Part shown: in pieces, positions 1-44,484 of the stretch | Numbering within the stretch: the first letter of the stretch is position 1 | Layout: each line of letters opens with the position of its first letter | Assembly (NCBI GenBank): GCA_964477455.1 | Contig: CAYZHG010000100.1 | Location: 1 to 44,484 of the forward strand | Direction: 5' to 3' | DNA from: an uncultured Gammaproteobacteria bacterium | Lineage (GTDB): Bacteria > Patescibacteriota > Patescibacteriia > Magasanikbacterales > GWA2-37-8 | DNA: 44,484 nucleotides | The notes under the pieces: generated by a model | Seen by the model: the letters and a program-made list of their open reading frames with translations, nothing else | Told to the model about the DNA's origin: nothing | Databases searched by the model: none | Program-made: the position numbers and the translations under genes

Positions 1-1918
1 CCGCCGAAATTTCATTGACAGTGCGATCATCCGTTCGCTCAAATAAATAATAGCCATTTTTAGGAATAATACGGTTAATTGTTTTGACCGTAGTAACTTC
101 TTTATCGCCAATCATTAATTTCCACCAATGAGACGTATTGTTTGCGGGAAATAAATTTATATCCTGATCGGTGTTGTTGTATAGTTCGATATATTCATCT
201 TCACTAGTGCCTGCTGAGGTGCCAGCCCAAGCAATTTCGTTGATTACTACGTCTGGGGCGGGTGGTAATGGTTCTGCTGTTGGATATGGAGTTACAGGGG
301 TTGTTGTGGTTGTTGTAGTGGTCGCTGAAGTAGTAGACGTACTAACTTCGACTGTCGTGGTTGTGATTAGAGTGGATGTTGTAGTTTCGATGGTAGAAGT
401 TGAGATATCTATTGTAGTGGTGGTGGAAGTTGGAGTGGAAACTACATCTATAGTTGTTGTGGCCAGATCTGTGGTTGTGGTAGTAGTTTCAACTATCGGG
501 GTTGAAGTAGCTACTATTTCTGTCGAAGTGGTTGAAATGGCTGAGGTTGGAACAGTTGTTTCTACAATAATCTGTTCAACAATTGGTGCGGCGGCTTGGT
601 TGCTACTACCGCCACCACTGGAATAATTTTTTGCTATAGTTGTTGGAGTAGAATATAATATCGTTGGATTAGTTGGTGGTTGTACTAGTGGTGGTGTTAT
701 TGGCGGTGTTTGGTCTTGTGGTGGAATTATAGCAATTGTTTTATTGGAAATTACCGGAGTTTTTATAACGGGAACATTTTTTATATCTTCTGTGGTTTCT
801 ATATTGTTATTATTATCTACAGGAATTGAATCATTATTTTGACCAGAGGTAAGTTGATCCGTTAGCGTTTGTGATTGAGCGGAATTATAAATATTTTCTG
901 CCACAGAAATTATTTTTCCCACTCCATTGTTTAATATTCCGCCAAATCCAACTCTAAAAAAAGGCACTTTTTCTTTTTCATTTTTTTGAGTTTCAGCGAG
1001 GAATAATTTTATAGTGTTGGCACTGTAGCCGATGGCTTTTGGGAGGAGGTGGGAGGTGTATGAAGAAAGAACAATACCATCTTTAATCGGATCTAAAGAT
1101 TTTTTATTATTATCTATGTTTGATAATTTGTTTCGCCAATTAAGTTCGCCTTCATCTATATATAATAAATACTGTGAATTATTAACATCATTTGTATAAT
1201 TACCAAAATAATTATTACCGCTTTTAGTTTGTAACAAATCTCTTTTATTTATTTCTAAAATATTATATTTATTACTTTCAATAGTCTTATCACTATAAAA
1301 ATTACCATTAGAATACTTAGCGGCTTCATCAAAAATATCTTCTAAACTATTTTTATTAAATACTTCGCCTTTAACATCTTTGCTTACTTTATCCCAATTA
1401 TTTTTTACATAATTTTCATAGGAATCTGGCGGCACTGCATGAATACTATCACGCGTATGTGCCGGTATCAACATGTCAGACACCAAATGAACATTGTGTC
1501 CCAAACCTTTAAACGCTAATTCAAAATTTCCTTTACGATAATCATTAACAGCTCTCTGCCAACTATTATCTCCACGTGAAAATTCTTTCTGACCACCAGG
1601 ATTTTTTGCCCAAACTTTGGCAGAATCATGTTGATTTACAAACCATAAGCCACGATTGTAAACTGGATCGTAAAAATGATTTAACCAACGAGTTGGCTCA
1701 TCCTCTTCAATTGCACCAGTTTTAATCCAATTAAATTGTTCAGCGGTAATTTTTTGAGCATTATTTTGATTATACAATTTTACTGCCAAACCAGCGATGC
1801 CTGGATGAGCAATATTGGTGTCATAACAAAAAACTTGACGTACTAACGTCAAGTTTAAAATAAATACAAAAATAATAAAAACAAAAAATCGACAATAATT
1901 ATTCCCTCCCTTTTTCAT
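1..1918 (-). CDS. Secreted multidomain protein, 3'-partial (runs off the window): signal peptide + zinc-dependent phospholipase-C-like domain + Thr/Pro-rich linker + lamin-tail domain (LTD)
   Basis: Absent from the supplied ORF track because it has no stop inside the window. I reverse-complemented and translated 1918->1 by hand. ATG at 1918 gives MKKGGNNYCRFFVFIIFVFILNLTLV (signal/TM). Next come HPGIAG, EEDEPTRWLNHFYDP, GLGHNVHLVSDMLIPAHTRD and PPDSYENY, a His/Asp pattern like the Zn-PLC family. About 150 aa of T/P/S-rich linker follows. The end reads VVINEIAWAGTSAGTSEDEYIELYNNTDQDINL...GYYLFERTD (LTD signature). The frame stays open for all ~639 codons. Confidence 0.75.
   Translation of the reverse strand, partial: MKKGGNNYCRFFVFIIFVFILNLTLVRQVFCYDTNIAHPGIAGLAVKLYNQNNAQKITAEQFNWIKTGAIEEDEPTRWLNHFYDPVYNRGLWFVNQHDSAKVWAKNPGGQKEFSRGDNSWQRAVNDYRKGNFELAFKGLGHNVHLVSDMLIPAHTRDSIHAVPPDSYENYVKNNWDKVSKDVKGEVFNKNSLEDIFDEAAKYSNGNFYSDKTIESNKYNILEINKRDLLQTKSGNNYFGNYTNDVNNSQYLLYIDEGELNWRNKLSNIDNNKKSLDPIKDGIVLSSYTSHLLPKAIGYSANTIKLFLAETQKNEKEKVPFFRVGFGGILNNGVGKIISVAENIYNSAQSQTLTDQLTSGQNNDSIPVDNNNNIETTEDIKNVPVIKTPVISNKTIAIIPPQDQTPPITPPLVQPPTNPTILYSTPTTIAKNYSSGGGSSNQAAAPIVEQIIVETTVPTSAISTTSTEIVATSTPIVETTTTTTDLATTTIDVVSTPTSTTTTIDISTSTIETTTSTLITTTTVEVSTSTTSATTTTTTTTPVTPYPTAEPLPPAPDVVINEIAWAGTSAGTSEDEYIELYNNTDQDINLFPANNTSHWWKLMIGDKEVTTVKTINRIIPKNGYYLFERTDDRTVNEISA
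245..720 (-). repeat. Low-complexity Thr/Pro/Ser-rich coding tract (degenerate ACN-rich repeats) inside the 1..1918 CDS
   Basis: Hand translation: ...QDQTPPITPPLVQPPTNPT...TSTEIVATSTPIVETTTTTTDLATTTIDVVSTPTSTTTTIDISTSTIETTTSTLITTTTVEVSTSTTSATTTTTTTTPVTPYPTAEPLPPAPD. The antisense strand gives the Val-rich artefact ORF 171..626. Confidence 0.8.
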
Positions 1919-1962
1919 ATATTGATATTATTAATTATAAAAACTAATTTATAAAAAAATAA

Positions 1963-2475
1963 TTATAAAGATTTAATATACCAAATTCCACCCGTGGTTT
2001 TTGTAAAATTAATCGAATGACCAAATTTTTTCCCATTATTTATGGTAGAAAAAGAATATGTAGACTCCCAACTATTTTCAGTTTCCTTTACAATTTTAGT
2101 ATCCAAATCATTAACCATTTGTTTTAACTCACCAGTTTCTTTTAATTTAATCAACCCTTCTTTCATCCTCACCCTATCTCCCACCCGAAAACAACAATTC
2201 ACCGCCTCATCAAAATCCTCTTTTTTCAAAGCGGCCAAAAATTTAGCGTGTGTTTCTTCTGGCGTCTGAATATTTGGTGCCAAATTTTCTGGATTTTGTG
2301 GGTACATAGCTTCAAGCTGTGTACTACTATAATCTGAAAATGGAAAATCCGGCCTTGCGGTACCGGACAACACTCTCGCCTGTTTTCCCAAAAACCAACT
2401 ATAAGCGCTAAAAATAGCGATTAAAGCCAAAACTACTACCCCCAACCATATCGCAATTTTATTACGCATAGTCAT
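1963..2475 (-). CDS. Hypothetical membrane-anchored protein (single N-terminal TM, small soluble domain)
   Basis: ORF-track 1963..2553, trimmed to the internal start MTMRNKIAIWLGVVVLALIAIFSAYSWFL (ATG at 2475). The upstream 78 nt of the ORF contain an intrinsic terminator. I recognise no family motif. Confidence 0.55.
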   Translation of the reverse strand: MTMRNKIAIWLGVVVLALIAIFSAYSWFLGKQARVLSGTARPDFPFSDYSSTQLEAMYPQNPENLAPNIQTPEETHAKFLAALKKEDFDEAVNCCFRVGDRVRMKEGLIKLKETGELKQMVNDLDTKIVKETENSWESTYSFSTINNGKKFGHSINFTKTTGGIWYIKSL

Positions 2476-2502
2476 TTGTGAGTTAAGAAATAAAAATTTT
2501 AT

Positions 2503-2540
2503 AAAAAAAATCTCGGTAGCATTTTGCCAATCCGAGATTT
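2503..2540 (-). terminator. Rho-independent terminator closing the large glycan operon
   Basis: Minus-strand RNA reads AAATCTCGG-AT-TGGCA-AAA-TGCTA-CCGAGATTT followed by TTTTT. That is a 9-bp outer stem plus a 5-bp inner stem (one G.U), a 3-nt loop and a U-run. It lies 83 nt downstream of the stop of the 2623..3528 gene. Confidence 0.7.
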
Positions 2541-2622
2541 CGTTCCCCCTCATATACTCATTGCTATAACTATTATATCACAATTTTATTTTCCTCTCGA
2601 ATATTCCTGTGGATAACTTTTT

Positions 2623-3528
2623 TTATTCCACTCCCCACTCCTTTTTTAGATCTTTGATACCAACTTCTAGTTTTACTTTAGGAATCCAACCGAGCGACTT
2701 CTTTGCCTTTGATATGTCCGCTTTAGCACGTTTCATTTCTCCTGATCTATCGGAAATCCGCACACTTTTACCACCGATATATTTTGCAATTTGATTTACG
2801 CTAGTCTCAACTCCTGATCCAATATTTATAGCATCACCATTTTTAAGTTTTGAATTCCAAGCCGCAATATTAGCATCCACCACATCACTCACATGGACAT
2901 AGTCTCTGGTCGCCTTTCCCGTTCCAACAATAGACATCGGCTTCCCTTCTTTTTTTAGCTGCAAAAAGGCTGGAATTACAAGTGGATATGAACCTTGTCC
3001 CGTTTTACGTGCACCATATACATTAAAATAACGCAAACAAACTGTTTCTATTCCATACAACGACGAAAACAATTGACAATACTTCTCTCCTATTAATTTA
3101 TGTAAACCATATGGACTTAATGGCAAAAAAGAACAATCTTCCTTAATCGGCATCGCCTGTACATTTCCATAAACAGCTCCAGATGAAGTAAAAATAACTT
3201 TTTTAACTTTATTTTTCCAAGCGGCAGTCAAAACATTTAATGTACCAGTCACGTTTATCTCATGAGTAGAAATCGGATCTTCTACTGAAATTTGCAACCT
3301 TGGATCGGCGGCTAAATGAAAAACAACTTCAACTCCTTTAAAGTATTTTGAAATCGTTTTGTAATCACGAATATCTGATTCAACAAATTTTGCCTTTTTA
3401 TTTACAAATTCCTTTTTACCAAGCATTAAATTATCTATCACGACTACCTGGTGACCGAGAGATACTAATTTGTCAGTTAAATGCGAACCAATAAAACCTG
3501 CCCCGCCAGTAACAACTATCTTTGACAT
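2623..3528 (-). CDS. NAD-dependent nucleotide-sugar epimerase (GalE-like extended SDR; candidate UDP-xylose or UDP-glucuronate 4-epimerase)
   Basis: MSKIVVTGGAGFIGSHL Rossmann motif, SPYGLHK (YxxxK), ~300 aa. It sits 1 nt after the stop of the UDP-glucose dehydrogenase gene. Confidence 0.85.
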   Translation of the reverse strand: MSKIVVTGGAGFIGSHLTDKLVSLGHQVVVIDNLMLGKKEFVNKKAKFVESDIRDYKTISKYFKGVEVVFHLAADPRLQISVEDPISTHEINVTGTLNVLTAAWKNKVKKVIFTSSGAVYGNVQAMPIKEDCSFLPLSPYGLHKLIGEKYCQLFSSLYGIETVCLRYFNVYGARKTGQGSYPLVIPAFLQLKKEGKPMSIVGTGKATRDYVHVSDVVDANIAAWNSKLKNGDAINIGSGVETSVNQIAKYIGGKSVRISDRSGEMKRAKADISKAKKSLGWIPKVKLEVGIKDLKKEWGVE

Positions 3529-3529
3529 A

Positions 3530-4936
3530 TTATTTTTTTCCTTTTAAAAATGGACTTCCCACTGCGATGATATCATAACCTAAATTCTGCAATTCATCAA
3601 ATTGAGCAGACAACATACGACGGCCGTCCATGATTAAATATGGAGCTGGACAATCAATTTTAATGATTTCACCAAGCGCTCTAAATTTAGGCCAATCAGT
3701 CAAAATCATACAGGCATCCGTTCCGGATAGTACTTCTTTTTCTGAACCATGATAACTTATTTTTTCAAACCTCTGATCTTTTGCTGGATCAAATAAGCTC
3801 ATAAACATTGGCATGGCAGCTGGATCATAAATTTTAATTTTTTCAACACCCTCATCTACTAAATGACGCACAATATCAATGGCTCCAGAATTACGAATAT
3901 CATTGGTATCTTGTTTGAAAGCCACTCCTAGAACAGCCACGCTCTTTTTTGACCAATTAAAGTTTGCTTCTCTTTTAGACCGACTAAAAAAATTATCGCG
4001 CTGAAAATTATTAGACATTAATGTTTGACGTACGTATGCCGCACTTACCCCAACCTCTTCCAATTGATGCGCTAAAGAAGCCGCATCTTTGATAAAACAA
4101 CTACCACCACAATAAACACTGTCGTAGAAACCCCAACTACCGATTCGATCATCACTAATCAAAACTTTTCTTAAATTTTCAAAATTAATTTTTGAAAAAG
4201 ATTCACATACTCGCCCAACTACATCAAAGGTAGTGGTAACCCTGTTGAACAATAAATAATTTGCTAACAATTTTCCAGCTGCGGCTTCCTGAGGATTGGT
4301 CTCCAAATATTTAATACTAGGGGAATTTAAAAATCTTGCATACACTTGACGCATAATTTTAAAATCCTCCTCCTTTTCAGCACCTACTACTACTCTATCT
4401 GGTCGTACCGAACCTTCGATAGCTTTTCCTTCAACAAGAAATTCCGGATTGGAAACTACACCGAAATTTTTGACACCATGTTCAAGCATAATTCGATTGG
4501 TCTCATCAATCATGTTGACTGGCACTGTACTCTTATTAATTATGACAATATATTTCTCTTGCAAACCATTATTCCTTTTTAATAAATTCTGCGCCAGCTT
4601 TTCAGCCGCAATGTAATAATAAGTCAAATCCGATTCACCTTCGGCACCATATTTTTCAGGTGTTGGCAAACACATAAAAATCGCATCAGTTTCATTTAGA
4701 TTGTCTATTACATTTTGATAATCGGCAGTAAACGAAATAGTATCTTTATTTTTTATCAACATTTCCCCCAAGCCATCTTCAAATAGACAGGATTCAATCA
4801 TCTCAATATTATTTGATCCCAGTTTTTTAATTTTTTCCTGATCAATATCGTATAATAAAACATCGTGTCCAGAATCAGCCATTACAGCCGCCGAACAGGT
4901 ACCAACAAATCCAGATCCAATATATAAAATTTTCAT
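3530..4936 (-). CDS. ugd: UDP-glucose 6-dehydrogenase family (nucleotide-sugar dehydrogenase)
   Basis: MKILYIGSGFVGTCSA (NAD-binding GxGxxG) and the catalytic-Cys motif GGSCFIKDAASL. The C-terminal UDP-binding region contains VAFKQDTNDIRNS. It is adjacent to a UDP-xylose synthase. Confidence 0.85.
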   Translation of the reverse strand: MKILYIGSGFVGTCSAAVMADSGHDVLLYDIDQEKIKKLGSNNIEMIESCLFEDGLGEMLIKNKDTISFTADYQNVIDNLNETDAIFMCLPTPEKYGAEGESDLTYYYIAAEKLAQNLLKRNNGLQEKYIVIINKSTVPVNMIDETNRIMLEHGVKNFGVVSNPEFLVEGKAIEGSVRPDRVVVGAEKEEDFKIMRQVYARFLNSPSIKYLETNPQEAAAGKLLANYLLFNRVTTTFDVVGRVCESFSKINFENLRKVLISDDRIGSWGFYDSVYCGGSCFIKDAASLAHQLEEVGVSAAYVRQTLMSNNFQRDNFFSRSKREANFNWSKKSVAVLGVAFKQDTNDIRNSGAIDIVRHLVDEGVEKIKIYDPAAMPMFMSLFDPAKDQRFEKISYHGSEKEVLSGTDACMILTDWPKFRALGEIIKIDCPAPYLIMDGRRMLSAQFDELQNLGYDIIAVGSPFLKGKK

Positions 4937-4942
4937 AATTTA

Positions 4943-5881
4943 TTAAATTACACTTTTAAAATATGCAATTGTTTTCAGAAGACCTTCCTGTAATTTTATT
5001 TTTGGCTCCCACTTTAAAATTTCCTTAGCCAAAGAAATATCAGGACATCGTCGTGTAGGATCGTCAACTGGCAGATCATTATAAACTAATTTACTTTTTG
5101 ATCCAGTCAGTTCAATTACTTTGTGAGCCAATTCACTAACTGTAAACTCGTCAGGATTACCCAAATTAATTGGCCCAACTGTATTTTCATCACTAGCCAT
5201 CATTTTTATAAATCCACCCACCAAATCATCTACATAACAAAAACTACGCGTTTGACTACCGTCGCCATAGATTGTAATATCCTCGCCTTTTAATGCTTGT
5301 ATTATAAAGTTTGAAACTACTCGTCCGTCATCGGGCGCCATGTTTGGACCATAAGTATTAAAAATTCTGACCACTTTAATTTTTAAATCATGAGTTCGAT
5401 AATAATCAAAAAATAAAGTCTCCGCACAGCGTTTACCTTCATCATAGCAGGCACGTGGACCGTCTGGATTTACATTTCCACGATAACTTTCTTTTTGAGG
5501 ATGTTCAATCGGATCGCCGTAAACTTCTGAAGTGGATGCCTGAAAAATTTTAGCATTTTTTGCACGTGCTAAACCCAGTATATTAATTACACCGACCGTA
5601 TTGGCTTTGATTGTTCGAATAGCATTGTTTTGATAGTGTACAGGCGAGGCTGGACAAGCTAAATTGTAAATTTCATCAATGCTTTCATCAATAAATAACG
5701 GATTAATAATGTCGTGTTCAATGAATTTAAAGTTGCTATTTCCTAAAAAAGGATTAATATTTTCTTTTGAGCTAGTCAAAAAATTATCTACACAAATAAT
5801 CCTATTTCCTTCGTCCAATAATCGTACACACAAATTCGAACCAACAAATCCAGCTCCTCCGGTAATTAAAATAGTTTTCAT
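4943..5881 (-). CDS. UDP-glucuronate decarboxylase (UDP-xylose synthase, UXS-type SDR)
   Basis: [83 protein letters not shown]. This is a near-textbook UXS signature. Confidence 0.9.
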
Positions 5882-6621
5882 ATAAAATATTGTTTAATTT
5901 TTGACAACAATCTTCTGATAATAAAAAAATGTGGCACCGTCAAACCGTTCTCTAACCAAGCTAATTTTAATTCATTCCAACCCTTTAAACGCTGTTTAAA
6001 ACCACTAGCACTAAATCCGCCTTCACGCATACAGACTAAAGTTTGATCTAAATATTTCACTACTATGTTTTTATTCAAAAACCTCAACATCAATTCATAG
6101 TCTGCAGCAATTTTAAATTTCAAATTAAAATTGCCAAAATTATCGTACAATGCTTTTCTTACAAAAAATGTTGGATGTGGCATTATCCAACCAGAAACTA
6201 ATTTTTTAACATTAAACTCTCCCGCCTTCCAATAACGAATACATTTCTTTGTATTATCTCTCTGAACATATTCAATATTCCCGTAGCAAGCATCGACTTT
6301 ATTTTTTTGAAAAACTTCCATTATATTTTTTAATACACTATCATTGGAAAAAAAATCATCCGAATTTAAAATTCCTATTATATCTCCTGATGCCAACCCA
6401 ACACCCTTATTCATGGCGTCATAGATACCTTTGTCTGGCTCGGAAATATACTTAGTTATTTTGTCTTTATATTTATTTATAATATCTAAAGTACCGTCTT
6501 TCGAATCACCGTCAATAATTATATACTCCAAAGAATCGCATTGCTGAGCAATGACGCTTTTTATAGTATCTTCAATAGTCTTTACGCTATTGAAACAAAC
6601 TGTAATTATTGATATTTTCAT
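5878..6621 (-). CDS. GT2-family glycosyltransferase
   Basis: [27 protein letters not shown]...[12 protein letters not shown]...NSDD. I chose the second Met (6621). The ORF-track start 6639 would overlap the upstream gene by 13 nt. Confidence 0.85.
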
Positions 6622-6626
6622 AACTT

Positions 6627-7664
6627 TTAAAAAAACCATTTAGCTACCGACAAAGCCCCTTGCTTCCATGGCACCCGATGAGAAACGCCAGATTTACCCT
6701 CAAAATTATCAAGGTTCGACAAATACCATTCATAATTACGAATTAGCGCCTGCTTATTAGAAAATTTTGGACTATATCCTAAAAATTTCTCTGCTTTTTC
6801 AATGGAAACAAAACTATCTTTACTTGCCGTTTCATAAACCCACTTATAAAGTGGTGACAATCTCATCATTTCTAATATGCGTAAACACCAAATCATGGGA
6901 GCCGCTGGAAAGCCGATTATTTTTTTACCAAATCCAGCTTTGTTGAGCACAGCTTGGTAATCTTCTTTCATGGTTGTAAAATCTTTAGCTCCAATATTAA
7001 ATATGTCATTCACCTTATCCTTTTCTAAAGTAGCACACAGATATATTGCTTCACACAAATCTTCGACATCCAATAGTTGATATCTATTTTTACCATCACC
7101 AATCATTGGAAAATTTTTACCATCTTTCGCCCAATCATAAAAAAGTGCAAACACACCGAGTCTCTCTGGACCGACAAAAGACTTAGGTCTGATTATAGAA
7201 ACGGATAAACCTTTTTTTTGATATTCCAAACAAACTTTTTCGGCTTGTATCTTTGCCTCTCCATAAGGACCCACTCCAATTAAATTGTCTGATTCAAATA
7301 GTGGATGGTGATCGGGAATCCCATAAACAGCTGTTGAAGAAATATGAATAAATCTTTGAACACTGTGCTTGAACGCACTCTCTACAACATTCGTGGTACC
7401 CTGAATATCTGTACTAAATATCTCTTCTTTTGTGTATAAAGGTAGTGCAGCAGCACAGTGCACCACAACATCAATTCCTTCCATGCATTTATCTACCATT
7501 TTACGATCTCGAATATCACCAAGCACAGCATCAATTTTATTTTTTTCAGGATAATCAAACTGAACAATATCCAAAGTTCTAACAGAGTGATTTCTTGCAA
7601 GTAAATAACGCGTTAAATTGATACCAAGAAATCCAGAACCTCCGCTTATTAAATATCTCGACAT
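6627..7664 (-). CDS. Extended-SDR NAD-dependent epimerase/dehydratase-family protein
   Basis: YLISGGSGFLGINLTRYLL, HCAA, SSTAVYG, catalytic YGEAK; 345 aa. It lies directly downstream of the UbiA-type gene. Confidence 0.8.
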   Translation of the reverse strand: MSRYLISGGSGFLGINLTRYLLARNHSVRTLDIVQFDYPEKNKIDAVLGDIRDRKMVDKCMEGIDVVVHCAAALPLYTKEEIFSTDIQGTTNVVESAFKHSVQRFIHISSTAVYGIPDHHPLFESDNLIGVGPYGEAKIQAEKVCLEYQKKGLSVSIIRPKSFVGPERLGVFALFYDWAKDGKNFPMIGDGKNRYQLLDVEDLCEAIYLCATLEKDKVNDIFNIGAKDFTTMKEDYQAVLNKAGFGKKIIGFPAAPMIWCLRILEMMRLSPLYKWVYETASKDSFVSIEKAEKFLGYSPKFSNKQALIRNYEWYLSNLDNFEGKSGVSHRVPWKQGALSVAKWFF

Positions 7665-7673
7665 ATATTATAA

Positions 7674-8519
7674 CTAAATATAAATTATGAAAAACATATA
7701 AATTACCCAACTAACAATACTACCAAAAACTATTTTATCAGCAAATATTAACTTTTCAGGATATTCAATTTCAGCTGACGAATATATCAAATATAAATAT
7801 CGAAACACACCCAGAACAACAAAAAAAATTGAATACACTACTAAATCGGGATGGTCACCCAAATGAAAACCTAGAATGCTGTAAAGACCATAAGACGCGA
7901 TCACCAAGCTACTAGAAACTGATAGTAATTGTCTTAAAAAATCATTACTATAATACTGCAAAACAACTCTTTTGTGAAGTTGACCTTGTTCACCTAGTCG
8001 TTTACCGATAATCACTAATAAACTAGCAAAAAAAACACACAGAATCAGCCAACTTGATATAGGTGTAGATGTAGCGAAACCACCTATCAATATCCTCAAT
8101 AAATAAAATACTGAGACAAGTAAAACATCAAAAACTACTATATGTTTAATTCTGTAGGAGTATATTAAATTTAAAAATACATAAATTAATAGAAGTGGAA
8201 TTGCTTTTGGAATAAAAATATAAGCCAAAATAATTCCGATAGAAAAAATAAAAGTAGCCATAAAAATAGCTGCTTTTATCGATATCTTACCAGAAGCGAT
8301 TGGACGATATTGTTTTTTGGGATGATTTTGATCAGTTTTTTTATCAAAAATATCATTGACTATATAAACTGTACTGGCAATGAAACAAAAAACCACAAAA
8401 GATAAAGATGCTTGCCAAATTTTATCCTTTCCAAAAAAATCTTGTGCAAAAAATATTGGCACAAAAACCAAGAAATTTTTAACCCATTGTTTAGGTCGTA
8501 ATAATGTTAAATAAGCCAT
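7674..8519 (-). CDS. UbiA-superfamily polyprenyl-phosphate phosphoribosyltransferase-like protein (DPPR-synthase-like)
   Basis: N-terminal LLRPKQWVKNFLVFVPIFFA motif, NDIFDKKTDQNHPKKQYRPIASG (NDxxDxxxD ... RPxxSG), and about 8 TM segments. Confidence 0.75.
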   Translation of the reverse strand: MAYLTLLRPKQWVKNFLVFVPIFFAQDFFGKDKIWQASLSFVVFCFIASTVYIVNDIFDKKTDQNHPKKQYRPIASGKISIKAAIFMATFIFSIGIILAYIFIPKAIPLLLIYVFLNLIYSYRIKHIVVFDVLLVSVFYLLRILIGGFATSTPISSWLILCVFFASLLVIIGKRLGEQGQLHKRVVLQYYSNDFLRQLLSVSSSLVIASYGLYSILGFHLGDHPDLVVYSIFFVVLGVFRYLYLIYSSAEIEYPEKLIFADKIVFGSIVSWVIYMFFIIYI

Positions 8520-10264
8520 ATATTTTTAACTAAGTAAAAAACCACATCATCAAACAAATAAATAACTTTAACTAAAAAACTATCATCATTAGATCTCAAT
8601 CTTCTAACCATAACAAAACGCGCACCAATCCTTATAGCAAAAAGGCCATCTGTTAAAAATTTATCACCAATTACCAAAAATGGTAAACTCCTATCGTTTT
8701 TAATAAATTTTAAGATTTTAACATTTGGTTTTTTGTGTGGTATGTTCAAACAAGCAACTCCTGTAGCCAGAGTAATTTTATCAAATCTTTCAAAATTATT
8801 GTTATTTGAACAAAAATAAATTTCGTTGGATTTAGTTAATTCAATAATTTTTTCCAATATTTTATCGTCAATAAAATGTTGGCCATCATTAGTCACCGTA
8901 CCATCGATATCCAAAAATATTAAATTATCATTACCAACTGTGTCGGAATTTAATTCACTGAAATTGTTTTTTAATACAACAAAACCATTTTTTAAAATTA
9001 CTCTTCTAAATTCAATTAAAAATAAAACTATCGGCAATAACAACGGTATATAATGTCTCTCATAAGCAAAACCTATCAAAAATGGCGCGGAATAGAAAAA
9101 TATAAATCCTAAAAATAATATTGCCAGCACTTTTAACTCTTTGACTTTACTTTTTAAAAAAAACAAAGATACTGCTAAAGTGAGAAAGAACAAAAATCTT
9201 TGTATCACCATGAAAAATGTACCAAAGTATTTCAAAACTCCATCATAACGCTTTCCTCCCCACTCGATTCCAAATGGTCTTACTTCAAAAAAGAACGTTC
9301 CGGTTTTTATAAATGCTGATTTTATAAAGATCGCTGGATTTTTTTTAATAAATTCTTTAGCTTTAACTGTGTAATAATTATCTAATTCCCATTCATTAGT
9401 CATATTAAGTGGTGCTTCTACCATACCTTTCTGATCTAGAATATCCAAATTATATTTAGGATAATATTGTAACGTGTATTGATTATTTCCCTTATACAAA
9501 TTCCACCCATTCCAGGAAGATGACATTGTAAACCGCCCACTATTAACATAATTAAAACTTGACCATAAAATTACAAACAAAAACAACAACAGATATTGAA
9601 TTATTAATGAACGCATTTCTCTATGGCGAATAAAATATAATAATGGCAAAAATAAAGATAAATAGGTTAGTGAACTTTTAATAGAAAACAACAAAATAAC
9701 CAAAAACCCAAAAACAACTGACTCTATATTTGTTTTTCCTTGGCCATTGCTATTTTGGTGAAATAACAATAAATAGGAAACTAATGCTAATATTATCATT
9801 ACATACGGCTCTTCGTAATCGAGATTAAATCCATGTAAAATAAACTGCGGGGTTATGAGTACAAAAAGAATTAATAACAAAGAGAAATAATTTAAATTTT
9901 TTGTTAATATATTTTTAAAAATATAAATCAACGATAAACCAACAATAATATTTTTTACAAATAACAGCACAACAAGTTTTGAAGATACAAATGACAGCAA
10001 GTACAAAAATAGTGGGACAAACGGAAAACGGTGGGCATGAAAACAAACGGTGGGACAAACTTCATATCGACCAGTACTAATCAGACTGGTTACTAATTCA
10101 CCAAAACCATAATACATATTGGATATACTCTTGCCTGACAAATGCAGATATTTAACTAACACAAAAGAAACTAACAATACATACAATAACATCACAATAT
10201 AAATATATGATGGTTTGAATAAAAGATTAATACGTTTTTTGATATTTATTAACGAAAAAATCAT
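8507..10264 (-). CDS. Fusion protein: polytopic GT-C-like membrane domain (aa ~1-430) + C-terminal HAD-IIIA (YqeG-like) phosphatase domain (aa ~445-585)
   Basis: More than 10 hydrophobic segments, then LIFLDIDGTVTNDG (DxDGT), HKKPN and VIGDKFLTDG (the GDxxxTD motif of HAD-IIIA). It overlaps the UbiA gene by 13 nt. Confidence 0.7.
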   Translation of the reverse strand: MIFSLINIKKRINLLFKPSYIYIVMLLYVLLVSFVLVKYLHLSGKSISNMYYGFGELVTSLISTGRYEVCPTVCFHAHRFPFVPLFLYLLSFVSSKLVVLLFVKNIIVGLSLIYIFKNILTKNLNYFSLLLILFVLITPQFILHGFNLDYEEPYVMIILALVSYLLLFHQNSNGQGKTNIESVVFGFLVILLFSIKSSLTYLSLFLPLLYFIRHREMRSLIIQYLLLFLFVILWSSFNYVNSGRFTMSSSWNGWNLYKGNNQYTLQYYPKYNLDILDQKGMVEAPLNMTNEWELDNYYTVKAKEFIKKNPAIFIKSAFIKTGTFFFEVRPFGIEWGGKRYDGVLKYFGTFFMVIQRFLFFLTLAVSLFFLKSKVKELKVLAILFLGFIFFYSAPFLIGFAYERHYIPLLLPIVLFLIEFRRVILKNGFVVLKNNFSELNSDTVGNDNLIFLDIDGTVTNDGQHFIDDKILEKIIELTKSNEIYFCSNNNNFERFDKITLATGVACLNIPHKKPNVKILKFIKNDRSLPFLVIGDKFLTDGLFAIRIGARFVMVRRLRSNDDSFLVKVIYLFDDVVFYLVKNIWLI

Positions 10265-11502
10265 ATTTTATTTTTTGAATCAATGACCTCCTGATATAAA
10301 TCGCAATATTGTTTAGAAACATTTTTTAAATCAAATTTCACCATCGCAGACTCTCTTATTGTATTAGAAAAAAAATCAAAGTTTTTTAATGACCAATTAA
10401 TTCCAACAGCTAAACTAGATGGATCAAATGATTTTGCCAACCAACCAGTTACTTTGTGTTGAATCATATCTGGCATGCCGCCTATATCAAATGCCACTAC
10501 TGGAATATTACAAGCCATAGCTTCAACTACCATATTTGATAAATTCTCTTGCAAAGATGGCATTACCAAAACATCCGCTGCGGAATATGCCGCCATTAAC
10601 AAATTTTCATTATTTATCTCGCCTAAATAATGCACTTTAAAATTTTTAATAACATCAGAATTATTTTTATTTTTTTTACCAAAAACTAATAACTCAAAAT
10701 CATTAGCTAACAAATAATCAAGTGACTGTAAGAAAAGATCGTAACCTTTTCTTTTGTCTTTATCAACTTGAACTGCACCAAATAGAACAATTTTTTTATC
10801 TAGAGGTAAATTTAATTTTTTTCTAGCAACTTGTTTACCAACTGGTTTAAAAAAATTAAAATCTAACCCATTTGGAATCACCCGAATATCTTTGCCTTTT
10901 AAAAGTGAACTACTACGAGCACACTCAGCCAACCAATTGCTTGGAGCAACAAAATGTATGTTTAAATCTTTCCAAGATTTTTCTTTTCTTTTCAAAATAT
11001 TATAAGATAAATCATTGCCATTGTTTGAACCTAATAATGGACAACTACCACATGATTCTTTAAAACGACCACAATTATTATCATAATGACACCCTCCTGT
11101 AAAAGCCCACATATCATGCATAGTCCAAATTATCGGCGATTTAAAACTAGCAAGTCCCTCTATATTTATAAAACCACTATTAATCCAATGTAAATTAATT
11201 ATATCTGGATTTAAAATATTAATTTTTTTTATCACTCTGGATGGAACTAAACCTACGGAAAAAATTTCTTTATTCCAACCTGGGTGTTTTAATAATATCA
11301 AATAATCTAATGCTTGTTTTAAGCGTGCAAAAATTTTACCCACTAATCCAGATTGGCCGAAAACATTTGTATCCTTAGATAATTTACGTAACACAAACAT
11401 GGAAGAGTCATTTCCTTTTTCTTTTAACCCCTGATGTAAACGATATGCCGCTCTTGCCGCTCCACCTCGTGTATCGTAAGTATTAATAATTGCCACCTTC
11501 AT
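10261..11502 (-). CDS. GT4-family (GT-B fold) glycosyltransferase
   Basis: MKVAIINTYDTRGGAARAAYRL N-terminus and the C-terminal EX7E region PSLQENLSNMVVEAMACNIPVVAFDIGGMPDMI. Confidence 0.85.
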   Translation of the reverse strand: MKVAIINTYDTRGGAARAAYRLHQGLKEKGNDSSMFVLRKLSKDTNVFGQSGLVGKIFARLKQALDYLILLKHPGWNKEIFSVGLVPSRVIKKINILNPDIINLHWINSGFINIEGLASFKSPIIWTMHDMWAFTGGCHYDNNCGRFKESCGSCPLLGSNNGNDLSYNILKRKEKSWKDLNIHFVAPSNWLAECARSSSLLKGKDIRVIPNGLDFNFFKPVGKQVARKKLNLPLDKKIVLFGAVQVDKDKRKGYDLFLQSLDYLLANDFELLVFGKKNKNNSDVIKNFKVHYLGEINNENLLMAAYSAADVLVMPSLQENLSNMVVEAMACNIPVVAFDIGGMPDMIQHKVTGWLAKSFDPSSLAVGINWSLKNFDFFSNTIRESAMVKFDLKNVSKQYCDLYQEVIDSKNKI

Positions 11503-11508
11503 ATATAA

Positions 11509-12468
11509 TTAAACTTTTTTTCTAAATAATAGAAATATTTTTTTTGCATATTTATAAAGGCCAACCTTCTTTAGTATCCATATATATACAAACCTAGAAG
11601 AAAAAAGACCGAACACTTTTCTGTTTGTAAATTCGTCAGCATCTACATTTCGCACAATTGTACTAGGATGCACTAAAGGAAAAGATAGCTCTTGCCTCTC
11701 TATTATCATTTCTTTTATTATTATATTTGTATGTGTCGCTTGATTACCAAAACCGATATTTTTTACCAAATTCACATTTGGAATACAAGAAAGACCGGAA
11801 TTATATAGAACACAATAAAACCAAGAAAAATCCCATGTATCAACTCTGCCAAAAATAACGTCTTTAAAATTACTAATCCAATAGAGTTGATCACCAGGTG
11901 CTTTAAAATATTTATTAATAATATCTTTTTTTTCAAATTCAGAAAAAGTCGACATCGTAAGATCATATTTTTTCCAAGCTCGACGCCAAGTTGCCCAACC
12001 CCAAACATGATTAAACATAGAAAAATAATAACTCGCCTCACCTCGTTTTGTGCCATTTTGAAAATTACTTCCACCAATATGCATGACCTGTTCATTATCA
12101 CGATATTTGTCCAGCAACTCCTCACAAAAATAAAAAAACGATTGATCTGGAAGACAATCATCTTCTAAGACAATCCCTTCTTCTACATTATAAAAAAACC
12201 AATTAATTGCCGAACTAACCGCCAATTTACAACCTAAATTTTTATCTCTATATAATGTATGCACCTCACACGGCCAATCAATATTTTTTGTCACAAAATC
12301 ACGCACCGCTATTACCTGCTCACCCTCTCCTTGTCTTTCTAAACGTGGACCATCACTAGCAACAAAAAGTTTTGCTGGTTTAATTTTTTTTATTTCTGAA
12401 AAAACTAGATCAGTCGTGTCTAATCGATTAAATATGAGAAACAAAATTGGTACATTAAATAATTCCAT
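11509..12468 (-). CDS. GT-A fold glycosyltransferase, GNT-I/HlpA-like
   Basis: VPILFLIFNRLDTT...FVASDGPR...KNLGCKLAVSSAINWFF...GIVLEDDCLP (EDD). Start set at Met17 (12468) so that it follows the upstream stop at 12476. Confidence 0.6.
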   Translation of the reverse strand: MELFNVPILFLIFNRLDTTDLVFSEIKKIKPAKLFVASDGPRLERQGEGEQVIAVRDFVTKNIDWPCEVHTLYRDKNLGCKLAVSSAINWFFYNVEEGIVLEDDCLPDQSFFYFCEELLDKYRDNEQVMHIGGSNFQNGTKRGEASYYFSMFNHVWGWATWRRAWKKYDLTMSTFSEFEKKDIINKYFKAPGDQLYWISNFKDVIFGRVDTWDFSWFYCVLYNSGLSCIPNVNLVKNIGFGNQATHTNIIIKEMIIERQELSFPLVHPSTIVRNVDADEFTNRKVFGLFSSRFVYIWILKKVGLYKYAKKIFLLFRKKV

Positions 12469-12475
12469 ATATTTA

Positions 12476-13255
12476 TTATCTATAATTAGAATTTTTTTTC
12501 TCCAAAACCCAATCAATAAAATCAGCGGCGGCCAACTGAAATTTATTTAAGTATCGCGATCTAACGGTTTTTTTATTTTGAATTGTTCGCTGACGATTTT
12601 GAATATTAGATGATTCTGACCCAAAATGTACACAGTAATTACTTACTATTCTATCAAAAAATAACCAACTTGTCTTATCTTTAATTCTAAACCACAGATC
12701 AGAATCCATTGCAGACTTTAGTTTTTCATCAAAATAACCAAATTTATTAAATACGTCTTTTTTGATAAAGACACCTTGATGAGGTATGTAATTGTAATAA
12801 TTTAATAATTTCTTTCCAAATATAAATTTGCTATTGTTTTGATAAATTTTCTTTGATGGAAAAATCCCTATACTTTTATTTGATTCTTCCACAACATTAA
12901 TTTTACCATAAATCCAATCCAGCTTATTTTTAGACAAAAAATAACATGCATCAGCCAAAACATTGTTGTCATACAGGCTATCATCAGAATGAAGGTGAAT
13001 GATATATTCTCCACTAGATCTTTTTATACCCTCGTTCATAGCACTAGAAATTCCCTTCGGTTCAATTTGAAAAAATTTAACAACATCAGGATGCTTAATC
13101 TGATAATTCTTAATTATTTCTGCTGTCCCATCAGTAGAATAACCATCTATAAAAATATGCTCAAAATCAGTAAAAGACTGATTTGAAACACTGCTTATAT
13201 TACGCTCTATAAATTTTATACTATTATACGTACAAGTAATAATTGAAAATTTCAT
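12476..13255 (-). CDS. GT2-family glycosyltransferase
   Basis: MKFSIITCTYNSIKFIERNISSVSNQSFTDFEHIFIDGYSTDGT...HLHSDD. Confidence 0.85.
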   Translation of the reverse strand: MKFSIITCTYNSIKFIERNISSVSNQSFTDFEHIFIDGYSTDGTAEIIKNYQIKHPDVVKFFQIEPKGISSAMNEGIKRSSGEYIIHLHSDDSLYDNNVLADACYFLSKNKLDWIYGKINVVEESNKSIGIFPSKKIYQNNSKFIFGKKLLNYYNYIPHQGVFIKKDVFNKFGYFDEKLKSAMDSDLWFRIKDKTSWLFFDRIVSNYCVHFGSESSNIQNRQRTIQNKKTVRSRYLNKFQLAAADFIDWVLEKKNSNYR

Positions 13256-13260
13256 TTGGA

Positions 13261-14184
13261 TTAAGATAATTTTTTTTTACAAAACCTTAATAACAAATAA
13301 AGATTATTTATTATTTTATTATTACGGTTTGAAATAATTTTAAGTATTATTCTTCTTTTAATTCTATAAAATTTCATCTTTGCAACTAAGCCAAAAGACA
13401 TGTATTGTTTATTGAAAGTCAATATATTATTATAATGATTAATGACTAATTGCTCTGTAAAAAACTCATGTTTTATCTTATCACTTGGTCCCCACGAAAC
13501 ATTGTCTCCCCTATACATAACGATAGGACTAGCGATAATTACAAAAGAAAAATCAGAATTTGTATAATAAATCGGTAAATGAAATGGATAAAGGTCAAGC
13601 GGAGAATTATATTTTTCTATAATAAACAAACCATTAATAAATATATCTCTTTTAATGATGTAATCTGACAAGAAAGTAAAGAAAAAATCATTGCAATAAT
13701 AATGGTTATTTATAAAATCAAATAAGTCTTTCTTGTCTTTTAAAAATAGGTTTTTATTAACACCAAAATTATTAGTAGAAATAATCTTATCGTCTATAAA
13801 AGTACTTGTGTTACAGAAAATAACGTCACTTTTATATTTTTCAATAGCACCAATAACGGCCGATAGTGAGTTTGTATTATGTTTATCGTCATCTGAAAAA
13901 AACCAAATATAATCACCGTTAGCTAAAGTTCCAACCTTAATTTGTCCACCCGCAATACCTCGTTTTTCCGTATCTACACAATATCTAATATTTTTATATT
14001 TATCTGAGAATACTCCAACAACATCACTAGTTTTATCTTGACTAATATTATCCAAAATGACCACTTCAACCTTATTCATGAGTGCTTTATCTTCAAACTG
14101 GGTTACTATACTTTCAAGACATTCTCTCAAAAAATCTGCCCTATTATATGTTGGTATACAAATACTAATTAAAGGTTTTTCCAT
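13261..14184 (-). CDS. GT2-family glycosyltransferase
   Basis: ISICIPTYNRADFLRECLESIVTQ...VVILDNISQDKT...FFSDDD. Confidence 0.8.
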   Translation of the reverse strand: MEKPLISICIPTYNRADFLRECLESIVTQFEDKALMNKVEVVILDNISQDKTSDVVGVFSDKYKNIRYCVDTEKRGIAGGQIKVGTLANGDYIWFFSDDDKHNTNSLSAVIGAIEKYKSDVIFCNTSTFIDDKIISTNNFGVNKNLFLKDKKDLFDFINNHYYCNDFFFTFLSDYIIKRDIFINGLFIIEKYNSPLDLYPFHLPIYYTNSDFSFVIIASPIVMYRGDNVSWGPSDKIKHEFFTEQLVINHYNNILTFNKQYMSFGLVAKMKFYRIKRRIILKIISNRNNKIINNLYLLLRFCKKKLS

Positions 14185-14206
14185 ACTAAATAATTAATTG
14201 TAAATG

Positions 14207-15163
14207 TTAATAATGAACAAGCGTACTATACTTATTTTCAAAAAAAACTTTCTTATCAAAATAATAACCCCAATCTATGTTGTCATTAAAAACGATAAAA
14301 GGAATGTTTCCATAGTACGAGGCAAAAGCCCCAAATGTACTATCCGATCCAATAATCACATCAGTCGAGGCCAAAGTAAATAGATCGTCTACTACACCAC
14401 CGATACTAAATACAGTATTCAATCCAGAAAAAAAGCTACCGTCAATTTGGCCGTCGGAACAAAGTATAAAAACGGTTTCATTGCTATTGTATTTTAATTC
14501 TATAATCAACTTATCTAATTGTTTTTTTATTTTTTCTTGAGAAAAATATAAGCTACCACCCATCCAAGTTTTGTAATCACCCTGACGAATATGCACACCT
14601 ACTATATGTTTATATTTATTTCTTAGTGTCGATACAAAAGATTTAACCCTACGCTCAATATTCGACTTTGGACGAAAGTAATCGACTGCTTGTTTATGAT
14701 ACTTATTTAGTCCAACTGGATTTCTAAACATCCAACCATCTAAAAATAATTTTATTTGGTCATCGGAAGACTCAAACTCATCCATCTCGCGATCAGTATT
14801 TTTTGTCGGCAACAAATAATGAATAATTGGATTAATACTGTCTGGCGCAAATACCACAATATTTGTATTATTCTCAACTTTTTTTACATAAGAACAATAA
14901 AATTTATATACATAACGATAGAATTTTCCACGTAATTTAATAGGTATAAAAAATTTAAGAAAATTGTATAAGTTAAAAAATATAAAATTTACAAACAAAC
15001 TTTTTGACTTAATATTAAAAAACGGTGCATATTCAAAAAAAGATTGATTATCTATGACATACCCTTTTTCTAAACAATAGGCATATACACTAACAAACAG
15101 CCAAAGTTGATTTGCCAATCTACCGCCATTGTGATTTAAAATGATAACCATTTTTGTTTGCAT
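14207..15163 (-). CDS. GT11-like alpha-1,2-fucosyltransferase candidate
   Basis: N-terminal GGRLANQLWLF (cf. GGLGNQ[ML]FQY), VGVHIRQGDY (cf. the HxRRGDY motif) and IGSDSTFGAFASYY (cf. SNSTFSWWAAYL). GDP-fucose genes are present in the same operon. Confidence 0.55.
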   Translation of the reverse strand: MQTKMVIILNHNGGRLANQLWLFVSVYAYCLEKGYVIDNQSFFEYAPFFNIKSKSLFVNFIFFNLYNFLKFFIPIKLRGKFYRYVYKFYCSYVKKVENNTNIVVFAPDSINPIIHYLLPTKNTDREMDEFESSDDQIKLFLDGWMFRNPVGLNKYHKQAVDYFRPKSNIERRVKSFVSTLRNKYKHIVGVHIRQGDYKTWMGGSLYFSQEKIKKQLDKLIIELKYNSNETVFILCSDGQIDGSFFSGLNTVFSIGGVVDDLFTLASTDVIIGSDSTFGAFASYYGNIPFIVFNDNIDWGYYFDKKVFFENKYSTLVHY

Positions 15164-15166
15164 AAA

Positions 15167-16084
15167 TTATTTTTTTCTACTTCGTTTTATATATTCAATA
15201 GTTTTTTGAAGACCGTCTTTCAAAGATGTGTTCGGCGACCAATTTAAAATCTGACTAACCTTACTAATGTCCGAATAAAAATTTAAGGGGCCGTTTGATT
15301 TTTTATTTAATGTATAATATTTTACTCCAAGCTGCGAAGCAATCTCTGAAACTATTTCTTCTACACTCGCTCCTATACCGCTCCCCAGATTTAATATACC
15401 ACTATAATCAACAAATAATGAAGAAACAATTGCGCTAGCAGCGTCTTCTGAATATACCCAATCTCTTCTAGGGGAAAAATCAAAAACTTCAATTTTTCCA
15501 TCATCAATCGCTTGAGTAATTTTACTTGGGATAAGAAATGTAGAATTTTCAATTTTTTGATATGGACCGTAAATATTAGATAATCTAAAAATAATCATTG
15601 GTAATTTAAATTTTTCACGGTAAAAATTAGCATAATTTTCAGAGACACCTTTAGTAAAGCTATAGTTGGAGTAATTATAATACAACTTAGAGTCCTCTGT
15701 AACCGGTGAAATTGCGAGATTGTCGTATATGATTGCACTAGACAAATGAACCATTTTTTTTAATTGTTTTTGTGTTAAAGAAAAATCTAATAATTTCTTT
15801 GTAAAGGTTATATTAATCTCCTGAGCCAAATTAAAATCCTGACATTCTTTATCGTGAGAAAGTGCCAATAAATTAATAATATAATCAAATTGTAAATTAT
15901 CAAGATCACTAAAATTAAAATTTTCAGCTAAACATTTTAAATTTTTAACACCAGGTATTTCTAAGGGAGTGCGAGATAAATTATAAATTTCGATATTTTT
16001 GTTTTGTTCAGACAATAGACTAATAACATTCTGACCCACAAAACCACTACCACCGGTAATTAATATTTTAGATATCATAAACAA
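15167..16084 (-). CDS. Extended-SDR NAD(P)-dependent sugar epimerase/reductase (candidate ColC-type 3,5-epimerase/4-reductase)
   Basis: KILITGGSGFVGQNV, catalytic YSFTK, 305 aa. It lies immediately downstream of the ColD-like gene. Confidence 0.75.
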   Translation of the reverse strand: MFMISKILITGGSGFVGQNVISLLSEQNKNIEIYNLSRTPLEIPGVKNLKCLAENFNFSDLDNLQFDYIINLLALSHDKECQDFNLAQEINITFTKKLLDFSLTQKQLKKMVHLSSAIIYDNLAISPVTEDSKLYYNYSNYSFTKGVSENYANFYREKFKLPMIIFRLSNIYGPYQKIENSTFLIPSKITQAIDDGKIEVFDFSPRRDWVYSEDAASAIVSSLFVDYSGILNLGSGIGASVEEIVSEIASQLGVKYYTLNKKSNGPLNFYSDISKVSQILNWSPNTSLKDGLQKTIEYIKRSRKK

Positions 16085-16100
16085 TCAACGATAGATCACA

Positions 16101-17267
16101 TTATTTAACTAATAACTTTGAAATATATTTTAATTCCTCTTCTGTCAAATCTGGATTATTCCCAAAATAAAAACCATTTTTGTGAATAAAATCAGACGCT
16201 TTGCATTCAATAATATTTTTCACATACTTTTTGTAAAACGGATGCTTGTTTATGCTGCCAGCAATTATCGGCCTAATTTCAATTCCTGCTTTAAAAAATC
16301 GGTCTTTATATAACTCAAATTTATTCTTATCTTTTAAAATTAAAGGTATTGCAAAACTCGAAATAAAGCTCATATTATCGAATTTTAATTTTAAAAAATC
16401 ATCATTAGCCTCTATGCTACTAACAAAGAATTTATAATTTTCATATCTTTTTTGAATAATTTCATCCAAATATTTTAACTGTACATTTCCTAAAAATCCA
16501 GTTATTTCTGTAGGACGCAAATTAAATCCTAAATCATAAAATGTATATGTGGCATAGAAACTATCAACATTATTTTCCTCACGTAATTCTTTTCTTTTTT
16601 CTTCATCCAAATGTCTATCCCAACCGTGAGCCCTAACCATTTTTATCATATCAGACAATTCTTTATTATCGGTACAAACCATACCACCTTCCACCGTAGA
16701 CATGTGATGCCCAACAAAAAAAGAAAAAGTTGAGGCAAAACCAAAATTTCCTAACAACCGACCGTTACATTGACTGCCTAAGGATTCGCAATTGTCTTCT
16801 AATAACAAAATATCATTTTTTTCACAATAATCTTTAATTTCAGTCAAATTATCACAGAATCCTAGTGTATTGGTAATAAAAAAACATTTTAAATCAGAAT
16901 GCTTTTTTAGATTATCTAAATTGACATTAAGTGTTTCCAAACTACAATCTATTTCTACCGGCGTTAAACCTAATTGAATAATCGGCATTACATTGGTAGC
17001 CCAAGTTAAATTAGAAAAACCAACCCTATCACCATGTTTTAGTTGCCCTAAATTTAACAACGCTTGTATGAGAGCCAAATTAGCAGAGCTACCACTATTA
17101 AATAATATTGAATATTTTCTATCGTGCCATTTAGAAAAATTTTTCTCAAAATTTACACACTCTGTATTCATACTAAAAATTTTCGCGCTTCTCACAAATT
17201 CTGCTAATTTTTCCTGGGTATCTCTTTCGTTATAAAATGAATTTTTAATTAATTTTATATTCATCAT
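16101..17267 (-). CDS. colD: PLP/PMP-dependent GDP-4-keto-6-deoxy-D-mannose 3-dehydratase-like enzyme (ColD-like, DegT superfamily)
   Basis: Recalled E. coli ColD blocks match: NSGSSANL, LLEDNCESLG, SFFVGHHMSTVEGG (His-His where aminotransferases have the Schiff-base Lys), RAHGWDR, GFNLRPTE, AGIEIRPIIAG, NGFYFGN. Start moved to Met7 (17267), just after the Nudix gene stop. Confidence 0.72.
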   Translation of the reverse strand: MMNIKLIKNSFYNERDTQEKLAEFVRSAKIFSMNTECVNFEKNFSKWHDRKYSILFNSGSSANLALIQALLNLGQLKHGDRVGFSNLTWATNVMPIIQLGLTPVEIDCSLETLNVNLDNLKKHSDLKCFFITNTLGFCDNLTEIKDYCEKNDILLLEDNCESLGSQCNGRLLGNFGFASTFSFFVGHHMSTVEGGMVCTDNKELSDMIKMVRAHGWDRHLDEEKRKELREENNVDSFYATYTFYDLGFNLRPTEITGFLGNVQLKYLDEIIQKRYENYKFFVSSIEANDDFLKLKFDNMSFISSFAIPLILKDKNKFELYKDRFFKAGIEIRPIIAGSINKHPFYKKYVKNIIECKASDFIHKNGFYFGNNPDLTEEELKYISKLLVK

Positions 17268-17271
17268 ACAA

Positions 17272-17775
17272 TTATTTTTGTTCAAAATTAAGATAAATAG
17301 CTGAAGTTTTAAATTTTAAAGCTTTAATTTTATCGATAGTAACCATCACAAACTTTACTATATTTTTTTCCTTTCCATTTTTCCATTCAAAGTTAGAGCT
17401 TTCGGAACTTAATTTAATATTAAAGTTATCCATATCATCAACTTCATATAGAAATGAAGCATTTATTGTGTGACTACTAATATTTTCAAAGACAGAATTT
17501 TTAAAAAAAGTATTGGTGACACCAAAAAAATGTAGCTTGTTTTTTTTAATATTGACGGTTAGTTCTTCTCTCACCTTTCTTATAGCGGCATTAAGCAGAT
17601 CTTCTCCTTTTAAGACCCGCCCACCAGGACAACAATATTTGTTTTTTTCTGGTTCATTATTTCTTTTTACAAGCAAAAAACTCTTCGTTTTTTTACTATA
17701 TATGTAAACATCCACACAAAAAATTGGAATGTTATCCAAAATTTTTTTATATAAATTATCTGGCAAATAACTCAT
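17272..17775 (-). CDS. Nudix hydrolase, GDP-mannose mannosyl hydrolase (Gmm/WcaH)-like
   Basis: Nudix box PGGRVLKGEDLLNAAIRKVREELTV, about 165 aa. The layout resembles E. coli Gmm ([26 protein letters not shown]). Confidence 0.7.
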   Translation of the reverse strand: MSYLPDNLYKKILDNIPIFCVDVYIYSKKTKSFLLVKRNNEPEKNKYCCPGGRVLKGEDLLNAAIRKVREELTVNIKKNKLHFFGVTNTFFKNSVFENISSHTINASFLYEVDDMDNFNIKLSSESSNFEWKNGKEKNIVKFVMVTIDKIKALKFKTSAIYLNFEQK

Positions 17776-17780
17776 AAAAA

Positions 17781-18527
17781 TTATTTAATATCTTTTACAA
17801 ACCAGAAACAACCACATCCCCATTTTTGCTTATTGACCATTTCTTCTGGAGCATTATAAACAAGTCCATTCTCCACCGCATCATCTGGAATTAAAACAAA
17901 TTCTTTCAACGAAAAGCCTGGAAAATAAGATAACACCTGTGAATAAGAGTAAATACGATGAGCATTAAAAGCTAATTTTTTGATTCCTATAGGTACTACA
18001 AACAAAAGAGATCCACCATAAGACACTACTCTCGACAGCTCGCTTATAGCCTTTAAATCACCTTGTGGATCGATTGGATCGCCATATCTTCCAAGTCCAA
18101 TATGTTCGACGACGTGCATACATGAAAGAGAATTTAAAGAATTATCATCGAAGTCTAAGGAAGTTAAGTCAGCTCTACCAATTTCTAGATTATCTAATTT
18201 TAAATTTGCTGGCCTGAAATCAAAAAATCTTACTTTACAAAAAGCAGAAACGATTGTACAAAAATTTAATGTTGAAGATATATCAACATGATATTCTGGT
18301 TTTAATTTAGCCACAACTCTAGCAGCCCAGGCAGGATGATAAGTATAATGAGGTTCAAAACCGGTAAATGATGTTTTGTCTTTAAGGCAGGGGAAGAAAT
18401 TTATTAACTTTAAAACAAATCTATTATCGTTTTGTTTTATAAATTTGAAATAATCAACCGGTAAAAATATAAAAACTAAACAAATGTTAACTATTTTTTT
18501 AATGATTATTTTTAAATATCTAAACAT
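17781..18527 (-). CDS. SAM-dependent methyltransferase, DUF268-like
   Basis: SLSCMHVVEHIGLGRYGDPIDPQGDLKAISELSRVVSYGGSLLFVVPIG...AFNAHRIYS matches the hallmark block of the DUF268 class-I MTase family. Confidence 0.7.
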   Translation of the reverse strand: MFRYLKIIIKKIVNICLVFIFLPVDYFKFIKQNDNRFVLKLINFFPCLKDKTSFTGFEPHYTYHPAWAARVVAKLKPEYHVDISSTLNFCTIVSAFCKVRFFDFRPANLKLDNLEIGRADLTSLDFDDNSLNSLSCMHVVEHIGLGRYGDPIDPQGDLKAISELSRVVSYGGSLLFVVPIGIKKLAFNAHRIYSYSQVLSYFPGFSLKEFVLIPDDAVENGLVYNAPEEMVNKQKWGCGCFWFVKDIK

Positions 18528-18531
18528 ATTA

Positions 18532-19749
18532 TTATATTTTGAATAAATGTCGTTTAATTCGATGGATTAATCTTTTCCAAATACCATTTAAAAAAATTGT
18601 ATTTTGAGTGTGTGGAACAAATGATCTAGCCAATATAGACACCTCGTCTTCAATCATATTCTCGTCATATTTACCAGAAAGAGCCAAGTAATTTCTCAAA
18701 ATATTAAAATACAATAACTGAGTACTTACTCCAGAGACTATTAATTGCTTATAGCAGTCAATCGACTTTAAATACTCACTCTGTTTAAAATAGTATATAG
18801 CCAAACAAAACACATCATCGATTTCAGAACTTTTTATAGCATTATCATAAAAAATTTGAAATCCATCTGCGACTATATATTTGGAATAATTAGGAACAAA
18901 AAAATCTTCATTATACTTAGCAAACAATTGATCAATAAAACTCTTTAAATTATCTCTAGTGTCAAGAGAAGCGTGATCAAAAATTTGATAATTCATTATT
19001 TGTTTTCTTACTTCTAAAGAAAACAAATACATTATATCTTCAAAAATAAGATAATAATTCCTAGACAACTCTCCTTTTTCATACACCCGTTCAAAATAAG
19101 ATCTATTTCCAGCAGACTGACGGTGATAAAAAATAGTTTCTGGACATACTTTCGCAGAAAATCCTTTTGCTAGAAAACGCATCTCAAAACATTGTGTATC
19201 AAAACCGTGATTTTCTGGATACCCACCCGTTAAATCAAATGCTTTACGAGTAAACAAAAAATTATCTAGCAATATATCGCTACCGTTAAATAAATCTTCA
19301 ATAATTATTGATCTATTTAAAATTTTATTTATATGAGGTAAAAACTTGCGTTTATTTGTATTTCTAAAAAATCTTCTTTCATAAAAAACGACTCCGTCGT
19401 ATTTATTATCAACCAAATATTTTGCCATTTTGTTTAACGAATTTTTATACAAAACATTATCACTGTCTAAACAAAAAATTAGATCGCCACTTGATTTTTT
19501 TATACCAGTATTTCGCGCAGCTCCACCACCTTTGTTTTTTTCATGGAAAAAACAAACGACGTTTGGATACTTTTTTGACAAATCAATTATTAGATCACGC
19601 GTACCATCTGTCGAACCATCGTCGACCATTATAATTTCGTAAGGAAACGAAAAATTTTGTTCGTAAATTGATTTCATGGCCTCTTCAACTGTAACTTTAC
19701 AGTTATAACATGGCATTATTATACTAATTTTGTTATTTATTTCGCTCAT
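18532..19749 (-). CDS. GT2-family glycosyltransferase with ~150-aa C-terminal helical extension
   Basis: ISIIMPCYNCKVTVEEAMKSIYEQ...EIIMVDDGSTDGT...CLDSDN. Confidence 0.8.
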   Translation of the reverse strand: MSEINNKISIIMPCYNCKVTVEEAMKSIYEQNFSFPYEIIMVDDGSTDGTRDLIIDLSKKYPNVVCFFHEKNKGGGAARNTGIKKSSGDLIFCLDSDNVLYKNSLNKMAKYLVDNKYDGVVFYERRFFRNTNKRKFLPHINKILNRSIIIEDLFNGSDILLDNFLFTRKAFDLTGGYPENHGFDTQCFEMRFLAKGFSAKVCPETIFYHRQSAGNRSYFERVYEKGELSRNYYLIFEDIMYLFSLEVRKQIMNYQIFDHASLDTRDNLKSFIDQLFAKYNEDFFVPNYSKYIVADGFQIFYDNAIKSSEIDDVFCLAIYYFKQSEYLKSIDCYKQLIVSGVSTQLLYFNILRNYLALSGKYDENMIEDEVSILARSFVPHTQNTIFLNGIWKRLIHRIKRHLFKI

Positions 19750-20579
19750 AAATTTATATTATTTGTGCAACCGTAATACAAAGATTGTAGCTTCTCATTG
19801 CTACCTGGTCCATCTTTTTCTTTCAAAGTGACGATAGAATCGTTTGTATAATTACTTTGAACAGCAAAATTTACGGCCAGTTCTTCGGCCAAACGTTTCA
19901 TACGTGGTATTTCTACCGGTTCTAAAAAATCCAAACTACTATCCAATATTTTTGAAACAAAATTTCTCAAATCATTTTCCAAAGTTACAGTTACGAAGGA
20001 AGATGGAATGTAAACAAACCCAGTGACATAATGACCAAAATCAGACCACGACGGTTGATTAAATAATTTATCTACAATCAATTTTTCATTTATATTGTCT
20101 TTAATCTTATATGCCAACGTTAAAATGTTGATTTTATTAGCTACTATTTCTGGCTCCTGATGCCAGAAACCATCAGCGTCCGTAAGAATATAATCTTTTT
20201 TTGAAGCATCAATCAAAGTTTCAATTTTATATTTTTGCCAAGGCATATCCCCTTTTCCAAATACTTTGTGTATTTTGACCATCGGTGAATAATCAAAATA
20301 ATTTATAAGATTTTTTAAATAATGACCACACAAATCATCACAATAAATAACAAATGAATGTCTTGGATTCAAAAAATGCAAAGAATTAATATTGTTTACA
20401 ACTAAATCACAATAATTTGTGTTTTTAACACACAAAATAGCAAAGTTTAGTTCTTTTTTATGTTTATTTTCAAAAGGAATGACAAATCGCACAGTCCTTC
20501 TAAGCCTGCATTTAAAAATAAAAAAAAACTTTTTAATCTTATCTTTGTTTTTTTGAGATAAAAATTTAGATAAAATCAT
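19746..20579 (-). CDS. Hypothetical protein, possible DXD-type (GT-A/GT8-like) glycosyltransferase
   Basis: Only weak cues: NFAILCVKNTNY (a beta-strand-rich N-terminus typical of GT8) and ILTDADGFW (DxD). There is a 4-nt ATGA overlap with the upstream gene. Confidence 0.35.
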   Translation of the reverse strand: MILSKFLSQKNKDKIKKFFFIFKCRLRRTVRFVIPFENKHKKELNFAILCVKNTNYCDLVVNNINSLHFLNPRHSFVIYCDDLCGHYLKNLINYFDYSPMVKIHKVFGKGDMPWQKYKIETLIDASKKDYILTDADGFWHQEPEIVANKINILTLAYKIKDNINEKLIVDKLFNQPSWSDFGHYVTGFVYIPSSFVTVTLENDLRNFVSKILDSSLDFLEPVEIPRMKRLAEELAVNFAVQSNYTNDSIVTLKEKDGPGSNEKLQSLYYGCTNNINL

Positions 20580-20580
20580 A

Positions 20581-21513
20581 TTAATATAAACGTTTTATTT
20601 CACCAAACCAATAATCCATAAAAAGTGCTTTGCAGTTAAATCTACCCCTTAGATCATTATATTTTTTTTCTAAAGTCAACTCTTTCAATTCAACAATTTC
20701 ACTCCAATCATCGATAATCCACAACGGTATGCCAATTGAAAAAAAATAATCCATTGCCACAGAACGTTTTACTATCGGAATCACACGTAAACACATCGCC
20801 TCCCAAGTTCGGTGACAATCAAGACCGTTACCTGGTGGAGAAGCAACAAATTTGTAATTATTTAGCAATTTAAGATAATTAATACTGTTTAGTTTAAAAC
20901 CTATCTCTTTACAAACACTACAGTGTTGGAGGACTTTTTTTGCTTCAATTCTTTCAGCCGGATTCGTATTAACGTTAAAGCCAAACAATATCTCATTTTT
21001 TTTATTTACAATTATTTTTTTTAAATTATTAAAATAGCTTATAATTCCATTGTTGTAATAATATAAATTTTCAAGACCAATTGGAATTGGTATAATTTTG
21101 GGATGACTTATATTAACATTTTGACCAAACCATTTAATAATTTTTTCATCCACCAATTTTGCCTCATTAACACCAATGGAAACGTCAGCATTATGAGAAA
21201 TCAAAATATATTTATTCTTTATTTTTGGATGAAACTCATTAAAGAAAACAAATATACTTCTCGCATCCAAAAATACAACATCGCCTTGTTTTACATCTTC
21301 AGCATTAAAAATATTTTTTTGAACTGTTTGGTCAGCATTAAAAGTTTTTTTATCTTCAAACACATGGTCCGCAAATTTTCTAAAACCATCGCCACTAATA
21401 TATGGATAACTTGACGGTCGGCTATCTTTGGAGTACTTAATAACAGAATGATACACAAATCTTATCAAACCATTTAATTTAAATCTGAATTTTAACCAAA
21501 TATAATTTTGCAT
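20581..21513 (-). CDS. Exostosin (GT47)-like glycosyltransferase candidate
   Basis: The C-terminal block KFVASPPGNGLDCHRTWEAMCLRVIPIV resembles the exostosin motif F[CV]xxPxGxxxxxxRxxEAxxxxx[VI]P[VI]. Confidence 0.5.
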   Translation of the reverse strand: MQNYIWLKFRFKLNGLIRFVYHSVIKYSKDSRPSSYPYISGDGFRKFADHVFEDKKTFNADQTVQKNIFNAEDVKQGDVVFLDARSIFVFFNEFHPKIKNKYILISHNADVSIGVNEAKLVDEKIIKWFGQNVNISHPKIIPIPIGLENLYYYNNGIISYFNNLKKIIVNKKNEILFGFNVNTNPAERIEAKKVLQHCSVCKEIGFKLNSINYLKLLNNYKFVASPPGNGLDCHRTWEAMCLRVIPIVKRSVAMDYFFSIGIPLWIIDDWSEIVELKELTLEKKYNDLRGRFNCKALFMDYWFGEIKRLY

Positions 21514-21515
21514 AA

Positions 21516-22745
21516 TTAACCCAATATTCTTTTACCATTATGTGGCAAATTTATCAGACCAAAATTGTTAAATTCATTATCAATACTCCAGTCCTCTATG
21601 ATACCAAAGCTGACCAAATAAGTACCCCAAATCCAACTACCAGACAACCCATATCCACCGATTGCTAATGTGTAATCTCCAGGCCGTAGAAAAAAAGCAG
21701 GAACCTTAACCTGAGAGGAAAAATTTCCTTTTGGAAGCAATTCTCCATATTGTGTATCATGCAAAGAAAACAATCGAATGTCGTCTTTAAATACGGAAAA
21801 GGTTATCCTGAAACTTGGAATGTCTTTTTCACAATATCCTTTAACGGAAAATTTTATTTCTTCTGATGGAGGTAAATTTATTTCTTGATTTGATAAATCA
21901 TTTACATAAACTTCAGAAAATTGTAATTCAGAAACTAAAGTCCCATTAAAAGATTTAGAGCTGAGTTTTCCTTGCTGAGAACCATTTTTAATATACAATT
22001 TGATAGCTTCATCTGTGTCACCAGCAAAAACTACCTTTCCATCATCTAATAAAATTGTGCGAGTACACAACTGTTTAATAGCACCCATATTATGACTAAC
22101 AAACAGTACAGTTCTACCATCATTATTTGTAACTTCCTGCATCTTACCTAAACATTTCTTTTGAAATTCAATATCACCAACTGCCAACACTTCATCTATG
22201 ACCAAAATGTCTGGTTCTAGGTGGGCGGCTACAGCAAACGCCAAACGCACATACATACCAGAAGAATATCTTTTTACTGGCGTATCTAAAAATTCTCCTA
22301 TACCAGAGAAATTAACTATATCATCAAACTTTTCTTTGATTTCCTGCTTACTCATTCCAAGCATCGAACCATTTAAAAAAATATTTTCTCTTCCAGTAAG
22401 TTCTGGATGAAAACCAGTGCCGACCTCGAGAAGACTCCCCACTCTACCATTTAATATAATTTCACCTTCAGTTGGCGGAGTGATACGGGAAAGAATTTTT
22501 AATAATGTACTTTTACCAGCACCATTTCTACCTATAATACCCAAAACCTCACCTTTTTCTACTGTAAAACTAACATCCTTTAATGCCAAAAACATATCAC
22601 TATCGATTGGCTTAGAAAAAATATTTTTAAACCAACTAAATGGAGATTTTATAAAAGAGGATAACAAATCCCTCAGAGCCATATAGCTTTGTCGTTCACC
22701 CATCCTATAACTTTTACTAATATTTTTTACTTCAATTATTGACAT
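21516..22745 (-). CDS. wzt: Polysaccharide/teichoic-acid ABC exporter ATP-binding protein (Wzt/TagH type) with ~160-aa C-terminal extension
   Basis: Walker A GRNGAGKSTLLK, signature YSSGMYVRLAFAVA, Walker B ILVIDEVLAVGD, H-loop VSHN. About 160 residues of beta-rich sequence follow the NBD. Confidence 0.9.
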   Translation of the reverse strand: MSIIEVKNISKSYRMGERQSYMALRDLLSSFIKSPFSWFKNIFSKPIDSDMFLALKDVSFTVEKGEVLGIIGRNGAGKSTLLKILSRITPPTEGEIILNGRVGSLLEVGTGFHPELTGRENIFLNGSMLGMSKQEIKEKFDDIVNFSGIGEFLDTPVKRYSSGMYVRLAFAVAAHLEPDILVIDEVLAVGDIEFQKKCLGKMQEVTNNDGRTVLFVSHNMGAIKQLCTRTILLDDGKVVFAGDTDEAIKLYIKNGSQQGKLSSKSFNGTLVSELQFSEVYVNDLSNQEINLPPSEEIKFSVKGYCEKDIPSFRITFSVFKDDIRLFSLHDTQYGELLPKGNFSSQVKVPAFFLRPGDYTLAIGGYGLSGSWIWGTYLVSFGIIEDWSIDNEFNNFGLINLPHNGKRILG

Positions 22746-22752
22746 AAAAAAA

Positions 22753-23571
22753 TTATATTACATCCGCGAAGTATCTTTCTACTTTTCTAAAATAGATTCC
22801 CCCTATCAGACAGTACACAAAGGCTGATAAAGCTGAGACAGCAAACAATAGCCAATCGATCTCTCTTCCTCCTAACAGACCTGCTCTGGCAGCGTCTACG
22901 ACTCCAGCCATAGGGTTCAACCCAAGAAGCCAGCGATATTTTGGACTCATTATACTGACAGGATATATTACTGGAGTAACAAAAATTAATAATTGAATGA
23001 AAAAAGGTAAAACATAACGAACATCGCGATACTTAACATTCAAAGATGCAAACAGCAACCCAATTCCAAAGGACGAAATAAAACTTAACAAAATTAATAA
23101 CGGACAAAGAAGTACCCCAATAAGCGATGGCGCAAAATGATAATACGCCATAATAAAAATTAAAATAACGCTGGCAACAAAGAAATCAACCAAATGAGTC
23201 ATAATTGAAGAAACTGGCAATATAATTCTAGGAAAATAGATCTTTGTTAAAATTCTTTCATTATCCACAAAAGAACCGCTCACTGATGCTAAACTGGCAG
23301 AAAAGAAAGTCCAAAAAACTAATCCAGAATAAACAAAAAGTGGATATGGAATTCCATCTGATGGCATTTTTGCTAATTTACCAAAAAATATAGAGAATAC
23401 AACCATGGTAACTAACGGTTGAAAAATTGCCCAACCTACCCCAACTACCGTTTGTTTGTATTTTACTTTGATATCTTTCCAAGTGAAGAAATAAAAAAGT
23501 TCACGAAAATCCCAGATTTCTTTCCAGTCAATTTTCCACCATTGATTCTTCGGTCGAATGATTATTTCCAT
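22753..23571 (-). CDS. wzm: ABC-2 type polysaccharide exporter permease (Wzm/TagG)
   Basis: WKDIKVKYKQTVVGVGWAIFQPL (ABC-2 N-terminal motif) and 6 TM segments. Start set at Met17 (23571), 7 nt after the HTH gene stop. Confidence 0.85.
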   Translation of the reverse strand: MEIIIRPKNQWWKIDWKEIWDFRELFYFFTWKDIKVKYKQTVVGVGWAIFQPLVTMVVFSIFFGKLAKMPSDGIPYPLFVYSGLVFWTFFSASLASVSGSFVDNERILTKIYFPRIILPVSSIMTHLVDFFVASVILIFIMAYYHFAPSLIGVLLCPLLILLSFISSFGIGLLFASLNVKYRDVRYVLPFFIQLLIFVTPVIYPVSIMSPKYRWLLGLNPMAGVVDAARAGLLGGREIDWLLFAVSALSAFVYCLIGGIYFRKVERYFADVI

Positions 23572-23578
23572 AAAATAA

Positions 23579-23824
23579 TTACCAATTACTAGTTTTTTCA
23601 ATAGTCTTTTTTTTGACATTTTGATAAAGATCGGTCGCCTTGGTATCTATTTCTGGTGAAAGCATACGCAAAAGCTCATGCCCTAAAACGCGATATTGTT
23701 TACCGATTTTATTAGTCCTTATTAAACCGCTCTTTATCAGCCTTTTAACAGTACTTTTGCTAACCTTAAGCAAACTTTCAACTTCATGGGTGGTATAAAC
23801 TTCGTTTGGTTTTATTTCAGACAT
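23579..23824 (-). CDS. Small helix-turn-helix DNA-binding protein (excisionase/MerR-like HTH_17 family)
   Basis: VYTTHEVESLLKVSKSTVKRLIKSGLIRTNKIGKQYRV is the typical HTH_17 pattern. Start set at Met17 (23824) because a consensus promoter occupies the ORF-track N-terminal extension. Confidence 0.72.
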   Translation of the reverse strand: MSEIKPNEVYTTHEVESLLKVSKSTVKRLIKSGLIRTNKIGKQYRVLGHELLRMLSPEIDTKATDLYQNVKKKTIEKTSNW

Positions 23825-23852
23825 AATTAAAGAATTTATCTTAAGTGATGAT

Positions 23853-23882
23853 ATTATATCAACTGACATCATTCAGTGTCAA
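23853..23882 (-). promoter_or_regulatory. Sigma70-type promoter: TTGACA-18 nt-TATAAT, upstream of the HTH/wzm/wzt genes
   Basis: Minus strand: ...cctaTTGACActgaatgatgtcagttgaTATAATatcatcacttaagataaattctttaattATG. The -35 is at 23877..23882 and the -10 at 23853..23858. Both hexamers are perfect consensus. TGTCA/TGACA half-sites flank the -35. Confidence 0.55.
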
Positions 23883-23954
23883 TAGGTGTCAGATATTGAT
23901 AAATAACTAAAAAACAATCACTTTAATACTATAACAAATTTACAAGAAACATAT

Positions 23955-25079
23955 TCATTCAACGCCTTTAAATTCCTTATTTATCATGCCAACATGCTTA
24001 AATAAGGAGGAAGATTTAATCAATAATTTTGAAATTATAATTGCTAAAAAAATAGTTCCAAATAAGGATAGTATTGAATACATGAAAATAAATAATCCAT
24101 TGCTAAAAAAAGTATTAAAAATAGTAACTCTATATAAAAAATTATGAAAACGACCAAGAATAAATAAATGTAAAACAAATATTGGCAATGTATACATTCC
24201 TACAAAACTTAATATTGATTCTTTTTTAGTTTGCATAAAAATAGATAAAATACCTATAGAAAGAGCGCACATAGCCGCATAACCAATTAACGTGTATGGT
24301 ACGCTAAGCTGAGCCAAGTCAATGCGAAAATGAAAGGAAGATAAAGTTTTTGGTGACTCTATGTAAGTTATGATTATTGTTGAAAAAATCACCAGTAAAT
24401 AACTAAATATTTCAGATATTTTGTATTTACGATGGACATAATCAACAACCAGACAGAAAGGTGATAAATAAAAAGCAACATCAACTCCCCAAGGGATCAA
24501 ACCTTTTACGTGCCATTTAGCAATAAATTCAATATTAAAGAAAAATAACAACCATAAAGCAGAGAATGTGACTAAAAAATATACACTGCGATATTTTCTG
24601 TACAAAGAAATAAAAACATTAAGAATAAACAACGCAGGAAGAAACCAGAGAATTGTTTGACTTTTAGCATGATTACCGTAAAAAATATTAGGTAATGAGT
24701 TAACAAATTCACTCATTGTAATATGATGATAAATTAACGGTTCCAGTTTTTCAATAAAAAACCAAAATACATATGGCACTAGCAAAAACTTTGCCCTTTT
24801 CAAAATATAAGGAATTGAAAATTCTTTAACAAAAAAAACCGAAATAGCCAAAAAAAGGGGCATATGGAAATATAAAATAAACGGAATAATGTCATTTATT
24901 CTAGTCCACAGATACTGCCAAATGGAATATTTTCCAACAAAATCGAACATGGGCGTAGCTGGCATGTGACAAAAAACAACCAAGATAATTAAAAAACCTT
25001 TAATTCTATCGATGTAAAAAATTCTAGACGAAAGAGTCTGAGTGGGGGGGGTATTATTATTTGAATTTGACATATACAT
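23955..25079 (-). CDS. Acyltransferase family 3 membrane protein (O-acetyltransferase, OafA/WecH-like)
   Basis: RIFYIDRIKGFLIILVVFCHM (acyltransferase_3 N-terminal motif) and about 10 TM segments. Confidence 0.85.
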   Translation of the reverse strand: MYMSNSNNNTPPTQTLSSRIFYIDRIKGFLIILVVFCHMPATPMFDFVGKYSIWQYLWTRINDIIPFILYFHMPLFLAISVFFVKEFSIPYILKRAKFLLVPYVFWFFIEKLEPLIYHHITMSEFVNSLPNIFYGNHAKSQTILWFLPALFILNVFISLYRKYRSVYFLVTFSALWLLFFFNIEFIAKWHVKGLIPWGVDVAFYLSPFCLVVDYVHRKYKISEIFSYLLVIFSTIIITYIESPKTLSSFHFRIDLAQLSVPYTLIGYAAMCALSIGILSIFMQTKKESILSFVGMYTLPIFVLHLFILGRFHNFLYRVTIFNTFFSNGLFIFMYSILSLFGTIFLAIIISKLLIKSSSLFKHVGMINKEFKGVE

Positions 25080-25091
25080 AAATTATTTTAA

Positions 25092-26741
25092 CTACTCACA
25101 AATAAATATTACCACCAAATCATTTTCACCTAATACCGAACAACCGAACTTTCCGCTACGCATTTGAGACAACATTCTAATAGCGTCTTGGTAGCCTTTC
25201 TGATCTACCATTTTACCAATTTGTTCTTTTGTCAAATATATAGTACTTTTTTTCAAAATTATAAATTTATTTTTTACAAACGGTCTATAAACAGACAGAT
25301 CGTTATCATATTCATTTAGCACAGATTTTCTATAAACTTCTGAATCCATCATTAACTCTGAAAATGGACCATTAATAATGTGAATCTGATTATAGTCTAT
25401 ACTTAATTTATCAAATTGAAATCCTGTAAAAGCAGTAATCAAGAAATTATCTTTTTTAATGTCTATCCTACCTTTTAATGAATTAATAATAAAATCGCTA
25501 ATAACAGAATTAGTTTCAAAATTTATTTTTTCATATTTCTTATTTAAAGAAACTAGCAAATTATTATAATTCAGTGAAATAAACAATAATAAAAATATAG
25601 ACGCTATAATGACCTGATATTTATAATAAAGTTTATTAAACACTGGTATTAAAAGCAAAAAGCCAGAGACGATAACTGGCAAATAATACCAACCCCACGC
25701 TTTATTTACGAAAAATAACAAATAAACTAAGTTTATAGCAAAATTGATAGCAATTATTGAAAATATATCTTTTCGTTTAAAGTAAAAAAAAGAAAAATAT
25801 AGACTTACTATAACGATAGGAAAGAAGATAACTGGGGATACAAAATCACGAGCCAATACTGTAAATATTTTTTCAGCCAACGAAATTGTTCCAGACACAC
25901 CGTGGTTAGTTACGTTTGATATCAAATTGTCATTTAATGATTTAAAGAATATTCGATAACCAACCGGGTGTAATAAATATGGATTGGAAAAAATAAAAAT
26001 AATTAAAATTGACAATGCGGACTTTATAAAAACCTTAAACGCTTTAGTCAAATCTACAATTTTATAATTGATAAAAAAATCATTAAAACAATATAGTATA
26101 ATTAATGGCAAGAAAGTCAGAGCTTGAAATTTAAACGATAAAGCAAAACCAAAGCAGATTATCGCAAGCCAATAATAATTTGCATATAAAAATTTATCTT
26201 TTGCAAGATAATAAGTCGTAATTATTAACATTGCAGTCATCATCCAATCAGGATGAAACCATGTAGCAAAGGACCAAAAACCTGGCATAAAAACCAGAGT
26301 TAATGGCACCAGAAAAGAAATTAATTTACTAAGATATAATTTACAAAACTTATATGAATACAATAATGTAGTTAAAGCAAAAACGCTAGTGACCATTTTG
26401 GGTATAAAAACTGACAAAGCAACATTTTTAAAATAGAAAAACGGCGCAGCAAAAATAAAATTTATAAAAAAATATAGAAAACCGTAAGAATAAAATCCAG
26501 TTCTAAACAATAAAGATGGTTTTAATAATCTAAAACCATTGTATATGTTTAGCAAACTACCATGAAAAAAATACTCGTCAACAGAGTGAAGTTGTAAAAA
26601 TCCAATTTCTAAAAAATGAAAATTTAAAAAACTTAATAATAAAAAAAGTGGAACGATAAAAACTAGAGGCATCTTCCAATCACTTTTTAAATCTATCCAA
26701 AATAATTTTATCAAATCTTTAATAAAAGCTTTAAACTTCAT
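25092..26741 (-). CDS. GT-C-like polytopic membrane glycosyltransferase, paralog B
   Basis: More than 10 TM segments and an acidic first-loop motif HSVDEYFFHG. Conserved blocks are shared with 29306..31033: FHPDWMMTA, NVTNHG, INLVYLLF.VNKAW..YYLPV, ISDFIIN, FIILKK. Confidence 0.7.
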   Translation of the reverse strand: MKFKAFIKDLIKLFWIDLKSDWKMPLVFIVPLFLLLSFLNFHFLEIGFLQLHSVDEYFFHGSLLNIYNGFRLLKPSLLFRTGFYSYGFLYFFINFIFAAPFFYFKNVALSVFIPKMVTSVFALTTLLYSYKFCKLYLSKLISFLVPLTLVFMPGFWSFATWFHPDWMMTAMLIITTYYLAKDKFLYANYYWLAIICFGFALSFKFQALTFLPLIILYCFNDFFINYKIVDLTKAFKVFIKSALSILIIFIFSNPYLLHPVGYRIFFKSLNDNLISNVTNHGVSGTISLAEKIFTVLARDFVSPVIFFPIVIVSLYFSFFYFKRKDIFSIIAINFAINLVYLLFFVNKAWGWYYLPVIVSGFLLLIPVFNKLYYKYQVIIASIFLLLFISLNYNNLLVSLNKKYEKINFETNSVISDFIINSLKGRIDIKKDNFLITAFTGFQFDKLSIDYNQIHIINGPFSELMMDSEVYRKSVLNEYDNDLSVYRPFVKNKFIILKKSTIYLTKEQIGKMVDQKGYQDAIRMLSQMRSGKFGCSVLGENDLVVIFICE

Positions 26742-27436
26742 AATTGTTTTTTTAATTTAAAACTATAATCTAAAGTCCTTTTGATAAATTTGAATTTTGA
26801 AAATAAATTCTTATTCCAATGCGACTCACCGTGTAATCTTTTTTCGAACATTACAGGTAAACGAATAATTTTTAATTTATTTTTTCTAGCTAAATATAAC
26901 GCGTATAGATCGAGAGAGAAATCCCAAGGTGGATTCGACCAATTGTCATAAAAACTTCTATGAAAAATATTTGGCTGCGCATTGATATCAAATAGCTTTT
27001 CTCTTAAATATAAACTTTCAAATAAAGACATTCCAAAAGTAAAAATTCTATCAAACAACGGACGTCCAAACCGCCGTCCTTTTATGTAAATATCTTTTGG
27101 GCTATTAGCCTGTTCGATAATTTCTAAAGCACTTATTACATCTTGAGGCGGGGTTTGCATATCGCCGTGAGTCCAACCTATATATTCTCCACCAGACATC
27201 TTCAAACCGCTCAAAATACCATATCCATATCCAAGATTTTTTTCTACTTTTACAACTTTTAAAAAACTATATTTTGAAATTAATTTATCTAAAACAAATT
27301 CCGTGTTATCATAAGAACCATTATTCACTAGAATAATTTCAATGTCTGACCTAACTATTACCTCTTTAAATTTTTCAAGAATAAGGAGGATATTTTTTTC
27401 CTCATTGTAACAAGGAACAATTATTGAAAATTTCAT
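26738..27436 (-). CDS. Short soluble GT2, polyprenyl-phosphate sugar synthase-like (DPM1/ArnC/GtrB-type)
   Basis: MKFSIIVPCYNEEKNI...IILVNNGSYDNT...HGDMQTPPQD; 232 aa with no TM. It lies between polytopic GT-C-like genes and has a 4-nt overlap with the next gene. Confidence 0.7.
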   Translation of the reverse strand: MKFSIIVPCYNEEKNILLILEKFKEVIVRSDIEIILVNNGSYDNTEFVLDKLISKYSFLKVVKVEKNLGYGYGILSGLKMSGGEYIGWTHGDMQTPPQDVISALEIIEQANSPKDIYIKGRRFGRPLFDRIFTFGMSLFESLYLREKLFDINAQPNIFHRSFYDNWSNPPWDFSLDLYALYLARKNKLKIIRLPVMFEKRLHGESHWNKNLFSKFKFIKRTLDYSFKLKKQL

Positions 27437-27439
27437 ATA

Positions 27440-29296
27440 TTAATTACTTGGCTTAAAATTTGTACCAACCATATCGTTAATGTTTATCATTGCTTTAAAT
27501 CGTTCATTTACCGTTAGGGTCCGATAAGGTGTGCCGCTTGGAAGAGAAAAAATTCTTGTGTCAACTTCTGCTGGTAAGTAGAAATTTCCAACAACACCAA
27601 CTAAACCATACTGCAGAAATGGGCCAACCAAAGATAAAGTGACTATAATGCAAAATGGAAACAACAGCTTCCAAGAAAACATACTTCTCATCATTAATAT
27701 ATAAGCGACGGAAAAACCCAAAAATAGCATAGCCATAAAATTACCGATACCCAAAAAACGAGCCATCTCTATTTCTTTGCCATACAATACTACAAAAGAA
27801 GAACAAACAAATCCAAAAATGAATAAAACAATACCGACCATCCAAATCATCTTTACAAAATCCTTATATTGATTTTGAAAAATCGGTTTATTTATAACAA
27901 AACCAAATAAAGTAAACCCAAGAATTGGAAAAAAAATTAACAAAAGGTTAACCACCCATCGTAAGGGATGATTTTTTTTAAACAAAGAAAGAATGGATTT
28001 ATCATCTGTTTGATTAACTACCGACATAGAAGATGAGACTACATCACTAGGCACTAAATCGCTTTCATTGATAGATTGAAAATATTTTTTCTGTATCATA
28101 CTAAATATTCTCTTTGAGTGTGCTAAGGTATCAAAATTCATTAAATACATTTTTGAACGAAACTCTATCAATGGATATTGTGCACTGTCCGATAAAGACA
28201 TTACACCAGGAATAAAAACTTTATCAGCAAATTTACTCGGCAACAACATGCTTCCAGACCACAATCCAACACAAGTACCAAAAAATAAAAAGACTAAAAT
28301 TATACTAACCATTTTTATTCTAACTAAAATCTGAGCTTTTACAAATAAAAACAGCACACCTAGAAAGAGGATCGCTAAAACTACATTGTGAGCTGCGATA
28401 ATATTCCAACTAAAACCAATAACTGCAATAATTGAATAAGCGTACGATTTGTTAATATTATTATTTTGACGTTGAGTTAACAAATAACAAATGATTATAA
28501 AAATAAGAAAGGTAACAAACCCCATCATTGTATCTACGCTCCTAATCAAAAGATTGGTACTACCAGTATCGGTAATCTCAATATAAATAGGATACAGCGC
28601 TGAATTTCCCAACATAGTAACAATAGTACCAAAAACGGAATATGATTGTTTTTTTACGAATAAGTTTATTACTCCATATACTATCAACGTTAAAAAAAAC
28701 ATACACACACTCAACCAAACGACCAAGGTTAACTGCGGAATATTCAAACCAAAGAACATTGGAATTGAAGACAAAAGTGACTGACCATAATTTTGATTTA
28801 GTATAGGAATATAGTTTTCTTTTGCTATGAAAACTGATATGTTCCCCGCACGCAAACTGTGAACTACACCGCCAAATCCATATGCGGGCAAAGTATTGTC
28901 CATGTTTGATAAAAATAAATCAGGCATAGGAACAAGGGCGTGAATGATACCAAAAACGATAAAAATTATACAAAACAAAAAAGACAATAAATATTTTGTT
29001 AAATTAACGTGTATATACGAATATATAAATTTAAAATTATACAATACCGTTACTACCAGCAATATCACCACCACTAATAATGGAACAAAAGCTGTTTTAC
29101 TTAAAAATGAAAACAAACGCCAAGCAGTTAAAAATAATATTACGCCCAAAAAAAACGAAAAACCAACTTCCGTGGAATATGATCGTAATTTTTTGTCATT
29201 CAAAAAACCTAACGACCTTAAAACCAATAGACCAGCTAGAACAAAAAGCGTCGAAAAAATAATTACTACTAATATATTTAAAAATGCTGAGACCAT
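27440..29296 (-). CDS. Polytopic integral membrane protein (~14 TM), unassigned; candidate GT-C or polymerase-like
   Basis: Continuous hydrophobic segments across 618 aa with no recognisable soluble domain. The reading frame is tightly packed within the operon. Confidence 0.55.
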   Translation of the reverse strand: MVSAFLNILVVIIFSTLFVLAGLLVLRSLGFLNDKKLRSYSTEVGFSFFLGVILFLTAWRLFSFLSKTAFVPLLVVVILLVVTVLYNFKFIYSYIHVNLTKYLLSFLFCIIFIVFGIIHALVPMPDLFLSNMDNTLPAYGFGGVVHSLRAGNISVFIAKENYIPILNQNYGQSLLSSIPMFFGLNIPQLTLVVWLSVCMFFLTLIVYGVINLFVKKQSYSVFGTIVTMLGNSALYPIYIEITDTGSTNLLIRSVDTMMGFVTFLIFIIICYLLTQRQNNNINKSYAYSIIAVIGFSWNIIAAHNVVLAILFLGVLFLFVKAQILVRIKMVSIILVFLFFGTCVGLWSGSMLLPSKFADKVFIPGVMSLSDSAQYPLIEFRSKMYLMNFDTLAHSKRIFSMIQKKYFQSINESDLVPSDVVSSSMSVVNQTDDKSILSLFKKNHPLRWVVNLLLIFFPILGFTLFGFVINKPIFQNQYKDFVKMIWMVGIVLFIFGFVCSSFVVLYGKEIEMARFLGIGNFMAMLFLGFSVAYILMMRSMFSWKLLFPFCIIVTLSLVGPFLQYGLVGVVGNFYLPAEVDTRIFSLPSGTPYRTLTVNERFKAMININDMVGTNFKPSN

Positions 29297-29305
29297 ACGT
29301 AATTA

Positions 29306-31033
29306 TTATAATTTTTTCTGAAAAATATACACGTATTTGTCTTCGCCAATCAAGCGATAGCCAATATTTCCTTTTATAATTTTATCAAGCAATTGATTCG
29401 CCTCAAGATATGGTTTTTTATCTTCAATATTTAGCGAATCTAAAATACCAATGTTAATGAACCTTTCATTCTTTTTTAAAATTATAAAATCTTTAACTAC
29501 AAAACTCATTCCGATTTTATCAACCTCTGCTGCAGATGCAGCAGGATTAGCAAGTAGATAGCTGGACATTAAAGCCGATTTAGAAATTTGCGCTTCCGAC
29601 AAAGGTCCCCACAATAAATTTAATTGACTGTATTTCAAATTTAATTTTTCATAATCAAAGCCAGTATAAACTGAGATTAATATATTTGATTGTGCAGAAA
29701 CTTTTTCTGAAATAGTATTAATAATAAAATCACTAATTTCACGCTGTTGATCTTGAGTATAATCTCCTGCTGAACCATAATCAATAAACTGAGCTTGATA
29801 ATCATGTCTTAAATCAAAGTAGTAAGGAATTTTATTAATATTAAACAACACTTGTATAAACGTTAACAAAAGTAACAGCGACAGTTGATAACTATACTTA
29901 AGTCGTTTTAATGGTAATGAGATCAAAATAACTCCAACACAGACAACCGGTAAATAGTAATGATTCCACGCCTTATTCACTCCAAATAACAAATAAACTA
30001 AATTTATAATAAAAGCAATCGCCAAGACAAAAAAAATGAATTCCTGTCTGGTTCTCAAATAATTATAAAGACAAAATAATGATGTAACTACCAACAACAA
30101 CAAAAAAATATAATTCATGTAAAACTCAGAAATGGCAAAATGTACTTTGTCTTTTAAATTTAAAATTTGCCCTCCGCCATGATTGGTTACGTTAGATTCA
30201 AGATTGCTAACAAGAGAGCCAACAAATAATCTCGCTCCTTTCGGATGAAAAAGATAAGGGTTAGTTAAGAAAAAAACTGCACAGATTATCAACAATGCAA
30301 TCAATAACTTTTTTAAACTTTTGGATATACCAGCGAGTTGCAACTCTGATATTTGTGAATAAAAAACATAGACAAGTAAAATTGGTGAAAAAGTTAAGAT
30401 TTGATATTTTGTAGTAACCGCCAAAGCGTAAAAAAATATTGACAGCCAATAATTATCTGAAAAATTATATTTATCCTTAAATAAAAAATATATTGCCATT
30501 AATAAAAAGGCAGTCATCATCCAGTCTGGATGGAACCAGGTTGCATTCACCCAAAAAGCCGGCATGAATAATAAAAATATCACAACTACCATTGCTGGCA
30601 ATCGTTTTAAGTACAGACAGACTATTTTATAAAGATATACTAAACTTAAAACTGCAAAAAAAGAAGTAATCATGCGTGGAATAAAAATTGCCACAGCACT
30701 ATGACCAGTTATAAAAAACGGTATAACCACTATTAAATTAATGAAAAAAAAGATAAAACCATACTGATAAAAACCTGTCCCAAATAATGTTTTAACATTG
30801 TAACTTTCGAAAGCACTAAACATGTGCAGTAATATCCCATGAAATACATATTCATCTAATGAATGGGTAATTACAAATCCGACATTGGCATAAATTGAAT
30901 CAAGAAAAAGTAATACAAAAAATACTGGGATAAATATAAAAAAAAGTATAACCATCCAGTCTTGCTTAAGATCAGAACAAAAATATCTGGTAATTTTTTT
31001 AAATATTTTACTAATCATAATTAAACTATCCAC
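29306..31033 (-). CDS. GT-C-like polytopic membrane glycosyltransferase, paralog A
   Basis: HSLDEYVFHG, FHPDWMMTAF, NVTNHGG and a C-terminal soluble ~170 aa. It is full-length collinear with 25092..26741. The start may instead be Met6. Confidence 0.7.
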   Translation of the reverse strand: MDSLIMISKIFKKITRYFCSDLKQDWMVILFFIFIPVFFVLLFLDSIYANVGFVITHSLDEYVFHGILLHMFSAFESYNVKTLFGTGFYQYGFIFFFINLIVVIPFFITGHSAVAIFIPRMITSFFAVLSLVYLYKIVCLYLKRLPAMVVVIFLLFMPAFWVNATWFHPDWMMTAFLLMAIYFLFKDKYNFSDNYWLSIFFYALAVTTKYQILTFSPILLVYVFYSQISELQLAGISKSLKKLLIALLIICAVFFLTNPYLFHPKGARLFVGSLVSNLESNVTNHGGGQILNLKDKVHFAISEFYMNYIFLLLLVVTSLFCLYNYLRTRQEFIFFVLAIAFIINLVYLLFGVNKAWNHYYLPVVCVGVILISLPLKRLKYSYQLSLLLLLTFIQVLFNINKIPYYFDLRHDYQAQFIDYGSAGDYTQDQQREISDFIINTISEKVSAQSNILISVYTGFDYEKLNLKYSQLNLLWGPLSEAQISKSALMSSYLLANPAASAAEVDKIGMSFVVKDFIILKKNERFINIGILDSLNIEDKKPYLEANQLLDKIIKGNIGYRLIGEDKYVYIFQKKL

Positions 31034-31041
31034 AATACTAA

Positions 31042-31755
31042 TTATTTCTTTTTGAATAAATAATTAGGGTTTTTGATTACCAATTCGTATTTATCATTCA
31101 GCATAATTTCTTTCATCAATTTACTAGATCCCAGACTCTGCCTATCCGACGAATCGTCGAACAACACAAAACCACCTTTTTCTAAATATTTATCAGTATT
31201 TTCAAAGTCCCTTTTCGAAAAATCATAACTATGATTACCGTCAATGTAGCAAAAACTTATTGGACCGCCCAACATTACTTCTTTGCCAAAAATATCATTT
31301 AATTTCTTGTTTTGTGACCATAGTTCAAAAAATTCATCCGAAAAATACTCAATCGTATGTGGTAAATTATTTTTACTAAAAAGTGAAACATTTTTTTTGA
31401 AAGCATCTTTCACGAATTCTCTGTATTCCTTATGAGTAACGAAAGACTTCCCCAATTTTGCCTCAGCAGAATCTGAACCTTCGAAGATCCATTTATCCGC
31501 AGTAAATAATACATTATTTTTATTGTTTAGAAATAAATAATAATTAATCAAATTTGTTGACAAACCACAAAAAGACCCAATTTCTACAATCGGACTATTG
31601 CTAGGCAAATTTTTTATTGCATAATCAAAACAATAAAGATTACCGCGATTTAGCATACCAGCATTTGCAAAACACAGCCATTCTACATATTCGTCAGAAA
31701 TATCTATTTTAGGATTTATAATTTTTCTTAAAAAAACCAAAATTTTATTTATCAT
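31042..31755 (-). CDS. Class I SAM-dependent methyltransferase (Methyltransf_24/CmcI-like)
   Basis: IVEIGSFCGLST and FCYIDGNHSYDFSKRDFENTDKYLEKGGFVLFDDS. Confidence 0.72.
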   Translation of the reverse strand: MINKILVFLRKIINPKIDISDEYVEWLCFANAGMLNRGNLYCFDYAIKNLPSNSPIVEIGSFCGLSTNLINYYLFLNNKNNVLFTADKWIFEGSDSAEAKLGKSFVTHKEYREFVKDAFKKNVSLFSKNNLPHTIEYFSDEFFELWSQNKKLNDIFGKEVMLGGPISFCYIDGNHSYDFSKRDFENTDKYLEKGGFVLFDDSSDRQSLGSSKLMKEIMLNDKYELVIKNPNYLFKKK

Positions 31756-31765
31756 ATTAGATTAA

Positions 31766-33637
31766 TTAGTGATATAAAGTAAAATAATCAAACTGTTTGA
31801 TCGTGCTCGAGTTAATATTTATTTTATTTTGTTTAGATATTAAATTATACTTATCTATTTGTTTTCTAAACAAATCCATTTCTGAATTTTTTATAACCAC
31901 ATATTCATTAGGTTCAATCGTTTCTAATCGATCACCGAACGATCGGACGTCCTTCCACCAATAAAATTTTTTTTCATAATTATTTTCCAAATCTTCGGCT
32001 AGTAAAAAATTCTTAAAATAATTATTACGGACAAAAGCACCCGAGTACATGGCGATTCCGCCAAAATCCCCTCCTCCACACAAGTTATTACTACCAAACG
32101 GCAATAATATCACCTCTAGCGGATAAGGTCTCTTTAAATAAGCAGTGATGTCTTGATAATTTGCACTTATAGCATCTTGCTTCTTGATATTTAAAGATGT
32201 TCTGTACCTAAATATATCATAATCCGGACGTATACTCAAAAGTAATGATAAAATAACAGTGGCCAAAATTATTTTTTTTATTTTATCATCTTTTAACTGT
32301 GATATAAAAAATACTGTTAATATAACGGACAGAAACATGTTAATAATTGCAAATTTATGAATATTATCCCAAGTGTCAACATTTGTAATCCTAAAAATAA
32401 GTGGAAAAACAAAAGTGACCAACAAAACCATAGAAAGAAGTTGGTGTAAAAATTTTTTAGAATTAACAACATATACCAGGGCTATCAGTATACCTAAAAA
32501 TGATATGGTACCGGACAAACGTAAATAATACGCCACCACCCCCAACGACAAGCCGATTTGAGATATTGAGTTAAACCGGAAAGATAAATGTGTCGAATCA
32601 TATTGTGGCCCTCTTAAGAACGCTGACGGTATATGATGTGGCAACAGATACACGAAGCCTAATAATAAAAAACAGACAAATAATCTCACTATCTCTTCTT
32701 TATTAAAGACTATTTTAAATTTATCATCTCTAAAACGTATTAATAATTTTCTAAATAACAAAATAACTAGAGCCAAAAATAACACACTGTACAGCGTGGC
32801 GTTGGCTGTACTAGAGGATAACACAAAGAGTGTTAGTCCTAGTAATTGTTTGAAATTAAATGTGTCGCTGTCTTGCAGATACCACATAAGCACAGCCAAC
32901 AACAACAGAGCTACTGGCCATGAATTTGAAACCACGTACTCAAAGGCACTCAAATAATTATACAGACCAAATTCAGTAAACCAAGGAACACTACATGAGC
33001 TAATTAGGACAAAAAGTGGCAAAATTAAATATGAATAGCGATTTTTTATCTTCAAGAAAAAAAATTGTAAAAGAAGCACAATTAAAAAGAAAATAATGGT
33101 TGACGAAATAACTATAGAATAAGCTGGTGAAATTTTTAACCAATAAGAAAATACACCGGATAAATAAATAAAACCCTGATGATAATTGGCTGGAAATTCT
33201 GGAAAGCTGATAAACGAGACTGGAAATCGTCCATTTGAAACTTGGGTAACCAACGCGGTCAAATACGTCGGACAACTCCCATCCCAATATGCCCAATTTA
33301 CTCTAATAGCAAATAGAAAAGTTGATGCTAAAACTAAAAATATCGATAAAATTAAAATATTTTTACTAACATAGATAATAAAACTATTTTTTTTCAATAT
33401 ATAATAGCTAGACACAACCGACAATACTAAAGAGGTAAAAAATAAAAATCTAAACGGTAAATGAAAAATAGATAATAACGAGGCAAAAAACTGTAAAAAA
33501 ATTATAATCGTTGATACAAAAATAAAGAAAAAAAAGTTTATTTTCTGTTTAGGCCTATTATTAATATCGATAATTTCTTCAGAAAATACCTTTGGGGAAA
33601 AAATTACTTTTATATATTGTGTGACTGTCTTAAACAT
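31766..33637 (-). CDS. Polytopic integral membrane protein (~14 TM) with ~130-aa C-terminal soluble domain; candidate GT-C
   Basis: Hydrophobic periodicity over about 480 aa, then a polar C-terminus. I recognise no family signature. Confidence 0.55.
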   Translation of the reverse strand: MFKTVTQYIKVIFSPKVFSEEIIDINNRPKQKINFFFFIFVSTIIIFLQFFASLLSIFHLPFRFLFFTSLVLSVVSSYYILKKNSFIIYVSKNILILSIFLVLASTFLFAIRVNWAYWDGSCPTYLTALVTQVSNGRFPVSFISFPEFPANYHQGFIYLSGVFSYWLKISPAYSIVISSTIIFFLIVLLLQFFFLKIKNRYSYLILPLFVLISSCSVPWFTEFGLYNYLSAFEYVVSNSWPVALLLLAVLMWYLQDSDTFNFKQLLGLTLFVLSSSTANATLYSVLFLALVILLFRKLLIRFRDDKFKIVFNKEEIVRLFVCFLLLGFVYLLPHHIPSAFLRGPQYDSTHLSFRFNSISQIGLSLGVVAYYLRLSGTISFLGILIALVYVVNSKKFLHQLLSMVLLVTFVFPLIFRITNVDTWDNIHKFAIINMFLSVILTVFFISQLKDDKIKKIILATVILSLLLSIRPDYDIFRYRTSLNIKKQDAISANYQDITAYLKRPYPLEVILLPFGSNNLCGGGDFGGIAMYSGAFVRNNYFKNFLLAEDLENNYEKKFYWWKDVRSFGDRLETIEPNEYVVIKNSEMDLFRKQIDKYNLISKQNKININSSTIKQFDYFTLYH

Positions 33638-33656
33638 AGCAAGTCTATTCCAATAA

Positions 33657-34271
33657 TTATAGCCATTTAGAAACTAAATCTAACGAAGTCATGACAGAAT
33701 CAGGATAAAAATTTAAATTTTTCATTAATTTTCTGTATTCTGAAATATCCTCTGGTCTACCCCATCGAGATGGACACACTAAACACGTTCTAAAAGGCTT
33801 CAATTTGCCCACCACAACAGCGTCTAACGGTAAAACAGTGTTAGTATCAACCCAAACCCAATCAATGGCTGGTTTACCATCAACAACTTGAGCTTCTGCC
33901 ACTTCGATTGGCTCAGCTTCACTATATCTTACAGCAATTTTCCTAAAACCATCTTTTCGAGTTGCTTTATACAAATAAGGAAATTCGACATCTAACAAAA
34001 AATAATTAGAAATATTATATTTTTTAGCTAGACCTATCACCTGCTGTTCGCATCCAGCTTCTTTAATATTGAATATTACAAACGAATGATTAAAACTTTT
34101 TAAATACTCTTCTAGTTCATCGTATTTTTTATTTTCATCTATAGGATCATGACTCAAAAATATTTTACTACCATACCCGCGTATATCAATTTCAACCCCA
34201 TATTCAAACGGAATATTAGCTAAATCTTTTATAGTATTAATACGGTGAATAATAATTTGCATAATTATCAA
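33657..34271 (-). CDS. PI-PLC/GDPD-like phosphodiesterase-fold protein (short)
   Basis: IIHRINT...YGVEIDIRGYGSKIFLSHDP resembles the GDPD HR(G)...E.D...HD catalytic pattern. About 200 aa. The start may instead be Met4 (34262). Confidence 0.45.
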   Translation of the reverse strand: MIIMQIIIHRINTIKDLANIPFEYGVEIDIRGYGSKIFLSHDPIDENKKYDELEEYLKSFNHSFVIFNIKEAGCEQQVIGLAKKYNISNYFLLDVEFPYLYKATRKDGFRKIAVRYSEAEPIEVAEAQVVDGKPAIDWVWVDTNTVLPLDAVVVGKLKPFRTCLVCPSRWGRPEDISEYRKLMKNLNFYPDSVMTSLDLVSKWL

Positions 34272-35105
34272 CTATTTTAAATTTTTAAAATATTTTTTCC
34301 ACAGCAACTGATCCGACACACCATCTTTACATTCACCCAAACCATAGCGATAATAATATTCTTTATCTTCATATACATAAAGATCGCTCGGCTTTCCCCA
34401 ACCAACATACAAATCAATATCAAATATGACACTACGCTTACCCAATTTATTATAAAATATCGGCAATGAATCAACATAAAATTCATTGTTAATTCTAAAA
34501 TTTTCTAACTCCATTAATTTATATGCGGCTATAAAATCCGAAGCTTTCTTGAAATAAAAAGTAGCCACAACTGCATGGTCGTTAAACGGATTGTCAGAAA
34601 CAGGGATCTTTACCGACATATCAGAAATCGTACTGTTATCTTCGGCTAATTTAATCCATCCCCAAGATGTTGGTTTTTGAATTATTAAATCATTTTTAGT
34701 AAAAGTCCAAACTACCGCATCAATACTCACATCATTCTTAAGTTGATTAAACAAATTGTTATTATAGACAAAACTATTATCACATGCGGCTATAAAAACC
34801 TCTTCTCCTGGATCAATAAAAGGCATGGCCAACATACAGGTAGTGGCTTGACCATCGGTCGTTTTGTCGACCGGAATAATTATTGCATTTGGTGAAACAG
34901 ATTTAATCAATAAGTCCAACTGATATTTTTTAACATGTTCCGCACGTACAATAAAAATTGATTTTTCAGCTGACGGCAAAGATTCAATCACACGAACAAT
35001 CATCGGTTTACCAGATACTGGTACTAGAGCCTTTGGTAATACGTACCCAGCTTCCGCAAAACGCGAACCTTCACCGGCCATTGGTATAATATTAATCACA
35101 ATCAA
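34272..35105 (-). CDS. Sugar-/small-molecule-phosphate nucleotidyltransferase (LicC/NTP_transferase-like), copy 2
   Basis: IIPMAGEGSRFAEAGYVLPKALVPVSGKPMI (a variant of GxGxR + PK). The C-terminal GWGKPSDL resembles the usual 'idtpeD' end. There is zero intergenic distance to both neighbours. Confidence 0.72.
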   Translation of the reverse strand: MIVINIIPMAGEGSRFAEAGYVLPKALVPVSGKPMIVRVIESLPSAEKSIFIVRAEHVKKYQLDLLIKSVSPNAIIIPVDKTTDGQATTCMLAMPFIDPGEEVFIAACDNSFVYNNNLFNQLKNDVSIDAVVWTFTKNDLIIQKPTSWGWIKLAEDNSTISDMSVKIPVSDNPFNDHAVVATFYFKKASDFIAAYKLMELENFRINNEFYVDSLPIFYNKLGKRSVIFDIDLYVGWGKPSDLYVYEDKEYYYRYGLGECKDGVSDQLLWKKYFKNLK

Positions 35106-36002
35106 TTATTTTAAATTTTTAAAAAACCCACTCCAATACTTAAAAGATTTTCCTAAATTATCTTTTGAGTGACTTTTAATATAGTCATTACTACTTGTAA
35201 TGAGCTCAGTGTAAATTTGGTGAAATTCTACATCAGAACCATGGCGAATGAACAAATTTGACCAAACATTATATTCTTCTAAATCCTCCGGTGTCCCCCA
35301 TTGACAAAAATGGTTGATTTTATCGTAAATACCAACTTTTAAACCATCTTTTACTAATAAATTATAAACCAAACTAGCGTAATATTCTCCGTTAAGATCT
35401 ATCTTTTTATCAATTAGTTCTTGAAAAAACTTTTTGACATATTTACCGTACTTAAAATAGTGGGTGCCTGGTGAATGCATTGACTGGGTTTTGTCTAATG
35501 AATAAGAAAATTTTTCTCGAATTTCTTCTAAATTGCCGTTTAAATCTACTTTTACGCTAGCGTAAAAATTCTTCTCATGTGTCAAGTGCGGGTGAAAGCC
35601 AGTATACACTGGCAAACATGCATCGTAATTTATCTCTAAAACTGTCTTCTTAAAATCAGCATAATTCCAGTTCATGAAAAAATCACAATAATTTACGATT
35701 GCCGGTTCATCATCGTCGATAAGATGAAAAGCTTTGGCGGTGGCAAAAACCGGACCAAGCTTTTCTCCGGGCATAGAAATAATTCTCGCCTTTGGTTTTA
35801 GAGATAATAATATTTCTCTCATGTTAGTTTCTTGCAAGTGCTCTTCACGACAAATAAAAATAAAATTTTCCTCTCCCGGAAAAAGATTTACAACATGTTC
35901 TATAATAGGTTTACCATCAACTTTTATCAGTGGTTTTAGTTCGGCATACCCAACCCGTTTAAATCGTGCACCTTCACCAGACATTGGAATGATAATTTGC
36001 AT
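35106..36002 (-). CDS. Sugar-/small-molecule-phosphate nucleotidyltransferase (LicC/NTP_transferase-like), copy 1
   Basis: IIPMSGEGARFKRVGYAELKPLIKVDGKPII and QWGTPEDL. It shares the C-terminal tail FKNLK* with copy 2. Confidence 0.72.
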   Translation of the reverse strand: MQIIIPMSGEGARFKRVGYAELKPLIKVDGKPIIEHVVNLFPGEENFIFICREEHLQETNMREILLSLKPKARIISMPGEKLGPVFATAKAFHLIDDDEPAIVNYCDFFMNWNYADFKKTVLEINYDACLPVYTGFHPHLTHEKNFYASVKVDLNGNLEEIREKFSYSLDKTQSMHSPGTHYFKYGKYVKKFFQELIDKKIDLNGEYYASLVYNLLVKDGLKVGIYDKINHFCQWGTPEDLEEYNVWSNLFIRHGSDVEFHQIYTELITSSNDYIKSHSKDNLGKSFKYWSGFFKNLK

Positions 36003-36003
36003 A

Positions 36004-37068
36004 TTATTTATTCAATAATTTTTGTCTAAATTTCTCACTCTCCATTTTGTTGATAAAATTTATATCAACAGAAGAAATCTTTTTTAATTGTAAATTTAAC
36101 CTCTTAATATTTTCTTTAATATAGCAGTAGGCAACTATCGTTTCCTCAATTGTCAATGATTCTTTTTCGCTAGTATTGTAAACTAATTTTTTTATTTTTT
36201 TATCTATAAAAAATTTTTTTCCAAATTGGATAAAATTATCTTTAATTAAAACATCGCTATTAAGATAAACAACCTGGTCCGGAAATATAACTGGCTGAAA
36301 TAAATTTTTATTCAACAAGATACTGTTAAGATATTTTTTTAAAAATATAGTATTACTCTCAAAGCAATCTCCTTGTTTTTGGATTGATACCTTTGGGTAA
36401 CTGGATTTAATTTTAAAATATTTTTTGATCAACTTGTCAACTTGTAAATATAAATCTAAACAACGATCAAAATTATCTGAATTTATTATAATTCCATGAT
36501 TTTGCAAAAAAATTATTTCTGGCCAACTATTACCTCTTGTAACATGCACGTCGATACTTTTTTGAATCTCTCTTGCCAGACTTAATCCTGGCGCTCTGTA
36601 ATTAACGATGATATATTCGACCTTAGTTTTATTAAAGATTTTATGTAATAATTTTTCTGAATCTACAGAACAATTTATTAAATTAGCGTAAACTGAATGA
36701 CTATGAACTGTGTATTTTTTTAAAAAAGCATGAAAACCAGTTTCGATAGATGCTTTTAAGCTTTGCTCTGGTAAAAAATTACTAGTAAAATCTAAAATTG
36801 CCTGATTACTCAAATTTTCAATCTGAACATTAATTTTTATTCCAGTAAAGGTTTTGAAATACTCTTTTACCTTTAGATAATTTACCAAAACAATACCATG
36901 TGTTTTGTCTACTTCTTTCAAGGATAGCCCGGATGCCTTGATTAACATGTTTTGTTCATCAAGTTTAATGGAAAAATTTCCACCACCACCCTGCACCCAA
37001 TCAGAGCCAGAACCAATAAGGCGAGCAATTTTTACCGATTGTTCTAGATAAACATTATTGATTTTCAT
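36004..37068 (-). CDS. Class II aldolase/adducin-fold protein (RhaEW N-terminal-domain-like) with C-terminal extension
   Basis: GGGGNFSIKL...MLIKASGLSL, ASIETGFHAFLKKYTVHSHSVYAN (cf. GGGNTS, VKGSG.DL and PSIET.LHAFL...HTH of this family). Confidence 0.65.
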   Translation of the reverse strand: MKINNVYLEQSVKIARLIGSGSDWVQGGGGNFSIKLDEQNMLIKASGLSLKEVDKTHGIVLVNYLKVKEYFKTFTGIKINVQIENLSNQAILDFTSNFLPEQSLKASIETGFHAFLKKYTVHSHSVYANLINCSVDSEKLLHKIFNKTKVEYIIVNYRAPGLSLAREIQKSIDVHVTRGNSWPEIIFLQNHGIIINSDNFDRCLDLYLQVDKLIKKYFKIKSSYPKVSIQKQGDCFESNTIFLKKYLNSILLNKNLFQPVIFPDQVVYLNSDVLIKDNFIQFGKKFFIDKKIKKLVYNTSEKESLTIEETIVAYCYIKENIKRLNLQLKKISSVDINFINKMESEKFRQKLLNK

Positions 37069-39217
37069 AACGGTGTTCCAACTTCATTTTTTGAAATATA
37101 TAATAGCCAATAAAGAGCTGAATTATTCCATTATGACCCGCCGACCAACGCGGATCATCTTTTACAATTTCCCATAACTCAGGGATCATTTTATAAGCAA
37201 TCTTATCAATTTTTAACGCGTTTGTTTCTCCTCTAACTTCTAAAATCTGTTTATCACCCTCATAATAATGAACAATTTTTAAATCCTTATTATCTTCCAA
37301 CTCTATCAAAAGTGGCAATATATTTATATTATTTTCAAAAATTATTTTCAGATACAACTTCATGTCAGCAATCTCTTTAGAAAAATCATCAATTTTTTTA
37401 TCAGTGTTAAATGAAAGTACTATGTCTGCATAAGTATCTTGATGATTTATATATTTATCCGAATCACCAGCTCTTTGTTTGATTTGTTCCAAAATTTTAT
37501 TTGCATCATAACCGCGCTCCTTCATATCACGTTGCACTTTCCAATAAAGTCTTAGATCTTCTGAAGGTTTAATATAAATTTTTAAATCATAAAAATCCCT
37601 CATTTTATTAATAAACAAACTATGCAACCCTTGGAAAATAACAATTTTTTTAGAATGCAACTTAACTGGTAATGTAAATTTACCCGTAGAGTGATCATAA
37701 AAGCTTCGATCAATAGATCGTCCCGCACGCAGATCAATAACTTGATCCATTTCCGAATGTAATTTGTTGGCACGAGGATCTAAATGTGTAAATTTAGACC
37801 AGTTTTTATCCCCTCTTTCCCAACGATGAGCATCATCCCCAGCCACTATTAAAGTATTGTCTTCTCCAAACTTATCAGATATCAAATTGGTAAAAGTACT
37901 TTTTCCACAACCAGAATCACCCGCCACAGCGATTAAATATGGTTGGTAATTAATTTTATTTTTTATTAAATTTTCTATTCCTTTACGATATATCCATAAT
38001 ATATTCAACAATAATGACCCTTGTAGAAGAGTGAAAAATATATTAACTAAATAATCAGGATTTATTCCCATCTTTTTAACCCAACTATATGGCGTAATTA
38101 ATGAAGCAATAGCAGGTGAGGAAAGCTGCCAGACAGAAAAAATATCTGAATTTTTTATAAAAATAAAATAAGCAAAATAAAATATATTTAAAAATATAAA
38201 AATATACTTCGGAGCACCATCTTGTTTAACATAAAAATAAATAAAAAATGGAATAATCCAATAATACCAACCTGGCATTGGTGGAATCAATAGTGTCAAA
38301 ATACCAAAACTAAAACCTAAAAACATCAAGAAAATATCTCGATTTAAAATACGGTAGGTTAAACTTTTTACAAACAAAAGCAAATATGCAAAAGGTACAA
38401 AATAAACTATTAATTGATCGTTTATTTTCCAACTTAAATTTAAGACTTTTAATCCCTCTTTTGTTTTAAAAACTATCTCTACAAAACCTGGTGTCAAAAT
38501 GTATTTAAAATTCAAAATTATAAAAATCAGTAGCGGCACAGACAAATAAGCCAAAATTTTATACCAAGAAAATCTTCGTAGTAATAGATAAACCAAAACA
38601 AACGGCAGGATTATTGCAATGCTTGTCTTAGTGGATATAGATAAGCCCAAGAAAATGAATGCCTTAACAAACTTTTCTTTAAATAAAAAATACAAAAATA
38701 CAAACAGAAGCGCGATCGGTAAAGCGTCCAGCTGTCCGTGAACATAATTAATATAAAAAAGTATTGGGGAACACCAATAATATAACAGAACCTTTTCTTT
38801 CTTGTTCTTTAGCCAACGATATAATACTAATAATACAATAAAATCCGCCAAAATAATCGGAACGCGTGCTAAAAAGAAATGCCAATGTGTAGTTGTATAG
38901 ATGTCGTGATTTAAGAAGGGTGAAAAAATAAAGCGAGGTATCGCTAACAGCCACAACATCAAATCTGGATAAGGAAAGATATTAAAAATTTTCTGCTGAT
39001 AAAAATACTTATATGGATCACTAAAACCGTTGACAACGAAATAATTTACAAATGGAATAAACAATTTTACCAAAAAATCTGAAGCTAAAAGCCATGAGGC
39101 AATAATTTTTATCATCAATACGGACCAAAAAAGTTTACTGTTTAAAAAACCAACTTTAAAAACACCGTTTTTTTCATAAAAAGATGCTTTAATTTTGTTG
39201 ATCAAATCTTGTATCAT
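37055..39217 (-). CDS. Fusion protein: GT-C (GT87/DUF2029-like) polytopic membrane domain + C-terminal phosphoribulokinase/uridine-kinase-family P-loop kinase domain
   Basis: Membrane part: FPYPDLMLWLL, RVPIILADFIVLLVL, YWCSPILFYINYVHGQLDALP. Kinase part: YLIAVAGDSGCGKSTF (P-loop at ~37895-37930), VAGDDAHRW, FYDHSTGKF, IVIFQGLH, YWKVQRDMKERGY and RAGDSDKYINHQDTYADIV. I chose Met32 (39217), which avoids a 71-nt overlap with the HAD gene. Met1 at 39310 is still possible. Confidence 0.72.
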   Translation of the reverse strand: MIQDLINKIKASFYEKNGVFKVGFLNSKLFWSVLMIKIIASWLLASDFLVKLFIPFVNYFVVNGFSDPYKYFYQQKIFNIFPYPDLMLWLLAIPRFIFSPFLNHDIYTTTHWHFFLARVPIILADFIVLLVLYRWLKNKKEKVLLYYWCSPILFYINYVHGQLDALPIALLFVFLYFLFKEKFVKAFIFLGLSISTKTSIAIILPFVLVYLLLRRFSWYKILAYLSVPLLIFIILNFKYILTPGFVEIVFKTKEGLKVLNLSWKINDQLIVYFVPFAYLLLFVKSLTYRILNRDIFLMFLGFSFGILTLLIPPMPGWYYWIIPFFIYFYVKQDGAPKYIFIFLNIFYFAYFIFIKNSDIFSVWQLSSPAIASLITPYSWVKKMGINPDYLVNIFFTLLQGSLLLNILWIYRKGIENLIKNKINYQPYLIAVAGDSGCGKSTFTNLISDKFGEDNTLIVAGDDAHRWERGDKNWSKFTHLDPRANKLHSEMDQVIDLRAGRSIDRSFYDHSTGKFTLPVKLHSKKIVIFQGLHSLFINKMRDFYDLKIYIKPSEDLRLYWKVQRDMKERGYDANKILEQIKQRAGDSDKYINHQDTYADIVLSFNTDKKIDDFSKEIADMKLYLKIIFENNINILPLLIELEDNKDLKIVHYYEGDKQILEVRGETNALKIDKIAYKMIPELWEIVKDDPRWSAGHNGIIQLFIGYYIFQKMKLEHRYENQ

Positions 39218-39239
39218 ATTTAATGTAAACTTTAAGTTA

Positions 39240-39890
39240 CTATGAAACTTGATAAACTTTTTTAATACCAAACGATTTTGCTCCTTGAATATCTTTTTTA
39301 TGGTGATCACCTATCATTATGACTTCGCCCTTACCTAATTTTAATTTATCCAACGCCAATTGAAATATGTTTGGAAAAGGTTTTTCTGCACCCGCTTCTT
39401 CCGAGGTTACAACGTAATCAATGTATTTATCTAATTTTAAAAAACATATTTTTTTAAATTGAATCTTTGTAGTCAAGTCGCTTACTATACAAATTTTAAT
39501 ATTTAATTTACGACATTTTTTTAAAAATACCATCATCCCAGAAACTAATATCATTTTTTTTAAAAAATTTTTCCAATAAATATCCTCAAACCTTTCCGTC
39601 ATTCTAATCTCGGTCCTTCCGTAAATTTTCTCAAAAAAAACTTGAAAATAAAGTAGTCGTGAATGCCCAGAACCTTGATTTGGTAAATATTTTTTTACAG
39701 ATTCTTGGGCTTGTGTATAGGAACTTTTAAATTCGGTCTGATCAAAATTTTTATTTATCCTCCTTAATTCTCGATAACAGCAACCCAAAGCATAATCATG
39801 ACACACCTGATACTTATAAATAGTATTATCTAAATCAAGTAGTACTGCTTTTACCTTATCCAATTCAATATTATCCCAAAAAATTTTCAT
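39240..39890 (-). CDS. HAD-superfamily hydrolase (subfamily IA-like phosphatase)
   Basis: AVLLDLDNTIY (DxDxT), IVSDLT and MIGDHHKKDIQGAKSFG. It overlaps the fcl 3' end by 20 nt. Confidence 0.78.
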   Translation of the reverse strand: MKIFWDNIELDKVKAVLLDLDNTIYKYQVCHDYALGCCYRELRRINKNFDQTEFKSSYTQAQESVKKYLPNQGSGHSRLLYFQVFFEKIYGRTEIRMTERFEDIYWKNFLKKMILVSGMMVFLKKCRKLNIKICIVSDLTTKIQFKKICFLKLDKYIDYVVTSEEAGAEKPFPNIFQLALDKLKLGKGEVIMIGDHHKKDIQGAKSFGIKKVYQVS

Positions 39891-40836
39891 AATTATTCTT
39901 ATACCAATTACAAACTTCTTTTAACCCATCAACTAGCACAATCTTATGTTTCCAACCTAGAGAATGTATCCTAGCCATATCTTGCAATTTTTGTGGTGTT
40001 CCATCTGGTTTTGAATCATCCCAAACTATTTTTCCTTCATAACCCACCACCTCTTTAAAAATATCCACCAGTTCTTTTATACTTATGTCCTGACCTGTTC
40101 CAAGATTGAAAAAAATCTCCCCTCTTTCACTCTGTTCTTTGGATGGGTCAAAATTATTCATAAGAAACAAACAACCATCAGCCATATCGTCGACATACAA
40201 GAATTCTCTTCGTACTACTCCTGTGCCCCAAACGACCACCTCATCACTTCCATTTCTTTTGGCATCACAGAACTTTTTTACTAATGCAGGTAAAACATGT
40301 GAATTCGCTAAATCGAAATTATCATTAAGTCCATACAAATTTGTTGGCATCACAGCTATAAAATTTGTACCATACTGTCTATTGTAGCTTTGACACATTT
40401 TGATGCCAGCAATTTTTGCAAGCGCATAAGGTTCATTCGTGGACTCTAATTGACCGGTTAACAGATATTCCTCTTTCATTGGTTGTGGACAATTGCGCGG
40501 ATAAATACATGAAGAACCGAGAAATAATAATTTTTTTACCCCATTCACATATGACTGGTGAATGATATTATTTTGAATTTGTAAATTTTCATAAATGAAT
40601 TGAGCGGGATACGTGTTGTTGGATAAGATACCACCCACTTTCGCTGCAGCTAAAAATACGTACTCCGGCTTTTCGAGGGCAAAAAATTCTGCTACTGCTG
40701 TCTGATTAAGCAAGTCTAATTCTACATGCGTACGTAAAATTAAATTTTTGTAACCTTCGCTCTGTAACTTTCTAATCAAAGCAGAGCCAACCAAACCACG
40801 ATGGCCGGCCACATAAATTTTTGCATCTTTTTTCAT
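39871..40836 (-). CDS. fcl: GDP-L-fucose synthase (GDP-4-keto-6-deoxy-D-mannose 3,5-epimerase/4-reductase)
   Basis: IYVAGHRGLVGSAL, VFLAAAKVGGI, LLFLGSSCIYP, EPYALAKIAG and MPTNLYGLNDNF, the canonical WcaG/Fcl blocks. Confidence 0.93.
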   Translation of the reverse strand: MKKDAKIYVAGHRGLVGSALIRKLQSEGYKNLILRTHVELDLLNQTAVAEFFALEKPEYVFLAAAKVGGILSNNTYPAQFIYENLQIQNNIIHQSYVNGVKKLLFLGSSCIYPRNCPQPMKEEYLLTGQLESTNEPYALAKIAGIKMCQSYNRQYGTNFIAVMPTNLYGLNDNFDLANSHVLPALVKKFCDAKRNGSDEVVVWGTGVVRREFLYVDDMADGCLFLMNNFDPSKEQSERGEIFFNLGTGQDISIKELVDIFKEVVGYEGKIVWDDSKPDGTPQKLQDMARIHSLGWKHKIVLVDGLKEVCNWYKNNYENFLG

Positions 40837-40844
40837 AACAAAAA

Positions 40845-41897
40845 TTAAACAAGATAATCCCTTGCTACCAAACCTCTAGTTTCAAATTCAGCCTCCATCA
40901 TTATTTTAATCAATTCTTCAAATTTTACTTTTGGCTCCCAACCCAAAATTTGTTTAGCTTTACTAGGATCACCAAGAAGTAAATCTACTTCTGTTGGACG
41001 ATAATAATACGGATCAATTTCAACCAACACTTTGCCAGACTTCGCATCTATACCTTTTTCTTCCAAACCACTTCCCTGCCATCGCATTTCATATCCAAGC
41101 AAACGTCCAGCGTGTTCTAAAAATTCTCGCACACTGTGAGTTTCTCCCGTAGCAACAACATAATCATCCGGTTTTTCAAATTGTAACATCATCCACATCG
41201 CTTCGACATATTCCTTTGCATAACCCCAATCGCGTTTGGCGTCCAAATTTCCCAAATACATTTTTTCTTCTTGTCCAAGTTTTATCTTGGCAAATGCATC
41301 GGTAATTTTTTTGGTAACAAATGTACCGCCACGTCTTGGTGATTCATGGTTAAATAAAATTCCATTGCAAGCAAATATATTGTAAGCCTCGCGATAATTT
41401 ACTACTAAATGATGCGAATAAACTTTAGCACAACCGTATGGACTGCGTGGATAAAATGGAGTTGTTTCCTTTTGAGGATTTTCCAACACCTTTCCAAACA
41501 TTTCCGAAGACCCAGCCTGATAAAACTTAATTTTGGTGCCTGAGTCACGAATTGCATCAAGTAGACGCAATGTTCCAAGCCCGTCCACATCACCCGTGTA
41601 AACAGGCATTTCAAAGCTTGTACGCACATGGCTTTGAGCACCTAGATTATAAATTTCATCTGGTTTTACTTTTTCTAAAATACGATTCAAATTGCTTCCG
41701 TCACTCAAATCTCCATAATGCAAAAACAGTCTTCGTCCAGATTCGTGAGGATCTTGATATACGTGTTCAATTCTCGAAGTGTTAAAACTACTAGAACGAC
41801 GAATAATACCATGGACCTCATATCCTTTCTCCAACAAAAGATCTGTTAGATACGAACCATCCTGACCGGTAATTCCGGTAATTAGCGCTTTCTTCAT
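40845..41897 (-). CDS. gmd: GDP-mannose 4,6-dehydratase
   Basis: [59 protein letters not shown] and [10 protein letters not shown], the canonical Gmd blocks. Confidence 0.95.
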
Positions 41898-41901
41898 AAA
41901 A

Positions 41902-43986
41902 TTATTTCTGTTTCAAATTATTTTTTGTGCTACTAACTAAAATTAATTGATTTAATATGCCTTGTTCTTGTTCAGTAAAAACAACACCGTTATCATGAGA
42001 TTTTTTTATCAACTCACCAATTTTTTTATCCTGTCCGCCAACTTTGTATGCATAAGCTAACCTCCAATAACTTTCTCCAATTCTAGGATTATCTTTAATT
42101 GTTTCTTCCAACATTTTAATTGCTTCAGCAGGTTTGTTTGTCTGCATTTTCAATCCAGATAAACTATAAATGATCTGTTGTCTTTTTGGAGATTTTTTGA
42201 GAGCGTCTTCAAGAACGCTTTCAGCCTTTAAAATAAACATTCCATTATTATTCATCGTTGCACCCAACTGATACATTTGAGCCAAAGTTAATTGGTTACG
42301 AATATCCAAGGGATGTAATAATAAATTTTTCTCCAAATTATCAGTTGTTAAAGCTAATAATGCATTTGATTTTTCCTTGCCAATTTTTTGCCAATTACTG
42401 CTTAATGATTGAGAAACAGTACGACTAACATCACTGCGAATATCATCAATATGAGGAGATGTGAATTCTAAAGACTCTTTGACTACAGGCATACCCGCAA
42501 TAGGATCAGCCATAATCGCCCTGATAGCATCCAAAGTTTTTTGATTGGCTCTAGATGGTTGAATATTAAATATAAAAACTGCAACAAAACCAACTAAACC
42601 CATTCCAATAATCAAACCATTACCTATTTTTTTGTCTGAATTTGACACTGTCACAACTACTTTTTGGGCAGATTCAGCCAAGTTACTATTTATATTAAAA
42701 GATTGAACATTAACCATCGCCAGCCAAAACATTAAATATATATATGAAGTTGGGTCTTCAAATACTGTGATCACACTAACAAAATGTGCTACCACAAACG
42801 CTCCGCCGATAATAGCAAAATGAAAATCAATTATTTTTTTGCGATAAGCAATTACCAAACTAATAATTGCAAGAATGTAAACTGCAAAATAAACAAACAA
42901 CCCAAATGCTCCCTGAACTGTCAAAGTGTTTAAAACAATATTGTGCGCATTATCAAACCAAGTTTCACCATAACCAAAATCCAAAGATCTAGATTTATAG
43001 TGTTTGTTAAAAGCGTAAAAATAATTATTTGGACCCCAACCAAAAACTGGTTTTTCTTTCCAACCCTCCACTGCGATTTCCCACGCAATCCAACGCGCAC
43101 TCGATTTTAAATCTGAAAGCGACGTACTGACAGCTCTGTTTACACCAGGAATACCTTTGACAAAATCTGCATTTCTAAAAGTATACAGCAGAGACATGCA
43201 GGCAATTCCTAAAATCATTAGACTAACTAAAGCTATGCGAATTTTAGGATATTTTTTTAATACTACAACATAACCAATTAAAGCAAAGATTACGCCAAAC
43301 ACTAATCCCAACAAAGATCCGCGCGTTCCACTCCAAAACATTCCCATAAAACCAAAAATTCCAGCAATTCCATAAAACCATTTCCAAAATACATTTTTTT
43401 CACGACTAAATAGCAAGGAAGCTAAAAAAGTTAAAAACAAGCCGTAGTTACCAACATATATAGAATTTCCTAAAGTACTTGCAACACGTGTTGAGCCCTG
43501 ATTTAACAACAGTTCGGGCATTTGTGTTTGTAACCAACCGATAAACATTACGATGAAACCGCCAGCCAAAAATACTCTACCAGCCAATTTCCAATCTTTC
43601 CAATCTCGCATAACACCTGCGCAAACAAAATAAAAAGCAACGTAATGTATTAGAGTAAACAACCCCAACATGCGCTCATGATTATCCCAAAAACTATGAT
43701 AGGCATCGGTACCAACAAAAGTAGAAATCGCAAAACTAAGTAAAAATAAAAAAATAGCAATATTTAAATAATTAAATTTTGGCTTATATTGCTGCCAGTT
43801 GATAAATAATAATAAAATATACAACACCATCATTATCTCAACTATTGATCGAAAAAAAATAATTTTCGGAACAATAAATGGAAAAATATAAGAACTTGGA
43901 AATACTAGCAATGGGACAAAAAAAACTATATAAATTAACCACTTTATCGCAATTTCAATTTTTTCTTTCATATTTGCAATTAACAT
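41902..43986 (-). CDS. O-antigen-ligase-family (Wzy_C; WaaL/PglL-like) polytopic membrane protein with C-terminal TPR domain
   Basis: About 12 TM segments. [22 protein letters not shown] and [19 protein letters not shown] form a Wzy_C-type periplasmic loop with a conserved His. The last ~170 aa are helical repeats ([32 protein letters not shown]). Confidence 0.78.
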
Positions 43987-44010
43987 ATTTCAATATTTTT
44001 TTACCAATAA

Positions 44011-44039
44011 AGTATACTATTATCACAGTAAAAGGTCAA
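44011..44039 (-). promoter_or_regulatory. Candidate sigma70 promoter of the glycan operon: TTGACC-17 nt-TATACT
   Basis: Minus strand: gtatatTTGACCttttactgtgataatagTATACTttattggtaaaaaaatattgaaatATG. The -35 is at 44034..44039 and the -10 at 44011..44016, with the ATG 24 nt downstream. It lies directly after the upstream gene's terminator. Confidence 0.5.
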
Positions 44040-44049
44040 TATACATAAC

Positions 44050-44077
44050 AAAAACCCACCCCTGAAAGGGTGGGTTT
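44050..44077 (-). terminator. Rho-independent terminator of the upstream Ser/Thr-rich protein gene
   Basis: Minus-strand RNA: AAACCCACCC-UUUCAG-GGGUGGGUUU followed by a U-run. It has a GC-rich 7-10 bp stem (plus-strand cccaccc 44055-61 / gggtggg 44068-74). Confidence 0.78.
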
Positions 44078-44088
44078 AAGCAATCTAT

Positions 44089-44111
44089 TATCTTAGAAAT
44101 AATCTAAGATA
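44089..44111 (-). repeat. Perfect 9-bp inverted repeat (tatcttaga-aataa-tctaagata) between the stop codon and the GC-rich terminator
   Basis: Read directly: stem arms 44089..44097 and 44103..44111 with a 5-nt loop. It sits 13 nt after the TAA at 44125..44127. Confidence 0.5.
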
Positions 44112-44124
44112 GTTTAATCAATGA

Positions 44125-44484
44125 TTAACTGCGAGCAGTAATCATTTCAACAGTTGGTTGTCCATCTACGTACAAACCAGTACTTGAACCAGTACTAGAT
44201 GATCCGTCACTATTACCATCGTAACCAAGGTCAGAATCAGCTGCGGTGAATTTCAAATCACCTAAGGTGCTTGCTGACATTTGGAATGTATCATAGTTGA
44301 CAGCTGTAGCGTTGGTCTTGACAGTTAAGAATCTCCAAGAACCACCGTTGATTGTCAATGAGTTAGTTGTGATAGAGGCGAAATCAACTGTATTTGCTAC
44401 TGTTGTAGAAGCAGCTACAGTTGCATCAGTGTTTGAACCACCATCAACAGATGACCACAATTTGTAAGTCATAGTAGAAGTGGA
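44125..44484 (-). CDS. Ser/Thr/Gly-rich probable surface protein, C-terminal part (possibly 5'-truncated by the window edge)
   Basis: ORF-track 44125..44472. The frame stays open to the window end (..STST upstream of the Met). The sequence is beta-rich and acidic, with an SSSTGSSTG tract. It looks visibly more GC-rich than the operon (not counted) and has its own strong terminator. Confidence 0.55.
   Translation of the reverse strand, partial: STSTMTYKLWSSVDGGSNTDATVAASTTVANTVDFASITTNSLTINGGSWRFLTVKTNATAVNYDTFQMSASTLGDLKFTAADSDLGYDGNSDGSSSTGSSTGLYVDGQPTVEMITARS

What the first reader, a model, noticed from the sequence alone, without database searches (positions are those of the whole stretch)
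6627..10264. Polyprenyl-phosphate pentose-donor-like module: UbiA DPPR-synthase-like gene translationally coupled to a GT-C::HAD-phosphatase fusion, followed by an extended SDR
The 281-aa UbiA protein has the N-terminal RPKQWVKN motif and NDIFDKKTD...RPIASG. I associate both with decaprenyl-phosphate 5-phosphoribosyltransferases (Rv3806c type), the first enzyme of the mycobacterial arabinofuranose-donor pathway. That pathway next needs a phosphatase and then C2 epimerisation (DprE1/DprE2).

Here the preceding gene overlaps the UbiA gene by 13 nt. It carries a HAD-IIIA phosphatase domain (DIDGT, KKPN, GDKFLTDG) fused to a polytopic GT-C-like domain. This would place a phosphatase and a putative lipid-sugar-using transferase on one polypeptide. 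An extended SDR (YGEAK) follows, but no DprE1-like flavoenzyme is present.

This looks like a rewired lipid-linked ribofuranose or arabinofuranose donor pathway in a low-GC, apparently non-actinobacterial genome.
Basis: partly seen in the sequence, partly recalled or inferred. Interest (0 to 1): 0.7.

Follow-up and report, generated by a model that had tools for sequence, protein, structure and literature searches.

The report
Lipid-linked pentofuranose donor and transfer module
This stretch of a candidate-phyla-radiation bacterium encodes what looks like a pathway that builds a five-carbon sugar on a membrane lipid carrier and adds it to a cell-surface glycan, a kind of pathway first described in 2024, here with an unusual domain fusion and an uncharacterised, very highly conserved epimerase-like enzyme.

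Summary
In detail: the genes, motifs and 13-nt overlap are all present on the minus strand at the stated coordinates.

- **UbiA protein.** It is a decaprenyl-phosphate phosphoribosyltransferase-type enzyme (PPPRS). Its only PDB sequence match is Rv3806c, and it keeps 10 of the 12 PRPP-contact residues.
- **585-aa protein.** A roughly 430-aa, 10-helix domain is modelled with high confidence, and its only consistent structural neighbours are GT-C glycosyltransferases. It is followed by a small HAD phosphatase with all catalytic motifs intact, predicted to be cytoplasmic.
- **Conservation.** HAD + UbiA + extended SDR recurs in five distinct CPR loci. The UbiA–SDR pair also occurs in haloarchaea and actinomycetes.
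- **Known kind.** This is not a new kind of system. It matches the "three-component" pentofuranose system with an auxiliary SDR epimerase described by Kelly et al. (PNAS 2024).
- **What differs here.**
  - The HAD subfamily is different, and it is fused to the GT-C-like protein. That partner is variable: in relatives the same HAD stands alone, or is fused to UbiA or to a GT2.
  - The GT-C-like family is undescribed.
  - No flippase gene is present in the window.
  - The host is a CPR bacterium.
- **Unresolved.** The pentose delivered (Ribf, Xylf or Araf) cannot be decided. The published precedent for an SDR-only system is Xylf, not Araf.

Verdict: a new variant of a known kind, of moderate interest.

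The parts
8960..10264 (-). N-terminal polytopic membrane domain (residues 1-435) of the 585-aa protein. It is GT-C-like and is the putative extracytoplasmic pentofuranosyltransferase.
   Evidence: - AF2 gives mean pLDDT 94.3 and pTM 0.92 for this domain alone.
- The top Foldseek PDB hits are all GT-C enzymes: STT3, Pmt4, ArnT, then AftB, ALG3, AftA and EmbC. TM-scores normalised to the query are 0.45-0.49 and probabilities 0.94-1.00, but E-values are only 0.03-0.5.
- The family has 462 representatives at E<=1e-3, mostly free-standing proteins of 420-450 aa.
- E152 is invariant. E151, R79, P81, K196, Y268, P269, E291, W292, R403 and H404 are nearly invariant, and all lie on one face.
- A 34%-identical homologue sits at the end of a UbiA-DprE1-DprE2-HAD cluster (L001).
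8507..8959 (-). C-terminal small capless HAD phosphatase domain (residues 436-585). It is the putative polyprenyl-P-ribose-5-phosphate 5'-phosphatase and is predicted to be cytoplasmic.
   Evidence: - PF09419 scores 23.4 bits, above its cutoff, and TIGR01668 YqeG gives E=4.7e-8.
- The catalytic motifs are invariant in 12 orthologues: D452-x-D454-G-T456, S486-N487, K512-P513, and G533-D534-K535...D539.
- Orthologues at 49-52% identity are always beside UbiA. They are free-standing in L009 and L017, fused to the UbiA N-terminus in L011, and fused to a GT2 in L022.
7674..8519 (-). UbiA-family polyprenyl-phosphate 5-phosphoribosyltransferase (PPPRS / DPPR-synthase type), 281 aa.
   Evidence: - NCBIfam NF008977 scores 203.6 bits (cutoff 234) and NF008978 scores 198.7 bits (cutoff 207). 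The best model that is not a decaprenyl-phosphate phosphoribosyltransferase or the related HAD::UbiA fusion type scores 71 bits.
- The only PDB match is Rv3806c, 8j8j, at E=1.2e-36.
- The Rv3806c PRPP/Mg contact residues R22, K28, Y70, N73, D77, K87, R90, Y138, K143 and Y157 are identical here (R8, K14, Y52, N55, D59, K69, R72, Y120, K125, Y139). Q135 becomes N117. K208 is not aligned.
6627..7664 (-). Extended SDR, 345 aa. It is the putative NAD-dependent epimerase acting on the lipid-linked pentofuranose.
   Evidence: - PF01370 gives E=1.2e-40 and 3Beta_HSD gives E=4.9e-23. No NCBIfam equivalog is reached; the best is HpnA at 105 of the 368 bits required.
- It carries GGSGFLG, SSTAVYG and YGEAK, and lacks the dehydratase/decarboxylase Glu.
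- It lies directly after UbiA in L007, L009, L011, L017 and L022.
- It lies beside UbiA in haloarchaeal, Streptomyces and Nonomuraea records.
- It is 74-79% identical across CPR phyla and Roseiflexus.
10261..11502 (-). GT4 glycosyltransferase. Its stop overlaps the start of the 585-aa gene by 4 nt, and it is kept with the module in the closest relative.
   Evidence: Pfam Glyco_trans_1_4 and Glycos_transf_1. It is 69% identical and syntenic in L007. The junction was read.
5878..6639 (-). GT2 glycosyltransferase (253 aa) overlapping the SDR stop by 13 nt.
   Evidence: PF00535 gives E=7.6e-27. The orthologue directly follows the SDR in L007 (74% identity) and L022 (64% identity). It is present but not adjacent in L009.
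2623..5881 (-). UDP-sugar supply genes: a UXS-like decarboxylase (4943-5881), a UDP-glucose dehydrogenase (3530-4936) and a GalE-like epimerase (2623-3528). These are context, not core.
   Evidence: Pfam and NCBIfam hits. The block is kept in L007 but absent from L009, L011 and L017.
21516..23619 (-). ABC-2 permease and ATPase (Wzm/Wzt-like). This is the likely exporter of the glycan that the module decorates (context).
   Evidence: PF01061 gives E=2e-20 and PF00005 gives E=8e-25.

Best explanation
The four domains form a pathway for making and using a lipid-linked pentofuranose, of the kind defined by Kelly et al. 2024.

1. **Inferred from homology.** The UbiA enzyme transfers ribose-5-phosphate from PRPP onto a polyprenyl phosphate at the cytoplasmic face of the membrane.
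2. **Inferred from conserved gene context and intact motifs.** The small HAD domain, held at the membrane by its fusion partner, removes the 5-phosphate. This gives polyprenyl-P-ribofuranose.
3. **Inferred; the position of epimerisation is unknown.** The extended SDR uses bound NAD to epimerise the lipid-linked sugar through a keto intermediate. The published precedent is C3, giving xylofuranose. C2, giving arabinofuranose, is not excluded.
4. **Not identified.** The donor is flipped across the membrane. No flippase gene is present in the window.
5. **Inferred from fold, fusion and one related cluster.** The GT-C-like membrane domain of the 585-aa protein transfers the pentofuranose onto a cell-surface glycan made by the surrounding ABC-transporter-dependent cluster.

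The overlapping stop and start codons (4, 13 and 13 nt) suggest co-translation of the set. The GT-C::HAD fusion probably arose because the HAD gene sits directly upstream of UbiA and merges with whichever gene flanks it.
For: **UbiA**
- It scores on the decaprenyl-phosphate phosphoribosyltransferase models at E=4e-60 and 1e-58.
- Its only PDB match is Rv3806c.
- Ten of 12 PRPP-contact residues are identical, including the three that hold the 5'-phosphate.

**HAD**
- The catalytic motifs are invariant.
- Orthologues are always next to UbiA, in four different architectures.
- An N-terminal HAD on the PPPRS was shown experimentally to be the 5'-phosphatase in C. youngae ORF15.

**SDR**
- UbiA-SDR adjacency is seen in five distinct CPR loci plus haloarchaeal, Streptomyces and Nonomuraea records.
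- Nine of the closest UbiA homologues share a contig length with an SDR family member.
- A single SDR (ORF13) converts the Ribf donor to the Xylf donor in C. youngae O2.

**GT-C-like domain**
- Fold-search hits are GT-C enzymes only.
- Five of 81 family members give weak PMT_2 Pfam hits.
- A homologue closes a UbiA/DprE1/DprE2/HAD cluster in L001.
- Other GT-C genes follow the SDR in L011 and L014.

**Topology**
- There are 10 TM helices and a K/R-rich N-terminus. All conserved residues lie on the opposite face from the HAD.

**Context**
- The surrounding cluster has a Wzm/Wzt ABC transporter and many GTs. The Citrobacter prototype has the same setting.
Against: - No enzyme here has been assayed.
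- The UbiA protein falls just below both NCBIfam equivalog cutoffs.
- Foldseek E-values for the GT-C assignment are weak (>=8e-3) and TM-scores are below 0.5. Four of 81 family members also give weak Wzy_C hits.
- Two other members of the membrane-domain family are not near any UbiA gene (L002 and L021).
- The HAD is fused to a GT2 in L022, so the fusion by itself does not tie the GT-C-like domain to this donor.
- No SMR, MATE, GtrA or LPG-synthase-TM type flippase is found in the window.
- In Roseiflexus the 74%-identical SDR sits beside LCP and MurJ genes, with no UbiA within 8 kb.
- The HAD is not detectably similar to the ORF15-type HAD of the Rhizobium system.
Confidence: 0.6

Rival explanations
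1. Donor synthesis is as described, but the GT-C-like domain is not the enzyme that uses it. The fusion would be an accident of operon compaction. The membrane domain would use another lipid-linked donor, or act as a polymerase or ligase. One of the other polytopic proteins in the window, such as the PMT_2 protein at 29306-31033, would transfer the pentofuranose.
For: - The same HAD is fused to a GT2 in L022 and to UbiA in L011, and stands free in L009 and L017.
- Family members in L002 and L021 lack a UbiA neighbour.
- Four of 81 family members give weak Wzy_C hits.
- The window holds at least five more large polytopic proteins.
Against: - The L001 homologue closes a complete UbiA/DprE1/DprE2/HAD cluster.
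- The fusion and its synteny are kept at 70% identity in L007.
- Fold hits are GT-C enzymes, not WaaL or Wzy.
Confidence: 0.22
2. The SDR is a nucleotide-sugar enzyme that works with the downstream UXS, UGDH and GalE-like genes (UDP-xylose or UDP-arabinose metabolism). It would be unrelated to the UbiA product, and the module would deliver plain ribofuranose.
For: - Pfam and PDB neighbours are mostly nucleotide-sugar epimerases and dehydratases.
- UXS, UGDH and GalE-like genes follow in the same operon.
- The Roseiflexus orthologue has no UbiA neighbour.
Against: - The SDR stays glued to UbiA in loci that lack UXS and UGDH (L009, L011, L017, L014, L015).
- It reaches no nucleotide-sugar equivalog model. 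The best NCBIfam hit is HpnA, followed by a dTDP-glucose dehydratase model and LegB, then the lipid-acting OleD. Lipid-acting SDRs also rank high elsewhere: 3Beta_HSD is second in Pfam and NSDHL is third in the PDB search.
Confidence: 0.1
3. The UbiA protein is an aromatic, quinone or haem prenyltransferase, and the HAD is a housekeeping phosphatase of the YqeG or PGP-phosphatase type.
For: The general UbiA Pfam hit. JGI labels some homologues '4-hydroxybenzoate polyprenyltransferase'. The HAD's best models are YqeG and PGP phosphatase.
Against: - The UbiA, CyoE and MenA-type models score 160 bits or more lower than the decaprenyl-phosphate phosphoribosyltransferase models.
- No other UbiA-family structure is matched in the PDB.
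- The phosphoribose-specific contact residues are conserved.
- The locus is a glycan cluster.
Confidence: 0.02

Closest known systems
[quoted passage not shown] 2024, PMC11127046)
   Same: - A PRPP-dependent UbiA-type polyprenyl-P phosphoribosyltransferase.
- A HAD phosphatase physically tied to the pathway.
- A single extended SDR with the TGxxGxxG and YxxxK motifs and no DprE1/E2.
- A polytopic GT-C-type protein.
- Location inside an ABC-transporter-dependent glycan cluster (searches compared).
   Different: - The HAD is a roughly 140-aa capless YqeG/GEP4-like domain. It is not detectably similar to the ORF15-type HAD of the Rhizobium example.
- It is fused to the C-terminus of the GT-C-like protein rather than the N-terminus of the PPPRS.
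- No MATE or SMR transporter gene is in the window. A Peregrinibacteria relative has an EamA/SMR-like gene.
- The GT-C-like domain shows no BLAST-level similarity to the 658-aa membrane protein of the Rhizobium system.
Mycobacterial decaprenyl-phosphoarabinose pathway (Rv3806c, Rv3807c, DprE1, DprE2, Emb/Aft GT-C enzymes)
   Same: The first enzyme matches Rv3806c over 268 residues with PRPP contacts conserved. The overall logic is the same: the lipid-linked pentofuranose is made inside the cell and used by a GT-C enzyme outside.
   Different: - The phosphatase is a HAD, not the PAP2-type Rv3807c.
- There is no DprE1 flavoenzyme and no DprE2 classical SDR.
- One extended SDR is present instead.
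- The carrier lipid and the final sugar are unknown.
Canonical DprE1/DprE2-containing clusters outside Actinobacteria (e.g. Chondrinema litorale plasmid; metagenomic locus L001)
   Same: A PPPRS of the decaprenyl-phosphate phosphoribosyltransferase type followed by GT-C genes. L001 also carries a homologue of the window's membrane domain.
   Different: Those clusters carry an FAD-binding oxidoreductase plus a short SDR. The window carries neither.
YqeG / GEP4 (PGP phosphatase) HAD-IIIA phosphatases
   Same: These are the best profile matches for the HAD domain. The size is small and the domain is capless. By general knowledge, GEP4 dephosphorylates a lipid head-group phosphomonoester, which is chemically analogous.
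   Different: The TIGR01668 score of 32.7 bits is far below the 89.1-bit cutoff. The gene context is a glycan cluster, and the conserved partner is UbiA.

Membership tests
Decaprenyl/polyprenyl-phosphate 5-phosphoribosyltransferase (Rv3806c / PPPRS clade of the UbiA superfamily) | Scores above the curated NCBIfam equivalog cutoff | tested here: not met
   NF008977 scores 203.6 bits against a cutoff of 234. NF008978 scores 198.7 bits against 207. These are narrowly below, but far above every other UbiA subfamily (<=71 bits).
Decaprenyl/polyprenyl-phosphate 5-phosphoribosyltransferase (Rv3806c / PPPRS clade of the UbiA superfamily) | NDxxDxxxD loop and the PRPP / 5'-phosphate contact residues defined in the Rv3806c structure | tested here: met
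   R8, K14, Y52, N55, D59, K69, R72, Y120, K125 and Y139 are identical to R22, K28, Y70, N73, D77, K87, R90, Y138, K143 and Y157. Q135 becomes N117. K208 is unaligned. N55, D56, D59 and D63 are invariant in 37 relatives.
Decaprenyl/polyprenyl-phosphate 5-phosphoribosyltransferase (Rv3806c / PPPRS clade of the UbiA superfamily) | Transfers ribose-5-P from PRPP to a polyprenyl phosphate | not testable with these tools
   This needs a membrane assay with PRPP and farnesyl-P or undecaprenyl-P.
Three-component pentofuranose addition system (Kelly et al. 2024) | PPPRS with an associated 5'-phosphatase | tested here: met
   UbiA plus a HAD with intact motifs, conserved as neighbours in five distinct CPR loci. 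The HAD subfamily differs from that of the Rhizobium example.
Three-component pentofuranose addition system (Kelly et al. 2024) | Dedicated small transporter (MATE/SMR type) for the lipid-linked donor | tested here: not met
   The window has no SMR-, EamA-, or LPG-synthase-TM-like gene by tblastn. ORF and TM screening found no credible small multi-TM ORF near the module. One is present in relative L017.
Three-component pentofuranose addition system (Kelly et al. 2024) | GT-C fold glycosyltransferase, specifically CAZy GT136 | tested here: inconclusive
   GT-C is the only consistent fold match, but the statistics are weak.
Three-component pentofuranose addition system (Kelly et al. 2024) | Auxiliary SDR epimerase homologous to ORF13 (Ribf to Xylf) | not tested
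   The ORF13 sequence (MH325884.1) is not held in any accessible collection. The window SDR has the same motifs. It is 33% identical to one SDR and 26% to the other in the Rhizobium CCGE531 system.
Mycobacterial DPA pathway | DprE1 (FAD oxidase) and DprE2 (classical SDR reductase) | tested here: not met
   No FAD_binding_4 or adh_short protein among 38 scanned ORFs. No tblastn hit with L001 DprE1-like or DprE2-like queries.
GT-C glycosyltransferases | 8-13 TM helices, an extracytoplasmic loop after TM1 with short helices, and conserved acidic residues on the outer face | tested here: met
   The model has 10 TM helices. EL1 (residues 40-96) carries two short helices. Invariant E152 and near-invariant E151 lie at the outer end of TM3/4, and all conserved residues are on one face.
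GT-C glycosyltransferases | Significant structural or sequence similarity to established GT-C families | tested here: inconclusive
   - Foldseek best E-values are 8e-3 (full-length model) and 2.7e-2 (domain model), with TM-scores normalised to the query of 0.45-0.49.
- Five of 81 relatives give weak PMT_2 hits.
- hhalign against the window's own PMT_2 protein gives E=1.3e-3 with probability 18%.
HAD superfamily phosphatases | Motifs I-IV (DxDxT, S/T, K, GDxxxD) | tested here: met
   D452, D454, T456, S486/N487, K512, D534 and D539 are invariant or nearly invariant in 12 orthologues. PF09419 scores above its cutoff.
Extended SDR epimerases (GalE-like) | GxxGxxG NAD site, S/T-Y-K triad, and absence of the dehydratase or decarboxylase acid/base residue | tested here: met
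   GGSGFLG, SSTAVYG and YGEAK are read in the translation. The window's own UXS-like protein has STSEVYG at the equivalent position. Epimerase activity itself is not testable here.

The most novel reading that the evidence does not exclude
The very highly conserved 345-aa extended SDR would be a single-enzyme polyprenyl-phosphoribose 2-epimerase. It is 74-79% identical from CPR phyla to Roseiflexus, and 49% identical to haloarchaeal copies. It would replace the two-enzyme DprE1/DprE2 step, so that CPR bacteria, Chloroflexi and haloarchaea would make a decaprenyl-phosphoarabinose-like Araf donor by a route not known in mycobacteria. The GT-C::HAD fusion would mark a physical donor-synthesis and transfer complex.
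Probability: 0.2. Interest if true: 0.7.

Novelty: new variant of a known kind. Interest (0 to 1): 0.4.

Why it matters
If the reading is right, the PRPP-to-lipid-linked-pentofuranose route extends beyond its known hosts. It has been established in Citrobacter and in mycobacteria, and inferred in Pseudomonas. This would add the candidate phyla radiation, and through the UbiA–SDR pair, haloarchaea and actinomycetes.

It also points to two uncharacterised protein families worth testing:
- a compact GT-C-like family of about 430 aa with 462 representative clusters;
- an extended SDR that is unusually conserved across phyla and almost always sits next to the phosphoribosyltransferase.

Knowing which epimer that SDR makes would allow pentofuranose content (Ribf, Xylf or Araf) to be predicted from genomes of uncultured organisms. 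The practical value is for annotation. The UbiA gene is currently labelled 'hypothetical protein' or '4-hydroxybenzoate polyprenyltransferase', and the fusion protein is labelled 'YqeG' or is unnamed.

Tried and rejected
- **Genome-contig scan with the UbiA protein.** It returned only one unrelated Bathyarchaeota locus (L008), so no genome-level survey came from it.
- **Metagenome-contig scan with the UbiA alignment.** The survey therefore rests on exact-protein look-ups and plasmid tblastn.
- **PDB sequence search with the whole 585-aa protein.** No hit at E<=1.
- **PDB profile search with the HAD alignment.** Only generic HAD hits, best E=5e-4.
- **hhalign of the membrane-domain family against other GT-C proteins.** The match to the window's PMT_2 protein was marginal. 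There was no match to the haloarchaeal 'DolP-mannose mannosyltransferase' or to the L011 PMT_2/DUF6798 protein.
- **hhalign of the CPR HAD family against the N-terminal HAD of the Rhizobium CCGE531 HAD::UbiA protein.** Only motif I aligned, so the two are different HAD subfamilies.
- **Attempts to obtain C. youngae ORF13 and ORF12 sequences.** The supplement holds the alignments only as images.
  - The phage record cited by the paper is not in the phage collection.
  - The B. multivorans system has no window-type SDR.
- **Crude positive-inside count over all loops.** It was not discriminating: 7 K/R residues on each side. The topology call rests on the even helix count, the basic N-terminus, and the one-sided clustering of conserved residues.
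- **tRNA and Rfam scans of the window.** Both were empty.

Full report
**Observation.**
- Downstream follow a UXS-like decarboxylase, a UDP-glucose dehydrogenase and a GalE-like epimerase.
- The junctions were read directly:
  - GT4 and the 585-aa gene overlap by 4 nt (ATGA).
  - The 585-aa gene and UbiA overlap by 13 nt.
  - UbiA and the SDR are separated by 9 nt.
  - The SDR and GT2 overlap by 13 nt.
- The window comes from Candidatus Magasanikbacteria bacterium RIFOXYD2_FULL_36, a CPR bacterium. GC content is about 27-37%.

**The UbiA protein.**
- It scores 203.6 and 198.7 bits on two NCBIfam decaprenyl-phosphate phosphoribosyltransferase models. This is just under their cutoffs of 234 and 207.
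- The best model of another type, apart from the related HAD::UbiA fusion model, scores 71 bits. UbiA scores 42 bits and CyoE 39.5 bits.
- Against all PDB sequences, the only match at E<=0.01 is M. tuberculosis Rv3806c (8j8j, E=1.2e-36, 268 aligned residues). No other UbiA-superfamily structure is hit.
- The Rv3806c structure paper lists the PRPP and Mg contact residues. Mapped through the alignment:
  - R22, K28, Y70, N73, D77, K87, R90, Y138, K143 and Y157 are identical in the window protein (R8, K14, Y52, N55, D59, K69, R72, Y120, K125, Y139).
  - Q135 becomes N117.
  - Only K208 has no aligned counterpart.
- K28, Y70 and Y157 hold the 5'-phosphate, a feature the paper says is not shared with prenyl-transferring UbiA enzymes.

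**The 585-aa protein.**
- Residues about 445-570 match PF09419 (PGP phosphatase, 23.4 bits against a 20.4-bit cutoff). More weakly, they match YqeG-type HAD-IIIA models.
- In an alignment of 12 orthologous domains, all four HAD motifs are invariant or nearly so: D452-x-D454-G-T456, S486-N487, K512-P513, and G533-D534-K535...D539.
- Residues 1-435 have no Pfam hit and no PDB sequence match.
- An exhaustive search of 1.84 billion representatives found 462 relatives at E<=1e-3. Nearly all are free-standing membrane proteins of 420-450 aa.
- AF2 models the N-terminal domain very confidently (mean pLDDT 94.3, pTM 0.92).
- Foldseek against the PDB puts only GT-C enzymes at the top: STT3 from several OST structures, Pmt4 and ArnT, then AftB, ALG3, AftA and EmbC.
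  - TM-scores normalised to the query are 0.45-0.49 and probabilities 0.94-1.00.
  - E-values are only 0.03-0.5, or 8e-3 at best with the full-length model.
  - I therefore call the domain 'GT-C-like' with moderate confidence.
- The model has 10 membrane helices, so both termini are on the same side.
  - The N-terminus carries four K/R residues and no acidic residue.
  - All conserved family residues fall in loops 1, 3, 5, 7 and 9 or at the adjacent helix ends. These include invariant E152 and near-invariant E151, R79, P81, K196, Y268, P269, E291, W292, R403 and H404.
  - This places the HAD in the cytoplasm and the presumed active face outside, as expected for a GT-C enzyme.

**Conservation.** The full-length fusion is rare. 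Only three 90%-identity clusters carry it, at 100, 93 and 71% identity. HAD + UbiA + SDR, however, recurs:
- **L007** (71%-identity relative) keeps GT4, the fusion, UbiA, SDR, GT2, UXS, UGDH and GalE, while upstream genes differ.
- **L009** has a free-standing 154-aa HAD overlapping UbiA, then the SDR.
- **L011/L012** have a HAD::UbiA fusion, then the SDR, then a PMT_2/DUF6798 membrane protein.
- **L017** (Peregrinibacteria) has UbiA, the SDR, a 122-aa EamA/SMR-like protein and a free-standing HAD.
- **L022** has the HAD fused to the C-terminus of a DPM1-like GT2, overlapping UbiA, then the SDR.

The HADs in these loci are 49-52% identical to the window's. The HAD therefore always accompanies UbiA, while its fusion partner varies. 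This supports the HAD–UbiA functional link, and it weakens the fusion as evidence for a HAD–GT-C link.

Independent support for the membrane domain comes from L001. There a 34%-identical homologue ends a cluster encoding UbiA, a DprE1-like FAD enzyme, a GMC oxidoreductase, a DprE2-like short SDR and a HAD::LPG-synthase-TM protein. Two other family members (L002, L021) have no UbiA neighbour.

**The SDR.**
- It has the GxxGxxG NAD site, SSTAVYG and YGEAK. It lacks the Glu that the window's own UXS-like protein carries at the equivalent position (STSEVYG).
- It reaches no NCBIfam equivalog. Lipid-acting SDRs rank high among its hits: HpnA is the best NCBIfam hit and OleD the fourth, 3-beta-HSD is second in Pfam, and NSDHL is third in the PDB search. 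Nucleotide-sugar enzymes fill most of the other top places.
- It is strikingly conserved. The best 120 database hits are 74-100% identical and include Gracilibacteria, Peregrinibacteria, Paceibacteria and Roseiflexus.
- Nine of the closest UbiA homologues share a contig length with one of these SDRs.
- In plasmid records, the SDR lies beside a PPPRS of the decaprenyl-phosphate phosphoribosyltransferase type in several lineages:
  - Natronococcus AD-5, Haloterrigena and Halostagnicola (47-50% identity);
  - Streptomyces sp. SAT1 (39% identity);
  - Nonomuraea (39% identity).
- In those loci a PHP or an endonuclease/exonuclease/phosphatase-family protein stands where the HAD would be.
- In Roseiflexus the 74%-identical SDR sits beside ValRS, an LCP ligase and MurJ, with no UbiA within 8 kb. 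This remains unexplained.

**Comparison with what is known.** Kelly et al. 2024 (PMC11127046) showed the following in Citrobacter youngae O1/O2:
- ORF15 is an N-terminal HAD 'PRP' domain fused to a UbiA-type PPPRS. It makes polyprenyl-P-ribofuranose from PRPP.
- ORF14 is the presumed flippase.
- ORF12, a GT-C enzyme that founded CAZy family GT136, adds the sugar outside the cell.
- A single cytoplasmic SDR, ORF13, switches the side chain from Ribf to its C3 epimer Xylf.

Their survey found ORF13 homologues with Xylf glycans and DprE1/E2 homologues with Araf glycans. It also noted examples with the phosphatase encoded separately.

The window module follows this design. It differs in five ways:
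- The HAD is a different, smaller subfamily.
- The HAD is attached to the GT-C-like protein.
- The membrane-domain family is undescribed.
- No transporter gene is present.
- The host is a CPR bacterium.

Other variants seen here fit the same landscape:
- A Bacteroidota plasmid has decaprenyl-phosphate phosphoribosyltransferase + DprE1 + DprE2 + GT39.
- A Lactococcus plasmid has decaprenyl-phosphate phosphoribosyltransferase + HAD-IB + GtrA and no epimerase.

The held literature contains no description of the CPR or haloarchaeal version.

**Mechanism and uncertainty.**
- PRPP-dependent synthesis of polyprenyl-P-ribose-5-P followed by HAD dephosphorylation is the best-supported part.
- Epimerisation by the SDR is inferred from gene linkage and from the ORF13 precedent. 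Whether it acts at C3 (Xylf), at C2 (Araf), or does something else cannot be decided here, because the ORF13 sequence was not obtainable.
- Use of the donor by the GT-C-like domain is plausible but is the weakest link.
- The surrounding cluster contains a Wzm/Wzt ABC transporter, many GT2 and GT4 genes, and several other polytopic proteins. This fits decoration of an exported cell-surface polymer.

**Verdict.** The system belongs to a kind published in 2024. I rate it a new variant of a known kind, with moderate interest (0.4). That interest lies mainly in the uncharacterised, highly conserved SDR and in the compact GT-C-like family.

Noticed in passing
window 6627-7664; L016 8001-9044: The extended SDR is 74-79% identical between several CPR phyla and Roseiflexus (Chloroflexi). 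This is far more conserved than its UbiA partner, which is about 50% identical. In Roseiflexus it lies beside ValRS, an LCP ligase and MurJ, with no UbiA within 8 kb.
   Followed up: partly
L022 7841-9004; L009 8772-9236; L011 10001-11278; L017 10253-10696: The same small HAD domain occurs in four architectures: free-standing, fused to the UbiA N-terminus, fused to the C-terminus of the GT-C-like protein, and fused to the C-terminus of a DPM1-like GT2. It is always next to UbiA, and in all but L017 directly upstream of it. This suggests repeated fusion with whichever gene flanks it.
   Followed up: yes
L014 (Haloterrigena plasmid) 5135-12053; L015 (Streptomyces SAT1 plasmid) 7959-14946; L020 (Lactococcus plasmid) 6584-9703: Around UbiA-type phosphoribosyltransferases the phosphatase appears to be replaced non-orthologously: PHP domain, endonuclease/exonuclease/phosphatase family, or HAD-IB. 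An LPG-synthase-type membrane domain or GtrA recurs as a possible flippase.
   Followed up: partly
window 37055-39310, with 36004-37068, 34272-35105 and 39240-39890: A 751-aa protein combines about 11 membrane helices with a phosphoribulokinase/uridine-kinase domain (E=1.7e-40). Its neighbours are a class II aldolase, a nucleotidyltransferase and a second HAD (HAD_2). This may be a separate sugar-activation route within the same cluster.
   Followed up: no
window 25092-26741, 27440-29296, 31766-33637: Three large polytopic membrane proteins (549, 618 and 623 aa; 13-15 predicted helices) have no Pfam hit. They are interleaved with a small GT2 and a methyltransferase. They are possible additional GT-C-like enzymes or polymerases.
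   Followed up: no
L001 3525-5102; L013 10773-12296: A GMC-family oxidoreductase recurs inside UbiA-type phosphoribosyltransferase clusters that also carry DprE1/E2-like or SDR genes. Its role in pentofuranose donor chemistry is unexplained.
   Followed up: no
window 11509-12516: The mechanical ORF (335 aa, TTG start) is longer than the gene called on identical public contigs (319 aa; L003 7797-8756). The true start is probably downstream. The ORFs at 11772-12161 and 11887-12168 lie inside it and are probably spurious.
   Followed up: no

What the first reader, a model, noticed from the sequence alone, without database searches (positions are those of the whole stretch)
33657..39310. Unassigned activation module: GT-C membrane domain fused to a PRK/uridine-kinase-type kinase, then an aldolase-II-fold protein, two tandem nucleotidyltransferases and a GDPD-fold protein
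Five consecutive genes are abutting or overlapping (0-1 nt gaps, or a 14-nt overlap). Read in order, they suggest a pathway of phosphorylation, then isomerisation/epimerisation/cleavage, then nucleotide activation (twice), then phosphodiester chemistry. This resembles the logic of LicA/LicC/LicD (phosphocholine) or TarI/TarJ/TarL (ribitol-P). Here each step uses a different fold from those systems.

The kinase is a phosphoribulokinase/uridine-kinase-family P-loop domain (AVAGDSGCGKST, YDHSTGKF, WKVQRDMKERGY). It is covalently fused to the C-terminus of a GT87/DUF2029-like polytopic glycosyltransferase domain. I cannot name any characterised pathway with this gene combination or this fusion. 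A HAD phosphatase sits immediately upstream. The module may install a phospho-linked sugar, pentulose or polyol substituent on the glycan. That substrate guess is pure inference.
Basis: partly seen in the sequence, partly recalled or inferred. Interest (0 to 1): 0.8.

Follow-up and report, generated by a model that had tools for sequence, protein, structure and literature searches.

The report
Kinase-fused glycosyltransferase cassette decorating surface glycans
This is a conserved, self-contained and so far undescribed gene cassette, found from ultra-small bacteria to an E. coli plasmid, that appears to turn the common metabolite ribulose-5-phosphate into a lipid-carried five-carbon sugar and attach it to cell-surface polysaccharide; it may be the missing route to rare sugars such as xylulose.

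Summary
Five tightly packed minus-strand genes encode a GT-C-like membrane domain fused to a true phosphoribulokinase (PRK), a metal-dependent class II aldolase-fold enzyme, two catalytically intact nucleotidyltransferases and a small GDPD-fold TIM barrel.

The unit is larger than reported. The upstream HAD phosphatase (best match: RuBP 5-phosphatase) and a Dpm1/GtrB-like GT2 at 26738-27436 co-occur with the fusion. All eight parts are present in 35 of 47 long loci. These span Patescibacteria, Bacteroidota, DPANN archaea and plasmids of E. coli, Azospirillum and Hirschia, where a GtrA flippase is also present.

The fusion is one ORF in 84/84 loci. The two NTases are fused in 12 loci, and the aldolase is fused to PRK in 5. 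In eight Bacteroidota loci the small barrel is replaced by a canonical Pfam GDPD, and seven of these lack the aldolase.

Best reading: Ru5P → RuBP → pentulose-1-P → nucleotide sugar → polyprenyl-P-sugar → extracytoplasmic GT-C transfer. This is a Gtr/Arn-type three-component system with a new sugar-activation route. The sugar itself is not identified. A ketopentofuranose (xylulose or ribulose) is my favoured guess but is untested. I found no publication describing the cassette.

The parts
39240..39890 (-). HAD-IA phosphatase, part of the module. The proposed role is removal of the 5-phosphate from a pentulose-1,5-bisphosphate.
   Evidence: Pfam HAD_2 3.7e-21. The best NCBIfam hit is NF053830, ribulose-1,5-bisphosphate 5-phosphatase, at 1.2e-50 and 172 bits, below the 330 cutoff. 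The L066 orthologue scores 186 bits. It is present in 62/82 loci next to the fusion. DxD, K and D motifs are conserved in at least 93% of 67 homologues.
37946..39217 (-). N-terminal polytopic GT-C-like membrane domain of the fusion protein (aa 1-424 of the 720-aa product).
   Evidence: About 9-12 hydrophobic helices. Family members hit Alg6_Alg8 (1e-6), GT87 (2e-6), ALG3 and PMT_2. D125, D164, K37 and K197 are invariant. Neither the window protein itself nor the domain profile against PDB sequences gives a hit.
37055..37945 (-). C-terminal phosphoribulokinase domain of the fusion (aa 425-720), presumably cytoplasmic.
   Evidence: PF00485 1.7e-40. NCBIfam phosphoribulokinase NF005655 scores 212.8 bits against a cutoff of 236. 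phmmer against solved PRKs gives 1e-37 to 1e-40, with about 45% identity by eye in the printed alignments. Foldseek matches full-length PRKs at TMt 0.73-0.79. D461, H464, R468, K560, R563, D564 and R568 are invariant.
36004..37068 (-). Class II aldolase-fold metalloenzyme with a roughly 140-aa C-terminal extension. Proposed to be an auxiliary epimerase acting on pentulose-1-phosphate (or the bisphosphate).
   Evidence: PF00596 4.5e-16. It is closest to the N-terminal aldolase domain of the bifunctional rhamnulose-1-P aldolase/SDR proteins and to PDB 3m4r. S107, E109, H113, H122, H124 and H191 are conserved in at least 93% of 71 homologues. It is fused to PRK in 5 loci and absent from 7 of the 8 Bacteroidota loci that carry a canonical GDPD.
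35106..36002 (-). Nucleotidyltransferase A.
   Evidence: Weak PF12804 hit (1.2e-4). The family profile hits 4evw at 1.6e-13, then GlmU, RfbF and HddC. P6, G9, G11, R13, F14, K23, D107, K164 and W235-G-T-P-x-D240 are conserved in at least 93% of 74 homologues. It is present in 73/82 loci.
34272..35105 (-). Nucleotidyltransferase B, a paralogue of A. The start is uncertain: TTG at 35105 or ATG at 35081.
   Evidence: PF12804 3.2e-9 and PF00483 1.9e-5. The profile hits 4evw at 1.7e-14, then GlmU, HddC and RmlA. P8, G11, G13, R15, F16, K25, D109, K166 and W236-G-x-P-x-D241 are conserved. A and B are fused into one protein in 12/75 loci, including E. coli, Azospirillum and Eudoraea.
33657..34262 (-). 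Small (201-aa) GDPD-fold TIM-barrel enzyme, referred to as P204.
   Evidence: No Pfam, NCBIfam or PDB sequence hit. AF2 pLDDT is 95.4. The best Foldseek hits are GDPDs 1zcc, 4oec and 7e0v, with TM 0.68-0.76 and E 2.5e-5. H6, R7, E24, D26, H38, D91 and E93 are invariant or near-invariant. PGAP names the plasmid orthologues as PI-PLC/GDPD family. A canonical PF03009 GDPD occupies the same position in 8 loci.
26738..27436 (-). Small Dpm1/GtrB/ArnC-like GT2, the proposed polyprenyl-phosphate sugar synthase. It is a core module member displaced about 6 kb in this window.
   Evidence: PF00535 1e-21. The best PDB hit is the P. furiosus dolichol-P-mannose synthase 5mlz over its full length (9.5e-13), followed by GtrB and ArnC. 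The motif HGDMQTPP resembles DADLQxPP (the reference motif is from my own knowledge). It is present in 62/82 loci at up to 65% identity, usually directly after NTase-B.
31766..33637 (-). 623-aa polytopic membrane protein directly downstream. It is a candidate variable, acceptor-specific transferase. Membership of the module is inferred, not shown.
   Evidence: About 12 hydrophobic segments and no family hit. A large polytopic protein of 520-690 aa lies next to the cassette in E. coli, Azospirillum, Hirschia, Eudoraea, L001 and L002. Those compared (Hirschia was not included) are largely not similar to one another. Only 2 loci have an M623 homologue.

Best explanation
The five genes, the upstream HAD and a displaced small GT2 form one portable cassette that makes and uses a lipid-linked pentose-type sugar donor.

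Proposed steps:
1. The cytoplasmic PRK domain phosphorylates D-ribulose-5-P at C1 to give ribulose-1,5-bisphosphate. Homology is shown; the activity is inferred.
2. The HAD removes the 5-phosphate to give ribulose-1-phosphate, which can close to a furanose. Inferred from its best match.
3. Where present, the class II aldolase-fold enzyme epimerises this ketose-1-phosphate, for example to xylulose-1-P by a retro-aldol/aldol or enediolate route. Inferred.
4. The two active nucleotidyltransferases and the GDPD-type phosphodiesterase together produce a nucleotide-activated sugar. This is the least certain step.
5. The Dpm1/GtrB-like GT2 transfers the sugar to polyprenyl phosphate.
6. A flippase moves the lipid-linked sugar across the membrane. 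GtrA is present in several loci but was not found in this window.
7. The GT-C domain fused to PRK, possibly with a neighbouring variable polytopic protein, transfers the sugar to a surface glycan.

In this window that glycan is probably the 6-deoxyhexose-containing, ABC-transporter-exported polymer encoded around the module. I think the sugar is most likely a ketopentofuranose (ribulo- or xylulofuranose), but this is not shown.
For: **Co-conservation**
- The fusion is found with HAD in 62, the aldolase in 72, NTase-A in 73, NTase-B in 73, P204 in 59 and the GT2 in 62 of 82 loci.
- All eight parts occur in 35/47 loci of at least 20 kb.
- The cassette is self-contained and flanked by IS26 on an E. 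coli IncR plasmid. It also occurs on Azospirillum and Hirschia plasmids, each with GtrA.

**Gene fusions linking the parts**
- GT-C and PRK are one ORF in 84/84 loci.
- PRK and the aldolase are fused in 5 loci.
- NTase-A and NTase-B are fused in 12 loci.

**Enzyme identities**
- PRK matches solved PRKs, and all residues known to bind Ru5P or catalyse the reaction are invariant.
- The HAD's best family is RuBP 5-phosphatase. A HAD plus class II aldolase acting on RuBP and Ru1P is an experimentally shown pair in haloarchaea (PMC9700705).
- The aldolase keeps its metal and phosphate sites.
- Both NTases keep their catalytic motifs and are nearest to sugar-1-P NTases.
- P204 has the GDPD fold and is interchangeable in position with a canonical GDPD.
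- The GT2 is nearest to DPMS, GtrB and ArnC.

**Context**
- Glycan genes surround the module: GMD, a GDP-fucose-synthase-like SDR, Wzm/Wzt-like ABC transporter genes, an O-antigen-ligase-like protein and other GT-C proteins.
Against: - No activity has been measured, and the sugar is unidentified.
- The HAD, PRK and NTase-A scores are below the curated equivalog or Pfam cutoffs.
- The window's own N-terminal domain has no direct GT-C hit. Foldseek returned only PRK matches in its top 50.
- A ketose-1-phosphate is not an anomeric phosphate. A conventional NTase followed by a GT2 does not explain the route without extra chemistry, and the roles I give to the second NTase and the GDPD are conjecture.
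- No GtrA is present in this window.
- The conserved GT-C domain is hard to reconcile with very different acceptors across phyla.
- The E. coli plasmid host is O35, not a xylulose-containing serogroup.
Confidence: 0.6

Rival explanations
1. Phospho-substituent model. An NTase makes an NDP-(1)-pentulose, analogous to CDP-ribitol, CDP-glycerol or CDP-6-fructose. A pentulose-phosphate is then installed on the glycan through a phosphodiester, and the GDPD-fold enzyme does the phosphodiester chemistry.
For: - Ru1P carries a primary, non-anomeric phosphate, which is the kind CDP-alcohol-type NTases activate.
- A GDPD-type enzyme is a core member.
- CDP-6-fructose and CDP-glucitol are a precedent (PMC10918830).
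Against: - No LicD, TagF or CDP-alcohol phosphotransferase is conserved.
- The conserved partners are a Dpm1/GtrB-like GT2, GtrA and GT-C.
- The NTases resemble sugar-1-P enzymes (GlmU, HddC, RmlA, GalU) more than IspD, TarI or LicC.
- GDPD enzymes are hydrolases or cyclases rather than known glycan phosphotransferases (my own knowledge).
Confidence: 0.12
2. Same cassette logic, but the product is an aldopentofuranose (for example D-Araf, Ribf or Xylf). Ru1P would be isomerised to an aldose-1-phosphate, the reverse of MtnA or R15P-isomerase chemistry. It would then be converted to an NDP-pentofuranose and on to a polyprenyl-P-pentofuranose.
For: - The NTases are nearest to anomeric sugar-1-P enzymes.
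- GT-C systems that add pentofuranoses from polyprenyl-P donors are established (PMC11127046).
Against: - No eIF2B/MtnA-like isomerase is in the cassette.
- Ribose-1-P is available far more simply.
- The window already encodes a UbiA-type candidate polyprenyl-phosphoribose system at 6627-10264, so a second route to the same class of sugar seems redundant.
- This model gives no role to a GDPD or to a second NTase.
Confidence: 0.13
3. The kinase domain acts on a different ketose phosphate, such as xylulose-5-P, sedoheptulose-7-P or a hexulose-6-P. The cassette would then deliver a heptose- or hexulose-type sugar by heptose-pathway logic (kinase, then HAD phosphatase, then NTase).
For: - PRK and HAD scores fall just below or well below the equivalog cutoffs, so specificity may have shifted.
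- The kinase, HAD, NTase logic is that of the ADP/GDP-heptose pathways.
- Both NTases have weak HddC similarity.
Against: - All seven PRK catalytic or Ru5P-binding positions are invariant.
- Identity to true PRKs is about 45% by eye in the printed alignments.
- No GmhA-like isomerase is conserved.
Confidence: 0.1
4. PRK, HAD and the aldolase form a catabolic or salvage pentose-bisphosphate shunt (RuBP to Ru1P to DHAP plus glycolaldehyde). On this view they lie among glycan genes only by chance, or the fusion is an assembly artefact.
For: The same three enzyme types make up the haloarchaeal non-carboxylating pentose bisphosphate pathway (PMC9700705).
Against: - PRK is covalently fused to a membrane GT-C domain in 84/84 loci.
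- The set travels with NTases, a GT2 and GtrA on plasmids.
- The aldolase is dispensable in 7 loci, while the NTases and GT2 remain in those loci long enough to show them.
- The locus is present in several separate ENA metagenome assembly records.
Confidence: 0.03

Closest known systems
GtrA/GtrB/GtrC O-antigen glucosylation and ArnC/ArnT-type three-component systems
   Same: - A small Dpm1/GtrB/ArnC-like GT2.
- A GtrA-family flippase in the E. coli, Azospirillum, Hirschia and L001 loci.
- A polytopic GT-C transferase.
- Carriage on mobile elements, next to variable large membrane proteins that recall the serotype-specific GtrC.
   Different: - Gtr systems use housekeeping UDP-Glc. This cassette carries its own five- or six-enzyme sugar-activation pathway.
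- One GT-C domain is conserved across phyla and fused to a soluble kinase, which is not known for Gtr or Arn systems.
Pentofuranose three-component systems (PPPRS + MATE flippase + GT136 GT-C; Kelly et al. 2024, PMC11127046) and the mycobacterial DPR/DPA pathway
   Same: - A pentose-phosphate-derived sugar placed on polyprenyl phosphate.
- A HAD-type phosphatase step.
- Optional auxiliary epimerases that diversify the sugar.
- Final extracytoplasmic transfer by a GT-C.
   Different: - Those systems start from PRPP and use a UbiA-type transferase with no nucleotide sugar.
- This one starts with a PRK and uses NTases, a GDPD-type enzyme and a GT2.
- The window appears to contain a UbiA-type system as well, at 6627-10264.
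ADP-/GDP-heptose biosynthesis (HldA/HddA kinase, GmhB HAD phosphatase, HldC/HddC NTase)
   Same: The same logic applies. A kinase makes a bisphosphate, a HAD removes the distal phosphate, and an NTase activates the remaining one. There is weak NTase similarity to HddC.
   Different: - The kinase fold differs (PRK/Udk P-loop rather than the ribokinase or GHMP fold; my own knowledge).
- The substrate is a ketose rather than an aldose.
- There is no GmhA isomerase.
- There are extra aldolase-fold and GDPD-fold enzymes and a second NTase.
Haloarchaeal non-carboxylating pentose bisphosphate pathway (RuBP 5-phosphatase + Ru1P aldolase; Sato et al. 2022, PMC9700705)
   Same: A HAD whose best match is the RuBP 5-phosphatase family lies beside a class II aldolase-fold enzyme, and both sit downstream of a RuBP-forming step.
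   Different: - The archaeal pathway is catabolic. Its RuBP comes from ribose-1,5-bisphosphate, and its aldolase is FucA-like.
- Here RuBP would come from PRK.
- The aldolase-fold protein belongs to a different subgroup (RhaD-ADH N-domain/3m4r-like) and is optional.
- The context is glycan biosynthesis.

Membership tests
Phosphoribulokinase (PF00485; cyanobacterial/plant/archaeal type) | P-loop kinase domain scoring above the Pfam threshold and closer to PRKs than to uridine kinases. | tested here: met
   PF00485 scores 139 bits against a cutoff of 22. Solved PRKs match at 1e-37 to 1e-40, uridine kinases at 1e-10. Foldseek matches full-length PRKs at TMt up to 0.79.
Phosphoribulokinase (PF00485; cyanobacterial/plant/archaeal type) | Catalytic and Ru5P-binding residues (R. 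sphaeroides D42, H45, R49, K165, R168, D169, R173; numbering recalled from the Miziorko-lab literature). | tested here: met
   The equivalent positions D461, H464, R468, K560, R563, D564 and R568 are invariant in 50 family members. The residue mapping was done by eye from the alignment.
Phosphoribulokinase (PF00485; cyanobacterial/plant/archaeal type) | NCBIfam curated cutoff for phosphoribulokinase (NF005655). | tested here: not met
   212.8 bits against a cutoff of 236. It is a PRK-like subfamily of its own, and enzyme activity is not testable here.
GT-C glycosyltransferase superfamily | Polytopic membrane domain with a profile match to a GT-C family. | tested here: inconclusive
   There are 9-12 predicted helices. 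3/12 members hit Alg6_Alg8 (1e-6), 3/12 hit GT87 (2e-6), and there are ALG3 and PMT_2 hits. The window protein itself and the family profile against PDB give nothing.
GT-C glycosyltransferase superfamily | Conserved acidic catalytic residue in the first extracytoplasmic loop; structural match to a solved GT-C. | tested here: inconclusive
   D125 and D164 are invariant, but their topological position was not established. The Foldseek list was saturated by PRK hits.
Class II aldolase/epimerase (PF00596) | Pfam match above cutoff, with the three His metal ligands and the catalytic Glu. | tested here: met
   59.7 bits against 22.2. E109, H122, H124 and H191, plus phosphate-site N31, S46, G47 and S107, are conserved in at least 93% of 71 homologues. 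Reaction type (aldolase, epimerase or dehydratase) is not testable here.
Sugar-phosphate nucleotidyltransferase (PF00483/PF12804) | GxGxR(F/L) NTP-binding loop, conserved Lys and Asp, Pfam match. | tested here: met
   NTase-B is above both Pfam cutoffs. NTase-A is below (22.7 against 27), but its profile hits 4evw at 1.6e-13. The motifs are conserved in both paralogues.
Glycerophosphodiester phosphodiesterase (GDPD, PF03009) / PLC-like TIM barrel | Sequence-profile membership. | tested here: not met
   P204 and its profile give no Pfam, NCBIfam or PDB sequence hit. hhalign against the canonical GDPD of L054 gives a probability of 0.3%.
Glycerophosphodiester phosphodiesterase (GDPD, PF03009) / PLC-like TIM barrel | GDPD fold with the HR...ExD...H(D) catalytic signature. 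| tested here: met
   AF2 pLDDT is 95. The best Foldseek hits are GDPDs at TM 0.68-0.76. H6, R7, E24, D26 and H38 are invariant or near-invariant. A true PF03009 GDPD (2.3e-27) takes its position in 8 loci.
Ribulose-1,5-bisphosphate 5-phosphatase (NF053830) | Curated equivalog score. | tested here: not met
   This is the best-scoring family (172 bits; 186 for the Eudoraea orthologue), but the cutoff is 330. The HAD core motifs are present.
Polyprenyl-phosphate glycosyltransferase (Dpm1/GtrB/ArnC-type GT2) | GT2 catalytic domain closest to DPMS, GtrB and ArnC, with a DxDxQxPP-like motif. | tested here: met
   PF00535 1e-21. PDB 5mlz matches at 9.5e-13 over residues 1-224, followed by GtrB and ArnC. 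The motif HGDMQTPP is present. The lipid acceptor is not testable here.
Gtr-like three-component modification system | GtrA-family flippase encoded with the GT2 and the GT-C. | tested here: inconclusive
   GtrA is present in the E. coli, Azospirillum, Hirschia and L001 loci. No GtrA-size gene fits in the window's gene chain.

The most novel reading that the evidence does not exclude
The cassette may be the long-missing route to ketopentofuranose (xylulo- or ribulofuranose) residues in bacterial glycans. It would solve the problem of activating a ketose at its anomeric carbon by a new phosphate relay:
1. PRK puts a phosphate on C1, next to the anomeric C2.
2. The HAD frees O5 so that the furanose ring can close.
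3. NTase-A converts the 1-phosphate to an NDP ester.
4. The GDPD-type enzyme uses the anomeric 2-OH to expel NMP and form a 1,2-cyclic phosphate, then opens it to the 2-phosphate. PI-PLC-type cyclisation and PhnP hydrolysis of ribose-1,2-cyclic phosphate are precedents (both from my own knowledge).
5. NTase-B makes the true NDP-2-ketofuranose donor for the GT2.

The optional aldolase-fold enzyme would set the ribulose or xylulose configuration.
Probability: 0.15. Interest if true: 0.85.

Novelty: new variant of a known kind. Interest (0 to 1): 0.72.

Why it matters
- **A widespread family without a function.** The two fusion-protein searches returned 461 and 1814 hits, and the GDPD-fold protein 1204. 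The family is prominent in Patescibacteria and DPANN genomes, where surface glycans probably mediate host attachment, and also occurs in cultivable Flavobacteriaceae, Hirschia, Azospirillum and on an E. coli plasmid. Public annotation gives only generic or misleading names such as 'uridine kinase'.
- **An unusual role for PRK.** PRK, an enzyme normally associated with CO2 fixation, would be repurposed as the first step of a glycan-sugar pathway. It would be physically tethered to the transferase that uses the end product.
- **A possible answer to an open question.** The genes that supply xylulofuranose to E. coli O95/O97, Yersinia enterocolitica O:5,27 and O:10, Campylobacter jejuni RM1221 and Devosia polysaccharides are unknown. 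The 2019 E. coli O-antigen review states they are not in the O-antigen clusters (PMC7685785). Xylulose in Y. enterocolitica O:5,27 is from my own knowledge.
- **Directly testable.** A compact version exists on a 33-kb E. coli plasmid.

Tried and rejected
1. An exact-sequence lookup of the 751-aa GTG-start protein found nothing. The true product is 720 aa.
2. The PDB sequence search of P204, alone and as a profile, found nothing useful. Structure prediction was needed.
3. The profile of the N-terminal domain against PDB sequences gave no hits. Foldseek of the full-length model returned only PRK and uridine-kinase hits in the top 50.
4. hhalign of the P204 family against the canonical GDPD of L054 found no detectable sequence homology. 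The link rests on fold, motif and gene position.
5. Literature searches combining PRK with CPR, GT-C, polyprenyl, O-antigen or xylulose found no description of the cassette.
6. Test of the xylulose idea:
   - The E. coli plasmid carrier S1-CAM-01-A is serogroup O35, not O95 or O97.
   - Only 2 of 5426 complete E. coli genomes carry the cassette at DNA level.
I could not identify O95/O97 genomes, so the idea is neither supported nor refuted.
   - A search with the E. coli fusion protein returned only close betaproteobacterial-type relatives (named ones: Orrella, Crenobacter) and no xylulose-containing organism in the top 120.
7. P204 has no homologue in the phage collection, so there is no evidence of seroconverting-phage carriage.
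8. I rejected the idea that the neighbouring 520-690-aa membrane proteins are a conserved module member. Of those compared (window, E. coli, Azospirillum, Eudoraea, L001, L002), nearly all are mutually dissimilar; the only cross-locus match is window M618 with the L001 616-aa protein.

Full report
**Observation**

There is a 14-nt overlap between the fusion and the aldolase gene, a 1-nt gap before NTase-A, and direct abutment of NTase-A, NTase-B and the 204-aa ORF.

Three starts need adjustment.
- Homologues of the fusion are 705-735 aa, and gene calls in separate assembly records give 720 aa. Translation therefore most likely begins at the ATG at 39217, not the GTG at 39310.
- A 201-aa protein identical to the last ORF is on record, giving a start at 34262.
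- NTase-B may start at the TTG (277 aa) or at an internal ATG (269 aa).

The same locus, with the same 720-aa fusion, is present in at least four ENA metagenome assembly records. The membrane and kinase parts lie in one ORF in all 84 related loci I examined. The fusion is therefore not a frameshift or assembly artefact.

**What the parts are**

*Kinase.* The C-terminal 295 residues are a genuine PRK-type kinase.
- Pfam PF00485 scores 1.7e-40.
- NCBIfam phosphoribulokinase NF005655 scores 213 bits, just under its cutoff of 236.
- phmmer against solved cyanobacterial, plant and Methanospirillum PRKs gives 1e-37 to 1e-40, with about 45% identity by eye in the printed alignments. Uridine kinases give 1e-10.
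- The AF2 model (pLDDT 89.9) superposes on whole PRK chains with TM 0.73-0.79.
- The positions equivalent to the R. sphaeroides catalytic and Ru5P-binding residues are invariant in 50 homologues. Those residues are D42, H45, R49, K165, R168, D169 and R173 (numbering from my knowledge of the literature).

*Membrane domain.* The N-terminal 424 residues form a polytopic membrane domain. The window copy has no direct family hit. Relatives hit the GT-C families Alg6_Alg8, GT87, ALG3 and PMT_2 at up to 1e-6. I accept GT-C as likely but not proven.

*Aldolase-fold protein.* It is above the Pfam threshold. Its metal ligands (H122, H124, H191), catalytic Glu109 and phosphate site are conserved. It is nearest to the N-terminal aldolase domain of the bifunctional rhamnulose-1-P aldolase/dehydrogenase proteins.

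*Nucleotidyltransferases.* Both retain the PxxGxGxRF...K loop, the Asp and Lys residues and the WGxPxD motif in at least 93% of 74 homologues each. Neither looks like a degenerate regulatory subunit. Their nearest solved relatives are an uncharacterised Vibrio NDP-sugar pyrophosphorylase (4evw, 1e-13 to 1e-14), then GlmU, HddC, RmlA and GalU. These rank above IspD, LicC or inositol-phosphate cytidylyltransferases.

*The 201-aa protein.* It has no sequence-family hit at all. It nevertheless folds with high confidence (pLDDT 95) into a small TIM barrel whose best structural matches are glycerophosphodiester phosphodiesterases. It also has an invariant or near-invariant HR...ExD...H pattern.

**The unit is bigger than reported**

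I collected 80 loci from species-representative genomes, plus two from metagenomes, that encode the fusion. I then searched them with the window's proteins.
- The HAD immediately upstream is found in 62 of 82 loci.
- The aldolase is found in 72, each NTase in 73, and the small barrel in 59.
- A 232-aa GT2 that sits 6 kb away in the window (26738-27436) is found in 62, at up to 65% identity. It usually lies directly after NTase-B.
- Of 47 loci with about 10 kb on each side, 35 have all eight parts.

The neighbouring large membrane proteins and the methyltransferase are not conserved at sequence level. However, a TylF/Methyltransf_24-type methyltransferase and one or more unrelated 520-690-aa polytopic proteins recur beside the cassette.

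The carriers span several lineages:
- many Patescibacteria;
- Bacteroidota, including the cultured Eudoraea adriatica, Zeaxanthinibacter enoshimensis and Geojedonia litorea;
- an Aenigmatarchaeote;
- a Melainabacterium;
- a spirochaete symbiont.

A tblastn with the small barrel found the same cassette on plasmids of E. coli (a 33-kb IncR plasmid with IS26 alongside), Azospirillum brasilense and Hirschia baltica. In these plasmids the NTases are fused into one 540-556-aa protein (seen in the E. coli and Azospirillum records) and a GtrA-family protein is present.

**What the GT2 and the variants say**

The GT2's best solved relative is the archaeal dolichol-phosphate mannose synthase over its whole catalytic domain, followed by GtrB and ArnC. 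It carries an HGDMQTPP motif resembling the DADLQxPP of that subfamily (the motif is from my knowledge). Taken together, a GtrA flippase, a Dpm1/GtrB-like GT2 and a GT-C are the signature of a polyprenyl-phosphate-linked sugar donor used outside the cytoplasmic membrane.

Natural variants are informative.
- The aldolase is fused to the PRK end of the fusion protein in five loci, and the two NTases are fused in twelve.
- In eight Bacteroidota loci the small barrel is missing, and a canonical Pfam GDPD (2.3e-27) sits in its place.
- Seven of those eight loci also lack the aldolase.

A GDPD-type activity therefore belongs to the core. The aldolase-fold enzyme is an optional accessory, as expected of an epimerase that diversifies the sugar. 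The auxiliary epimerases of the pentofuranose systems described by Kelly et al. (PMC11127046) behave the same way.

**Mechanism**

*Shown by homology:*
- a PRK that should make ribulose-1,5-bisphosphate;
- a HAD whose best-matching family is the haloarchaeal RuBP 5-phosphatase;
- a class II aldolase-fold enzyme of the kind that acts on ketose-1-phosphates.

In haloarchaea the HAD/aldolase pair has been shown to convert RuBP to Ru1P and then cleave it (PMC9700705).

*Inferred:*
1. In this cassette the sequence Ru5P → RuBP → Ru1P supplies a pentulose carrying a phosphate next to the anomeric carbon and a free O5, so it can form a furanose.
2. The aldolase-fold enzyme, where present, epimerises it.
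3. The NTases and the GDPD-type enzyme turn it into a nucleotide-activated donor.
4. The GT2 loads it onto polyprenyl phosphate.
5. After flipping, the GT-C domain, perhaps with the variable polytopic neighbour acting like GtrC, attaches it to a glycan.

In the window the surrounding genes suggest a 6-deoxyhexose-containing, ABC-transporter-exported polymer as the target. These genes are GMD, a GDP-fucose-synthase-like SDR, Wzm/Wzt-like genes, an O-antigen-ligase-like protein and further GT-C proteins.

The weakest link is the activation chemistry, because a ketose-1-phosphate is not an anomeric phosphate. My conjecture has three steps:
1. NTase-A makes an NDP-1-ketose.
2. The GDPD-type enzyme converts it via a 1,2-cyclic phosphate to the 2-phosphate.
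3. NTase-B makes the real donor.

This would use every conserved enzyme once and would explain why two active NTases and a phosphodiesterase are obligatory. It is untested.

**Comparison with what is known**

- The late steps resemble the Gtr/Arn three-component systems and the recently described pentofuranose systems. None of those has a PRK, a GDPD-type enzyme, paired NTases or a kinase-GT-C fusion.
- The early logic (kinase, HAD phosphatase, NTase) resembles nucleotide-heptose synthesis, but with different folds and a ketose substrate.
- I found no paper describing the cassette.
- RefSeq annotation gives only generic names: 'uridine kinase', 'HAD family hydrolase', 'class II aldolase/adducin family protein', 'NTP transferase domain-containing protein' and 'PI-PLC/GDPD family protein'.

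I therefore rate it a new variant of a known kind of system, containing an uncharacterised sugar-activation pathway.

**The xylulose lead**

Xylulofuranose occurs in the following (PMC7685785, PMC11380512, PMC8707391):
- E. coli O95 and O97;
- Y. enterocolitica O:10, as L-Xulf on a D-rhamnan;
- C. jejuni RM1221;
- Devosia submarina;
- Eubacterium saburreum.

The E. coli review states that genes for its activated precursor are not in the O-antigen clusters. A pathway starting from Ru5P with an optional epimerase, often sitting beside GDP-6-deoxyhexose genes, is an attractive candidate.

I could not test this.
- The plasmid-bearing E. coli strain is serogroup O35.
- Only two of 5426 complete E. 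coli genomes carry the cassette at DNA level.

I give this reading, together with the phosphate-relay mechanism, a probability of about 0.15.

**Verdict**

The LicD/TarL-type phosphotransfer analogy should be replaced by a lipid-linked glycosyl-donor system.

Confidence in the overall cassette model is about 0.6. Confidence in any specific sugar is low. Interest is fairly high because the family is large, phylogenetically broad and unannotated, it reuses PRK in an unexpected role, and it can be tested directly from an E. coli plasmid.

Noticed in passing
window 6627-10264 (minus strand): Three adjacent genes resemble the PRPP/UbiA-type polyprenyl-phosphoribose pentofuranose system of Kelly et al. 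2024 and of mycobacteria. They are a UbiA-family prenyltransferase (7674-8519), a 585-aa membrane protein with a C-terminal HAD/PGP-phosphatase-like domain (8507-10264) and an SDR epimerase (6627-7664). The organism may therefore run two different lipid-linked pentose systems in one glycan locus.
   Followed up: partly
window 29306-31033 and 25092-26741; also 27440-29296 and 31766-33637: Four further large polytopic membrane proteins lie between the module and its GT2. Two are PMT_2-type GT-C paralogues (37% identical) and two have no family hit. This is an unusually dense set of candidate extracytoplasmic transferases.
   Followed up: partly
L083 (E. coli plasmid NZ_CP145712.1, 6022-14984) and E. 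coli ES3 plasmid NZ_JCAPUP010000005.1: The complete cassette sits on a roughly 33-kb IncR plasmid next to IS26. It is identical in a human-stool isolate from Switzerland and a bullfrog isolate. Its closest protein relatives (80-97% identity) are abundant in environmental metagenomes; the few with organism names are betaproteobacterial (Orrella, Crenobacter). This suggests recent horizontal acquisition.
   Followed up: partly
L085 (Scandinavium goeteborgense plasmid NZ_CP054057.1, locus 9001-10270): A distant homologue of the small GDPD-fold protein (26% identity) lies next to a HAD phosphatase inside an ABC-transporter-type glycan cluster that has no PRK fusion. It may be a related but different pathway.
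   Followed up: no
window 36004-36420 (C-terminal ~140 aa of the aldolase-fold protein): The aldolase-fold protein carries a C-terminal extension with its own conserved residues (P263, D264, V267, E345, R348) and no family assignment. Its length varies among homologues (296-358 aa).
   Followed up: no
window 31042-31755; L001 16729-17424; L066 7911-8624: A TylF/Methyltransf_24-type methyltransferase recurs next to the cassette in distant lineages, although the copies are too divergent for BLAST. The added sugar or its acceptor may be O-methylated.
   Followed up: no
locus titles (e.g. L003, L009, L010, L021, L026, L040): Several small-genome MAGs carrying the cassette are labelled 'uncultured Gammaproteobacteria', 'Rickettsia typhi', 'Rhizobium sp.' or 'uncultured archaeon' in their record titles. 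Their loci look like those of Patescibacteria or DPANN, so the public taxonomic labels are probably wrong.
   Followed up: no
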